DNA from: Eledone cirrhosa
Taxonomy: Eukaryota
Direction: 5' to 3'
NCBI GenBank assembly: GCA_964016885.1
Contig: OZ024743.1
Span: 199,268,001 to 199,332,000 of the forward strand
Length of the DNA stretch: 64,000 nt
A model generated the notes under the pieces. It was not told where the DNA came from, searched no databases, and was given only the letters and a program-made list of their open reading frames with translations. Shown piece by piece: positions 1 through 64,000 of the stretch. A program made the translations under genes and the position numbers. How positions within the stretch are numbered: the first letter of the stretch is position 1; each line of letters begins with the position of its first letter.

Positions 1-135
1 CATTTCTACAGCTGAGTAAACTGGAGCAATGTGAAATGAAGTGTCTTGCTCAAGGAAACAACACATCACCCGATCCGAGAATTGAACCTTTCGATTGCAA
101 GTCCAATGCTCTAACCACTAAGCCATGCGCCTTCA
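1..135 (-). mobile_element. tRNA-derived CORE-SINE, head plus CORE domain (cut by window start)
   Basis: The reverse complement reads GGCGCATGGCTTAGTGGTTAG (A box) ... GGTTCAATTC (B box), then CCTTGAGCAAGACACTT...CTCCAGTTTACTCAGCTGTAGAAATG, which resembles the MIR/CORE domain. Same family as 28051-28433. Confidence 0.85.
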
Positions 136-148
136 CATATGTATATGC

Positions 149-193
<45 letters not shown>

Positions 194-894
194 TTTCTGT
201 GTGTGTTTTGTTTTGGTAATGGTATGTCCTTGTACTGAATATGTCTTTATAAAATAGACTTTATAGATTATGCCATATACTATTGTCGTCTTGTTCTTCT
301 TTTGATAAACATTGGTGCTTGTGAGTGCTCTGAATGTATTTGTGTCCTGTTTTGGTGCAGATATTAGGTACCTTTCAACAATAATCCATGTTGACTTAAC
401 AATCCAAAATGTAGTTTACTATAGTTAATGTTTTGTGTTGTTCCAGATGTGTTCAATATTTTATTTATAGATGTTGTCTCGTCCTTCTTTTGACAACCTT
501 TAATGAGTGAAAATGTTCTGGGTGTATTTGAATTGTGTCACATTTTAGTGTAGGTGTTAGGTACCTTTTAACAGTACTCTATATTGACTTAACCATACAA
601 GATGCAGTTTACTAAAGCTAGTATTTTCTGTTCAATATTTTATTTCTGAGTGAAAAATTACCATGAAAAGATACAAAAAAAAAAAACGTAAAACAATATA
701 CTTATAAAACAAGCAAATACTAGCAGTAGTAGCAGCAGCAGTAGCAGCATCAACAGCGGGAACAGCAACACTGAAATAAAGAAAATATAAACACAATAAA
801 AAAACAAAACTTTGCTGCAAAAACAATATTATAAAGAGTTACTAGAAATATTCTAATCTGAAATATTTAAACAATGCATACTCTGGTGTGATAT

Positions 895-1100
895 AATGGT
901 AGGAGGGGGTGATGTTTGGTAGTGGTGGTGGTGGTGGAGGTAGCAGTGGTGGCGGTGGTGAAGGTAGCAGGGGGGTAGCAGTGGTGATGGTGGCGGTGGT
1001 GGTGAAGGTAGCAGTGGTGATGGCGGGGTGGAGGTGGTGGCGGTGGTGTAGGTAGCAGTGGTGATGCTGGTGGTGGTATGGTGTTGGTGGTTCTGGGTAG
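895..1100. repeat. degenerate (GGT)n/(GGTAGCA) simple repeat
   Basis: Visible GGT-rich triplet repeat that accounts for the Pro/Thr/His ORFs at 842-1163. Confidence 0.85.
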
Positions 1101-1719
1101 CAGTAAGAAATGCACCTCATAGAGTGTATATCCTTTAATGCCTGTAAGCAGGGAATTCTTCAATGAGGGAATCTTTTTGTGGGAATTTGTGTCTGTTTGC
1201 TTTTGCTGTGTATATGTTTATTTGTATTTATCTGTGATCGTGTGTGTATTTGTGTGTGCGCGTGTATGTATGCATGCATATTGTATGTATATGTGGTTAC
1301 AGTTTGCTGCAGATGGAAATTCTGTTATTTTTTTCTTTTGATTATGTGAAACATGGCTTCAGTTTTCTTTATCATTGCCTATTCCTTTCTCATTCTTTTT
1401 ATCATTCTTTTGTTTTTGTCCTTTCCTTTTTCGTTCCTTTCTTTATCCTTTATCTTTTCCTAATATTTCTTTCTCACTTTTTCCTTGTTCTCTCACTTTT
1501 CTTCTTTACCCATTTTCCATCTCCAGCTTCGCCCCCTCTCTATAAATACATGTATAACTAAAGCGTACATATTTTCTCTTGTTGATACTTACATACATAG
1601 TTTTCCTTTCTCTTCCCTTAATCTATCACTATTTTTCTCATCATTTTAGTATTCCTTTTGTTTATATAATCTACCATTTTAAATCTCATTTGTTTAATGG
1701 TTAGTAAAGGAGGAAGTCT

Positions 1720-1962
1720 AAAGTTTGTCTTAGGCTCATTTGGCCAGTGCTCGTCCTGGTTTCATGGCGTGAAGTGACTGAGAGTACAAAACTTCACCCC
1801 TGGACAGGACGCCAATCCATCGCAGGGTTAAACTTCCAACTATTGCTGGTACTCATTTTCAGCTGAGTATATCGGAGCAACGTGAAATGAAGTGTTTTGC
1901 TCACGAACAAAACACGCAACCCAGGAATCGAACCCACGATGTTATGATCGTAAGTCTAACAC
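1720..1962 (-). mobile_element. CORE-SINE with alternative 3' region (type B)
   Basis: tRNA-like head and CORE domain on the minus strand, followed by CCCTGCGATGGATTGGCGTCCTGTCCAGGGG. A related copy lies at 51488-51720 (+). Confidence 0.75.
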
Positions 1963-2324
1963 CAAAGGAAGAAGAGCCGTGCCTATATCCGTTTTCAGGG
2001 CCTCTGAAACTGGTTGGAAAGAGGTATTATCTAAATAGAGGCCTGGTCTAAATGCTTGCAATAGATTAAAAGCTGCTAAAGATACCCAAAGCAAGGTGAG
2101 GATAATAGACTGGACAACAAACTAATTCTACCATTCAAGTAAACCACAGCATGATTTGACTTCATGGTGCACAGCATCGTATCTGTTTATTTTAACAATT
2201 CAGCCAATTTTTCTACCATGGACAGGTCATTTTTTTATCATTCCTGAAAGGATGAAAGGCAAAATTGACATGATCAGGATTTGAACTCTGTCCAGAGAGT
2301 CATAACAAATACGTTCCCAGTTGA

Positions 2325-2956
2325 CTAGGAGATGCGAAGATCTAATAGTGGTAAAAAATGGTGGTTAGTGCATGTGTCAGAAATTCTTGTCTCAGTGATC
2401 TGAGGTCGTTCAGCAAGCAACCCTTCTTCCAGCACGACTCCAGGGAAAATGCACCTGTAATTCAGCGTTCTTCTTTCCGTTGCTGTCATTACCTCTGTCG
2501 AAACGTTTAGATTGGCCCAGGTGTATTCTCTTGTTAAGCTGTTTACTGCCTGGGTCAAACGTTCTCTGCTGTCAGAAATGTCTATGGTGTACAGAGTTTG
2601 TGCTTTTGCAGCTGTGGCTGCAAAAGTACTCTTGTTGTTGTTGTTGCTGCTGCTCATGTTGTTGTCATTCTTTTTGTTTTTACAGTTTTGCTGCTTTTCA
2701 TTGTTGCTGTTAATGTTGTCGCTGTTCACGAAATTGTTTGTGTTGTCATTATTGCCGTTGTTACACTCGTTTGTTGTTGGTGCTGCTACTGTTTCTATTG
2801 TTGCTGTTGCTTCAGGTAGTGATAGTAGTGGTAACACTGTTCATAATGGCGGTGGTGGGGTGTCACTCCTCTCAACGTTTGAGTAGCTGTCACGTGAATG
2901 CAGGCTTAACGAGAGGAGGCGTATTCCGTCCATCTTTTTGAAAGAAAAAAAATTTT
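2325..2956 (-). other. candidate host exon (non-repetitive, Asn-rich frame with one in-frame TGA)
   Basis: Strong acceptor TTTTAATTTTATTGTTTCAG ending at 2957 and an upstream GTAAGT donor at 3109. ORFs 2841..3059 and 2325..2837 are in the same frame, separated by one TGA. No recognisable domain. Confidence 0.3.
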
Positions 2957-3182
2957 CTGAAACAATAAAATTAAAATATGCTAAAATATGCTGAATTTTG
3001 GTCCAAGTCCAAAATATCATGGGGTCGCCGTGTAACATCCTATCAACAGTTTGTGACAAAAATATAACAGTGAATTTACTGTAAACACGTGAAAATTAAC
3101 AAAACTTACGGAGTGACATTCACCTACGTCTTGACAGACTAAACAACAAAGTTAATAGCGATAACAATACTACTAATAATAA

Positions 3183-3310
3183 TTGTTTCTACTATTGGCA
3201 CGAGGCCAGCAATTACCCAGTACATTACTGGTACTTTATTTTATCGACCCCGTACGGATGAAAGGCAAGGTTAACCTCGGCGAGGTTTGAACTCAGACCA
3301 TAACTCTATG
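3183..3310 (-). mobile_element. tRNA-derived SINE family 2, partial
   Basis: Matches the GAGTTCAAA..GCCGAGGTTAAC..GCCTTTCATCC..GGGTCGATAAAATAAAGTACCAGTAATG..GCTGGCCT body of 8313-8502. Confidence 0.8.
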
Positions 3311-3339
3311 ACTACTACTACTACTAATGATAATAAGTG

Positions 3340-3960
3340 TGACATGCGCAAAAGTGAGAAATGTTAGCACCAACCAGAAAGGGTTTCTGTAAAAGAACGA
3401 TATAAAATCTTGTGGGACATGATCATCCAGTGCGACCATCTTGGCCAGAAAATCTGACATTGTTGTCCTAGAAAAAAAGAAAAACAAGACAAATTTTATT
3501 AATACTTAAAATCTGTTTTATTATTCGTATCGAATGAAAATATAACAGATATAAACATATAATAAATACAATTAAATATTGCTAGGAACCTTACAAATAT
3601 AATGCACAAAAATATATGATCACAACGAGAGCAAAAGAAAATAAATAAACAACCATCAAGAAAAAAATGAGGAAATTGTGGATAATTTTAAATGTAGAAG
3701 TGGTAGCGATTTTGGTGGCGCACAGGGAGCAGTTAGTAAAAGGTTAACTACAATGGCGTGAGAAGCTAGAAATTACCATCAGGACGGGATTGTTTCAGAA
3801 AACAGCCTTGCTTGAAACTGCAATGATTCTAAGGAGGATGTTGGAAATTTGAAGGAGAAGGAATCATTCAAAGGACCTTTAGGCACTGGAATTGGCTCGT
3901 TCATTTGGTATAGTGTCGGTATAACATTTGTCAGAACAAAAACGTAACGAATAAAATAAT
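3340..3960 (+). mobile_element. degenerate R4/Dong-type LINE 3' fragment (restriction-like endonuclease C-terminus)
   Basis: Translates across frameshifts to HQPERV..YKILWDMIIQCDH..ARKSDIVVLEKK and ..EKLEITIRTGLFQKTALLETAMILRRMLEI*. This matches the ILWD..IQTD..RPD and LQK.ALLGTA.ILR motifs of R4-clade elements, and it ends in an (AAT)n tail. Confidence 0.8.
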
Positions 3961-3967
3961 AATGACA

Positions 3968-4246
3968 AGTGTTCCAATTGACCCGATCAACAGAACAGCC
4001 TGATCGTGAAATTAATTTGCAAGTGGCTTAGCATTCTACTGACACGTACCTATAACGTAGTTCTCAGGGAGATTCAGTGTGGCGCCGAACGTGACAAGCC
4101 TGGCCCTTCCAATTACTGGTACAACTCATTTTAGCCAGCAGAGTGGACTACAGCAACGTGAAATAAAGTGTCTTGCTTAAGGACACAATGCGTTGCCGGG
4201 AATTGAACTCACGAGCTTAAGATTGTGAGCCGAATTCCCTAACTAC
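3968..4246 (-). mobile_element. CORE-SINE with alternative 3' region (type C)
   Basis: Head GTGAGTTCAATTCCC plus the CORE sequence CCTTAAGCAAGACACTTTATTTCACGTTGCT, with a distinct tail. A related copy lies at 32165-32400 (+). Confidence 0.75.
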
Positions 4247-4369
4247 AAAATATATACAGAATATTAATAATATTTATACTATAAAGAAGGAATGCATAAA
4301 TATAGGTGAGTATGTAAGTAAGCATGTATAATTTAGTTTATTTTAATACATATTTAATTTTAATATTGA

Positions 4370-4542
4370 CGGTGGATTGGCAGTACCGGGAGAGGGTTGG
4401 CCGCTATCATTTGAGTTACGGCCCTTTATGATCTGAGTTCAAATTGCGCCGAGGTTAACGTTGCCTTTCACCATTACGATAAAATAAAGCACTAGTACTG
4501 CACTGATGTAATTGCTGGCCTTGTTCCAAATGTAGAAACAAT
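4370..4542 (+). mobile_element. tRNA-derived SINE family 2
   Basis: GGTGGATTGGCAGTA..GAGTTCAAATT..GCCGAGGTTAAC..GTAGAAACAAT, homologous to 8313-8502. Confidence 0.8.
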
Positions 4543-5823
4543 ATTGATATTAAAAGAAAACTTTAACGATTAACGTTTCTCCTAAATTCTACAGTAATCG
4601 ATGTTTAAATTGCTGAGAAATCGAATACTTTTGCGACTGGAATAATAATTTACAATAGCACATTCAATTTTTGTTCAATAAAAGTCTTTTAAATACTAAT
4701 AACTTTTCTAAAAAATTTCTTCAAAATAAGGCTGGGTCTTATATCCCGAAAAATATATTAATGATGATAATGTTTATGTGTGTGTGTGCGTGTGTCTTCA
4801 TCTGATCTTGCAAATTCACATCTCTCTGAATAGAGTAGGACTTTTATTTTCCCTCTGACCGACCATATTAAATAAATCATGCATTAAATTAATATTTCTT
4901 TCCGATGCCGTTTATGATTACAGAAAAATGTTCATATGGTAACTGTTTTCTAGCTATACGACAGGCTTCAATTATTTAACCGATCGAGTGAGTTTACTTC
5001 AAAATGATGGAACTGTTTAGAAATTAACTTGGACCTTCAGACTCTTGGTTGTTTAAGGATTGAACGAAATCTCATTGCTCAAAAGATGTTTCCGCCATAT
5101 TCTGTGATAACTGAGTTTATTTTTCATTCGTTTGTTTCTATAATGTTGTATTGTCCACCACACATCTTTCCAACGGCCGTTATTTCAATCCGCAGTACAT
5201 CCTGGAATTAATAATACTATACCACCTTTATGCACTAAATTATATTTTTTAGACGGTGGCTGATAAAGAAAATAGATGCTTTTGTTCGTTTGTCTTTCAT
5301 ATCTGTATTCGAGTATACGACTTTGCTACCATGCCAGGATGGAAGGCAGGCATAAAATCATATAACCATGATGATGATGATGATATCTGTGTGTGGCTAA
5401 ATGTTTTCAGAATAGCAACTGGTAGTTGACAAGGACAATTAAGTATTATATGTCTGTTCTGTGGGCATATCAATTCTAAAGTTAGTGTCAGGATCTGAAC
5501 TGTTGTTGGTCCAACAGTCTGTAAATCTGTCACCTTATTGACTTAGCCAGTTGCAAATTTCACATGTTTATATTCATGCAAACAAAAACTTCTGTGCATA
5601 AATATAAATGTGTTGTAGTTCTCAAGAGAGATGGGTAACAAATAGTAGAACAAAACAAAAATAGAGTGAATTGAACTTATAACCTCGATCACTTATACCT
5701 TGACCAAGATGAAATGCTTTTAAAAACGCTCTTCATTACCAATTCTGTTGAGTTTAGGAACTCTAGCTTGCCATAATGCCAAAAGATCAATCATTCGAAT
5801 TAGAAATTTGTATATCACTTTAT

Positions 5824-5826
<3 letters not shown>

Positions 5827-5911
<85 letters not shown>

Positions 5912-5946
5912 ATATATATATATATATGTGTATATATATATATATA

Positions 5947-5990
<44 letters not shown>

Positions 5991-6006
5991 TGTGTATATA
6001 TATATA

Positions 6007-6065
<59 letters not shown>

Positions 6066-6068
6066 AAG

Positions 6069-6131
<63 letters not shown>

Positions 6132-6135
6132 ATAC

Positions 6136-6172
<37 letters not shown>

Positions 6173-6228
6173 CATATATATATATATATATATACATACA
6201 TAAATATATATATATATATATATATATA
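5827..6228. repeat. (TA)n / (TG)n / (CA)n compound microsatellite
   Basis: Directly visible. Similar blocks occur at 25790-26450, 26881-27068, 27889-28049, 38430-38790, 45140-45410 and elsewhere. Confidence 0.95.
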
Positions 6229-6728
6229 GGCGTGTGTGTGTGTATATATATATGTATGTATATTTATTCATTCATTCAAACTATATTTAATCTGTTTTTG
6301 TGAATGTTTGTTTGTGTTGTTCTTGTTGCTTGTTTATAAGATTTTTTCTGTTCATATCGTTGTTGTTATAGTTGGTAGGGTTAGAAGAAGAAGAAGAAGA
6401 AGAAGAAGAAGAAAACGGAAAAGAAGAACAAAAACATCAACAACAACAACAACAATAAAACTATCAACAGCAACAAAAAGAAATAGTAATATTCAATCTG
6501 TGTTGAAAAATACTGAGAGTTATCCATCAATGTCAATTTGGTATAACGGAATAGAAACGGTGCCCATTCATAAGTCCCCACCCCACTACAGAATATACCT
6601 GACACCCATACTATTGAATTCATTGACACGTAGAACTTATTAGTTAGTTTGTGGGAAGAGGTTGTGAAGGTAGTAGAAATGCATATATATATACATATAT
6701 ATTATATTATATTATATTATATTACATA

Positions 6729-6760
<32 letters not shown>

Positions 6761-6789
6761 CATATATGTACACTCACACGCACACACAT

Positions 6790-6831
<42 letters not shown>

Positions 6832-7610
6832 GTGTGTGTGTATATATATATATTAGTTTGCTAATTTTTTGCGGTTGTTGTTGTAGTTGATAGCGGTGGT
6901 GGCGGTGTTGTTGTTACCGTTGCTGGTGGTGTTCATGGTGGCGCTGAGGGTAAGCGATCTCTCATAATTTCTTCTTGTTGTGGTGGTGGTGGTGGTGGGG
7001 GGGGGGTGATCTCTCATAATTTGTTGTTGTTTTTGTTGGTGGTGGTGGTGGTGGTGGTGTTCAGGTGGCGCTGGGGGTAAGTGATCCCTCATAATAACTC
7101 TAAATTCTCATTAAATAAACAATTTTACCTTTGACATTTTTGACCTGGGACTTTATTTTTATTATGGATTTTAGATTTAAGCATTTGTTTATAAATATGT
7201 GTGTGAGAAGGAGTGTGTAAATGTATGTATGTATGTATGTATGTATGTATGTATGTATGTATGTATGTATTTATGTATGTATGTATGTATGTGTGTGTGC
7301 GTGTGTGTGTGTCTGTCTGTCTGTATGTTTATGTGTGTTTGTCTGTCTATGTGTTTGTGTGTTTTTGAAAACATTGTTGCATGAGGTAAACATTTTCAAC
7401 TATTCTTCCGTACACACAAAAAAAAAAAAAAGAAATGAGATTTTCATTATGCATTTCTTATGTCTGTGTCCTCATCGAAGACTTTTAATGGAAAATCAAT
7501 TGTTTTATTTATATTAGGTTTATCTCAAACCCTCAAATATACGCTGTATTGTAGTATAATTATTTATTCTATATTTATTTACATTGCCAAACGTATGCAT
7601 ACCGTGCAAC

Positions 7611-7871
7611 TTAAACCGTGCAACGTAAACCAGCCATTTCAACTATTTTCTATCTCTCGTATTACATAGATTTCATACAGCAATATTCTTCAATTAGGGG
7701 TGTAAGTATTGAAATGTTATGTAAAATAGGAAGGCGGAATAATTGGGTAGATAAATATAAAAAAATAAACGAATTTTATGCATGAGATAAATTGCAGAAA
7801 AATATGAACAAAATGTTATATTTCTTCTCTCAGACACTAATTTTATACACTGGGTAGTTGCAACGGGTTAA
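7611..7871. mobile_element. putative piggyBac-type MITE
   Basis: TTAA-ACCGTGCAAC ... GTTGCAACGGG-TTAA gives imperfect terminal inverted repeats (TIRs) flanked by TTAA. Confidence 0.5.
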
Positions 7872-8312
7872 ATTTCTGAATATTTTCAACCTTTAACGTA
7901 AGCAAGAAAATATTTTCTCAGAATTCCTGTTAAGTGGGTATTCTTGGGAAAGCAATATTCATTCTATTTCAGAAATGCAAAATTACAATGGCTTGTTAAA
8001 ATGAAGATAACGGTTAACGAAACGTTATTTTCTACCTAATGTAAAAGTTCATATTATTCAAACTGAGTTTCTATATATTTAGACACTGTAGTATCAATCT
8101 ATAAAGCTGATATTACCGACTTTTGAAAAAGTTTGTTAATCCAATATATCATTCAGAGATCGCATTAGTAGAACAGAGAATACTTTCGTTAAAAGTTTGC
8201 TTGCAGTTGAGTGAAGCATGTTTACGGGTGTATATAGCTTGTAAGTTAGTGGTGACGAAGAAGCATTAAATTAATAAGAACATTAATTTAATACTGATAC
8301 TACTAATCCACA

Positions 8313-8502
8313 AGGGCGGTGGATTGGTAGTATCAGTAGAGGGTCGGACAGCATGCTTTGAAGCATAGAGTTACGTCCCTTTATGATCTGAGTTCAAATC
8401 CCGCCGAGGTTAACTTTGCCTTTCATCCTTACGGAGTCGATAAAATAAAGTACCAGTAATGTACTGGTTAATTGCTGGCCTTGTGCCAAAAGTAGAAACA
8501 AT
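8313..8502 (+). mobile_element. tRNA-derived SINE family 2, full length
   Basis: GGCGGTGGATTGGTAGTATCAGTAGAG (A-box-like), GAGTTCAAATCC (B box), a conserved body and an AGAAACAATT end. About ten copies are present in the window. Confidence 0.85.
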
Positions 8503-8905
8503 TAAATTAATAAGAACATTGTACACAGGTTCTATTGTAAAAAAAACTTCATCAACTGGGGAGATTGAATGACGGATGAGAAAATTACAAATGAGGCATC
8601 TATACATCATGGCTTATAATGGCAAATGCTTGTACAACGTATCTTTAACGGTCGACTGATGAGATGTGACTACTGGCTGCATTTTCTTGTCTTCGCCCAT
8701 ATTCGTTTATGCATTTCTATTCATTATATATATATTGCATATGATTGAACAATATATATTGTAGTCAGCATATGTAGATACTTATAATAGACACCGAAAC
8801 ATATGTTAAAGATTGAACTCTCAATAAATTTCTCCTTCTGACCACTTCGTCCTGCTTAGTTTTTCCTGTTTTTCCTGGTACCATATTTATATATATGTAT
8901 ATGTA

Positions 8906-8939
<34 letters not shown>

Positions 8940-9015
8940 GGTATTGAAGTTTCCGTTGAAAATTGAAAAAGTCATAGGAGTGAAGAGTGCTCTATGTAAG
9001 TACCAGAGCAAAATT

Positions 9016-9225
9016 TAATGTATAAAAAACAATACAATATAATTACCTCATTACCAGAGGTTTCCCGAATAAGACGAATACGAAAGGAACGTCTTCATTC
9101 GTTCGTCGGACGAGGCAATATATATATTGCCTCGTCCGACGAACGAATGAAGACGTTTATTTCGTATTCGTCTTATTCGGGAAACCTCTGGTAATGAGGT
9201 AATTATATTGTATTGTTTTTTATAC

Positions 9226-9229
<4 letters not shown>
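9016..9229. mobile_element. 214-bp near-perfect palindromic element with degenerate hammerhead-like motif
   Basis: The arms are reverse complements around a central CAATATATATATTG. The right arm has CCGACGA, a stem, then GAAAC-CTC..GAG-GTA. It sits next to a (TA)n tract. Confidence 0.8.
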
Positions 9230-9305
<76 letters not shown>

Positions 9306-9553
9306 TATATAACAATTGTTACTACAGAGTAATGCAAACAACAACAAAAGGACGACAGTATTTATAACAAAAATTGTAAAAACGACAACAACCACGGCAT
9401 TATCAGCAGCTCCCACCCCCCCCAAAAAAAAAAATATCCATTTTCTAACAAATAAGATAATCGTCCAATATATGATGAAGAGTTTATCGGAGGAATGAAA
9501 CGTAGCTTCTAGAAACAGTGTAAAAGAAAAAAGACAAAAAAATACATCAACAT

Positions 9554-9626
<73 letters not shown>

Positions 9627-10282
9627 TTCATTTATTTGCCACAAGGGCACCAGATGTAGGGAAATTTACAAGCATAGGTTACATAGAGTGTGATGCTGAT
9701 TTTCATGGAAATTGAACGACAACAACAACAATAATAATAATATTAATAATAATAATAATTTCGTTATTATTGTAATAATAATACTCAGAATGACAACATG
9801 ATATCAAAGAAGCATTCCTATTGGAAATCTATAGAATGAGTTTATCAACGATTTTGTATATCAGAAATGTACAAAACAGTAAGATTGTTATTTGTGGCAA
9901 GAAAGAGAGAGGGGAGATGGGGGGGAAAGGAGGTTGTTGCTGTTGGTGATGTTTATGTTTTTGTCTTTTATTGTTGCTGCTGTTGTTTTTGTTTTGGAAA
10001 TAATCTTTTGCAACCTCCCGCTCACATTCTCACACCACATGGAAGCTGAAAGTGAAAATGAAAGCTGTGGTGGTGGTGGTGGTGGTGGTGGTGGTGGTAG
10101 GAGTGGAATTGGAGGTGGTGAGAGTAGTAGTGGAGGTAAGTGTGGTAAGTGGTGATGGTTATGTTGTAATTGTTGGTGGTGTACTTGTTGTTGTAGTACT
10201 TGCTGGTGGTAGTGGTAATGGTGTTTGTTGTTGTTGGTAGTGGTGCTGGTGCTGTTGTTGTTGTTGTTATTAGTGGCTGTGG

Positions 10283-11070
10283 TGGAGTTAACACTGGTGC
10301 TTGTAGTGATGGTAATGGTGATGCTGGTAGCGCTGGTGCTGTTGGTGGTGCTTATGTTGTTGGCTGTGGTGATGGTAACACTGGTGCTGGTAGTGATGGT
10401 GATGGTGATGCTGGTAGTGCTGGTGCTGTTGGTGGTGCTTATGTTGTTGGCTGTGGTGATGGTAACACTGGTGCTGGTAGTGATGGTGATGGTGATGCTG
10501 GTAGCACTGGTGCTGTTGGTGGTGCTTATGTTGTTGGCTGTGGTGATGGTAACACTGGTGCTGGTAGTGATGGTGATGGTGATGCTGGTAGCACTGGTGC
10601 TGTTGGTGGTGCTTATGTTGTTGGCTGTGGTGATGGTAACACTGGTGCTGGTAGTGATGGTGATGGTGATGCTGGTAGCACTGGTGCTGTTGGTGGTGCT
10701 TATGTTGTTGGCTGTGGTGATGGTAACACTGGTGCTGGTAGTGATGGTGATGGTGATGCTGGTAGCACTGGTGCTGTTGGTGGTGCTTATGTTGTTGGCT
10801 GTGGTGATGGTAACACTGGTGCTGGTAGTGATGGTGATGGTGATGCTGGTAGCGCTGGTGCTGTTGGTGGTGCTTATGTTGTTGGCTGTGGTGATGGTAA
10901 CACTGGTGCTGGTAGTGATGGTGATGGTGATGCTGGTAGCGCTGGTGCTGTTGGTGGTGCTTATGTTGTTGGCTGTGGTGATGGTAACACTGGTGCTTGT
11001 AGTGATGGTGATGGTGATGCTGGTGCTGTTGGTGGTGCTTATGTTGTTGGCTGTGGTGGAGGTAACACTG
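10283..11070. repeat. 87-bp minisatellite, about 9 copies, built from GGT/GAT/GCT triplets
   Basis: The ORF track shows a 29-aa periodicity (TGAGSDGDGDAGSTGAVGGAYVVGCGDGN), and the copies are nearly identical. Confidence 0.95.
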
Positions 11071-13398
11071 CTGCTCGTAGTGATGGTGGTGTTGGTGGTG
11101 CTAGTGATGCTTATGCTGTTGTTGATGGTATTGGTGGTGGTGGTGGTGGTGGTGGGGTTGATGGGGAGAATGATAATGGTAATGAGGATGAATGTCTCAC
11201 TAAACACTAAACAAGACCGTCAGGGAAATGGGATATTCGATGACGGAAACCATTTTCAATGAATCATTTCATAGAAAATAGCATCTCTTTTATGAAATTG
11301 GAAACTGTTAATCGGCACATATTTTCATCATTATTTTTCCTTCCTAGTGTCAAAAGGTAGCAAGAGTAAAAAAAAGAAACAAAAAAAATCACAAATAAAT
11401 AAATAAAATTAAAAAAATAAAAAAACAATCATAATAAATATATAAATAAAATAATAATTATCATAATTACAAAATAAAAAAATAAAATAAACATAGTAAA
11501 ATGAGAAATTGTGACAGTATCCAAATATATATATTTATATATATATATATATATACATATGAAAAAATATATATGCATATATATAAATATGTATATATAT
11601 GAAAATCATTAAGTATGTTTGTATGTGTAAATGAATAATAATTATTATTATAATGATGATCATGATGTTGGTGGTGATGATGGTAATGATAATTAAGGTG
11701 ATGGTGGTGATGATAATGATGAAGAAGGTGATGATGGTGATAATTATGGTGATGGTGATGATGATAATGATGAAGAAGTTGATGATGGTGATAATTATGG
11801 TGGTGGTGGTGATGATGATGGTGATAATGGTGATGAAGGGGAAGTTGGTGGTGGGGATGGTGGTGGTAGTGGAAGTGGTGCTGGTGGTGGTGATGATTAA
11901 AACAACAATGTATTCGTTATTTTTGTAAGATTTGCAAGATATATTTGCAAGCATGCAGTGTCATAGACAATCTAATGACATATTAATTTGTGATCTTTAA
12001 CAGAGTGTAACATTTTTTTTTTTCTTAATAATTTTTTCCAGATTATAAAACACTGAATTTATTTTTTAATTCGAAAATATTAAATAATTAAAAAAATAAA
12101 GCTTTAAAAAGAAAAAAATAATTAGGAAAATATTAAGAAAGGAAGGATGAAATTGGTATGAAATTGGTGTAACGGAAAATGAGCTGATTGTTTCAGAATT
12201 CAGAATTCCTCCAGATGGAATTTAAGGGGAGGGATACCTTAGCATTTGAGAAAGAATTCTAGAAAAAAATAAAAAATATTAAGAGAGAAAAAAGCAAGAA
12301 ATTCTTCTGTGTTCAATAATGTTGTCATACAACCTGTGACTCTCAAATGAAATCATAATTAGGACACTGAGGTCATCAATTTTAGAGGTGAGAGAGTAGA
12401 GATTTGGCAGAGTTGAGGTCTGGAGGGAGGGATATTATGTTGTTTTTTTCACTTTTGCTAGTAAGACAATGTTAATGCTTTTATATTTGAAAATAGCATT
12501 TCATAAATCTATCGTCATCATCATCATCATCATTGTTTAACATCCATTTTCCACACTAGATGGGTTGGCCTATTTGAAGCACGTTGGGTATGGTGACTGT
12601 GTATTGCTTATGCAGAACTGTTTCTGGCTTGGGTTCTATGGCTGGATGCCCTTACTAATGACAACCACACACCCAAACACATATATATGTGTGTGTGTGT
12701 GTTTGAGTGAGATAGAGAGAGTGTATGTATGTGTGTGTGTGGGTTTGTGTATGTGTGTGTCTCTCATTCTGTCTGCCTGTGTGTTTATGTGTGTATATAT
12801 ATATATGTATATGTATATATTTATCATCATCATCATCATCATCATCATTTTACGTCCGCTTTTCCCTGTTTGCAAGGGTGGGACGTGAACTGATTCTAGC
12901 TTATAAATTCATAACCTTTCTTTCAATGTTCAAGCACATATCACTATGAATCCTCTAATGTCTATTTTCCATTCTCACATCAGTTAGACATGTTTTCACT
13001 GTCTGAATTAAGATAGGTCAGCTGACTTTCACCCTCATATATTGCATTCTGGCTTGTTTTCTGTGTCTGAATATCTTTTCTCATGCCACCTGCTTTACAG
13101 TTCATACTGGGGACATAGGTTCTATGGCTCATGACTTCCCTAAAACCAACCAAATTACAGCATGTACTAGAATATTTTCTCATGATTCTGACACTGCCAA
13201 CTTACAGGGTAGACTAGGTAATTTGATCGTGGCCCTCAGCAGTACCATTTTAAAGATTGGGTTGGTTATATTTTTATTGGGACACCATCACTCGTGAGAC
13301 ATTGACAAGATGAAGAAGAGAGAGAGAGAGATGCAGACAAACAGATATATATATATGTTCTTTTAGTGGCTTCAGTCATGGGATTGTGGCCATGCTGG

Positions 13399-13698
13399 CA
13401 GGGTTGGATATAGACCATGGGGTCCTGGGGCACTTAAGGTTTGAGGGGCCCCTCATACACATAACATTACAATACACATCAAAAGCCCCAATTTTACACA
13501 TCAGAGTTAGCTTCGCCTATGTAATTGATATTGAAAAGTTATAGATACAGGTACTAAATTCAAGAATTCTAACCATCCTTAAACTAAAATAAAGCAGGAG
13601 GGGGCATAAATAAATTACTACGGCCGATGCTGGTTGGGCCCACCATTGCAGGCAGCCCGGGGCAATTTCTCCCTTGCCCCTCCTTAAATCCGGCCCTG
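13399..13698. mobile_element. hAT-type MITE with 8-bp target-site duplication (TSD), inserted in a SINE remnant
   Basis: TIRs CAGGGTTGGATATA / TAAATCCGGCCCTG. The TSD CATGCTGG is at 13391-13398 and 13699-13706. Confidence 0.85.
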
Positions 13699-15404
13699 CA
13701 TGCTGGAGAACTGCATTCAATTATTTTGAACAATCATATCAATCCCAGCATCTGCATTCAATCTGGTACGTAATGTATCAATTGATATTTATCAAATAGC
13801 TAAGTTGCCTTTTTGACGTAACACTGAATTTTAGACAAGTGTAAACATGTGCACAGATATGGACACATACCTAATACACATGTATATATCATTATCATCA
13901 CCATTTTATATATATATATTTATATATATATATACACACACAAAGATGGAATCATGTGGAGGGGTACTCAGCTTTAAACACTCTCAAAATGTGCTTACTT
14001 GAATCATCATCATCATCATCCTCATTGTTTAACGTCCATCTTCCATGCTAGCATTCGTTTGATGGGCTGTCCCGTTGTTAGACCATGAGGTCAGGGTACC
14101 ATGTTTTGCTCACACAGAACTGATTTTGGCCTGGTTTCTACAGCAGGATCCCTTCCTAACGCCAACAGCATTTACAGTGGTATATATATATATATATATA
14201 GATATATATATATATATATATACATGGATACATATGTATATATACGCACAAACATATATGAAATATTTTTGAATAGTGGATTCAAGACATGGGGTCACAC
14301 TTAAGTGTGTGTATGTATGCCTGCACATGTATGTGTTCATGTGGATGTGTACATACTTGTGTGTGTGTGTGTTCTATTTGTTCTTTTCTCTGCAGAGAAA
14401 TTTAAGTGTCTCTATTGATCAAGGAAACAGTTTACATGGAAGAATATAAAAAATGATTAAGTCAATGAATGATAGAAAGAAAGAAAGAAAAACCAAAACA
14501 AAAACATAATTGAATGTTCTCAAATTATCAATGATGAAATTAGGACGCAAATTGAGTTTTATTTGATACAGCAAATATTTTAAAACCAAACATTATAACA
14601 TGTTAATCAGTTAATTAACATGAAATTAAACTAATATAACTATTTTGTAACTACAATTCTAATTAAATTCACTGCTTCTGTATTAATTAGTCTTGACAAT
14701 AATCAACAATTTAGAAACACCTATTAAAATAACTAACTATTTACTTTATAAAGATAGCTTAACAAATCAGTGTAGACTGAAAGACTTGTTGCTGGTTTTA
14801 ACTTTTAATGATTAACCCTTTAGTATTTAAAGGGTTAATTAAACCGTATCCGGCCAGAATTCTCTCACCTCTTTCTGTTCAAACTGGCTGCTCATACTGA
14901 TATTAAGGTATTGTTGTCAAAATAAATAACATCAATATCTCATTGATTCGATATTATGTGAGATAAAGCCTTTACCATAGAAATACAATAGTATATATAG
15001 AATAATGTAAATGTAAAAGATTTAAGTGTAAATGCTTCTTAGTTTCCAAGACTTCATCAGAGTGGTTGATTTTGGGATTTTGTTGATAAACTAAGATTGG
15101 ATAAACTTGATAAATCAAGAGAAAGAAGAGAAACTGAGTACTTTGGGTGTTGGGAATGCAAAACAATGTAAATAACATTATCATCATCAACAGCAGCAGC
15201 AGTATTTTCTGTGTATTTTCTATGCTTACATGGGTTAGATACTGTCATAGCCTGAGTCAGGCAAGAGAAGTGACTTTGTCTTTCTCATAGTTTCCATTCT
15301 AATATATCCACATTCTGAATGCCCCTCATAATGCCAACCAATTCATGGCATGCATTGGGTGTATTTTATCATGACACCAGCGATACAACTTGATAGAGAG
15401 GACT

Positions 15405-15660
15405 AGGTGCATTTTATTGTGACACCAGCACTACCACTTTACAGTGTGGGTTGGGTACATTTTATTGTGACACCAGCACTACCACTTTACAGTGTGGGTT
15501 GGGTACATTTTATTGTGACACCAGCACTACCACTTTAACGTGTGGGTTGGGTACATTTTATTGTGACACCAGCACTACCACTTTAACGTGTGGGTTGGGT
15601 ACATTTTATTGTGACACCAGCACTACCACTTTAACGTGAGGGTTGGGTGCATTTTATTAT
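15405..15660 (-). repeat. 48-bp minisatellite (about 5 copies) derived from the RTE/SINE 3' region
   Basis: Unit TTTTATTGTGACACCAGCACTACCACTTTACAGTGTGGGTTGGGTACA, preceded by degraded tail motifs at 15210-15340. Confidence 0.8.
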
Positions 15661-15804
15661 GGAAATCCAATTCAGTTATGGGTTAGATTCTACTTCTTAA
15701 TAAAGTATACCATCTCAATTCAGAGGTGTACAGTATCCATATGAAGAGAAATATATATATTTATATATTTTTATAGAGAGGGGGGGGGTGTATATATATA
15801 TATA

Positions 15805-16622
15805 TACTAGCTGAGGTACCCGGTAATACCCGGGAGCAGGGGTATTCCCAGTTCCCATTAAAATACCCAATGCCTCTCAGACCAAAAATGAAATCAAAAT
15901 ATAGGACGGATAATGAAAAGCAAAGCCAAATTCATTTACGAAACAATAATACAAACAAATATTGTTCATTGCATTGTTCAAGCGAAAAAATGTTTGTCAG
16001 AGAAGTTGAGTATTGCTATAAGGAAAACAATAGAACCCCCATTAGGGTGTCTTAATATTATTGAAATTTGCTGAAATTTTGTGAATAGGCATCATATCTT
16101 GTCATTTATCTATGGTTTAAATTTCATATAAATCAAAGGGAAAAAATGTTCAGTGGGGTTTTGTGCCCCCAGGGAACCCTTTGATTAAAATGAAATATAC
16201 TTATCAAAGTACCCTGGGCAATGTAGTTTCAGAATATATATGGTTATTGGGGTTTATATCCAAAACCATAGTAGGAGTTCGTGAAATATTGTTCCATTTA
16301 TTGGCCAAAGTTTTCACTATAGGGGGTTTAACCCCCATTAGGGTGTCTTAATATTATTGAAATTTGCTGAAATTTTGGGAATAGACATCATATCTTGTCA
16401 TTTACCTATGGTTTAAATTTCAGATAAATCGAAGGGAAACAATTTTCAGCGGGGATTTGAGCCCTCGGGGAACCCTTCGATTAAAATAAAATATACGTAA
16501 GAAATGAAATAGGCATAATCCCCACACACGTGTCAAGTTTCATCAAGATCGGTTTAGTAGATTTTGAGTTTTAGGTTCACAAACAAATCTACAAACATAC
16601 AGAAATTGCCATTTATGTACAT
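15805..16622 (+). mobile_element. Helentron/DINE-1-like non-autonomous rolling-circle element with internal ~296-bp duplication
   Basis: Starts TACTAGCTG..ACCCGGTAATACCCGGG and ends CAAGTTTCATCAAGATCGG..(ACAA)n..TTTATGTACATAT. The internal block AACCCCCATTAGGGTGTCTTAATATT... repeats at about 16034 and 16330. Confidence 0.7.
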
Positions 16623-16626
16623 ATAT

Positions 16627-17021
16627 CATCATCATCATCATCACAGTTTTATGTCCGCTCTTCCACGCTAGCATGGGTTAGACGGGTTGTCCTGTTGTGG
16701 GCAGTGTCCGGTCGGCTAACCTTGTCTTGCTCATACGGGAACAGATTCTGGCTTGATTTCTACACCTCGATGCCCTTCCTAACACCAACCTCATTTACAA
16801 TGAGTGGTGGGTACTTTTTTGCCGTGGCACCTCCACAACCATTTTGCAGTGGAATGATAGGGACCCCAATCCTATCATCTCATTTCTACAGCTGAGTAAA
16901 CTGGAGCAATGTGAAATAAAGTGTCTTGCTCAAGGAAACAACACACCACTCGGTCCAAGAATTGAACACACAACCTTTCGATTGCAAGCCCAATGCTCTA
17001 ATCACTAAGCCAGGCGCCTTC
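16627..17021 (-). mobile_element. full-length CORE-SINE with RTE-derived tail (type A)
   Basis: Head, CORE domain, a region shared with the LINE 3' UTR, and a (GAT)n tail. Confidence 0.9.
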
Positions 17022-17228
17022 ACACACACACAAAAGAAATAAGATTTCTCTTCAAGCATAGCTTTATACAATATGTATAGAAATTTTGTATTTCTAAAGA
17101 AATACGGTTTTAGGAAGCTGCAGCTATGCAAACACCGGGGGGGGGGGGGGCTAACGCCCTCTGAAGATGTCCAGCAGAAGCAAGGGGGACAACCGTCTAT
17201 GCATTTCAGGCTATAAATATATATCAAA

Positions 17229-17404
17229 TATATAAGAACCCGAGAGCAAATATTTATTAAAATAACAGATTAAAGTTTAAGCAAATCCTTGCTTTCACCC
17301 TTAACGGGATTTTCAGAAAATCCTGTTAAGGGTGAAAACAACGATTCTTTGATTAAACTTTAATCTGCTATTTTAATAAATATTTGCTCTATGGTTTTAT
17401 ATAT
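17229..17404. mobile_element. palindromic element with hammerhead-like core
   Basis: Arms AGAGCAAATATTTATTAAAATAACAGATTAAAGTTTAA / TTAAACTTTAATCTGCTATTTTAATAAATATTTGCTCT around a centre TTTCACCCTTAACGGGATTTTCAGAAAATCCTGTTAAGGGTGAAA. A half-copy lies at about 58525-58580. Confidence 0.75.
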
Positions 17405-17472
17405 TTTAGTATATATATTAACCTTATCGAGCCGTCATCGGATTTTAGTCTTCACATTTATTATTATTACTA

Positions 17473-17707
17473 GCAGTCCACAGTGTAATGTGGCCGTGTA
17501 GGTAACACGGTAAAAACCTCCCAGTCCACACTGTAAACGTGGTTGGTGTTAGGAAGGGCATCCAGCTGCAAAAAAAAAACTGCTAGGGACGCTTCCATGT
17601 GGGCGAGACATGGTCTTCCGACCATTTCTGCATCAAATGGAACAAAACCCTCTAACCCATGCTAGCGTGGAAGATGGACGTTAAATGATGATGATGATGA
17701 TGATGAT
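17473..17707 (+). mobile_element. RTE 3' UTR-derived fragment with (GAT)n tail
   Basis: Shares CAGTCCAC..GGTTGGTGTTAGGAAGGGCATCCAGC..CCCATGCTAGCGTGGAAGATGGACGTTAAATGATGATG with the LINE tails. Confidence 0.8.
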
Positions 17708-17740
<33 letters not shown>

Positions 17741-18065
17741 TGAACTGATAAAATGCACTCAATACATGTTGTAAAATTGTTGGTAATAGGAAGGACAGCC
17801 AGCTGAAAAATACATGCCAAACAAAGCAAGGACATTTGTGACAAAAACATTACAGGATCCCTAGTACTGATGCCTTGATAGAATGTACTTGATGCACTCT
17901 GTAGTCAGCAGGAATTTATGGAAGTGACATGCAGTCTTCGGCATGTCTGAGAGAGGTCAGTAGCTTCGATTATATACAGACATAGTCTAAAAATAGACAT
18001 TCAATCTTCACTAGCAGTATAAGAGCACATTAAATGATGATTATGAGGATAATATACATATATAT

Positions 18066-18560
18066 CATCATCATCATCATCACCATCATCAGGTTTAGCG
18101 TCCGTGTTCCACGCTTGCATGGGTTTGGACGGGGGTTTTCCCACTTGAGGCAAGAGTGGTTGTCTTGCTCGCATAGGACTGTCTGGCGGGTTTTCTACAG
18201 TTGGATGCCCTTCCAAACACCAACCACATTTACAGTGTGGGGCTGGGAGGTTTTTACCGTGTTGCCTACACGGCCACATTACAGCGTGGACTGTCTGGCG
18301 GGTTTTCTACAGCTGGATGCCCTTCCTAACACCAACCACATTTACAGTGTGGGGCTGGGAGGTTTTTACCGTGTTGCCTACACGGCCACATTTACAGCGT
18401 GGACTGTGTGTTTTTTGTCGTGACACCTACACGATCTCATTTGTTTCGGCCTGGATGTTGTGGGACCAACATAACTTTACATTGAAAGGGGCGGTGTGGG
18501 TGGGGTGGAGGTGGTGGGACGGGGGTGTGTTTTGATAGAGATGCCTACTGACTGTAGTAG
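18066..18560 (-). mobile_element. 5'-truncated RTE copy (3' UTR only) with internal ~117-bp duplication
   Basis: Colinear with the 3' UTR of the RTE fragment at 30333-30830. Confidence 0.8.
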
Positions 18561-18644
18561 GTTTTTACTAATGTATGTATATATATATATATATCTATAT
18601 CTGTAGTAGGTTTTTACTAATGTATGTATATATATATATATATA

Positions 18645-18709
<65 letters not shown>

Positions 18710-18887
18710 TCATCATCTTCATCATCTTCATCATCTTCATTGTTTAATTTCCATCTTCCACGCTAGCAATAGATACATGTATATGAGTCCTGTGTCCAAT
18801 TGAGAGTAACCAGAGTTAGTAAGGTAGTCAATACATTAGTAGAGAATGAACATCATGTTTAATATAAAAATGTCTTTTACAGGACTA

Positions 18888-18916
18888 GACCTGTTTCATT
18901 CAAAAGAAATCATCAG
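18888..18916 (-). ncRNA. minimal hammerhead ribozyme core (stem I not evident)
   Basis: The minus strand reads CUGAUGA-UUUCUUUUGAAU-GAAA-CAG-GUC. An inverted partial copy, CTGATGATATCTTTTGAA, lies at 18924-18941. Confidence 0.5.
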
Positions 18917-18973
18917 GAAAACTCTGATGATATCTTTTGAAGCCATTTCTATATTAAAAATTATATATATACA

Positions 18974-21240
18974 CAATTTTCCCAGCCAGCCATCCATCTA
19001 ATCTACGAAGGTATTTTAGCCTACATATTGTCGTTAATATTATGATGTTCCCTGCTGTATTAGCGTTAAATTTTCCCTGCTGTATTAGCGATAAATTTTC
19101 GAGGGTTTCTCTTAGTAGCTTTTTTCATGACGTTATTATTGTTAATTTTACTGATGTAGTATTAACTTATTAACTTGGATATTTACCATGCGGTATTCTA
19201 ATCCTATTGTATCTCTCTCAGTTATTTACCATGCGATCCTCAGTTCCTACCCCCCCCCTCTCTATGCACTTCTTTAAGGCTTACTACCCTGTCTTTAACC
19301 TAATTCATTCAATCTGAAAATATTGAAGAGATAAGACACTTTCCCATTCTTCTCTGCTAAAATGTATCACTAGAGCTGATTCCAATTTTCCCAGCCAGCC
19401 ATCCATCTAATCTACGAAGGTATTTTAGTCTACATATTGTCGTTAATATTATGATGTTCCCTGCTGTATTAGCGTTAAATTTTCCCTGCTGTATTAGCGA
19501 TAAATTTTCGAGGGTTTCTCTTAGTAGTTTTTCATGACGTTATTATTGTTAATTTTACTGATGTAGTATTAACTTATTAACTTGGATATTTACCATGCGG
19601 TATTCTAATCCTATTGTATCTCTCTCAGTTATTTACCATGCTACCCTCAGTTCCTACCCCCCCCCCTCTCTATGCACTTCTTTAAGGCTTACTACCCTGT
19701 CTTTAACCTAATTCATTCAATCTGAAAATATTGAAGAGATAAGACACTTTCCCATTCTTCTCTGCTAAAATGTATCACTAGAGCTGATTCCAATTTTCCC
19801 AGCCAGCCATCCATCTAATCTACGAAGGTATTTTAGCCTACATATTGTCGTTAATATTATGATGTTCCCTGCTGTATTAGCGTTAAATTTTCCCTGCTGT
19901 ATTAGCGATAAATTTTCGAGGGTTTCTCTTAGTAGCTTTTTTCATGACGTTATTATTGTTAATTTTACTGATGTAGTATTAACTTATTAACTTGGATATT
20001 TACCATGCGGTATTCTAATCCTATTGTATCTCTCTCAGTTATTTACCATGCGACCCTCAGTTCCTACCCCCCCCTCTCTATGCACTTCTTTAAGGCTTAC
20101 TACCCTGTCTTTAACCTAATTCATTCAATCTGAAAATATTGAAGAGATAAGACACTTTCCCATTCTTCTCTGCTAAAATGTATCACTAGAGCTGATTCCA
20201 ATTTTCCCAGCCAGCCATCCATCTAATCTACGAAGGTATTTTAGCCTACATATTGTCGTTAATATTATGATGTTCCCTGCTGTATTAGCGTTAAATTTTC
20301 CCTGCTGTATTAGCGATAAATTTTCGAGGGTTTCTCTTAGTAGTTTTTCATGACGTTATTATTGTTAATTTTACTGATGTAGTATTAACTTATTAACTTG
20401 GATATTTACCATGCGGTATTCTAATCCTATTGTATCTCTCTCAGTTATTTACCATGCTACCCTCAGTTCCTACCCCCCCCCCCCCTCTCTATGCACTTCT
20501 TTAAGGCTTACTACCCTGTCTTTAACCTAATTCATTCAATCTGAAAATATTGAAGAGATAAGACACTTTCCCATTCTTCTCTGCTAAAATGTATCACTAG
20601 AGCTGATTCCAATTTTCCCAGCCAGCCATCCATCTAATCTACGAAGGTATTTTAGCCTACATATTGTCGTTAATATTATGATGTTCCCTGCTGTATTAGC
20701 GTTAAATTTTCCCTGCTGTATTAGCGATAAATTTTCGAGGGTTTCTCTTAGTAGTTTTTCATGACGTTATTATTGTTAATTTTACTGATGTAGTATTAAC
20801 TTATTAACTTGGATATTTACCATGCGGTATTCTAATCCTATTGTATCTCTCTCAGTTATTTACCATGCTACCCTCAGTTCCTACCCCCCCCTCTCTATGC
20901 ACTTCTTTAAGGCTTACTACCCTGTCTTTAACCTAATTCATTCAATCTGAAAATATTGAAGAGATAAGACACTTTCCCATTCTTCTCTGCTAAAGTGTAT
21001 CACTAGAGCTGATTCCAATTTTCCCAGCCAGCCATCCATCTAATCTACGAAGGTATTTTAGCCTACATATTGTCGTTAATATTATGATGTTCCCTGCTGT
21101 ATTAGCGTTAAATTTTCCCTGCTGTATTAGCGATAAATTTTCGAGGGTTTCTCTTAGTAGTTTTTCATGACGTTATTATTGTTAATTTTACTGATGTAGT
21201 ATTAACTTGGATATTTACCATGCGACCCTCAGTTCCTACC
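18974..21240 (+). repeat. tandem array of ~408-bp units (5 full plus 1 partial) directly upstream of the RTE LINE
   Basis: Units start CAATTTTCCCAGCCAGCCATCC at 18974, 19383, 19791, 20199, 20610 and 21016. They differ mainly in poly-C length and a few substitutions or small indels. Confidence 0.95.
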
Positions 21241-21489
21241 TCACAATTTCCCTCCCCCCCCCCCCCACCCCCACACACCACCATAGTCTATTCGACCAAT
21301 CAAACCTAGCATGCCATTTCCACTGCTGCTGCTGCTACTACCTGCCTAACTAACTCTCTCCTCCTCTGGCGCATCCCAACACACCCTGCCATTACCCCAC
21401 CACCACTGTCCTTCTAGCCCTCAATTTTCCCACCGTTATGGATGGATGAGCTGGGAATACACGAGCAACTCTGAATCAATAGATGAAAT

Positions 21490-22572
21490 ATGAATCTGCG
21501 AGCTACCAAGCACCCACGTGAAGCGCCAACCCAGAGACCCTCCCCTACGAGTGTCGACAAATGCCCAAAACTCCGAGTTGGTACCATCAATGTAGGCTCA
21601 ATGAAAGGAAGAGCAGGAGAAATCGTAGAAATGCTAGAGCGAAAGGAATTTGATGTATGCTGTGTGCAAGAGACTAGATGGAGAGGAGGGTCTGCTAGAG
21701 TCCTTGTAGGAAAAAGCCAGTGCTACAAATTTTTCTGGATGGGAAATGACGATGGGATGGGTGGTGTAGGTATACTATTAGCTGACAAGTGGGTAGATAA
21801 AGTAATCTCAGTGTACAGGGTAAATGCAAGAATCATTAAACTCAGACTAGTCCTGAATAAGACAATTACCACAATAATATCAGCTTACGCACCCCAATCG
21901 GGGCTGCCAGACGAACTTAAGGATAGGTTCTACGAGTCCCTAATACACACTACTGCTCTAACAGACGACAAGGACTTCCTAATCATTGCAGGAGATTTTA
22001 ACGGACACGTAGGTAAACACTGCGACGGCTTCAATAGAGTACATGGAGGCCATGGAGTTGGCACAAGGAATGAGGAAGGATTCAGACTTCTAGAATTCTG
22101 CGACGCCAATGACATGTCGATATGTAACACAAACTTTAAAAAACCCGACAACCACCTGATCACCTATAGATCAGGGGAGCACTCTAGTCAGTTAGATTTT
22201 ATCCTCATCAGAGGACGTGACAGATGGACGGTCGTAAACACAAAAGCCTTCCCTAGTGAGGAATGTACATCCCAACATAGCTTAGTTGTCAGCGACCTCA
22301 CGGTCAGAACTAGACGAGCCCTGAAACAGAGGCCAACCTGGAGAAGAAAGATCTGGAAGCTGAAAGTCCCCTCAACCAGTAACAGATTTAAAGATATTTT
22401 ACTCAACGCCTACGACAGTAAAGAAGAACAGATAGAGACATTTAATGTAGAAGAGAACTGGGAGTTCCTAAAAAATAACTTACTAGAGGCGACGGATGAG
22501 GTTTGTGGCTGGAGTAAGACCTCAAGCAGGAGGAGAGTGACTTGGTGGTGGAACAATAAGGTAGATGAAGCA
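21490..22572 (+). pseudogene. RTE LINE ORF, N-terminal part: APE-type endonuclease
   Basis: Motifs GTINVGS, CCVQETRW, ISAYAPQ, IAGDFNGHVG, SQLDFIL and TSQHSLV. The frame shifts at about 22572. Confidence 0.92.
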
Positions 22573-24605
22573 AGGCCAAGAGACAGGCATGGAAAGAATG
22601 GAAGAACGGGGGGAGCAGGGTACATTACATAGAGACCAAGATGGAAGCTAGGCGACAAGTATACTTAGCTAGGAGGGAAGCAGAGGATAGAAAATTCAAG
22701 CATGTTTTACAACGTGAGGACCAGAAACAGGAGGTATTCAAGATTGCGAGGCAGTGTGTCAGAGATAGTTGTGATGTCATTGGAGAGAAGTGTATCCGGA
22801 ATGATAAAGGTGAGCTTGCCCTCACAAGTGCTGAGAAGAAAGATGCATGGAAGAGTCATTATGATAGATTACTAAATGAGGAGAATGCATGGGAAGAAGA
22901 GACCCTACCCCACGTAGACCCTATAGAGGGACCAGCAGTACAAGTCAGCGGCAGCGTAGTAAGTAAGGCAATCAGAGATATGAAGATAGGGAAGGCAACC
23001 GGTCCATCGGGTATAGCTGCCGAGATGCTGAAGGCATCTGGGTCTGTAGGTCACACTATAACCACACGTATCGTTAACCAGGTAATACTAGAGGGGGACA
23101 TACCAAAAGATTGGTGCAGTAGCATCATTGTCAACTGCTACAAAGGTAAAGGCGATGCACTAGATAGAGGAAACTATAGAGGTATAAAGTTGATGGACCA
23201 GGTCATGAAAGTAACAGAAAGAGTTATAGCACAGCTGATTAGGGACCGGGTGAATATAGACGAGATGCAATTTGGGTTTGTACCAGGGAAAGGCACCACT
23301 GATGCCCTCTTCCTTGTGAGGCAATTACAGGAAAAGTACCTAGCTAAAAGTAAGCCACTCTACTTGGCATTTGTCGACCTTGAGAAAGCCTTTGACAGAG
23401 TTCCACGTGCAGTAATCTGGTGGGCTCTTAGAAAACTAGGAGTAGATGAATGGCTTGTGAAAGCGGTACAAGCCATGTATAGGGGAGCAGTCAGCAAAGT
23501 TAGGATTGGCAATGAGTATAGCGAGGAATTTAGCGTACAGGTTGGGGTCCACCAGGGCTCTGTTCTTAGCCCTCTCCTGTTCATCATAGTCCTGCAGGCA
23601 ATAACGGAGGAGTTTAAGACCGGATGCCCATGGGAACTCCTGTATGCTGATGACCTCGCACTCATAGCTGAATCTATGGTAGAACTAGAGAATAAATTCC
23701 AAACCTGGAAGCAGGGACTAGAGAGAAAGGGCCTCAAAGTCAACATGACAAAGACTAAGGTCCTTATAAGTAGACGAGAAAACAGAACCCAGATCCCCTC
23801 AGGGAAATGGCCTTGCTCAGTATGTAGGAAAGGTGTAGGTAGGAACTCCATTCTTTGCCCCAAATGCAAACAATGGGTACACAAGAGATGTAGCGGGATC
23901 TCAGGAAGCTTAATTAAGAATGTAGGATTCACATGCAGCAGCTGTGCTGAAACAGCAAGCAAACAGCCACAGGAAACAAGTACCACCAATCTCTGGGAGG
24001 GCCCTGTAGAAACAGTAGACAGCTTCTGCTACCTAGGTGACCGAATTAGCAACGGAGGTGGGTGCTCAGAAAGTACAATAACTAGGGTAAGAACGGGATG
24101 GAAGAAGTTTAGGGAACTACTACCACTGCTAGCTGCAAAAGGCTTCTCCCTCAGAATGAAAGGCAGACTGTATGATGCGTGTATCCGAACAGCGATGTTG
24201 CATGGTAGTGAGACCTGGGCGCTGAAGGTGGAAGACTTACGTAGATTAGAGAGAAACGAAGCCTGCATGCTCCGATGGATGTGTAACAGTAATATACGTG
24301 AACGACAAAGCATAAATGAATTGAGAGAGAGACTGAGCATAAGAGGAATCAAATGCTGCGTGCAGGAGAGGCGGTTACGCTGGTATGGACATGTGATGCG
24401 TATGAAGGATGACAGCTGCATAAAAAGGTGCAGAGCACTAGAAGTTGATGGAAACCGCGGAGTGGGGAGACCCAAGATGACTTGGGATGAGGTGATAAAA
24501 GCCGACCTTACCCAACTACACCTCTCAAAGTCAATGACACACGACCGTGACTTCTGGCGTCACGCAGTAATACAGGGTACCCGACCTCCCATGGGTACAT
24601 GCTGA
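22572..24605 (+). pseudogene. RTE LINE ORF, C-terminal part: reverse transcriptase plus Cys/His finger
   Basis: Motifs NYRGIKL, QFGF, AFVDLEKAFD, GVHQGSVLSPLLF, LLYADDLAL and FCYLG, a CSVC..CPKC..HKRC..CSSC finger, and the RTE-typical RLRWYGHVMR..GRPK.TW end. The frame is open from KAKRQAWKEW at 22572. Confidence 0.95.
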
Positions 24606-25813
24606 AGCATATAAACAATATGCCCCCCCCCCCCACCGCAAGGTGGTCGTGGAGGTGCCACGGCAAAAAAGCACCCAGCCCACACTGTAAAGTGAACGTG
24701 TAGGCGCCACGAAAAAGCACCCAGCACTCACTGTAAATGAGGTTGGTGTTAGGAAGGGCATCCAGCTGTAGAAATTAAGCCAGATCAGTTCCTGTATGAG
24801 CAAGGCATGGTCAGCCGACCAGACACTGCCCACAACAGGACAACCCGTCTAACCCATGCTAGCGTGGAAGAACGGACGTAAAACGGTGATGATGATGATG
24901 ATGATGATGATAAAAATTGCAAGTTTGAAGAATTATTAGATAAAACTTACCCGGTCTTTCCTCTTAGCCCGTAGAAATTAACTAGACAAATAATCAATTA
25001 AACAGAGCTAAGTCTAAAATATAAGTTAGAAGAAAAAATGCATATAAACTTTACCAAAATTCCTCTAGTCCCGACTATTGATAGTTTCACTCATACTTTG
25101 TGGATATGTCCGATCTTGGTATTATCCATGAGGTTTAGAGCTTATCAAAAGACCCCTCATGTTTGGACTAAAATTTCTACAGTGATCGCCGCCACAAAGA
25201 ATTCAAAAATGGCTAAGAATCATCACGTGGCTAGTGGTCAAAGTAGAAGTTTGTGAATGGTGGCCAGGTGGCAGGTAGGCTGGCTGCTAGAAAGAGCAGT
25301 TAGATACTGCCTAAAGTTTTACTCTACCGAACAGGAGTATATATTAAATTCATATGGATATATGGATATATTTAGTATACTGGTTAAAATACCAAAATCT
25401 GATTTTTATGTTTTTACGCTGTACCTCACAATTGTTTTTCTTAAGGAGAGATGGGGGAGAGGGTTATAGGCATCTTAGACCCGATGGCACCACGGTCCTT
25501 GTATACATATAAAAAATAGATAAACACAGACCCTATAAGATCTTTAATAACAACAGCCACAACAAGATGGCAACAAAAACAACAAATCTATGCAAACACC
25601 ATACTATCAACAAAATAGTGAAATACATTTAAAAAATGACAAAAATGGTAAACCAACAAGAAGACACTTAGAAAATGAGTCTTGAGAAGAGGAGAATAGA
25701 TAGTGGGTGGGAGAGATAAATAGCAAGGGAGTCATAAGACAAATATGGGGACCACTAATACACATATACATCCTCCCCCATGTGTGTATGTATATATATT
25801 AGTATATATATAT

Positions 25814-25844
<31 letters not shown>

Positions 25845-25914
25845 AATATATATATATAGGCCGAATTTGCTTGCAAACCGCCAGAGACTCGATTTTACTA
25901 AATTTTCAATTATG

Positions 25915-26043
<129 letters not shown>

Positions 26044-26166
26044 ATATATATATATTTATAATGTAGCTTCTCGCTACAACAATTTTTATACTTTTCATTT
26101 ATATATATATATTTATATGTATAAATATATATATTTATATGTATATATGTATATATATATTTATAT

Positions 26167-26289
<123 letters not shown>

Positions 26290-26314
26290 CATATATATAT
26301 ATATATATACACAC

Positions 26315-26453
<139 letters not shown>

Positions 26454-26780
26454 TAAATTAGCGAGAATCGTTTTCAGCTCAGGAATTAACGAAAATCAAC
26501 GTCCGATATGTGTGGCAAGCGCTCGATGAATCATATGAATCAGAGCTACAACATACGTTAAGGGCCAAACACACTGAGATGATGGTTAAACATATCATCC
26601 GCACAGCCAAAACAAAACGACCAAGTAATTCGGGTCAAACAATAAAAATATGTGTTGATACTTTCCCGGACCCTGGACTGATGGTAAAATCCAGTATTGG
26701 TTTCTGCGACTCCAAATCAGGTACTGTCCACCTACATAAAGAATGTTGGGCTTCAGGTAAGATGATGAACAAGGCAGTCG

Positions 26781-27072
<292 letters not shown>

Positions 27073-27305
27073 TAGAAACACACAGATACATGCGGACACA
27101 CACATATATACATGAATGCATCCGCACCCAACTGTGAGTTAAGGGTGCCAACTTCACCGATGTTGCTCAATGAATGACTGGGACAGACCAATTCAGTTTG
27201 AACCAGACTGAACCAGTATCAGAGTTAAAAATACATTATGAAGAGAGAAGAAACATTTAGATATAATTAGTAATAAAATGTATCATACCTAAACTGCTCC
27301 TAAAT

Positions 27306-27393
27306 TCCTCGACTACGTAGTTTCGTGGCATAAACAAAAACAATATATCAAAGATATAGAGTCCTTGCGAGGTCTGCCAACTTATCAAGAGGA
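27306..27393 (-). ncRNA. type I hammerhead ribozyme, U3-A8 core variant (left-arm copy)
   Basis: Reverse complement of 27729-27816. Confidence 0.7.
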
Positions 27394-27728
27394 TACCTCA
27401 TTTTACTAGTCTCAAGAACGCGTCTACACGACGTGAGAAAGAATCCCAAAAGGCGGAGGGGGAGATAGTCACTCCCTCTGGTCGAGCAATCTTTGAAGTG
27501 TGGGGACAACTGGAAAGCTTCCATTACTCATACTTCTCGCCTTCTTCACTACCTCTTCTACGGCCTCGATATGAATACCCCCTCCGCCTCCGTGGTATTT
27601 TCTTCGTGGTTATAAGAGGCTTAGCTCTGTTTCTCGACCGTTATATCGCGTGACTATCTCCCCCTCCGCCTTTTGGGATTCTTTCTCACGTCGTGTAGAC
27701 GCGTTCTTGAGACTAGTAAAATGAGGTA

Positions 27729-27816
27729 TCCTCTTGATAAGTTGGCAGACCTCGCAAGGACTCTATATCTTTGATATATTGTTTTTGTTTATGCCACGAA
27801 ACTACGTAGTCGAGGA
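27729..27816 (+). ncRNA. type I hammerhead ribozyme, U3-A8 core variant (right-arm copy)
   Basis: Stem I UCCUC/GAGGA, core UUGAUAA, stem II GUUGGCA/UGCCAC with a long loop, GAAA, palindromic stem III ACUACGUAGU, and a GUC cleavage triplet ending at 27811. Confidence 0.7.
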
Positions 27817-27885
27817 ATTTAGGAGCAGTTTAGGTATGATACATTTTATTACTAATTATATCTAAATGTTCCTTCTCTCTTCATA

Positions 27886-28433
<548 letters not shown>

Positions 28434-28439
28434 TATATA

Positions 28440-28974
28440 TATATAAGTATGTATACGTACATACATATAAGTATACAGACGTACAGTAGTATGTATATAT
28501 ATATACATACATGCATATATATATATGTACGTATGGATTCACTGAACACTTATTATAATGCTCGGTGTGTTTGTAAACGAAGTTTCGTTTCATTTTTTCT
28601 GTTTATCGTTTTCAGTACCCCGGCTGATTAACTCACTCGATATGCAAATTAGGCTGCTCAGCCGTTAATATGCATAAGGAAAGTATATACTTTCAGACGT
28701 TCAACCATCTGTCAGGAAGGTATATATTGCTGACGATAGCTAATAAGCTTGAAATTAGTACAGTGTTCCTTTGTCAGTGTTGAACAAATGAGCAACAATG
28801 GTTGCTAGACACTGTACGGCTTAATTCGGGATGTTTGTTTACAAACACACCGAGCATTATAATAAATGCTCGGTGAATCCATACGTACATGTATATATGT
28901 GTGCATGTATGTATATATATACATACTACTGTACGTCTGTATACATATATGTATGTACGTATACATACTTATAT
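28440..28974. mobile_element. foldback element with ~140-bp inverted arms and an internal minimal hammerhead
   Basis: ATATAAGTATGTATACGTAC...CGGTGTGTTTGTAAAC is mirrored by GTTTACAAACACACCG...GTACGTATACATACTTATAT. Confidence 0.8.
28725..28765 (+). ncRNA. minimal type I hammerhead-like motif
   Basis: UAUUG-CUGACGA-U-AGCU-AAUA-AGCU-U-GAAA-UUAG-UA-CAGUG. Stem I pairs with two GU wobbles. Confidence 0.55.
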
Positions 28975-29027
28975 TTAAATAACAGCCGTACTAAGAGTGA
29001 GAAATGAAATTTCGTTTCAATTTTTCC

Positions 29028-29070
<43 letters not shown>

Positions 29071-29466
29071 ATATATACATGTATATACACACATTCACAC
29101 ACATAAACAATGTACACATTCACATTTGCACATTTGTATATGCATGCACATATACAGACACATACGCATTCTCAAATATACAGAGGTATCCAGCATAGCT
29201 GCCTGAAGAGGTATAGATCTGAAATATACTGTGCTGAGTATATCTGTGACGAAATAGATAAACTAACAACAGATACAATAATAAAACTGATATAACATAT
29301 AGGGTAGTTTGTGTGAGATAAGAAGTAGCAAAGCTGGTGTGAAGATAAGTCTAACAAAGAGCTGATAAGACTGAGTATATATGGTATAGTGGTTATATAT
29401 ATTACACATATATGTGTACACTCATATATGTATTGTTCTCTCTCTATTTGCCTATATATACATACA

Positions 29467-29535
<69 letters not shown>

Positions 29536-29636
29536 GAGAGGGTGAGAGTGAGAGAAAGAGAAGGAGAGAAATATATGAATATATGTATATATATGAGTGC
29601 ATATATATGTATGTGTCTGTGTTAAATAGAATATTT

Positions 29637-29682
<46 letters not shown>

Positions 29683-30016
29683 TTATACATATATGCATAC
29701 TTGTATATATATATATATATATGCATACATGTAGGTATATATGTGTGTGTGTATGTGCATATATATATATACATACATCATATTTGTATTTGATTTTCAA
29801 TATACTTGCTGTGAAATTTTGTGTTTCAACATGATATTTTACACATTTTTATACATTGGTAGTGTTATGTTGCCAATAAAGAAAGAAATACAAACATAAA
29901 CACAGCAGTAAGTTTCACTTCAGTTTTATTATTAGTCAGGTAACTAATCCATTACTTAGTTCATTTATTAACCAGATGTTTATTTAATTGTCATATTTAG
30001 CAAAGTTTTTTTGACA

Positions 30017-30246
30017 CACATGTGATGCACATGGAAGCTGACAGCTGGGTGAAGAAATGTCAAGAAATCCCAGTGGAAGGAATACCGCGAAAAACATAGG
30101 TGAAGGTTGTGAGAGCTGACCCTAGATTGCTGAAGCTCACAAAAGAGATGACAAAGGACTGTGACAAATGGAGAGATGCTGTGCTGAAGACAACCTGTTC
30201 CACCCATGCAAGTAAGGAAAGGCGGACATAAAATGATGATGATGAT
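30017..30246 (+). mobile_element. RTE 3' fragment (short-tail subfamily)
   Basis: Encodes HVMHMEADSWVKKCQEIPVEG..., ending GGCGGACATAAAATGATGAT. Related to 62060-62457 and 48780-48935. Confidence 0.8.
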
Positions 30247-30332
30247 AATTCTGTGACCTTCTCAATGATTATTCTTGCAACTTTGTGCCACATAGTTAGT
30301 TTGCTTTTGCTTTATTTACTTCCTCTCCATAT

Positions 30333-31401
30333 TATCATCATCATCATCATCATCATCGTTTAATGTCCATCTTCCATGCTTGCATGGGTTTGGATGGGAG
30401 TTTTCCCACTTGAGGCAAGATTTGTTGTCCTGCTCATATAGGACTGGATGCCTTCCTAACACCAACCACGTTTACAATTTGAACTGGGAGGGTTTTACCA
30501 TGTTACCTACACGGCCACATTACAGCGTAGACTGTGTGTTTTTTTGTTGTGACACTTACACATCTGGCAGGTTTTCTACGGTTGGGTACCCTTCCCAACA
30601 CCAACCATGTTTACAGTGTGGACTGGGAGGTTTTTACCGTGTTACCTACACGGCAACATTACAGCGTGGACTGTGTTTTTTTGTCGTAACACCTAAACGA
30701 CCTCATTTGTTTCGGACTGGATGTTGTGGTACCAACATAACTTCACATTTAATGGGTTGGTGTGGATGGGGTGGGGGTAGTGGGACGGGGGTGTATTTTG
30801 TTAGTGGTGCCTACTGACTGTAGGTTTCGCTTTGTACTTAGGCAAAGCGGGTCTTCTGTATGACTGTGTAGCGCCAAAGATCTCGGTCCAGTGACATTGT
30901 CTTGGAGAGGTGTAAGTGTGTGAGGTCGGAATTTATCAAGTCGTCCCAGGTTTTTCTGGGTCTGCCTACTCCGTGGCTACCGTCTATTTTTATCGCCCTG
31001 CACTTTTTTATGCAGCTGTCGTCTTTCATGCGCATCACGTGACCATACCAACGTAGTCTTCTCTCGAGTAAACAACATCTGATCCCTCTTATTCCTAATT
31101 TCTCCCTTAGTTCGTTTATGCTTTGCCGTTCACGTATATTACTATTACACATCCAGCGGAGCATGCAAGCTTTGTTCCTCTCTAATCTGCATATATCCTC
31201 TACACACAATGCCCAGGTCTCACTGCCATGCAACATTGCTGTTCGTATGCAGGCATCATACAGCCTGCCTTTCATTTTTAGAGAGAACCCTTTAGAGGCC
31301 AATAGTGGTATAAGCTCTCTGAACTTTTTCCATCCCGTTCTGACTCTAGCTACTGTACTTTCAGAGCACCCTCCCCCACTGCTGATTTTGTCACCCAGGT
31401 T
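30333..31401 (-). mobile_element. 5'-truncated RTE LINE, sister subfamily of the 21-25 kb element
   Basis: The [39 protein letters not shown] closely matches the C-terminus of 22641..24605. It has a longer 3' UTR and a (GAT)n tail. Confidence 0.92.
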
Positions 31402-31448
31402 CGCTATTACTATAGAACGGAAGGTGTTCACTATTTCTATAGAAAAAG

Positions 31449-31488
<40 letters not shown>

Positions 31489-31514
31489 TTAAATATGTAT
31501 ATATATATATGTAC

Positions 31515-31569
<55 letters not shown>

Positions 31570-31920
31570 CATAAATATATATATATATATACATAAATAT
31601 ATACATACATATTTATATATACATATGTATACATATACTTATGTATATATGCACATATATATATGTGTGTGTGTGTGTGTGCATGTGTGTGTGTGTGCAT
31701 GTGAAATACAAATATATCAGCAATAATTATCAGCCCCCACCCCTGCAGCCTCTGTGTTATCCCTCAAATGGAGCCCCGTTTCTTGCATACCATCTACTTG
31801 GCACAATTTTGAACATCCACAGGAGAGATGCTAGCTTTTTATATATCTTGTCATAATCATCATTTCTCAAACATGATGTCTTAGAATGTTTCTATGGTTG
31901 TCAACCATTTGGATTAATTC

Positions 31921-32119
31921 TTAACCCTTTAGCATACATTACTCTATATTTACTATTTTTATGGTAAAGGCTTTATCTTACATAATATCGAATCTACGTT
32001 ATTTTGATGTTATTTATTTTGAGAAAAATACGTTAACATCAGTATGAGCAGCCGGTTTGAACAGAAAGAGGTGAGAAAATTCTGGCCAGACTCAGCCAGT
32101 TTAAATGCTGAATGGTTAA
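31921..32119. mobile_element. piggyBac-type MITE
   Basis: TTAA-CCCTTTAGCAT ... AATGCTGAATGG-TTAA. Confidence 0.75.
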
Positions 32120-32164
32120 AGCTATCTTTGTTACTTATCACTCATCATTGCACCATGAATGTGT

Positions 32165-32400
32165 AAGCTTCATGATTAGGGTGTTTGGCTCACCCTTGTA
32201 AAGTCATGAGTTCAAATCCTAGCAGTGTGTTATGTCCTTGAGCAAGATATATATTTCACTTGGCTCCATTCCACTCAGCTAGCAAAAATAACTTTTATCT
32301 GTAATTCAAATGTCCATCATTGTCACACACTGCATTATCTGAAATATGTTAAGGGGTAATGTGTCTGTGAAATTCTCAACCATCTACAAAAAGGTTATTC
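32165..32400 (+). mobile_element. degenerate CORE-SINE (type C)
   Basis: GAGTTCAAATCC B box followed by TGTCCTTGAGCAAGA..CCACTCAGCT. Confidence 0.7.
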
Positions 32401-32547
32401 TGTTCCAAAAACTAGAAATTTTGTTGCCAGAACTATCATTGGTCAAACACATCAGCAGAGGTACATCCCACATGTCTATACAGTGATGGATACCACTCCT
32501 AATACCATACACATATATTCATGTGACATCGTCTCATCTATTCCTCC

Positions 32548-32848
32548 TTAACCCTTTAGCATTTACATTACTCTATATTTACTATTATATTTTCACAGTA
32601 ACCGCTTTACCTCACATAATGTCTCACATAGCATTTACATTACTCTATATTTACTATCGTATTTTCACAGTAATCACTTTACCTTACATAATTATCTCAC
32701 ATAACATCGAATCTATAAGATTTTGATATGATTTATTTTGAGAACAATACCTTAACATCAGTATGAGTGGCCAGTTACTGTTGGTTTGAACAGAAAGAGG
32801 TGACAGAATTCTGGCCGGATATTGCCTGTTTAAATTCGAAAGGGTTAA
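32548..32848. mobile_element. piggyBac-type MITE with internal duplication
   Basis: TTAA-CCCTTTAGCATTTA ... TAAATTCGAAAGGG-TTAA. Same family as 31921-32119 and 35501-35681. Confidence 0.8.
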
Positions 32849-33164
32849 TGATGCATCTGCATATCTCTGGATTATATCCTTTGGTAGACATAACCACTTA
32901 AATATTATGATACCCTCCCATTTATAAAGTCAACAAAAAATGTTTTGATCAAGTGAAAATTAGAATTAATTGTAATAAAATGGCACCCCTTTCCCTTGGT
33001 ACCCTAAACATGGGCTTACTTTGCTTTATGGTTAATCCAGTCCTACAATTGCATTTTTGTAAAAACCACTGTTTATTCATACTTTGCAGTTGCCAAGGAT
33101 CAATACTTTATGAACATGCACAAACATGACATACACACACACTTACAAAATCCTGCACCCACTA

Positions 33165-33215
<51 letters not shown>

Positions 33216-33287
33216 TCTGTATATGCATATATATATATATATATGCATATATTTATATATATATATGTATATAGGTATATATGTATG

Positions 33288-33381
<94 letters not shown>

Positions 33382-34589
33382 CATATTCTATATATAGTTC
33401 TATATACCTTTATGTGTGTGAGAGAAAGAATGTGAACAATTACATTACATCTTCACTTTTCTGTATAATAGAATAAATACTCAACCTTTAATTATCTTAA
33501 ATTAGATATTGCATATTGTCATTGTTTATGATTATCAAGCAATCATGTTGTTTTTTCCTATTATTAATGATATCATTATATTATTAATTATTATTGCTAT
33601 TATCTTATTCCTATTTATCATATTTTGTTATTAGTATTCTTATCATTAATAACATTGCTCCCGTATATATTCATTATGTATCTATTTATTTATTTATATT
33701 ATCCACTTTTACTTTCACTTTACATCAATTAAGACTAAATAGTTTTGCTTTGTTTCCCCAAGATAGAATACAATATAAAGACAGTCTTCAAGCTAATTGT
33801 TTATAATTACAAATTTATTTCCTATAATCTGCTTCTATGTATTTTAAACATATGATTATTGACATTTTTCTTTTTGTTTCTTCGATAATCAAAGAAAGGG
33901 AAAGTACATTCTTAAAGTGGCACTAAATTGATATTCTTGAAGTGATGTTCTTTACAGTGTATTCTTAAAGTGACACAAGGAATATAATATTTCAGAATCT
34001 GAGAAGAAGAATCCTGACAGCTAAGATTATACATTAAAAATCACTTCGTACATTCTCATTAAAATAGAACTATTCACACACACACACATACACACACTCT
34101 CTCTCTCTCACGCACACCCACACACACATGATGATGATATATATACATATATGTGGGTGTGTGTGTGAGTGTGTGTATGCATGTATGTATTGTATACTGT
34201 TGTTATCTTTTGTTTAAAAACTGTAACACACACACACATATATATATATGGTGGCTGCCAACTCGTTTTCGAGTACGGCCACTACTTTATATCCATGTAG
34301 GAGAACCCCTACCGATGCGCTGAATGAGTGTGACTTTTTAGTTCAGCCAGCGACTTGAAAACTCTGGTTCAAACACTACACTTGTGACAATTATTGACAC
34401 ATAGTGCTGGGCCCATGGTACCATGTGATGACAAGTGCAGAGAGATCTCCAGATATAAAGCAATGCCTGTGCCGTGAAGCTTTTATAGTGAGCAAAGGCA
34501 CTGCACAAAGCCAGTCCCACTCTCTTAACCAAGATGATATTTACCAAAAAGAAGAACAAGTCAACATCATTGGATACCATCAGGGTTGA

Positions 34590-34858
34590 AGGTGTTATAT
34601 CAGAGTTTTCCTTCTCCTAGAATTCTGCCTTGACAAAGGCTAAGGGGTCATCTCTCCCAGTGATTTTAGATGGCCATTGACTCTTAAGAGCTCCTTTGCC
34701 CTTTGATAGGTTTTGTTTTTAGTCCTGCAGGATGTCCAAAGTCACCCTCCTCACCAAGAAACCTTGGTGGGGTTGCCAGTTTAGTCGCCAACGACCCGAC
34801 CATGGGACAGGTTGTACTGGGATACATGTTACCAGTAGCACCAACTGGTGACCTGACA
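34590..34858 (-). mobile_element. RTE-type 5' UTR fragment
   Basis: The minus strand has GGGAGAGATGACCCCTTAGCC..AAGGCA..CTAGGAGAAGGAAAACTCTGA, a motif recognised from RTE 5' regions. Confidence 0.55.
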
Positions 34859-34896
34859 CATATACATATATATATATATGACATATATACATATAC

Positions 34897-34929
<33 letters not shown>

Positions 34930-35199
34930 CACACAATATGTAAACAATATATCGATGAGTTGTATTGTAAAGGAGAAACACAAATAAATCTTTGTTTAAA
35001 CATTTTCATTGTCATTATCGTCATCTTTTAACATCTACATTTTCATGTTAGCATAGGTTAGACATAAATGAATATAGATAATAACATGAATTTATGCCTT
35101 GACACTTCAAAACAAGCTGAACCTCATTTACCAATGTGCAGATGAAAATAATATGAAATCCTGTGCATTAAAATTTAGTTCTTCATTACTCACAAAACA

Positions 35200-36165
35200 C
35201 ATTATTTGACCCCAGATAACAATAATTCATTGTGCTAATGACATATGGGACTTAGGAAATTATCAGGTCAAATAATGTATTTTTTATCAGACACATCATC
35301 AAATGAACCTCTAAATGCAGACGTTTCATGGGATGAATCCTATAAATCTTCTTAACAAGAGAACAAATAGTCATGTTAACTCTATGGATAACATCAGTTC
35401 TGAGCTGACCATATACCTGCTCACAGCTTTGGCCTCCAAACAAACTCAGTATCATAGAAGAAATTGAAGGGTTACTGAGAAAATTTACTAGTAATATAAC
35501 TTAACCAATTAGCATTTAAACCGGCCATATCCAGCCTCCCATACTGATATTAAGGTATTATTCTCAAAATAAATAATATAAAAATCTCATAGGTTCAATA
35601 TTATATGAGATAGTAATGTGAGATAAAGTATTTACTGTAAAACCACAATAGCATACAGTAATATAAATGCTAAAGGGTTAAGTCACATGCCTTAATTATT
35701 GGGAATGTCTGACAGCTCTGTGTCTCTACTCTCTTGAATGAAAATAAATATATACTGTTATTTGCATATGGAACATCTTGGTAGGGTATGTTCCAAACTT
35801 CAGCTCTAAAAGAATTTTAATGCATGAATCAGTTGATACTACCAGCTACCAAACATAATATACAGTGTATTTTATCAGTTTGATATTTAGAGGTCCTAAA
35901 ATGTTCAACTGCCTATCTAAAGAAATCAGAAATATAAAAAGGACTTTTATAAAAACATGACAAAAAGCATTGGATGAACTCCTAACTACGATGCTAGACC
36001 AGCCAACTACTCAATGATCCGCTAAAGAAAGAGAGCTGCTACAAACTATTATAGATCAATTCCAACCATAAAACTACAACAAAACTGAAAGAAAATAAAC
36101 TAAAGCAATGCTCCAGCATGGTCGTAGTCAAACAATTGAAATAATGAAAAATATAAAAGAATAAG
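35200..36165 (+). mobile_element. old CR1-group LINE 3' fragment interrupted by a MITE
   Basis: Degenerate translation CSQLWPPNKLSIIEEIEGLLRKFTSNI / NYWECLTALCLYSLE / IWNILVGYVPNF. It ends GCTCCAGCATGGTCGTAGTC..AAAAGAATA. Confidence 0.75.
35501..35681. mobile_element. piggyBac-type MITE
   Basis: TTAA-CCAATTAGCATTTA ... TAAATGCTAAAGGG-TTAA. It splits the CR1-like reading frame. Confidence 0.8.
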
Positions 36166-37185
36166 GAACACACATGCACACATATATAATATGATATATG
36201 AACAGTGTATTAAGAAAAAGTAGATAACATTTTTTGAAGTTTGAAGAAACATTTATTATACAATATGGCCTCTAACACATGTTTCATTACAGTTATGCAA
36301 TCACCTATGAAAGTTGGATTATAAAGAGTAGAGAAAAAAGTATACTTTTGCTATGTCACAATCACAACCACTTTACAGTCCATATATGAGATATTTTTAT
36401 ATGCCATTTTGCTAACATAGAGCCTAATATCTTCAATACATTAATCTACCCCCTATCCATGTTTCATCAACACAGGCTAACAAGTTATTCCTTAGGCTAA
36501 TGCCAAGTTTCAATACTGCTACACCTCTTGTTTTTGTCACCATAGTCACAGTAGTTGTAGTTATGTGTTCATCTCTTTTGGATGCCAATCTTACTGTTGT
36601 TACATTCGCTTCATGTCTGTCATTTTAATTCTGCCATTGTTAAACTTGCTTTGTTTTGTTTTGCAATATTATTTTACTTTTTACAATTACCATTTTAATT
36701 GTTATTGCTGCAGCATTTTTTGTGTTTACCACTTTTTTTTTTAAATTGCCATCACAAAATATACCTTTATTTATTTATTTATTATTATTATTTTTTTTGC
36801 TACTGTTCCTTCATGCCTGCTAGAATTGTTATCACCTAAAGTCACTGCCGCCATCACCATCTTATTCTTTCTCTTCTTCATCATCTTCTTCTCCTCCTCT
36901 TCCTCATATCGGTTCTCACCTATTCTTGCTGTCATCAGGTCTCAGTAAATTCTGATGACTTTTACAGAGTCAGCCGGCAGCAAATCCGCAAATTTCTTTT
37001 CTAGCTTGCCACTGAAAAGCAACGGACTAAAACTTTCAACCTTCTGTTATAGTATGTGTATGTTATGTGTGTATGGATGGATGGATGGATGGGTAGATGG
37101 GATGGTGGCTTCTGGTGATGAGAGATAGAGAAAAAGAAAGAGAGAATGAATCGTTAGGAGTTGCTTTCTCCCTTGACTTTCATAG

Positions 37186-37343
37186 CTCCTCCAATTTCAA
37201 AGTAACAAGAAGAAAAGGAAAACAAAAATGCAAATCACGCCTGCTTTACCAGCTATTCAGTCCAAAATTGCGGAGCCTGAAAACAAACGTCTGACGTTGT
37301 CAACAACCAATAGTAATGATGATCATAATATCAATAATGATAA

Positions 37344-37381
<38 letters not shown>

Positions 37382-37407
37382 ACAGCAACAATGATAATGA
37401 TGTGTAG
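37186..37407 (+). other. candidate host terminal exon
   Basis: Acceptor TTGCTTTCTCCCTTGACTTTCATAG is followed by an open frame LLQFQSNKKKRKTKMQITPALPAIQSKIAEPENKRLTLSTTNSND...DV*. No recognisable domain. Confidence 0.25.
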
Positions 37408-37949
37408 GAGGAGGAGGAGGGGGGAGAGGACAACAACAATAACAATAATAATTATTATAATGATGTAAAAAATATTTGTGATGATGATGATGATGATGAT
37501 GATGAGGAGGAGGAGGATAATGATGATGATGGTGAGGATGGTGAGGATGAGGATGGCAATTGTGTTGTTGCTGCTACTGACTATCACAATAAAAATAATG
37601 ACTATAATAATGATGTCAATAATGAATGAATATATTGATGATAATGATAATGATGATGACAACGATGATGATGATGAGGAAGAGGAGGTGGATTTTCGTT
37701 AAAACAAGAACTAGAATATAAAAAAAAAACAGTATCCTCAATAATAATAACAATAAATAATAAAAAAATAAAAAAACCAAAAGATAAAAAAAAAATGGAT
37801 TTTTATTGTTCTTTTTTCTTTTTAAATGTCTTTCCCTTCTAAAAAAATGTCTTTCGTACAAATGGCGGGAAAAAACAAATATAGAAATAAGAGGAAAAAC
37901 ACGATGCAACAGAAACAACATGAAGAGCAACACCAATAAGAATAATACC

Positions 37950-37991
<42 letters not shown>

Positions 37992-38508
37992 TAATGTCCC
38001 TCAAAATATACAAAAATATGGAAAAATGACCAGGAATTTTTCTGTGAAAGCATTGTGTTGTATGCAGAAAATAGCTATTGTATTCTTTAAATAATAATAA
38101 TAATAATAATAATAATCAAGATGATGATGACGATGACAACGCTGCTGTACCTGGTGATGATGATGATGATGATGATGATGATGTTGTTGATGAGGATGAA
38201 ATGTAAAGACTCTTCTGTGGAAGAAAGAAATAAAATCCCTGAAATGAACCACAATAATAACGACTTACACATACAGAAACAGACATAGACCAACTCACTC
38301 ACACACACACACACACACATGCACACAGAGAAGCAAGCACACAAACTCTTAAGATGCATAACAAATAAACATATATAATTGTATCACCCATATATACACA
38401 TACACACAGACACAGTCATCGACATAATCACATATATACACATATATATATACATATATATATACATATATACACATATATATATATACATATTTATATA
38501 TGTATATA

Positions 38509-38565
<57 letters not shown>

Positions 38566-38585
38566 GTGTATATATATATATATGC

Positions 38586-38626
<41 letters not shown>

Positions 38627-38718
38627 TGTATATATAAATATGCATATATATATATATGCATATATATATATGCATATATATATATATATAAGCATACACA
38701 AACAGGCATACATATACA

Positions 38719-38760
<42 letters not shown>

Positions 38761-38838
38761 CACATATAGTTATACATATATATATATATATATAGACACT
38801 GACAGACATACACAGCATGTAGAAAGAGACATAGAGAG

Positions 38839-38880
<42 letters not shown>

Positions 38881-39196
38881 AAAACAGAAAGGTAGAAAAC
38901 AGTAAAGTCTTCATGCTGAATTTCTTTAGAACTAACACAAAGAAGAGTAAATTAAGCCGAAATAAATGGATTAGCAGAAGCACACGAATAACGCTTTATC
39001 AAAAATTGGCTTAAATTCCAGAACTTGTTCCATTACCTGGTAGACAATGGCACTGACCAGCCTTCGCAACAGTCGGTCGTTTCAACAGAACACCGGTATC
39101 CAAATAAAGGAGTCTCTGGTTGGCTGGTTGGGGTGTGTTGGATGGTTGAATGGTGTGAAAGTTGAGAATAGAAGAAAGTGATGGAGAGGAGGAAAG

Positions 39197-39810
39197 AGTA
39201 GTGGTGGTGGTGGTGGTGGTGGTGGTGGTGGGGGTGGCAATGGGAACTGGAATGATGGTGTCGGTGGTGGTGGTGGTGGTAGTTGTGGTGGTGGTGGTGG
39301 TGGTAGTTGTGGTGGTGGTGGTGGTGGTGATGGTGGCGGTGGTGGTGATGGTGGCGGTGGTTGTGTTGGTGGTTGTGGTGGTGGTGGTGGTGGTAGTTGT
39401 GGTGGTGGTGGTGGTGGTGGTGATGGTGGCGGTGGTTGTGTTGGTGGTGGTGGTTGTGGTGGTGGTGGTGGTGGTTGTGGTGGTTGTGGTGGTGATGGTG
39501 GCGGTGGTGGTGGTTGTGGTGGTGGTGGTGGTGGTTGTGTTGGTTGTGGTGATGGTGGTGGTGGTTGTGTTGGTTGTGGTGGTGGTAGTGGTGGCAGTGG
39601 TGGTGATGGTGGTGCCAGTGGTGGTGGTTGTGTTGGTTGTGGTGGTGATGGTGGCAGTGGTGATGGTGGTGATGTTGGTGGTGGTTGTGTTGGTTGTGGT
39701 GGTGGGGGTGGTGGCAGTGGTGGTGATGGTGGTGGCAGTGGTGGTGGTTGTGTTGGTTGTGGTGGTGATGGTGGCAGTGGTGATGGTGGTGGCGGTGGTG
39801 GTGGTGGTGG
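39197..39810. repeat. degenerate (GGT)n repeat with higher-order units
   Basis: Directly visible; it produces the poly-Thr, poly-Pro and poly-Val ORFs. Confidence 0.9.
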
Positions 39811-40040
39811 TGTTGTCATCAGAGGAAGACATTGTATTTTCTTTGTTTATTTGTCTGTATGTCTGTGTCCCTGTTTGTGTATGTATGCATGGATGTACGT
39901 ATGCATGACTACATGTGCAGGTATGTATGTATATATGATGTATACATATATATATGTATGTATATGTATATATATATGTATATATGTATGCTGTATGTAT
40001 ATATGTATATATGTACGTATATGTATATATAGGTTGTATG

Positions 40041-40116
<76 letters not shown>

Positions 40117-40129
40117 ATGTATGTATATG

Positions 40130-40162
<33 letters not shown>

Positions 40163-41770
40163 GTATACAGTATGTATATATATATATGTATGTATCTGTG
40201 TGTCTGTTTATGCATATATACATGCTACCATGTATATGTGTATATGTCTTTGTGTCTGTATATGCATGTATGCAAGTTTGTATGTGCTTATGCATGCATT
40301 TCTATATGAATATGTGTCCGTATATATAAATATATGTATGTATGTATATATGTATGTATGTATGTATGATAGTATGTGTGAGTGTGTATGTATGTATTAA
40401 AGCATGTGTGAATGTGTGTATGTATATATGTATGTATGAGTGTATGTGAGTGTGCATGTATGTATGTATTAAAGTATGTGAGTGTGCGTATGTATAACCG
40501 TTCATTTTCTCTTCTTTCTTTTCTTTTATTTCATTTCATTTCTCTTTATTTTATTATTTCATTATATTTCTGTTGTCGTTGCTATTGTTGTTATCATTGT
40601 TATTGTTGTTTTTATTGCTATTGTTGTTATTGTTATTGCTGCTGTCGTTGTAGTCTTATTGTTTGGCTTATTAATGCTTCTCCCCAATTCCAATAGCAGC
40701 CATTATTGATCACTGGCAACAGCACTATTGCCATTCTAAGATGACTCATTTCGTTTCCATCAATCTGACCTGATGACAGCCACTGTGTTTTTATTCTGTC
40801 TTTGTCACTTGTTTTTTTTATTTATATATAGTTATATATTTATATATTTTTTTATTTTTGTCAAATACATGGGAATTTTTCACTTTGCTGCTTCCCTCAT
40901 CTTTTTTTACTTTCCCCCTTTTTTTTTCCTCTTTTATTTTTTTTTTACACTGGTTCATTTTTCCTTTACTAGGGATAATTTTTTTCTCCCATTATTTTTG
41001 TTTTCTAAAAATGTAAAAAAAGACAACGATCTAAAATAATAATAATAATAATAATAATAAAATAATAATAATAATAAAAATAATAATAATGTATATCAAA
41101 GAAAAAAAAAAGGCATTTCTAGATAATTTTTATTTTATTTTCCTTGCTCTCAACATCTCTTTGTTAACTGTCTCTTTCACCCTCAAACCCAATTTTCTTC
41201 TCACCTCACTTTCTCTCTCTCCTCTCTCTTTCACTTTCATATATATATATATACATCGATATGATATTCTGAAAAACCATTCTAGTTTGGTAACATGATT
41301 GTCCCTGATTTTCCAAATACCCTAGTGCTTTCTGTAAAAAGCAATTGAATATCTTTGTTCTTTTCATTAAGCCGTCTTCTGTTTGCATACACTTAACTCT
41401 GTCACAATTCTATATTCTGTAGCCTGGTGTAGTGCTGAGCCATAGAAATTTTACAGCTATTCAGCACAATAACTAGAGTACGGTGCGATATTGTGTTTGT
41501 CATTTGACTTCTGAGAATCAGATGACAATGAACTGAGTTAGGCAACTGATAGTAGCACAATACAGCTTTTTCTATTATTTCACCATTGTTCACTCTTCAT
41601 GCAATTCTATTCTTTGGCAGCATATTTGGAAGATTTCAACGCTATTGGAGACACAAAACAAAGAGGAGAAAATCCCATCTTTACTTCGATTTACTTTTGG
41701 TTCAAATGTACACTCATACTAACATACCTTGAATATATATATATATATATATATATGTATAACACACACA

Positions 41771-41808
<38 letters not shown>

Positions 41809-41965
41809 AATATATATTTGTGTGTGTGTGTGTTTGCTCGTGCGTGTTGGCATAAATGAATTTCGGGAAAAGCAAGAATATACATTGTCCACTATAATTC
41901 AAATACATCCATATAGACATGCATCTTTTCCAATATTGGCAGCAACTCCCAATTACCCAAATATA

Positions 41966-42064
<99 letters not shown>

Positions 42065-42215
42065 AGATGTAGAATTATTTGTCATTGGAATGTAAGAGTA
42101 GTATATGTGGTTGTATCACCATTAACATTCATATTGGTTAGCACAAATGAGAAACAAAAACTCCAACCTAACTATTGGGAAAAGTTAGTTGAATACCATA
42201 GGAAATTGAAGGAAG

Positions 42216-42806
42216 CAGGCAGAACAAGAACCAAGCTAAAGAAGAAAATATCCAGTAAAAAAGAAAGACCACAGCTTGGAGATATATACCTTGGTCTGCA
42301 GTTTCTGGATTGAGGCATATCTTGACAGCTTCAGTCTCAATTATATTACAAAGCATTCATCTCAAACATTGGAAAACAAAACTGAGTAAACCCGACGCTT
42401 TATTTGGCATCTCTTCAGATATGTAAATATATAGGTGCAAAGACAGATTTAAATTGTTAATAGAGATCTCGGTTATCTATTTACACTTATTAATGGGTCT
42501 TTAGGGAACCATGAAAATAACGGTATGTTTACATTTAAAGGTTGAAGAATAAACAATAATAATTATTATATACCTTCTACGGAGGTATATAAATCTTATT
42601 TAATTCTTCCATCAGAAAACGAATGTTACCCCAGGCAGAACAAGAACCAAGCTAAAGAAGAAAATATCCAGTAAAAAAGAAAGACCATAGCTTGGAGATA
42701 TATACCTTGGTCTGCAGCTTCTGGATCGAGGCATATCTCGACAGCTTCAGTCTCAATTATATTACAAAGCATTCATCTCAAACATTGGAAAACAAAACTG
42801 AGTAAA
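42216..42806. repeat. 175-bp direct repeats (42216-42390 and 42632-42806) around a 241-bp spacer
   Basis: CAGGCAGAACAAGAACCAAGC...AAAACTGAGTAAA is present twice with few substitutions. Confidence 0.9.
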
Positions 42807-43551
42807 ATGGAAATATCAACAACATCGATGAATGAAACTTGAAGACAAGCTTGATGAAGGAGTGAGACAGAGTTAGGGTGAGAGGGAGTGAGAAAGTGAT
42901 AGAGAGTGTGAGAGAGAGAGGAATTGTAATAGTTGTTTCTAATTTTGGGACAAGTCCAGCAATTTGGAATGAGGGGAAAACGATTAAATCAACCCCAGTA
43001 CTTAACTGGTACTTTATTTTATAGACTCTGGAAAGACGGAAGGTAACGTTGATCTTGTTAGGATTTTAACTCAAAGAATAGAAAGTCATAACTAAACACT
43101 AAAAGGCATTTTGTCTGATACCCTGCCAATAATAATAATAATGTCTTTTTGACCCAAACACTTTTTTTTCAAACATATGGATATATTGCAAGTAATATGT
43201 TTCACCCATGAGGTTTGAGATCTTGAATGGCCTCTATATACTGATTTGCTCAGCTAGAAATAGCTGCAAACTTTCCCTCAAATCACACCATAGCGTTTTA
43301 ATTATGGTAATAATACATAAGATAAAATAGTCCTAAATACACCTAAAAAGAAGGCTTAGTCAGGAATGGAATGTCTTTGATTATTATAGATTTGTTGAAT
43401 GACGGTGGTTGACCTGGAAATAAATTTTGATGGATCCGATGAGAGCGCTTCTACGTGGTCAACCACCCTGCTAGAAATATCAACCACATGTTCTTCAAAC
43501 CACTCACAACTGTTCTTTAAAAATGGACACTTTGTATAACATAGTCTAGTG

Positions 43552-43735
43552 CAGGGTTTCCCAAACTTGTTCAAATGCAGAACCCTTTTAGGTTCAGAAA
43601 CTTTTGGAGGAACCCAAAGTCTAATACTGTTATATGATCATAATATAAATACACTCCTCTACCTTTATTCATGGAACCCCAGACACTCGTTTGTGGGACC
43701 CTTGGGTTCCATGGAACCCACTTTGGGAACCACTG
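43552..43735. mobile_element. hAT (Charlie/MER5-like) MITE
   Basis: TIRs CAGGGTTTCCCAAA / TTTGGGAACCACTG, with the 8-bp TSD GTCTAGTG at 43544-43551 and 43736-43743. Confidence 0.9.
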
Positions 43736-43814
43736 GTCTAGTGTATATTCCTGAAATGAAAAACTAAATGTCTATTAATGTCTATTAATGTCTATTAACT
43801 AATGTCTATTAATG

Positions 43815-44240
43815 TCTATCTTCCATACTAGCATGGGTTAGACGGGTTCCATTTAGAGGTGAGTTGGGTTGAGTGACCATGTCTCACTCATATAGGACTG
43901 TTTCTGGCTGGTTTTCTATGGCTGGATGCCCTTCCTAACGGCAACCACAAAAACAGTGTGGGCTGGGTTCTTTTTGCCATGTCTTTTACACATCCACTCT
44001 ACAGTGTGGGCTGGGTGCTTTTTGCCTTGTCTTTTGCATGTCCACTTTACAGTGTGGGCTGGGTGCTTTTTGCCTTGTCTTTTGCATGTCCACTTTACAG
44101 TGTGGGCTGGGTGCTTTTTGCCTTGTCTTTTACACATCCACTCTACAGTGTGGGCTGGGTGCTTTTTGCCTTGTCTTTTGCATGTCCACTTTACTGTGTG
44201 GGCTGGGTGCTTTTTGCCTTGACTTTTACAGGTCCACTTT
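43815..44240 (-). mobile_element. RTE/SINE 3' region with 48-bp unit expanded to about 6 copies
   Basis: Tail motifs followed by repeated CAGTGTGGGCTGGGTGCTTTTTGCCTTGTCTTTTGCATGTCCACTTTA. Confidence 0.85.
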
Positions 44241-44903
44241 ATGATGATGATAATATCGGATGATCATACTGTGAATACCCCTTCATCATAGTTCTAATCA
44301 ATCAGCAGCATACTATTTTCATTTTATTTTATCTATCTTTATTTATTTGTATATTTATTTATTTCATGTTCAGAAAAAGGGCAATGGTGTATGTTACAAA
44401 TTAGATAAGATACCAACAACAAAAAAAAATTTTTTTTTTGTTTGTAATATTTTGTCTCAGTTTTCTTTTCTTTTGCCAGGTGACAGCTATTATAACATCC
44501 GGTTTTTTTTTTAGTAGTGTGAATATTAGCACCATAGTCAATGTAATACTTTGTATCACAAGATTCTATAGGGCAAGCGAAAAGTGTCAAATTTACCGGA
44601 AAATCTTTTAACCAATGACCCATAAAAAGAGGCGTAAAAAGTGAAAAACCGAACCGACAAGCTTTACCTCCAAACTAGAAATATATAAAAAATAATAAAT
44701 TATATAAACGAAAATTTATTTTTCTTTACTTTTTTATTATATATATATATATATGATTATGCATGTGAGTGTTGTGACCTTTTATTGATCTTCAGACACA
44801 CGCACATTTTATTACTTTCTATTTATGTACGTCTTGTTAGCTATCTCTTTCTAGTCCTTCTCACTCCCTCAATATATATATATATATATATATAATAGTA
44901 ATA

Positions 44904-44943
<40 letters not shown>

Positions 44944-44955
44944 ATGTATATATAT

Positions 44956-44957
<2 letters not shown>

Positions 44958-45004
<47 letters not shown>

Positions 45005-45141
45005 CCGTTTTACGTCCGTTCTTCCACGCTAGCATGGGTTAGACGGGTTGTCCTGTTGTGGGCAGTGTCTGGTCGGCTGACCATGCCTTGCTCATACAGG
45101 AACTGATTTGGCTTGATTTCTACAGCTGGATGCCCTTCCTA
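44958..45141 (-). mobile_element. severely 5'-truncated copy of the RTE LINE 3' end
   Basis: Near-identical to 24750-24910 and has a long (GAT)n tail. Confidence 0.85.
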
Positions 45142-45144
45142 TAT

Positions 45145-45178
<34 letters not shown>

Positions 45179-45210
45179 ATATACATATATTTATGTTCTC
45201 ACACATATGC

Positions 45211-45322
<112 letters not shown>

Positions 45323-45762
45323 CACATATATTTATATTCTTACACACATGCATATGTATTTTATCACCTTCCATATATATATATATATACATTATATATA
45401 TATATGTGCATAATGTGTATGGCTTCATTTCTTTGTATTTCTTCTTGGAAAGTAAACAGGCTTGAGTTAATATCTACAGACAGGCAGTGTTCTGTCAAAA
45501 CTGTAACACAAAAGATACAATCCTGGCAGATATAATATAATCAAAAAGTTCATTGCTAATGGGTGAAAATGTATCTTCACGACAATATGACTGTGTAGTT
45601 AATAAGTTTAATGAGTTTGTTTCCCAGTCACTTGGTTTGGGGTTCCAACCCACTGCTCTTCACACACTGTACGTGTGTTCTCTACTAATCATAGAGACTT
45701 AGTAAGATCATATTTTGTGAGGAATACAGAGAGTAGCATGTAGAGAAGTGTTGGCATGTTAG

Positions 45763-46930
45763 AGGTAAAGGGTAAAGACTCCCTTCTGTCACAAATGACC
45801 ATGGGGCTTACACCTAGATAGTTCTCTTCAGAGGTGCAAGTCCAGGCAAGGTTGTTTGTGGAAGACCAGGAGTCGCCCATACATACCATTCTCCCCCAAC
45901 CATGCCACTAATGTTGTCCAAGGGAAAGGCAATGGCTGATACAGTTTGGCACCAGTGACATCACAACTCATTTCTACAGCTGAGTAAACTGGAGCAATGT
46001 GAAATAAAGTATCTTGTTCAAAATCACAACACATTACTCAGTTTGAGAATAATAAAAATGAAAATATTGTGTACAGTGTTCAGGTGCACTACAACTCATC
46101 AAAAAGTGTATGTATAGTACATAGGGTAATGTACAAACGTCAGGAAAATGAACAGTGCATGAGTCATGTGTGCATATACACATGTGTGCATGTGTATGGA
46201 AGGGTGACATCAGGTGTAGTTTTGGCTAATTTCGGGAAGCTTGAGGGTTTTAAAGGAAGCAGTGTCTCGGCAGCCAACAACTGACGCAGGCAGTTTGTTC
46301 CATGCTTCAGCAACTCTGAGTGTGAAAAAATGTTTCCGAAAGTCATGGGAGCTGTGTTGTATTCTGATTTTGTAGGCATGTCCACGTGTGTTAGACACAT
46401 GGAGATCAAAAAGGTGCTCAGGGTTGTTGTTGATGAGATGGTTAATAACATTGTGGGTGTTTACCAAGTCCATTGCCAGACGTCGGAGCTTCAATGAATC
46501 CATGCCCAGGGAAGCAAGGCGTTCAGAGTATGGTAGGTGTCTGATGGAGGGTATGCACTTGGTTGCATGTCTCTGAACAGTTTCCAGGAGGTCAATGTTC
46601 TGAGCAAGATAGGGGTTCCAGCCTGATGATGCGAATTCCAAGTGTGGTCGTACCATAGCTGTATACAGCTTTAAATAGATGGCTGGAGAGCGGCTAACAA
46701 AGGTCTTGCTGACTGATGCCAAGACACCCTCGGCCTTCTTGACAATCTTAGAGACATGCTTTGTCCAACGCAAATCACTGCTGACAGTAATGCCCAGGTC
46801 ACATTCACAAGAGGACTTCTTGATATCAGTGTTGTGGAGGGAGTATGTGGACGCTGGATTTTTCCTCCCAAAATGCACAACCTCATGATTGCAAACCCAA
46901 TGCTCTAACCTCTAAGCCATACACCTTCAC
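45763..46930 (-). mobile_element. CORE-SINE (type D, ACCTTT-like tail) split by a CR1-group insertion
   Basis: The head is at 46886-46930 and the CORE plus tail at 45763-46050, ending GGAGTCTTTACCCTTTACC on the minus strand. Confidence 0.75.
46051..46885 (-). mobile_element. 5'-truncated CR1-group LINE (C-terminal part of ORF2)
   Basis: The ORF has the motifs DLGITVSSDLRW..LYTAMVRPHLEFASSGWNP..LETVQRHATK..Y.ERL..L..SL..RR..TRGH..FFTLRVAEAWNKLP. Confidence 0.92.
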
Positions 46931-47184
46931 ATGTTAGATGTAAGTAATAAATACAATCGAATGAAATGAAGAAATTATGGTTGAGAGTATGATATACTGA
47001 GAGCATTTTTTAACCAGTGTTTCTCAATGTAGGATTCAGTGAACCTAAGTGTTCCATGATATGAAGTGTCTTTCAATAATATGTAATAAACATTTATGCT
47101 TTCTTTCAAAGAAAAACAACTCTCTCTCTCTAAAATAGTTTTTGTTTCATTTAATGTTTTATTATATTGATGGTGGTAGAGATC

Positions 47185-47560
47185 ATCATCTTCCTCATCA
47201 ATATTTAATGTCCATTTTCCACACTAGCATGGGTAAGAGAGGCTGTTCTTTGTGAGACAGCCAGGCTGGAGGACTATGTTTTGTTCACACAGAACTGATT
47301 TAGGCTTGGTTTCTATGGCTGGATACCCTTCCTAGCATCAACCACTTTATAGTGTGGGCTGGGCACATTTTGTTGTGTCACCAACATGATCATTTTACAG
47401 TGTGGGTTGGGTACATTTTGTCGTGTCACTAACACGACCACTTTACAGTGTGGGTTTGGTACATTTTGTCATGTCACCAACACAACCGCTTTACAGTGTG
47501 GGCTGGGTGCTTTTGTTGTGAATCCAGGATGACCACTTTATTGTGTGGATTGGGAAATTT
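47185..47560 (-). mobile_element. RTE/SINE 3' region with degenerate 48-bp repeats
   Basis: CCACACTAGCATGGG..TTCTATGGCTGGATACCCTTCC followed by repeated CACTTTACAGTGTGGG units. Confidence 0.75.
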
Positions 47561-48621
47561 TGTTGGGGAGTCCATGGGGAATTGGAGAGGTAGATAATAC
47601 AGCAAATTTTCACAATGATATGTCCTCTATAAACATTTGAATTAACAAACCCAAATTTACATATTTTTTGTTAAATGATTACAGGGTCAATACAGCAAAT
47701 TTTCACAATGATCTGTCCACTATTAAAAATTATATGTCCTCTATAAACATGTTAATAACCAAACCAAAATTTACATATTTTCTGTTAAATCATTTCAGGA
47801 TGTTAAGAATGAAAAGGAGTAGTTAACTGAATGTTGCCATAATTCATGTAATGAGTAAAACAAATTAAATTAATCTAAATATGTTGCCCCTACAGCTCTA
47901 TTGATGTTAATCTTAAAGATGTATAAGTGTTTAGTGAGAGAATTTGATTCATGTGACCGCACTGTATAATAATGGACTGAGTGTCTCACTAAATATTCTG
48001 CTTTAATCACTGATATTTAACAGATTCTAATTTTAAGTCCTCATATACAAAGCTTATTAGCAGAATTCTTGTAATGTTTGTACACAATTTAAAATCCATA
48101 AATGTGCTGAACTATAAATGTATATGCATTATAAGACTATTTGATTCACTGCTTCATAGAGATTACATCATTCTAAACCTGCTGTCAACTTTGTTACTTC
48201 ATGTACAAATGATATCAAATCAGATGCTGTTATAAAAGCAATAAATAGTTCAAGTGGTTTCCTTGACATGTGATATTAGGAAACAAGCTTTACTGTCCAT
48301 TGAAATAATAGAAAATTACTGTTGCATTATCTCTCCTTCTCTATCTCTCACTCACTCTCTATCTATGTATTTATCTATCTATCTATCTAGCTATATATCT
48401 CTCTCTACCTATCAATCTATCTAACTATATATCTAGCTAGCTACTACCTACTATCTCTTTCTCTCTCTCTCTCTCCCTCACACACACACACACAAGCATT
48501 TATCTTTTTCTCAGTCTGTTTAATTCCTCTATCCACCTTTATTTTGTTATTTATCCACATTCTGTTGTGATTCAGCTACCATCCCTTCTATATACATTAC
48601 ATACACACACACACACACACA

Positions 48622-48724
<103 letters not shown>

Positions 48725-48933
48725 TGTGTGTGTGTCTGTGTGTGTGTCTGTGTGTGTGTCTGTGTGTGTGTATGTGTGTGTAGGTCAACCAAGAAAGACC
48801 TGAGCAGAGGTTATAAGAGCTGACATCAAATCATTAAGACCGGCCGAGGAAATGACGAAGGACTGCAACAAGTGGAGAGATGCCATACTAAAAGGACCTG
48901 TCCAAGCCATGCAAGTGTGGAAAAGCGATGATG

Positions 48934-48971
<38 letters not shown>

Positions 48972-49381
48972 GTCTGCCTATCTGTCTATCTATCTATCCA
49001 AACTCATTGTACCTAAGAGTGAACTATATGCTATGTCTTTCTCATATTTTAAAGAGTGGTGTTTGAAGGAGATTTGGCTGCTATTCAATGCAAGTCAAGC
49101 AACTGTATAAAGGTTTACTTCATTGGCTCAATGAAGTAAGTGTTGATGGAATCTATGAAGCGTTTGTTAGTTGTTGTCATTTATTTCAATGATGTAAGGT
49201 AATTATCCATAGTGGATTTTGAAGTCAGTCCCTATGCTCTCTAGCATAACATTGCAAAGATATTACCACATACCATTTAAAATATTGATTCTTGCTCAGA
49301 TATCACTATAGTTTATCACCATTTTGTTGATAAACATCTTATTTCCTTTGCAAAACTAAAGAGAATAATTTATCATTTAAC

Positions 49382-49608
49382 AGGGTGGTGGATTGAAAGT
49401 AATGGTAGAGTGTCAGACACCATGCTTTGCAGCATAGAGTTACAACCCTTTACATTCTAAGTTTAAATCCTGCCGAGGTTAGCTTTGCTTTTCATCCTTA
49501 CAGGATTGATAAAATAAAGCACCAGTAATGCACTGGGGTCGATTTGATCACCCCCCCCCCCCCAAAAAAAAAAAAGTTGCTGGCCTTGTGCCTATAATAG
49601 GAACTAAT
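49382..49608 (+). mobile_element. SINE family 2
   Basis: Homologous to 8313-8502. Confidence 0.8.
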
Positions 49609-50534
49609 ATCACTTAACACTTTTGATACCAGCCTGGCTATAACTGGCTCTGATTTTATATAACAAATACACTTATTTTAAAAGATTCCTATTTAAATTT
49701 AAATCTTCCAACATAGTATTATTTAAGACCCATTTATTAATTTACTATCTTAGTAATGAAATCCCTCAAAATTCTTCATTAATTAATTGAAATACAATAT
49801 ATTTCATTAGATATATAGATATTAAAGGATTAAGGATGATGGAAAGAATCATACTGTCCCTTGCAAATTTTATTTTACAATAAACATAATTTTCATATCA
49901 AGACTATCAACTTAACAGATGTTCATTTGAACCAAGAATGTACAGAGCCAGAATAAATGCTACAAAGAATTTTGATTGACATTGTGACATCTCTGACAAT
50001 CTGTCTTCTTTTATTTTGTTTATATTCATTTTTTGTTTATATATATATTCTTTATTGCATAATTTTTCTTTGTGTCTTTATTACAACTGAAATTAGAAAA
50101 ATAGAAAACTTACACTTTGAAATCATCACATTGAATCTAAGATGCAAATGATATCTTTTGGCCAAGCATAAGAGCACTTATTGAAGAGGGAGTATATAGT
50201 TGATCAAATGTCTTTCTGCTACATAAGATATCAATATTAAATGGATAAAAGTTAAAACTAATACTAGTGGTATTCAAATTCACAATTTATGGAGACTAAA
50301 TGAAATATAACATGTTCAAACAAATACTAGGTCTTACCCCTCAATATCATTAGACATTTTTTTCTTTCTCCCAGAATATAACATATTCCACTGTTTAAAC
50401 TATTTGTAGGCACTATTAGCTGATGTAGAAAATATCACTTGTTTCCTCCGAATCTACCATTTTACTACATACAGGAGAGTTTATACAAGAATTTCATAAC
50501 TTCAGTTGGCAGGAGGGGTGGAGAATCTATATGT

Positions 50535-50660
50535 ATTCTTCTTCTTCTTCATTCACTTATTCCAGAGAGGGTCGTGGGGGCAGATTCCTTAAACACTACC
50601 TCCAGCGGCTCCTGTCAGAAGCAGCCATCTCCAACTGATCCGGGTGAATCCCAAGCATTC
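50535..50660 (-). mobile_element. Rex3/Expander-like RTE 3' terminal fragment
   Basis: Translates to LGIHPDQLEMAASDRSRWR*CLRNLPPRP, followed by a (GAA)n tail. Confidence 0.65.
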
Positions 50661-50679
50661 AGTAATCTATCTATAATAT

Positions 50680-50842
50680 AATTGTTTTGACTTTCGGTAC
50701 AAGGCCAGTAAATACCCAGTGCATTACTGGTATTTTATTTTATCGACCTTGTAAGGATGAAAGGCAAAGTTAACCTCAGCGGGAAGGGACGTAACTATGC
50801 TGGAAAGCAAGGCGTCCGACGCTCTACCGATTCTGCCAATTA
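50680..50842 (-). mobile_element. SINE family 2
   Basis: Homologous to 8313-8502, with an internal deletion. Confidence 0.75.
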
Positions 50843-51487
50843 ATATAATAAGGAGAGGACGAGTGTGGAGCATCTCTGTTTTATATTTATTTATCCTGTT
50901 AGTAAAATAAGTTGGATTATTTTGAATAAATAATAAATGAATATTATGTAATTCATCAACTAAATTTCATAGCTCTTGATTAAACATAAATATTCTTATA
51001 TATAAAATATTGCTTATTTTAAAGAATTGCACATTTGCAAATTTTAAAGAAGATTCACTTCTTTAAAATGTTCAAATATCAACACTTCTGGTTAGCATCT
51101 GTTATATTATAACACTTATCACATCTCTTATATAAATGTTCATATATTTGCATCGTTATATAAGGTTTATATTTCCGTCGTTAATATTCTCTTTTTTTGT
51201 TTTCATAACATTTTAGTTTATCATATATGCAGTTTATAAACAATATCGTCTTTTTTTAATGTATCATGGATTACATTACTGATTACGGAAGAGAGTGTAA
51301 CACAGACTTCATTCAATTTCTGTGCATATTGTCAATTACGATTTCATTTGATGTATCATATCTACATGCATATATATTTGCATATAATATCAATATGCAC
51401 ACTACACATGCTAGCAGAAAACACCTGAAGGGTGGTTTTTCTGCTAGTATGTATAATTTTCAAATATCTAATAATTTGACAGAGATA

Positions 51488-51720
51488 AGGCACATGGCCT
51501 AATGGTTAGGAGGTTGGACTTACAATCATAATGTCATAAGTTCAATTCCTGGATTGGTTTTCCCATTGTGTTCTTGAGCAAAAACACTTGATTTCAGTAC
51601 ACAAGCTGAATATTAACCCTGTGATAGGCACTGATGTCATCTTGTCGCGGAGGGGTGAGTTTGTAGTCACAGTTGCTTAATGCCAAGGAAACCTGGATAA
51701 TTACCTACCAGGTGAGCTTC
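51488..51720 (+). mobile_element. degenerate CORE-SINE (type B)
   Basis: GGCACATGGCCTAATGGTTAG..AGTTCAATTCC..CTTGAGCAAAAACACTT..ACCCTGTGAT. Confidence 0.65.
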
Positions 51721-51991
51721 TATACTTGGAACTACCAATTTTGTTTCGAAGAATTTGGAAGGAATTAATAATGTAATTTTCTCTTTAAGAATTTGGTGTT
51801 TGGAACAGCTCAAAAAAGATTTTTATATAAAATTATGATGGAAGGTTTTTTTTTAATAGAAATGAGTATTTAAAACAAACAGTTTTGTATCACAGAACCA
51901 GGGGCAATTTCAAGAGGTTTAGTATCAAAAGGACTAACAGTGAGAATGGTAAATCTTTTAACCTTTTCATGACTGCATTTCTAATGAATAG

Positions 51992-52336
51992 ATCATCATC
52001 ATCATCATCATCATCATTTTACGTCCACTTTTCCCTGCTTGCAAGGGTGGGACGGCAACTGATTCTGGCTTGATTTCTACAGCTGGATGCCCTTCCTAAC
52101 ACCAACCTCATTTACAGTGAGTGCTGGGTGCTTTTTTTCCGTGGCACCTCCACGACCACTTTGCAGTGGAATGATAGGACTCCAGTCCTATCATCTTACT
52201 TCTACAGCTGAGTAAACTGGAGCAATGTGAAATAAAGTGTCTTGCTTAAGGAAACAACACATCACCCGGTCTGAGAATTGAACTCACAACCTTTCGATTG
52301 CAAGGCCAATGCTCTAACCACTAAGCCATGTGCCTC
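51992..52336 (-). mobile_element. full-length CORE-SINE, type A short-tail variant
   Basis: Head and CORE domain, then the RTE-shared region ending CCCACCCTTGCAAGCAGGGAAAAGTGGACGTAAAATGATG. Confidence 0.9.
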
Positions 52337-53340
52337 TATTTTAATTAATTAATGAAGAAGTTTGAGGGATTTACTAAAGTTATTAATTATTTCATTACTA
52401 AGATAGTAACTTAATTTAAGGCTCTTATATAAAATTATGTTGGAAGATCTTGATTTAAATTGGAAACATTTAAAATGGTTGGTTATTTCACCTAAAACCA
52501 GAGCCGATTTTGGCCAGATTGGTAACTAAAGGGCTAAGTAACTGTCTTAAGACCCTAATTTAATTATTAAGATAGTAACTTAATGTAAGGTTCTTATATA
52601 AAATTATGTTGGAAGACCTTAATTTAAATTGGAAACCTTTAAAATGGGTGGTTTTATTTCATAGAACCAGAGCTGGTTTTGGTCGGGTTGGTAACTAAAG
52701 GGTTAAAACCATTTCATCATTTAAGTACTAAAGGTGCTGTGCTTTATTGTTATAAACAGGGATAGTTTTATTTTGTTGTCAATGCTATTGCTATTGGGGC
52801 ATCAGTGAGAGTGAAAATAGATATGTGTTTGTGTGTGTGTATTTCTGAGTGTGTGTAAGGGGGTACATATGCTTGTATGTGTGTGTGGAGTTGTTTGTAA
52901 GGATGTGTATGTATTTGTGTGTGTTTGTGTGTATCTCTGTTTATGTATGTATTTATATATGTGTGTGTGTGATTTGAATGTGAATGTTTGTGTTGTGTGT
53001 TGGCTTGCATGTGTGTGTATATGTGTCAGTGTTTGTATGTGTAAGTATGTGTGAATGTGTTTGCATGTGTATCTGTGTGTATGTGTGTGGTTTTGTATTT
53101 CATGATATTGGACACTTTCTTTCCTGTTGTGTCCACAGAGTGGTTCCTTCACACAGTAGCAATTTAGTGGGGAGGGGGGGGGGATAAAGAGAGAGGGGGG
53201 AAGTAATGACAGAGGGAGGGAAACAGAAAGAGGAGAAAGAGAAAGAAGAAGGAGAGAGAGGGACAAAGAGAATGAGAGAGAGAGCGTCAAAGAGAAAGAG
53301 AGATGGTGGCAGAGAGAGAGAGAGAAAGGTTGGGGAAAAA

Positions 53341-54030
53341 ATCATCATCATCAATTAACGTCTATCTTCCACACTAGCATGGGTTAGACAGGTTTGTCCC
53401 ATTTAGAAGCAAGTTGGGTTGGGTGACCATGTTTCACTCATACAGGAGAGTTTCGGGCTGGTTTTCTATGGGTGGGTGCCCTTCCTAATGCCAACCACTT
53501 TTACAGTGCATGCTGGGTGCTTTTTGCTGTGTCTTTTAAACATCCTCTTTACAGTGTGGGCTGGGTGTTTTGGGGCAGGTTTTCTATGGCTGGATGCCCT
53601 TCGTAACGCCAACCAGATTTACAGTGTGGGCTGAGTGCTTTTTGACGTGTGTTTTACATCTCCACTTTACAGTGTGGGCTGGGTACTTTTAGTAGTGACA
53701 CCTACACGATCACTTTACAGTGTGGTTTGGATATTTTGTGGTACCAGTATAATATCATCATCATCACCGTTTTATGTCCGTTCTTCCACACTAGCATGGG
53801 TTAGACGGATTGTCCTGTTGTGAGCAGTAGCTGGTCGGCTGACCTTGCCTTGCTCATACGGGAACTGATTCTGGCTTGATTTCTACAGCTGGATGCCCTT
53901 CCTAACACCAACCTCATTTACAGTGAGTGCTGGGTGCTTTTTTTTCCGTGGCACCTACATGTCCACTTTACAGTGTGGGCTGGGAGCTTTTTTGCTGTGG
54001 CACCTCCACAATCACTTTGCAGTGGGAAGG
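53341..54030 (-). mobile_element. two adjacent RTE 3' UTR-derived fragments
   Basis: Each begins with (CAT)n plus CTTCCACACTAGCATGGGTTAGAC, at about 53341 and 53755. Confidence 0.8.
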
Positions 54031-54326
54031 TGTGGGGCATAACATATATATACATACACATATTATGATAATGATATACTCATATATTATCTACCTCGAT
54101 GGAATGAAAGACAAAGTCAGTCTCAATGTATTTGGAACCCAATGTCCAGATGGCCAAAACCAATGTCATGTCATTCTTTCTGACAACTCCACCAATTGCT
54201 TCCATTTATTGGACATTAAATTTAGTATCAGGGGTTTCTTTATTTCATTCATTAGCAGCAATAGCAACAACACCAGTAGTAGTAGTAGTAGTAGTGGTGG
54301 TGGTGGTGGTGGTGGTGGTGGTGGTG

Positions 54327-54390
<64 letters not shown>

Positions 54391-55589
54391 GGGTTGTGGG
54401 CTGTGGTAGTAGTGGTAGATGTGGTAGTAGTAGGGGTTGTGTTAGTAGTGGTGGTTGTGGGCTGTTGTAGTAGGAGTGGTAGTTGTGGTAGTAGTGGTGG
54501 TTGTAGTAGTGGGTAGTGGTAGTAGTACTGGTAGTTGTGGTAGTAGTGGTAGTTGTGGTAGTAGTAGTGGTAATGGTAGTAGTAGTGGTAGTTGTGGTAG
54601 TGGTAGTAGTAGTAGTAGTGGTAGTTCTGGTAGCAGTAGTAGTAATAGTAATGGCTGTGGAAGTAGTGGTGGTTGTGGCTGTGGTAGTAGTGTAGGTTGG
54701 GGGCTGGAGCCTGCTGTTAATGTCAGAGGTAGGTGTTCATTACTGAAGTATTGTCAAGTAGCATTAAACAGTGTTGGGTGAAGAAAACACAAGGAAGGAA
54801 AACAACATCAACAAAAACAACAACAATACACATACATACATACAGATACAGATATAGATACACTCACACATATACATGCAGACACATTTACACACATACA
54901 TGAATGCTTATGTGTATGAGTACACGCACACCCACAGATACAGATGCACTCACACACATACATGCATACACACAAGTACAAATACATATATATACATATA
55001 TATATATACAGACACTCACATACACATGAATACATATTTGTATGAATACACACATACATATAAATGAATGCATGCCCACAAATATACAAACATGCATACA
55101 CACAAACATGCATAGACATGCTCACACAAATACAAACACATACATATGTGCATGCACACATACAAATACACACACACACATGTACACTCATACAGATACA
55201 CATGCATACATATACGCACACAGACAAGCACATACACACAAACACATTCACACACACACATACACACATACATTCACACTCACACACATACACACAACCA
55301 CACATATACACACACATACATACGCACACACACACATACACACACAGACATACACATACACACACATACATTCACACAGTCAATGAGAAATTAAGTAACT
55401 GGAGCTACTTATTGTCTTCTGTTGAACAAGTGAGAAATAATGGCCTCTCTTCCATAATAAATACCAGCTTTCCACGGAATTCTTTAACATTTCCTCTAGA
55501 CTAGAAATGACAGCAATATATCTTGATAAAATCTGACCCTGTTGAGGCTAGATTTTACCATTTCTTTGTTTGTTTTATTAGATAGTTTC

Positions 55590-57135
55590 CTGGCTTGTTG
55601 GCTTATTGGCTTATTGGCACAATGTTTGCCTTGCTGGCTCATTGGCTTGTTGGCTGATTGGTTGGTGGGTTGGCTAGCTAATTGTCTCATTGGTTGGCTG
55701 GATTGTTAGTTCATTGGTTGGCTGGTTGGTTAGGTTATTCACTCATTGGTTGGCTGTATTGTTGGTTCACTGGTTGGCTTGTTGGCTGGATTGTTGGTTC
55801 ATTGATTGGCTAGTTTGTTGGGTCATTGGTTAGTTGGATTGTTGGTGCATTGGTTAGTTGTATTGTTGGTTTATTGGTTAGTCGGATTGTTGGTGCATTG
55901 GTTGGCTGGTTTGTTGGTTCATTGGTTGTCTGGATGGTTGGCTCATTGTTTGGTTGGTTCATTGACTTGCTGGATTGTTGGTTCATTGGTTGGTTGGTTG
56001 GTTGGCTTATTAGTTGGCTGGTTTGTTGGCTCATTGGTTAGCTGGTTTGTTGGTTCATTGGTTGGCTGGTTTGTTGGTTCATTGGTTGGTTTATTGGTTC
56101 ATTGGTTGATTGGCTTGTTGACTCATTGGTTGGTTTATTGGTTCATTGGTTATTTGGTTTGTTGGCTCATTGATTGACTGGTTTGTAGGTTCATTGGTTA
56201 GCTTGTTGGCTGTTTTGTTGGTTTATTGGTTGTTTGGTTTATTGATTCATTGGTTGGCTGGTTTGTAGGTTCACTGGTTTGTTGGTTCATTGGTTGTTTG
56301 GTTTATTGGTTCATTGGTTGGCTGGATTGTTGGTTCATTGGTTGGTTGGTTTGTTGGTTCATTGGTTGGCTGGATTGTTGGCTCATTGGTTGGTTGGTTT
56401 GTTGGTTCATTGGTTGGCTGGATTGTTGGCTCATTGGTTGGTTGGTTTGTTGGTTCATTGGTTGGCTGGATTGTTGGCTCATTGGTTGGTTGGTTTGTTG
56501 GTTCATTGGTTGGCTGGTTTGTTGGTTCATTGGTTGGCTTGTTTGTTGGCTCTTTAGTTGGTTGGTTTGTTGGTTCATTGGTTGGTTGGTTTCTTGGTTT
56601 GTTGGTTCATTGGTTGGCTTGTTGGCTCATTGGTTGGTTGGCTTGTTGGCTCATTGTTGGTTGGTTTGTTGGCTTGTTGGTTCATTGGTTGGTTTGTTGG
56701 CTCATTGGTTGGCTTGTTGGCTCATTGGTTGGTTGGTTGGTTGGTTGGTTCATTGGTTGGTTTGTTGGTTCATTGGTTGGGTGGTTTGTTGGCTCATTGG
56801 TTGGTTGGCTTACTGGCTTGCTGGATTGTTGAGTCACTATTTCATTGGTTGGCTGGCTGGCTGGTTGGCTTTCTGACTTTCTGGTTGTTGGCTTATTGGG
56901 TGGCTGGCATGTTGGCACATTGGTTGGCTGGCTTATTGGCTGGCTTGCTGGCTTGCTTGATTGCATGATTGCTAGTTTGCTTGATTACTAGTTTGCTAGA
57001 TTGCTGGTATGCTGGATTGCTGGCTTAATGTTTAATTGGTTAGATCGCTAGATTATTGGCTGGTTGACTTGTTTGTTGGCCCATTGGCTGGATAACTTGA
57101 TAATTTGCTGACTAATTGAATGCCTAGCTTGTTGG
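55590..57135. repeat. (TTGG)n-derived minisatellite with 24/48-bp higher-order units
   Basis: Repeated GTTGGTTCATTGGTTGGCTGGATT-GTTGGCTCATTGGTTGGTTGGTTT, homogeneous in the centre and degenerate at the edges. Confidence 0.9.
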
Positions 57136-57901
57136 CTTGCTGATTAGGTAATTTTAGTTTGGTTTCAGAGAAACCACGGCTTATTTCCAGCAATATCATC
57201 ATCAACATAACCATGACCAACTCTACAACAGCTACCACCTTCACCACCACCACCTCCATCATCATCATCATCATCAATATCACCAACCCTATAGTCCTGT
57301 TGCATTTTTTGTTTCTTTATGTATATATATATATGGGGGGGGGGGGGGGCACGCACATGTGTGTGTGCATGTTTGTGTGTGCGTGTACATATGTGTATGT
57401 ATCTTCTTTATTTCATAGAATTTAATCTTTCACTTGAAAATGGTTGGAATCTATGATGGAAGAATTTCTATGAGATAGATATTATTACTATATCTGTATG
57501 TGTGAAGTCATTGGAATGAAGTGGCAGAGACAATTGAGATAACATAGGAAGACAGAGTTAGTTAAAATACTAGAATATCAAGAACAATAACAGATGAGGT
57601 ATTTGGATGAGCTTCATAAACAAAAGGCCTCTATATGCAGCAGTATATTTAAACTTACCCATTCCTAACAAAATGTTGGCCAAAAAAAAAACCTGGAAGG
57701 AACTTAGTATTATTTTTTTAATCTAAATCAAAGACAAAAAAAATAAGGAGGAAGCAAGAGACAAAAAGACAAAAGGAATAATAGCATCTGTTGAGAAATA
57801 TAAAGTTATTCTGGACAATGTATGTATATTCTTTGTGGGTGGCATTCTCAGTTTCCCTATTTATCATTTTCCTTTGCCTTTTAGCATGAATTTCACTGTT
57901 A

Positions 57902-57937
<36 letters not shown>

Positions 57938-58017
57938 CACATGTGTGTTTTTTGCCTGAATGTATTTATGTGGCCTTCCAAGAAAATTTGCATGAAACAA
58001 AAGAGTACATATATTCA

Positions 58018-58050
<33 letters not shown>

Positions 58051-58976
58051 GAGAATTAGTACATTTACCAACATATGTGTACAGATGTTCACCTATGCTA
58101 GCAAATAAAATTTTAGTAAGTAAGTTGATTTTTAATTTTTAAAATTTTCTTATTTTACGTCTTTCATATATATATATATATATATATATATGTATACTTT
58201 CACATATTGAATGTAAACTTGAAACCAGCCACATACTATCTAAATTTGCCATGTTCCTGACATTAAGATCCTATTCTAAAACAGCAAGAGGCATCAACAA
58301 GTATCATAAGAGAAGGGATATATAATCACCAGCTCTGTTCATATATATATATTTAAATGTATAATTCAAATATTTATATAAATATATACATATTTATATA
58401 ATATATATATTATATACATATATATATATATATATATAATATATATATATATCATATATATATACATATATATATATATAATATATATATTATATATATA
58501 CATAAATATATATTAGTAGTAGTACAGATTAAAGTTTAAGCAAAGAATTTCTGCTTTCACCCTATTACGGGATCTTCTGAAACTAAGAAAAATCAATCTG
58601 TAGATGCAGAAGTAAATATTTCAAAAAACGTTACAAACAAAAGAAAACAGGAAGATGATATATTGGTTCGTGAAGACAATCTCTGGCAATGGACGAAAAA
58701 TATGCAAGGATAATTATGTCATTATGTGGTATTTTCAATATCTATTCTTTCTGTATATGTATTTTTTGTAGAGAAGGATCATAGCTCAGCTGTTTATTAG
58801 TTGTAGAGCTCTATGAGAATAATGAATTGAATAAATAAATTAACCTTTTTGATACTTATTTTAAAGATTTCCTATCAGAATTGAAATATTCCAGCATAAA
58901 TTTATATAAGAACTCTTTCTTAAGTGAGAATAAATACAAATTTTTTTCACAGTTGTATAAATAATATTACAAATAT

Positions 58977-59164
58977 AATTGTTTCTACTTTCGGTACAAA
59001 GCCAGCAATTAACCAGTGCATTACTGGTACTGTATTTTATCGACCCCGTAAGGATGAAAGGGAAAGTTAACCTTGGCGGGATTTGAACTCAGAATGGGAA
59101 TGGGCCGTAACTCTATGCATCAAAGCATGGCATTCAACCCTCTACCGATACTGCCAATCCACTG
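58977..59164 (-). mobile_element. SINE family 2
   Basis: Reverse complement of the 8313-8502 family. Confidence 0.85.
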
Positions 59165-60742
59165 CAAATATAATGTTGTTGATAAACACAAATATAAACA
59201 TATAACATATAACATATAACAAATACAATTAACAATTACTAGGAACCTCACAAAAACAATGCATATATATGACCAGAGTGAAAGAAAGATAAAAAAAGAA
59301 AAAAAAAGGGGAAGCAAAAACAAAAAATGACCATGATTTCACCACCGAGGGTAACAATATGTTACAAATATCTTAATTATGTTACAAATATCTTAATTAT
59401 GTTACAAATATCTTAAGAATGAAAATATCAGTAATTTTGATAAATCCCTCCAAATTCTTCATTGCTCAATTGAAATGCAGTGCATCTTATTAGAAATATG
59501 GTAATGGAAGGATTATGGTGTACCTTGTGAGGTTCACATGCGTTTAATGAACATACATACGTATATAATTGAAAGAGAGAGGGAAGAGAGAAAGAGAGAA
59601 ATATATATTAATTTAGTACAGACAAAATTACAGCTTATTTACACATTTTAATAAATACAATTAATTTTCTTTAATTTTCCTTTCATTTTCTTATATTTAA
59701 GCAGACCTTTTCAACTATTGCCACTGTGAAGAAATATAACCTATAACATTGATAGTAAAAGTTATAATGTGTATATTGATTTCTGATTAAGGCACAAGGC
59801 CAGCAAATCTTGATTGATACTTTATTTTTATCAAATCCAGAAGAATGAAAGGCAATGTTGAACTTGGTGGGATTTGAACTCAAAACGTAAAAATCCAGAA
59901 CAAATATTACAATGACATTTTATCCTGTACATTACCATATCTGCCAATCTACAAAGTAGACATTTGAACTCAGAATGTAAACAAATGAAACAAAATTCTA
60001 CCAAGCATATTTTCACCACTCTAACAATTCTGCCAATCAATTGCTCTCTTAATATTAATATGATTATGAACGTATGTTACACAGCTGAGAGAAGAATAGA
60101 AAGGAGAGGGTGGAGAGTCTTTATTGGAGAGAAATTAAGAGGCAAAAGAAAGAGAACATCATTTACTTATAATATGGTTGAAGGAAGAGGCAAAAAGAGA
60201 TAGAAAAGAGAGTTATTTGGAGGGGAAATTGTTAGTAGTTGGAGGAAACACTCAAATGTGATATAGTGAAAACTGCAGAAGCTCTTAAAAGAAGGGATAT
60301 TGGTAAATGGATATGGTGTTGGTACTGGTGATGATACTTTTGTGTGTGTGTGAGATTTTGTGTATAAATGTATTTTAAGTGATTCTATGCATTACTATGC
60401 TGCAATTAAAAGGTAAAATGTCTTGTAACTTACAAATGTGAGTTACATTTCAGCATATCCACACAACTCTTCATCTCTCTTAACATTTGAAAATCATGAA
60501 CCTTGTGAAACCAGTAAATTTAGAAACTTGTAAATAAACCTTCTTAACAAATTCAATTGCATTTTCAACTTATTTTTCCTATATATATATATATATATAT
60601 ATATACATACACACAGATATATATATATATCCATATATATATATATATATATATATCCATATATATATATATATATCCATATATATATATATCTTAGTTG
60701 TCAGCTAAGAGAAAAGAGTACTCAATATCGCAGTTGAGATTT

Positions 60743-60880
60743 AACATTCATTTCATTAAGGCTGAGTAGTGAGTCTTGTTTCTCCAGAGTTTTGCCTGTT
60801 TATCACAAGGTCATCAGACACAAACTAATGTTTCAATGGCAGACACATGGTGTCGCTATTCAGCCTTAATAAAATGAATA
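60743..60880. mobile_element. short foldback element with degenerate hammerhead-like core
   Basis: Arms ATTCATTTCATTAAGGCTGAGTAG / CTATTCAGCCTTAATAAAATGAAT. The minus strand has CUGAUGA-CCU..AGG-C-AAAA. Confidence 0.55.
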
Positions 60881-60885
60881 TATAT

Positions 60886-61250
60886 ATCATCATCATCATT
60901 ATCATCATCATTTTACGTCCGCATTTCCCTGCTTGCAAGGGTGGGAACTGATTCTGGCTTGATTTCTACAGCTGGATGCCCTTCCTAACACCAACCTCAT
61001 TTACAGTGAGTGCTGGGTGCTTTTTTTCCGTGGCACCTACACGTCCACTTTACAGTGAGTGCTGGGTGCTTCTTTTGCCGTGGCACCTCCACAACCACTT
61101 TGTAGTGGAATAATAGGGATCCCAGTCCTATCATCTCATTTCTACAGCTTAGTAAACTGGAGCAATGTGAAATAAAGTGTCTTGTTCAAGGAAACAACAC
61201 ATCACCTGGTCTGAGAATTGAACTCACAACCTTTCGATTGCAAGGCCAAT
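60886..61250 (-). mobile_element. CORE-SINE type A, head truncated
   Basis: Colinear with 51992-52336, with an extra 48-bp unit. Confidence 0.85.
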
Positions 61251-62059
61251 GATATATATATTCATATATTCAAAGAGAATGCCTGGGAAAGAAGAGTGTA
61301 GCCTCAGCTTTAAATAAATACACCAATAGTTTATTTCTACTCTCTATAGTGAATAGATATAACATTGTTCAACAAAACAATGTTGGTATACAAGGTGCAC
61401 ACATAAATACAACAAAAATACACACACACATATACACACACATACACACACAAACACACACACACATATAGAATGGATACCTGTTGGCTTCAACAATGAG
61501 TGTTCCAATTGTGTGATCAACTGAAATGGCCTACATTTTAAAATTATGTATAAGTGACTGATAGTTCCACAGACACGTGTACTTTTAATATAATTCCCAC
61601 AAAGAAACAAAATGACAATTTCCGTGCAGCTAAAGCTCATTTCATTCATAAGGTACAGTAGGACTGAGTGTTCAAACATATTTGACCATAATAATAGAAG
61701 GTTTGCATGGTTCAATTACTTGCAGGTATCTCTGTCCACTTTTTTTTTTATCCCCAGGAGTACTTTACCCGAGTTTTTCAACTATTGTGATTGACTACTA
61801 TTGTGGTCATTGGCGCTAGTAAGGGCATCCAGCTGTAGAAAACCAAGCCAAAATAGGTTCTGTATGAGCATAACATGGTCACCTGACCTAGGATTTCTCA
61901 AAACAGGAAAACTCGTCTAACCAATGCCAGCGTGGAAAAATGGACATTAAACGGTGCTGATGATTTGCATATTATGCAAACATTTCAAATTTTTAATTTT
62001 CCCAATAGTTCTTAAATACTTCTAAAGTCATCCACTATTTTTATACATCTAGCTTAAAA

Positions 62060-62457
62060 TATTCTAGAAATATGGAGAGAAATGAAGCAAGCATGCTCTG
62101 ATGGATGTGCAATGTCAATGTGCGTGAACGACCAAGTATGGACCAGTTGAGAGTGAAACTGTGTATAAGAGGGGTAAACTGTAGTGTGCGGGAGAGAAGA
62201 CTGTGTTGGTATGGCCATGTGATGCATATGACAAATGACCACTAGGTGAAGAAATGCCAAGAAATCCCGGTAGAAGGAAGATGCCATAGAGGAAGACCAC
62301 GAAAAACATGGGCGGAGGTGGTGAGAGCTGACGTCAGATTGTTGAAGCTCACAGAGAAGATGACGAAGGACCATGACGAATGGAGAGATGCTGTGCTGAA
62401 AAGGACCCGTCCCACACTTGCAAGCAAGGAAAAGTGGACGTTAAAATGATGATGATG
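62060..62457 (+). mobile_element. RTE 3' fragment with stop codons
   Basis: Encodes RNEASML*WMCN..RLCWYGHVMH..GRPRKTWAEVV and ends GGAAAAGTGGACGTTAAAATGATGATG. Confidence 0.88.
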
Positions 62458-62802
62458 GAATTAGAAGCCAACTACTCTTTAGCATAGTGGCTAATGAACT
62501 CACGCACCAACCATGAGATATGGTGTTCTAGATATGGTTATTCACAGGCACCTCTGCCCAATTTTTTTCCCTCTCCAGGGATAATTTACCTGATTTTCTC
62601 ACCTATTATTATAGCAATTTGTGTTGGGATACACACATTTCAAATTTCATGTATATATATGTGTGTGTGTGTGTGTATTTCTATATACACAACATCTGGC
62701 AAATTTCCTAAAATATTAATAAAAATAATATTATGACAAAAACATGTGACAATTTGTGTAGAAAAAACTATCTGTGTATGTATGGGTCTGCCTTTGTGTG
62801 CG

Positions 62803-62843
<41 letters not shown>

Positions 62844-63384
62844 TTGCAAGCAGGGAAAAGCGGCAGTAAAATGATGATGATGATGATGTATATTATTTCT
62901 AGATTATTGTATCATTGTTACCAATATTTTTGGAACTATCCCAGATGTTATATTTCCATCCAAATATCATCTACAACAATGACTCCATTATCAATTGTCT
63001 TTTCCAGTTTTCTTTCATGTTTTTTTGTCTTCTTATTTTTAACATTTTTGTTGTTTTTTTTATCATAGATAAAATATGTCAACAGATCTTTGGCAACACT
63101 TTTACTTATTCTTTTTTCTGTCATTTTATGTTGTTGTGGCTGTGTTTCTTCTTCTTCTTCTTCTCCTCTGCCTCCTCCCCCCTACTTCATTGACAGATTT
63201 GCTAGTGTTGGACAAAATATCATGTGGCATTCAGTTATGGATTTTTACATTCCGAGATCAAATCCCGGTAAGCTTAGCTTTGCTTTTCAACCTTTAGGGG
63301 GTTGATGAAATGAAGTACCAGTAATGCACTGGTACTGATTCAATTGACTTTCCCCTTTCACAAAATTGTGCCTAAATCAGATAC

Positions 63385-63524
63385 CATAGAGTTACGGCCC
63401 TTGCTATTCTGAGTTCAAATCCCGCCGAGGTTAACTTTGCCTTTCATCCTTATAGGGTTGATAAAATAAAGTACCAGTAATGTACTGGGTAATTGCTGGC
63501 CTTGTGCCAAAAGTAGAAACAATT
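63385..63524 (+). mobile_element. SINE family 2 (cluster of partial copies at 63220-63635)
   Basis: Near-identical to 8365-8502. Confidence 0.85.
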
Positions 63525-63804
63525 ATTATTATGGGCCGTATTGGTAGAGCATCGGATACCATCCTTTGCAGCATAAAGTTATGAACCTTTATGAGTCCAA
63601 ATTCTGCTGAGGCTATCATTGCCTTTCATTCTTATGCACTTCATCAGCAGGGACTGAAACTCAACATTTTCGTCTTTTAAGTGAACACAATTGCACAGAC
63701 TGCCAGCTTCCCAAGTCTAGCAGGTCACTGCCATCATGATACATGCCCTCTAATAATATATGTGGAAACTGATATATGTAAGAAGGCTAATGTTATATTA
63801 GCCA

Positions 63805-64000
63805 CAAAACCACCACCACAAACCACAACACCACCACCACACACCACAACACTACCACCAGCAGACACAACACCACCACCACCAGCCACAACACCACCAC
63901 CACCAGCCACAACACCACCACCAGAAACCACAACACCACCACCACAAACCACAACACCACCAACATCAGCCACAACACCACCACCACAAACCACAACACC
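63805..64000. repeat. 21-bp (CAC)-rich minisatellite running off the window end
   Basis: Repeated CCACAACACCACCACCA(GC/CAA) units. Confidence 0.9.

Follow-up and report, generated by a model that had tools for sequence, protein, structure and literature searches.

The locus raises the question of whether the tandem monomers in front of a LINE in Eledone cirrhosa belong to that element, and how such a 5' region is produced and renewed. We analysed the window, a stretch of 64,000 nucleotides (contig OZ024743.1, positions 199,268,001 to 199,332,000), together with further copies of the LINE. The initial annotation described 5.5 near-identical units of about 408 bp that end some 250 bp before the LINE ATG. 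Both points were confirmed: TRF reported 5.5 copies with period 408 and 98% matches (18974-21208), and the array ends at 21240 while the ATG lies at 21490. The array comprises five whole monomers and a partial sixth (18974-21240), with monomers starting at 18974, 19383, 19791, 20199, 20610, and 21016. The 'unit start' of the annotation turned out to be merely the truncation point of the window copy. At the other end, the partial last monomer (unit positions 1-218, then 262-276) has the same form that terminates most young copies. The window monomers have 36% GC and 8 CpG per 408-bp unit, and an Rfam search of them returned no family. The ORF of the window copy is frameshifted by a 4-bp deletion near 22571. 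As shown in Table 1, the layout of the element is (monomer)n - partial monomer - tether - ORF - 3' UTR - (TGA)n.

Table 1. Features of the window copy (positions in the window)
Feature	Position	Strand	Remark
Candidate 5' target-site duplication copy, 8 bp TAAAAATT	18955..18962	+	8-mer recurs at 24911-24918
11 extra TA-rich bases	18963-18973	+	between candidate 5' duplication and array
Five whole monomers (409, 408, 408, 411, 406 bp)	18974..21015	+	
Last, partial monomer	21016..21240	+	unit 1-218 with 8-bp deletion, then 262-276
Monomer arm of predicted long-range RNA helix	21021..21039	+	found in every unit
Non-repeated tether/leader, 249 bp, start C-rich	21241..21489	+	
Tether arm of predicted helix	21438..21457	+	upstream ATGs at 21438, 21442, 21446
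15-codon upstream ORF	21446..21493	+	TGA overlaps main ATG (ATGA)
Single LINE ORF	21490..24605	+	Pfam: AP endonuclease, RT, PHD finger
AP endonuclease domain	about 21583-22287	+	Pfam
RT domain	about 23154-23768	+	Pfam
PHD finger, C-terminal of RT domain	about 23814-23945	+	Pfam
3' UTR	24606..24886	+	related fragments dispersed in window
(TGA)8 tail	24887..24911	+	
Candidate 3' target-site duplication copy	24911..24918	+	same 8-mer as 18955..18962

Two other kinds of repeat were noted in the window. Many 3'-UTR-like matches (62-99%), some with 48-49-bp internal repeats, lie at 14003-18434, 28220-30702, 43819-47517, 51992-54041, and 60877-62888; they are probably truncated copies or a dependent SINE. 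An 87-bp minisatellite at 10245-11088 (9.8 copies, 95% matches) has two frames open, which is probably compositional.

Genome-wide, exact-word searches gave 763 matches for the ORF start, 4460 for the middle of the ORF, and 1815 for the monomer. The ORF was intact in 63 of the 80 fetched copies with both ORF ends, 59 of these 63 ORFs were 3120 nt long, and the intact product has 1039 aa. Mean pairwise divergence between copies was 0.26%. The copies are very young and number in the hundreds, in two families. The element has a single ORF with AP endonuclease and RT and without ORF1, and its 3' tails are (TGA)n, a short tandem repeat. Target-site duplications are short, a 5-bp match being reached at only 7 of 21 non-TA sites. 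Homologues at 45-55% identity were mostly unnamed among the 120 matches listed, many of these unnamed relatives have a PHD finger in common, and the Atlas clusters carry Pfam labels only; these listings contained no named RTE reference. The LINE likely belongs to the RTE group, a label based on architecture and not on a tree.

We then examined how array and LINE are associated. The monomer search yielded 248 matches in 37 scored of 336 candidates. All 36 fetched arrays other than that of the window lead into the same LINE, 35 of them via the tether and one via an internal deletion. Monomer sequence was also found upstream of the ORF in 30 of 30 loci fetched from the 40 best ORF-start matches, a set that partly overlaps the 36 array-picked loci. 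Among the first 100 ORF-start matches on contig C1, which still include the near-identical pairs L237/L246 and L238/L245, the array was reached in 79. The remaining 21 end within the 250-nt tether, against about 18 expected from the ORF loss rate; LINE copies lacking the array, which the initial annotation had regarded as contrary evidence, are therefore explained as ordinary truncations. The first 100 monomer matches on C1 (its first 182 Mb) fall into 34 clusters. Of these, 31 adjoin an ORF-start match, two showed the LINE on fetching, and one joins a 5'-deleted ORF. Monomer arrays without the LINE, the other observation that would have counted against the annotation, numbered 0 among the 36 fetched arrays and 0 among the 34 clusters in the first 182 Mb of C1.

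In 75 copies with both junctions, a copy's own 5' and 3' flanks matched better than swapped pairs (0 of 5000 permutations), and the excess held at the 21 non-TA sites (p=0.0002). Clear duplications at the insertion sites were short and often blurred by microhomology. The flank matches enclose array and LINE (n=75), which places the variable monomer number inside the insertion. Unit type tracks ORF haplotype, and the distance between units was 2.95 within loci compared with 10.4 between loci (37 loci with at least two whole units). The array is part of the element and is inserted jointly with the LINE, as the annotation had proposed on the basis of the window alone; 36 of 36 arrays and 34 of 34 clusters lead to the LINE.

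Several side observations concern the insertions themselves. Near-identical element pairs with the same 5' junction, L136/L067 (G000:C1:421105476, 421112318), L237/L246, and L238/L245, are probably segmental duplicates. A TA-rich microsatellite lies on both flanks at 37 of 75 insertion sites and on neither at 21 of 75, an apparent (TA)n target preference by raw site counts. Short inverted monomer pieces at the 5' junction of L065 (4037-4071) and L032 (near 3550-3580, element orientation) resemble twin-priming inversions. In L050, L165, and L037, internal deletions join the monomer or the ORF start to the middle of the ORF. Splicing was rejected as the origin of these three copies, since the junctions are microhomology and not GT-AG.

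The 5' ends of the arrays were examined in 94 copies with resolved ends, 46 from C1 via the last-unit junction word and 48 from the first searches. Unresolved ends, duplicates (L067), and L125 were left out of the phase count. The 94 phases showed a uniform spread along the unit (Rayleigh p=0.54, scan p 0.46-0.76), and the densest 10-nt window held at most 7 of the 94 ends compared with 7.2 expected. A unit variant with a 98-nt duplication leaves some phases ambiguous, and two ends at position 56 are its artefacts. A fixed start or cleavage site in the unit was rejected, as the phases of the 94 ends were without enrichment. The 46 array lengths on C1 fit an exponential with a median of 1.1 kb (KS p=0.83), in a survival curve that is blurred by age-related shrinkage. 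Loss amounted to 0.78 per kb of array (77 ends in 98 kb) and 1.0 per kb of tether. In the ORF it was about 0.87 per kb (4460 to 763 matches over 2.04 kb). This ORF rate is derived from exact matches to two words and would be too high if the mid-ORF word also picks up older copies. Loss at the array-tether border was not raised. Four copies (L162, L182, L186, and L198) start within about 10 nt of this border, near an Inr-like motif, and provide a weak lead to a start there. We infer that a focused start site would account for at most a few percent of ends. These results show that the array of each copy ends at a random point. Templates would therefore either reach several kb into the array or begin at scattered sites. 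The uniform ends of typical copies are also compatible with unit copying during reverse transcription.

The longest array spans 63 kb (G000:C1:422727333-422790556, L102-L109) and holds about 169 units. It has 169 anchors, contains 37 unit types among 161 typed units with multi-unit blocks repeated, and terminates in an intact ORF; one and the same TA-rich microsatellite borders it on either side. The suggestion in the initial annotation of a satellite born from the 5' UTR was borne out in this array, which shows that the array can grow into a satellite. At a loss of about 0.8 per kb, it was not reverse-transcribed whole. As one array spans 63 kb, arrays therefore likely regrow in DNA. Another array exceeds 14 kb, its 5' end lying beyond the fetched G000:C1718:45001-59200 (L248, L033). 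In L051, a 6-unit block is duplicated and the pattern stops upstream. Periods of two and four units were found in L035, L043, and L042, with dimers in L035 and L043. The loci L034 and L048 have a common ORF haplotype, unit type, and 9-bp-deleted unit, downstream of which lie 6 and 5 whole units, respectively. Unit number thus changes between close relatives, and the common deleted unit indicates that the template held at least that many units.

Changes within arrays were compared with changes in the ORF. L062 has 10 private ORF changes and 1 singleton in 10 units, and in both L062 and L053 the array singletons are fewer than the age of the ORF predicts. Over 14 arrays, singletons amounted to 0.67 per kb against 0.96 private ORF changes per kb; this small deficit indicates that most arrays were not homogenised after insertion. 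Array growth after insertion is the exception. Array length was greater in younger copies (rho -0.55, p=9e-5, n=45), with private ORF changes as a rough age measure only.

The layout was also examined in related elements. In the older subfamilies of family 1 the units are 75-87% alike and several are still tandem. The family-1 subfamilies are 95.5-99.9% alike in the ORF, and the array layout is kept throughout. Their tree is poorly resolved, with good support for 2 of 21 branches. A second young LINE family, with 71-75% protein identity to family 1, has the same layout. Unit sequence lay upstream in 29 of 30 fetched family-2 copies (of 40 scored; L201-L230), with a repeat period of 416-637 bp in 10 copies within the 1.5 kb fetched. 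Longer fetches showed at least 11 units of a 68%-alike variant in L249 and at least 18 units in L250. The family-2 unit did not align with the family-1 unit (best E=0.059). At L057 (1-2953, minus strand), a family-1 element is nested in a family-2 array.

The initial annotation tied the array to the LINE leader by two short repeats. One of them, CAATTTTCCCA, does recur in the leader at 21422-21432. The match is weak, being equally good in 62 of 1000 dinucleotide shuffles (p=0.06), and its exact form is absent from the older subfamilies. This 11-nt direct repeat was therefore rejected as a link between array and leader. The other is inverted: the reverse complement of 21438-21457 agrees with unit positions 6-24 at 17 of 20 positions with one gap. 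This inverted repeat proved real, being equalled by 1 of 1000 shuffles (p=0.001), and it is kept in all subfamilies. Folding of the last unit with the tether predicted a helix between these two arms (16.6 expected pairs) rather than the local hairpin. Its window, picked after the match was seen, was the best of 65 along the tether and ORF start. Every subfamily type listed retains the predicted helix (-20 to -33 kcal/mol); z was -2.0 to -4.6 in the seven subfamilies tested, and the helix is weaker in some. Differences between subfamilies, whose tree is weak, include wobble and repairing changes and also mismatches. The unit folded alone gave no strong structure (z -0.4 and +0.6).

The tether arm coincides with upstream ATGs, and a 17-codon upstream ORF with the same stop/ATG overlap was present in the three older copies checked. 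Three copies of family 2 were folded, and in all three the last unit was predicted to pair with the equivalent ATG cluster (z -2.2 to -2.8). In the cross-family control, the family-1 unit paired with the family-2 arm through a shared ATGG repeat (z -2.4), and the reverse combination of family-2 unit and family-1 arm gave no pairing (z -0.5). The predicted pairing suggests that the helix may have a translational role. Alternatively, the inverted match may stem from an old inverted duplication or reflect a protein-binding motif present on both strands.

By analogy with mouse L1, the array likely serves as a renewable promoter. Motif searches of the unit, which is AT-rich, found no CpG island and no TATA match. 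TCA(G/T)T(C/T) is an Inr-like motif. The unit holds three hits to it and one GCCAT, short motifs that chance gives easily. All three sense frames of the unit contain stops, which leaves no coding role for it. A ribozyme in the unit or tether was rejected, with no Rfam match beyond chance, and no Rfam ribozyme family reached E<=5 in the 5' region of family 1 or 2. A 339-nt contig spans a unit-unit junction in an independent run (X5), which is RNA as shown by spliced GAPDH joints. The contig is unstranded and may derive from read-through of introns or from DNA carry-over. The annotation had also asked whether the array is an assembly artefact, and this independent occurrence of the tandem junction speaks against it.

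We consider it probable that this young LINE has the array as its open-ended 5' terminus, which is inserted together with the element, ends at random, likely regrows in DNA, and likely acts as a renewable promoter. The structure and inheritance of the array are well supported. Since the ends do not pile up and loss per kb does not rise, source transcripts would begin several kb upstream within long arrays, or else at scattered positions. The reverse transcriptase would drop off at about 0.8 per kb, leaving most daughters with 1-3 units, and rare copies with re-expanded arrays would become the next sources. The last monomer, predicted to pair with the upstream-AUG cluster of the tether, may regulate how the ORF is translated downstream of a very long leader rich in AUGs. 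A more far-reaching version, which we put forward only tentatively, is that these are LINEs without a defined 5' end, with satellite-like sources, DNA-level regrowth, and helix-aided translation of the ORF behind a multi-kb leader. The helix in this version would be a monomer-tether pairing over upstream AUGs that two families retain although their units are unrelated.

Other explanations of the array were weighed against these data. An independent satellite beside the LINE, or an assembly artefact, is very improbable: the LINE was linked at every locus examined, flanks match, unit variants are distinct per locus, and the unit junction occurs in an independent run. For typical copies this explanation is refuted, even though assembly errors could affect the precise length of the 63-kb array and inspection covered part of the 1815 monomer-word matches. 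The array might instead be a passenger, a duplicated piece of an old 5' UTR behaving like a minisatellite, with transcription coming from the host flank or the tether. The missing fixed start site and the AT-rich unit without clear promoter motifs agree with this, read-through also yields long templates, and upstream host promoters are reported for some non-LTR elements in the available text of PMC8501958. We nevertheless regard it as unlikely. The layout is kept across subfamilies (ORF 95.5-99.9% alike) while the unit changes by 15-25%, a family with 71-75% protein identity has it with an unrelated unit, no sampled copy has shared host sequence upstream, and a useless tract that is cut back at each transposition is expected to vanish.

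The array could also be built at insertion, if the reverse transcriptase, on reaching the 5' end of the RNA, switched back to a matching unit, located on a different RNA or on a circle, and recopied units, so that short-array donors would suffice. Uniform 5' phases and unchanged loss per kb are predicted by such a process, as are homogeneity within loci and periodic patterns such as the L035 and L043 dimers; longer arrays in younger copies also agree with it, and expansion during second-strand priming has been proposed for mouse (PMC6454616, available text). However, 63 kb is impossible for an enzyme dropping off at 0.8 per kb, the 6-unit block of L051 has no upstream repetition, two sibling loci have a marked unit in common six to seven units upstream, and Rfam searches found no ribozyme that would make circles. 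We judge construction at insertion quite unlikely as the general origin of the arrays, and prefer an open-ended 5' end that likely regrows in DNA.

This 5' end can be compared with several known systems. In TE-derived satellites, a piece of a mobile element expands to a long tandem array with higher-order repeats, whereas here the array remains on an intact element as a normal part of its 5' end. The Drosophila elements HeT-A and TART lose 5' sequence at each round and then replace it. They are telomeric Jockey-clade elements in whole-element arrays; the present LINE has dispersed copies in which repetition is confined to the 5' unit. The layout resembles that of rodent L1, which has tandem 5' monomers in variable number, a roughly 250-bp tether, subfamily monomer subtypes, and unrelated monomers in different families, as this LINE does. 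Monomer-plus-tether 5' UTRs are described for mouse L1Md (A, Gf, Tf) and rat L1 (PMC5381506, PMC6454616, PMC9022269), and in mouse, too, younger copies have more units (PMC9022269), as far as the accessible parts of these papers go. The likeness to a mouse L1 5' region seen in the initial annotation thus stands for monomers, tether, and variable number, but not for a fixed start in the unit or CpG-island units. In the text of PMC6454616 that was available, common truncation sites of mouse monomers match CAGE starts, in contrast to the ends of this LINE, which have no shared site. This LINE further differs from rodent L1 in its single APE-RT-PHD ORF without ORF1, its (TGA)n tail, its AT-rich units of 350-700 bp without a CpG island, and its predicted monomer-tether helix. 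Arrays of more than 10 units occur at 7 of 5765 mouse loci according to the available text of PMC5381506, PMC6454616, and PMC9022269, compared with up to about 169 units here.

Among RTE-type elements, we found no account of such arrays in the openly accessible literature, and the accessible parts of the octopus transposon literature make no mention of them. RTE-2_OV of Octopus vulgaris is described as having a C2H2 finger, where this LINE has a PHD finger, and a 5' UTR of some 600 nt, and the word 'tandem' is absent from the available text of its paper (PMC9115989). In Schistosoma Perere-3, a twister ribozyme fixes the 5' end (PMC8501958, text in part); this LINE has neither an Rfam ribozyme nor a fixed 5' end.

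For mouse L1, the available text of PMC6454616 still describes as unclear how monomer promoters persist when retrotransposition is prone to truncation. In the present element, hundreds of very young copies with marked units make expansion in DNA distinguishable from expansion during reverse transcription. The real 5' ends of these elements will be absent from consensus models made with short reads. These results show the monomer-array design outside L1 and tie the birth of a satellite to a normal part of an intact LINE.
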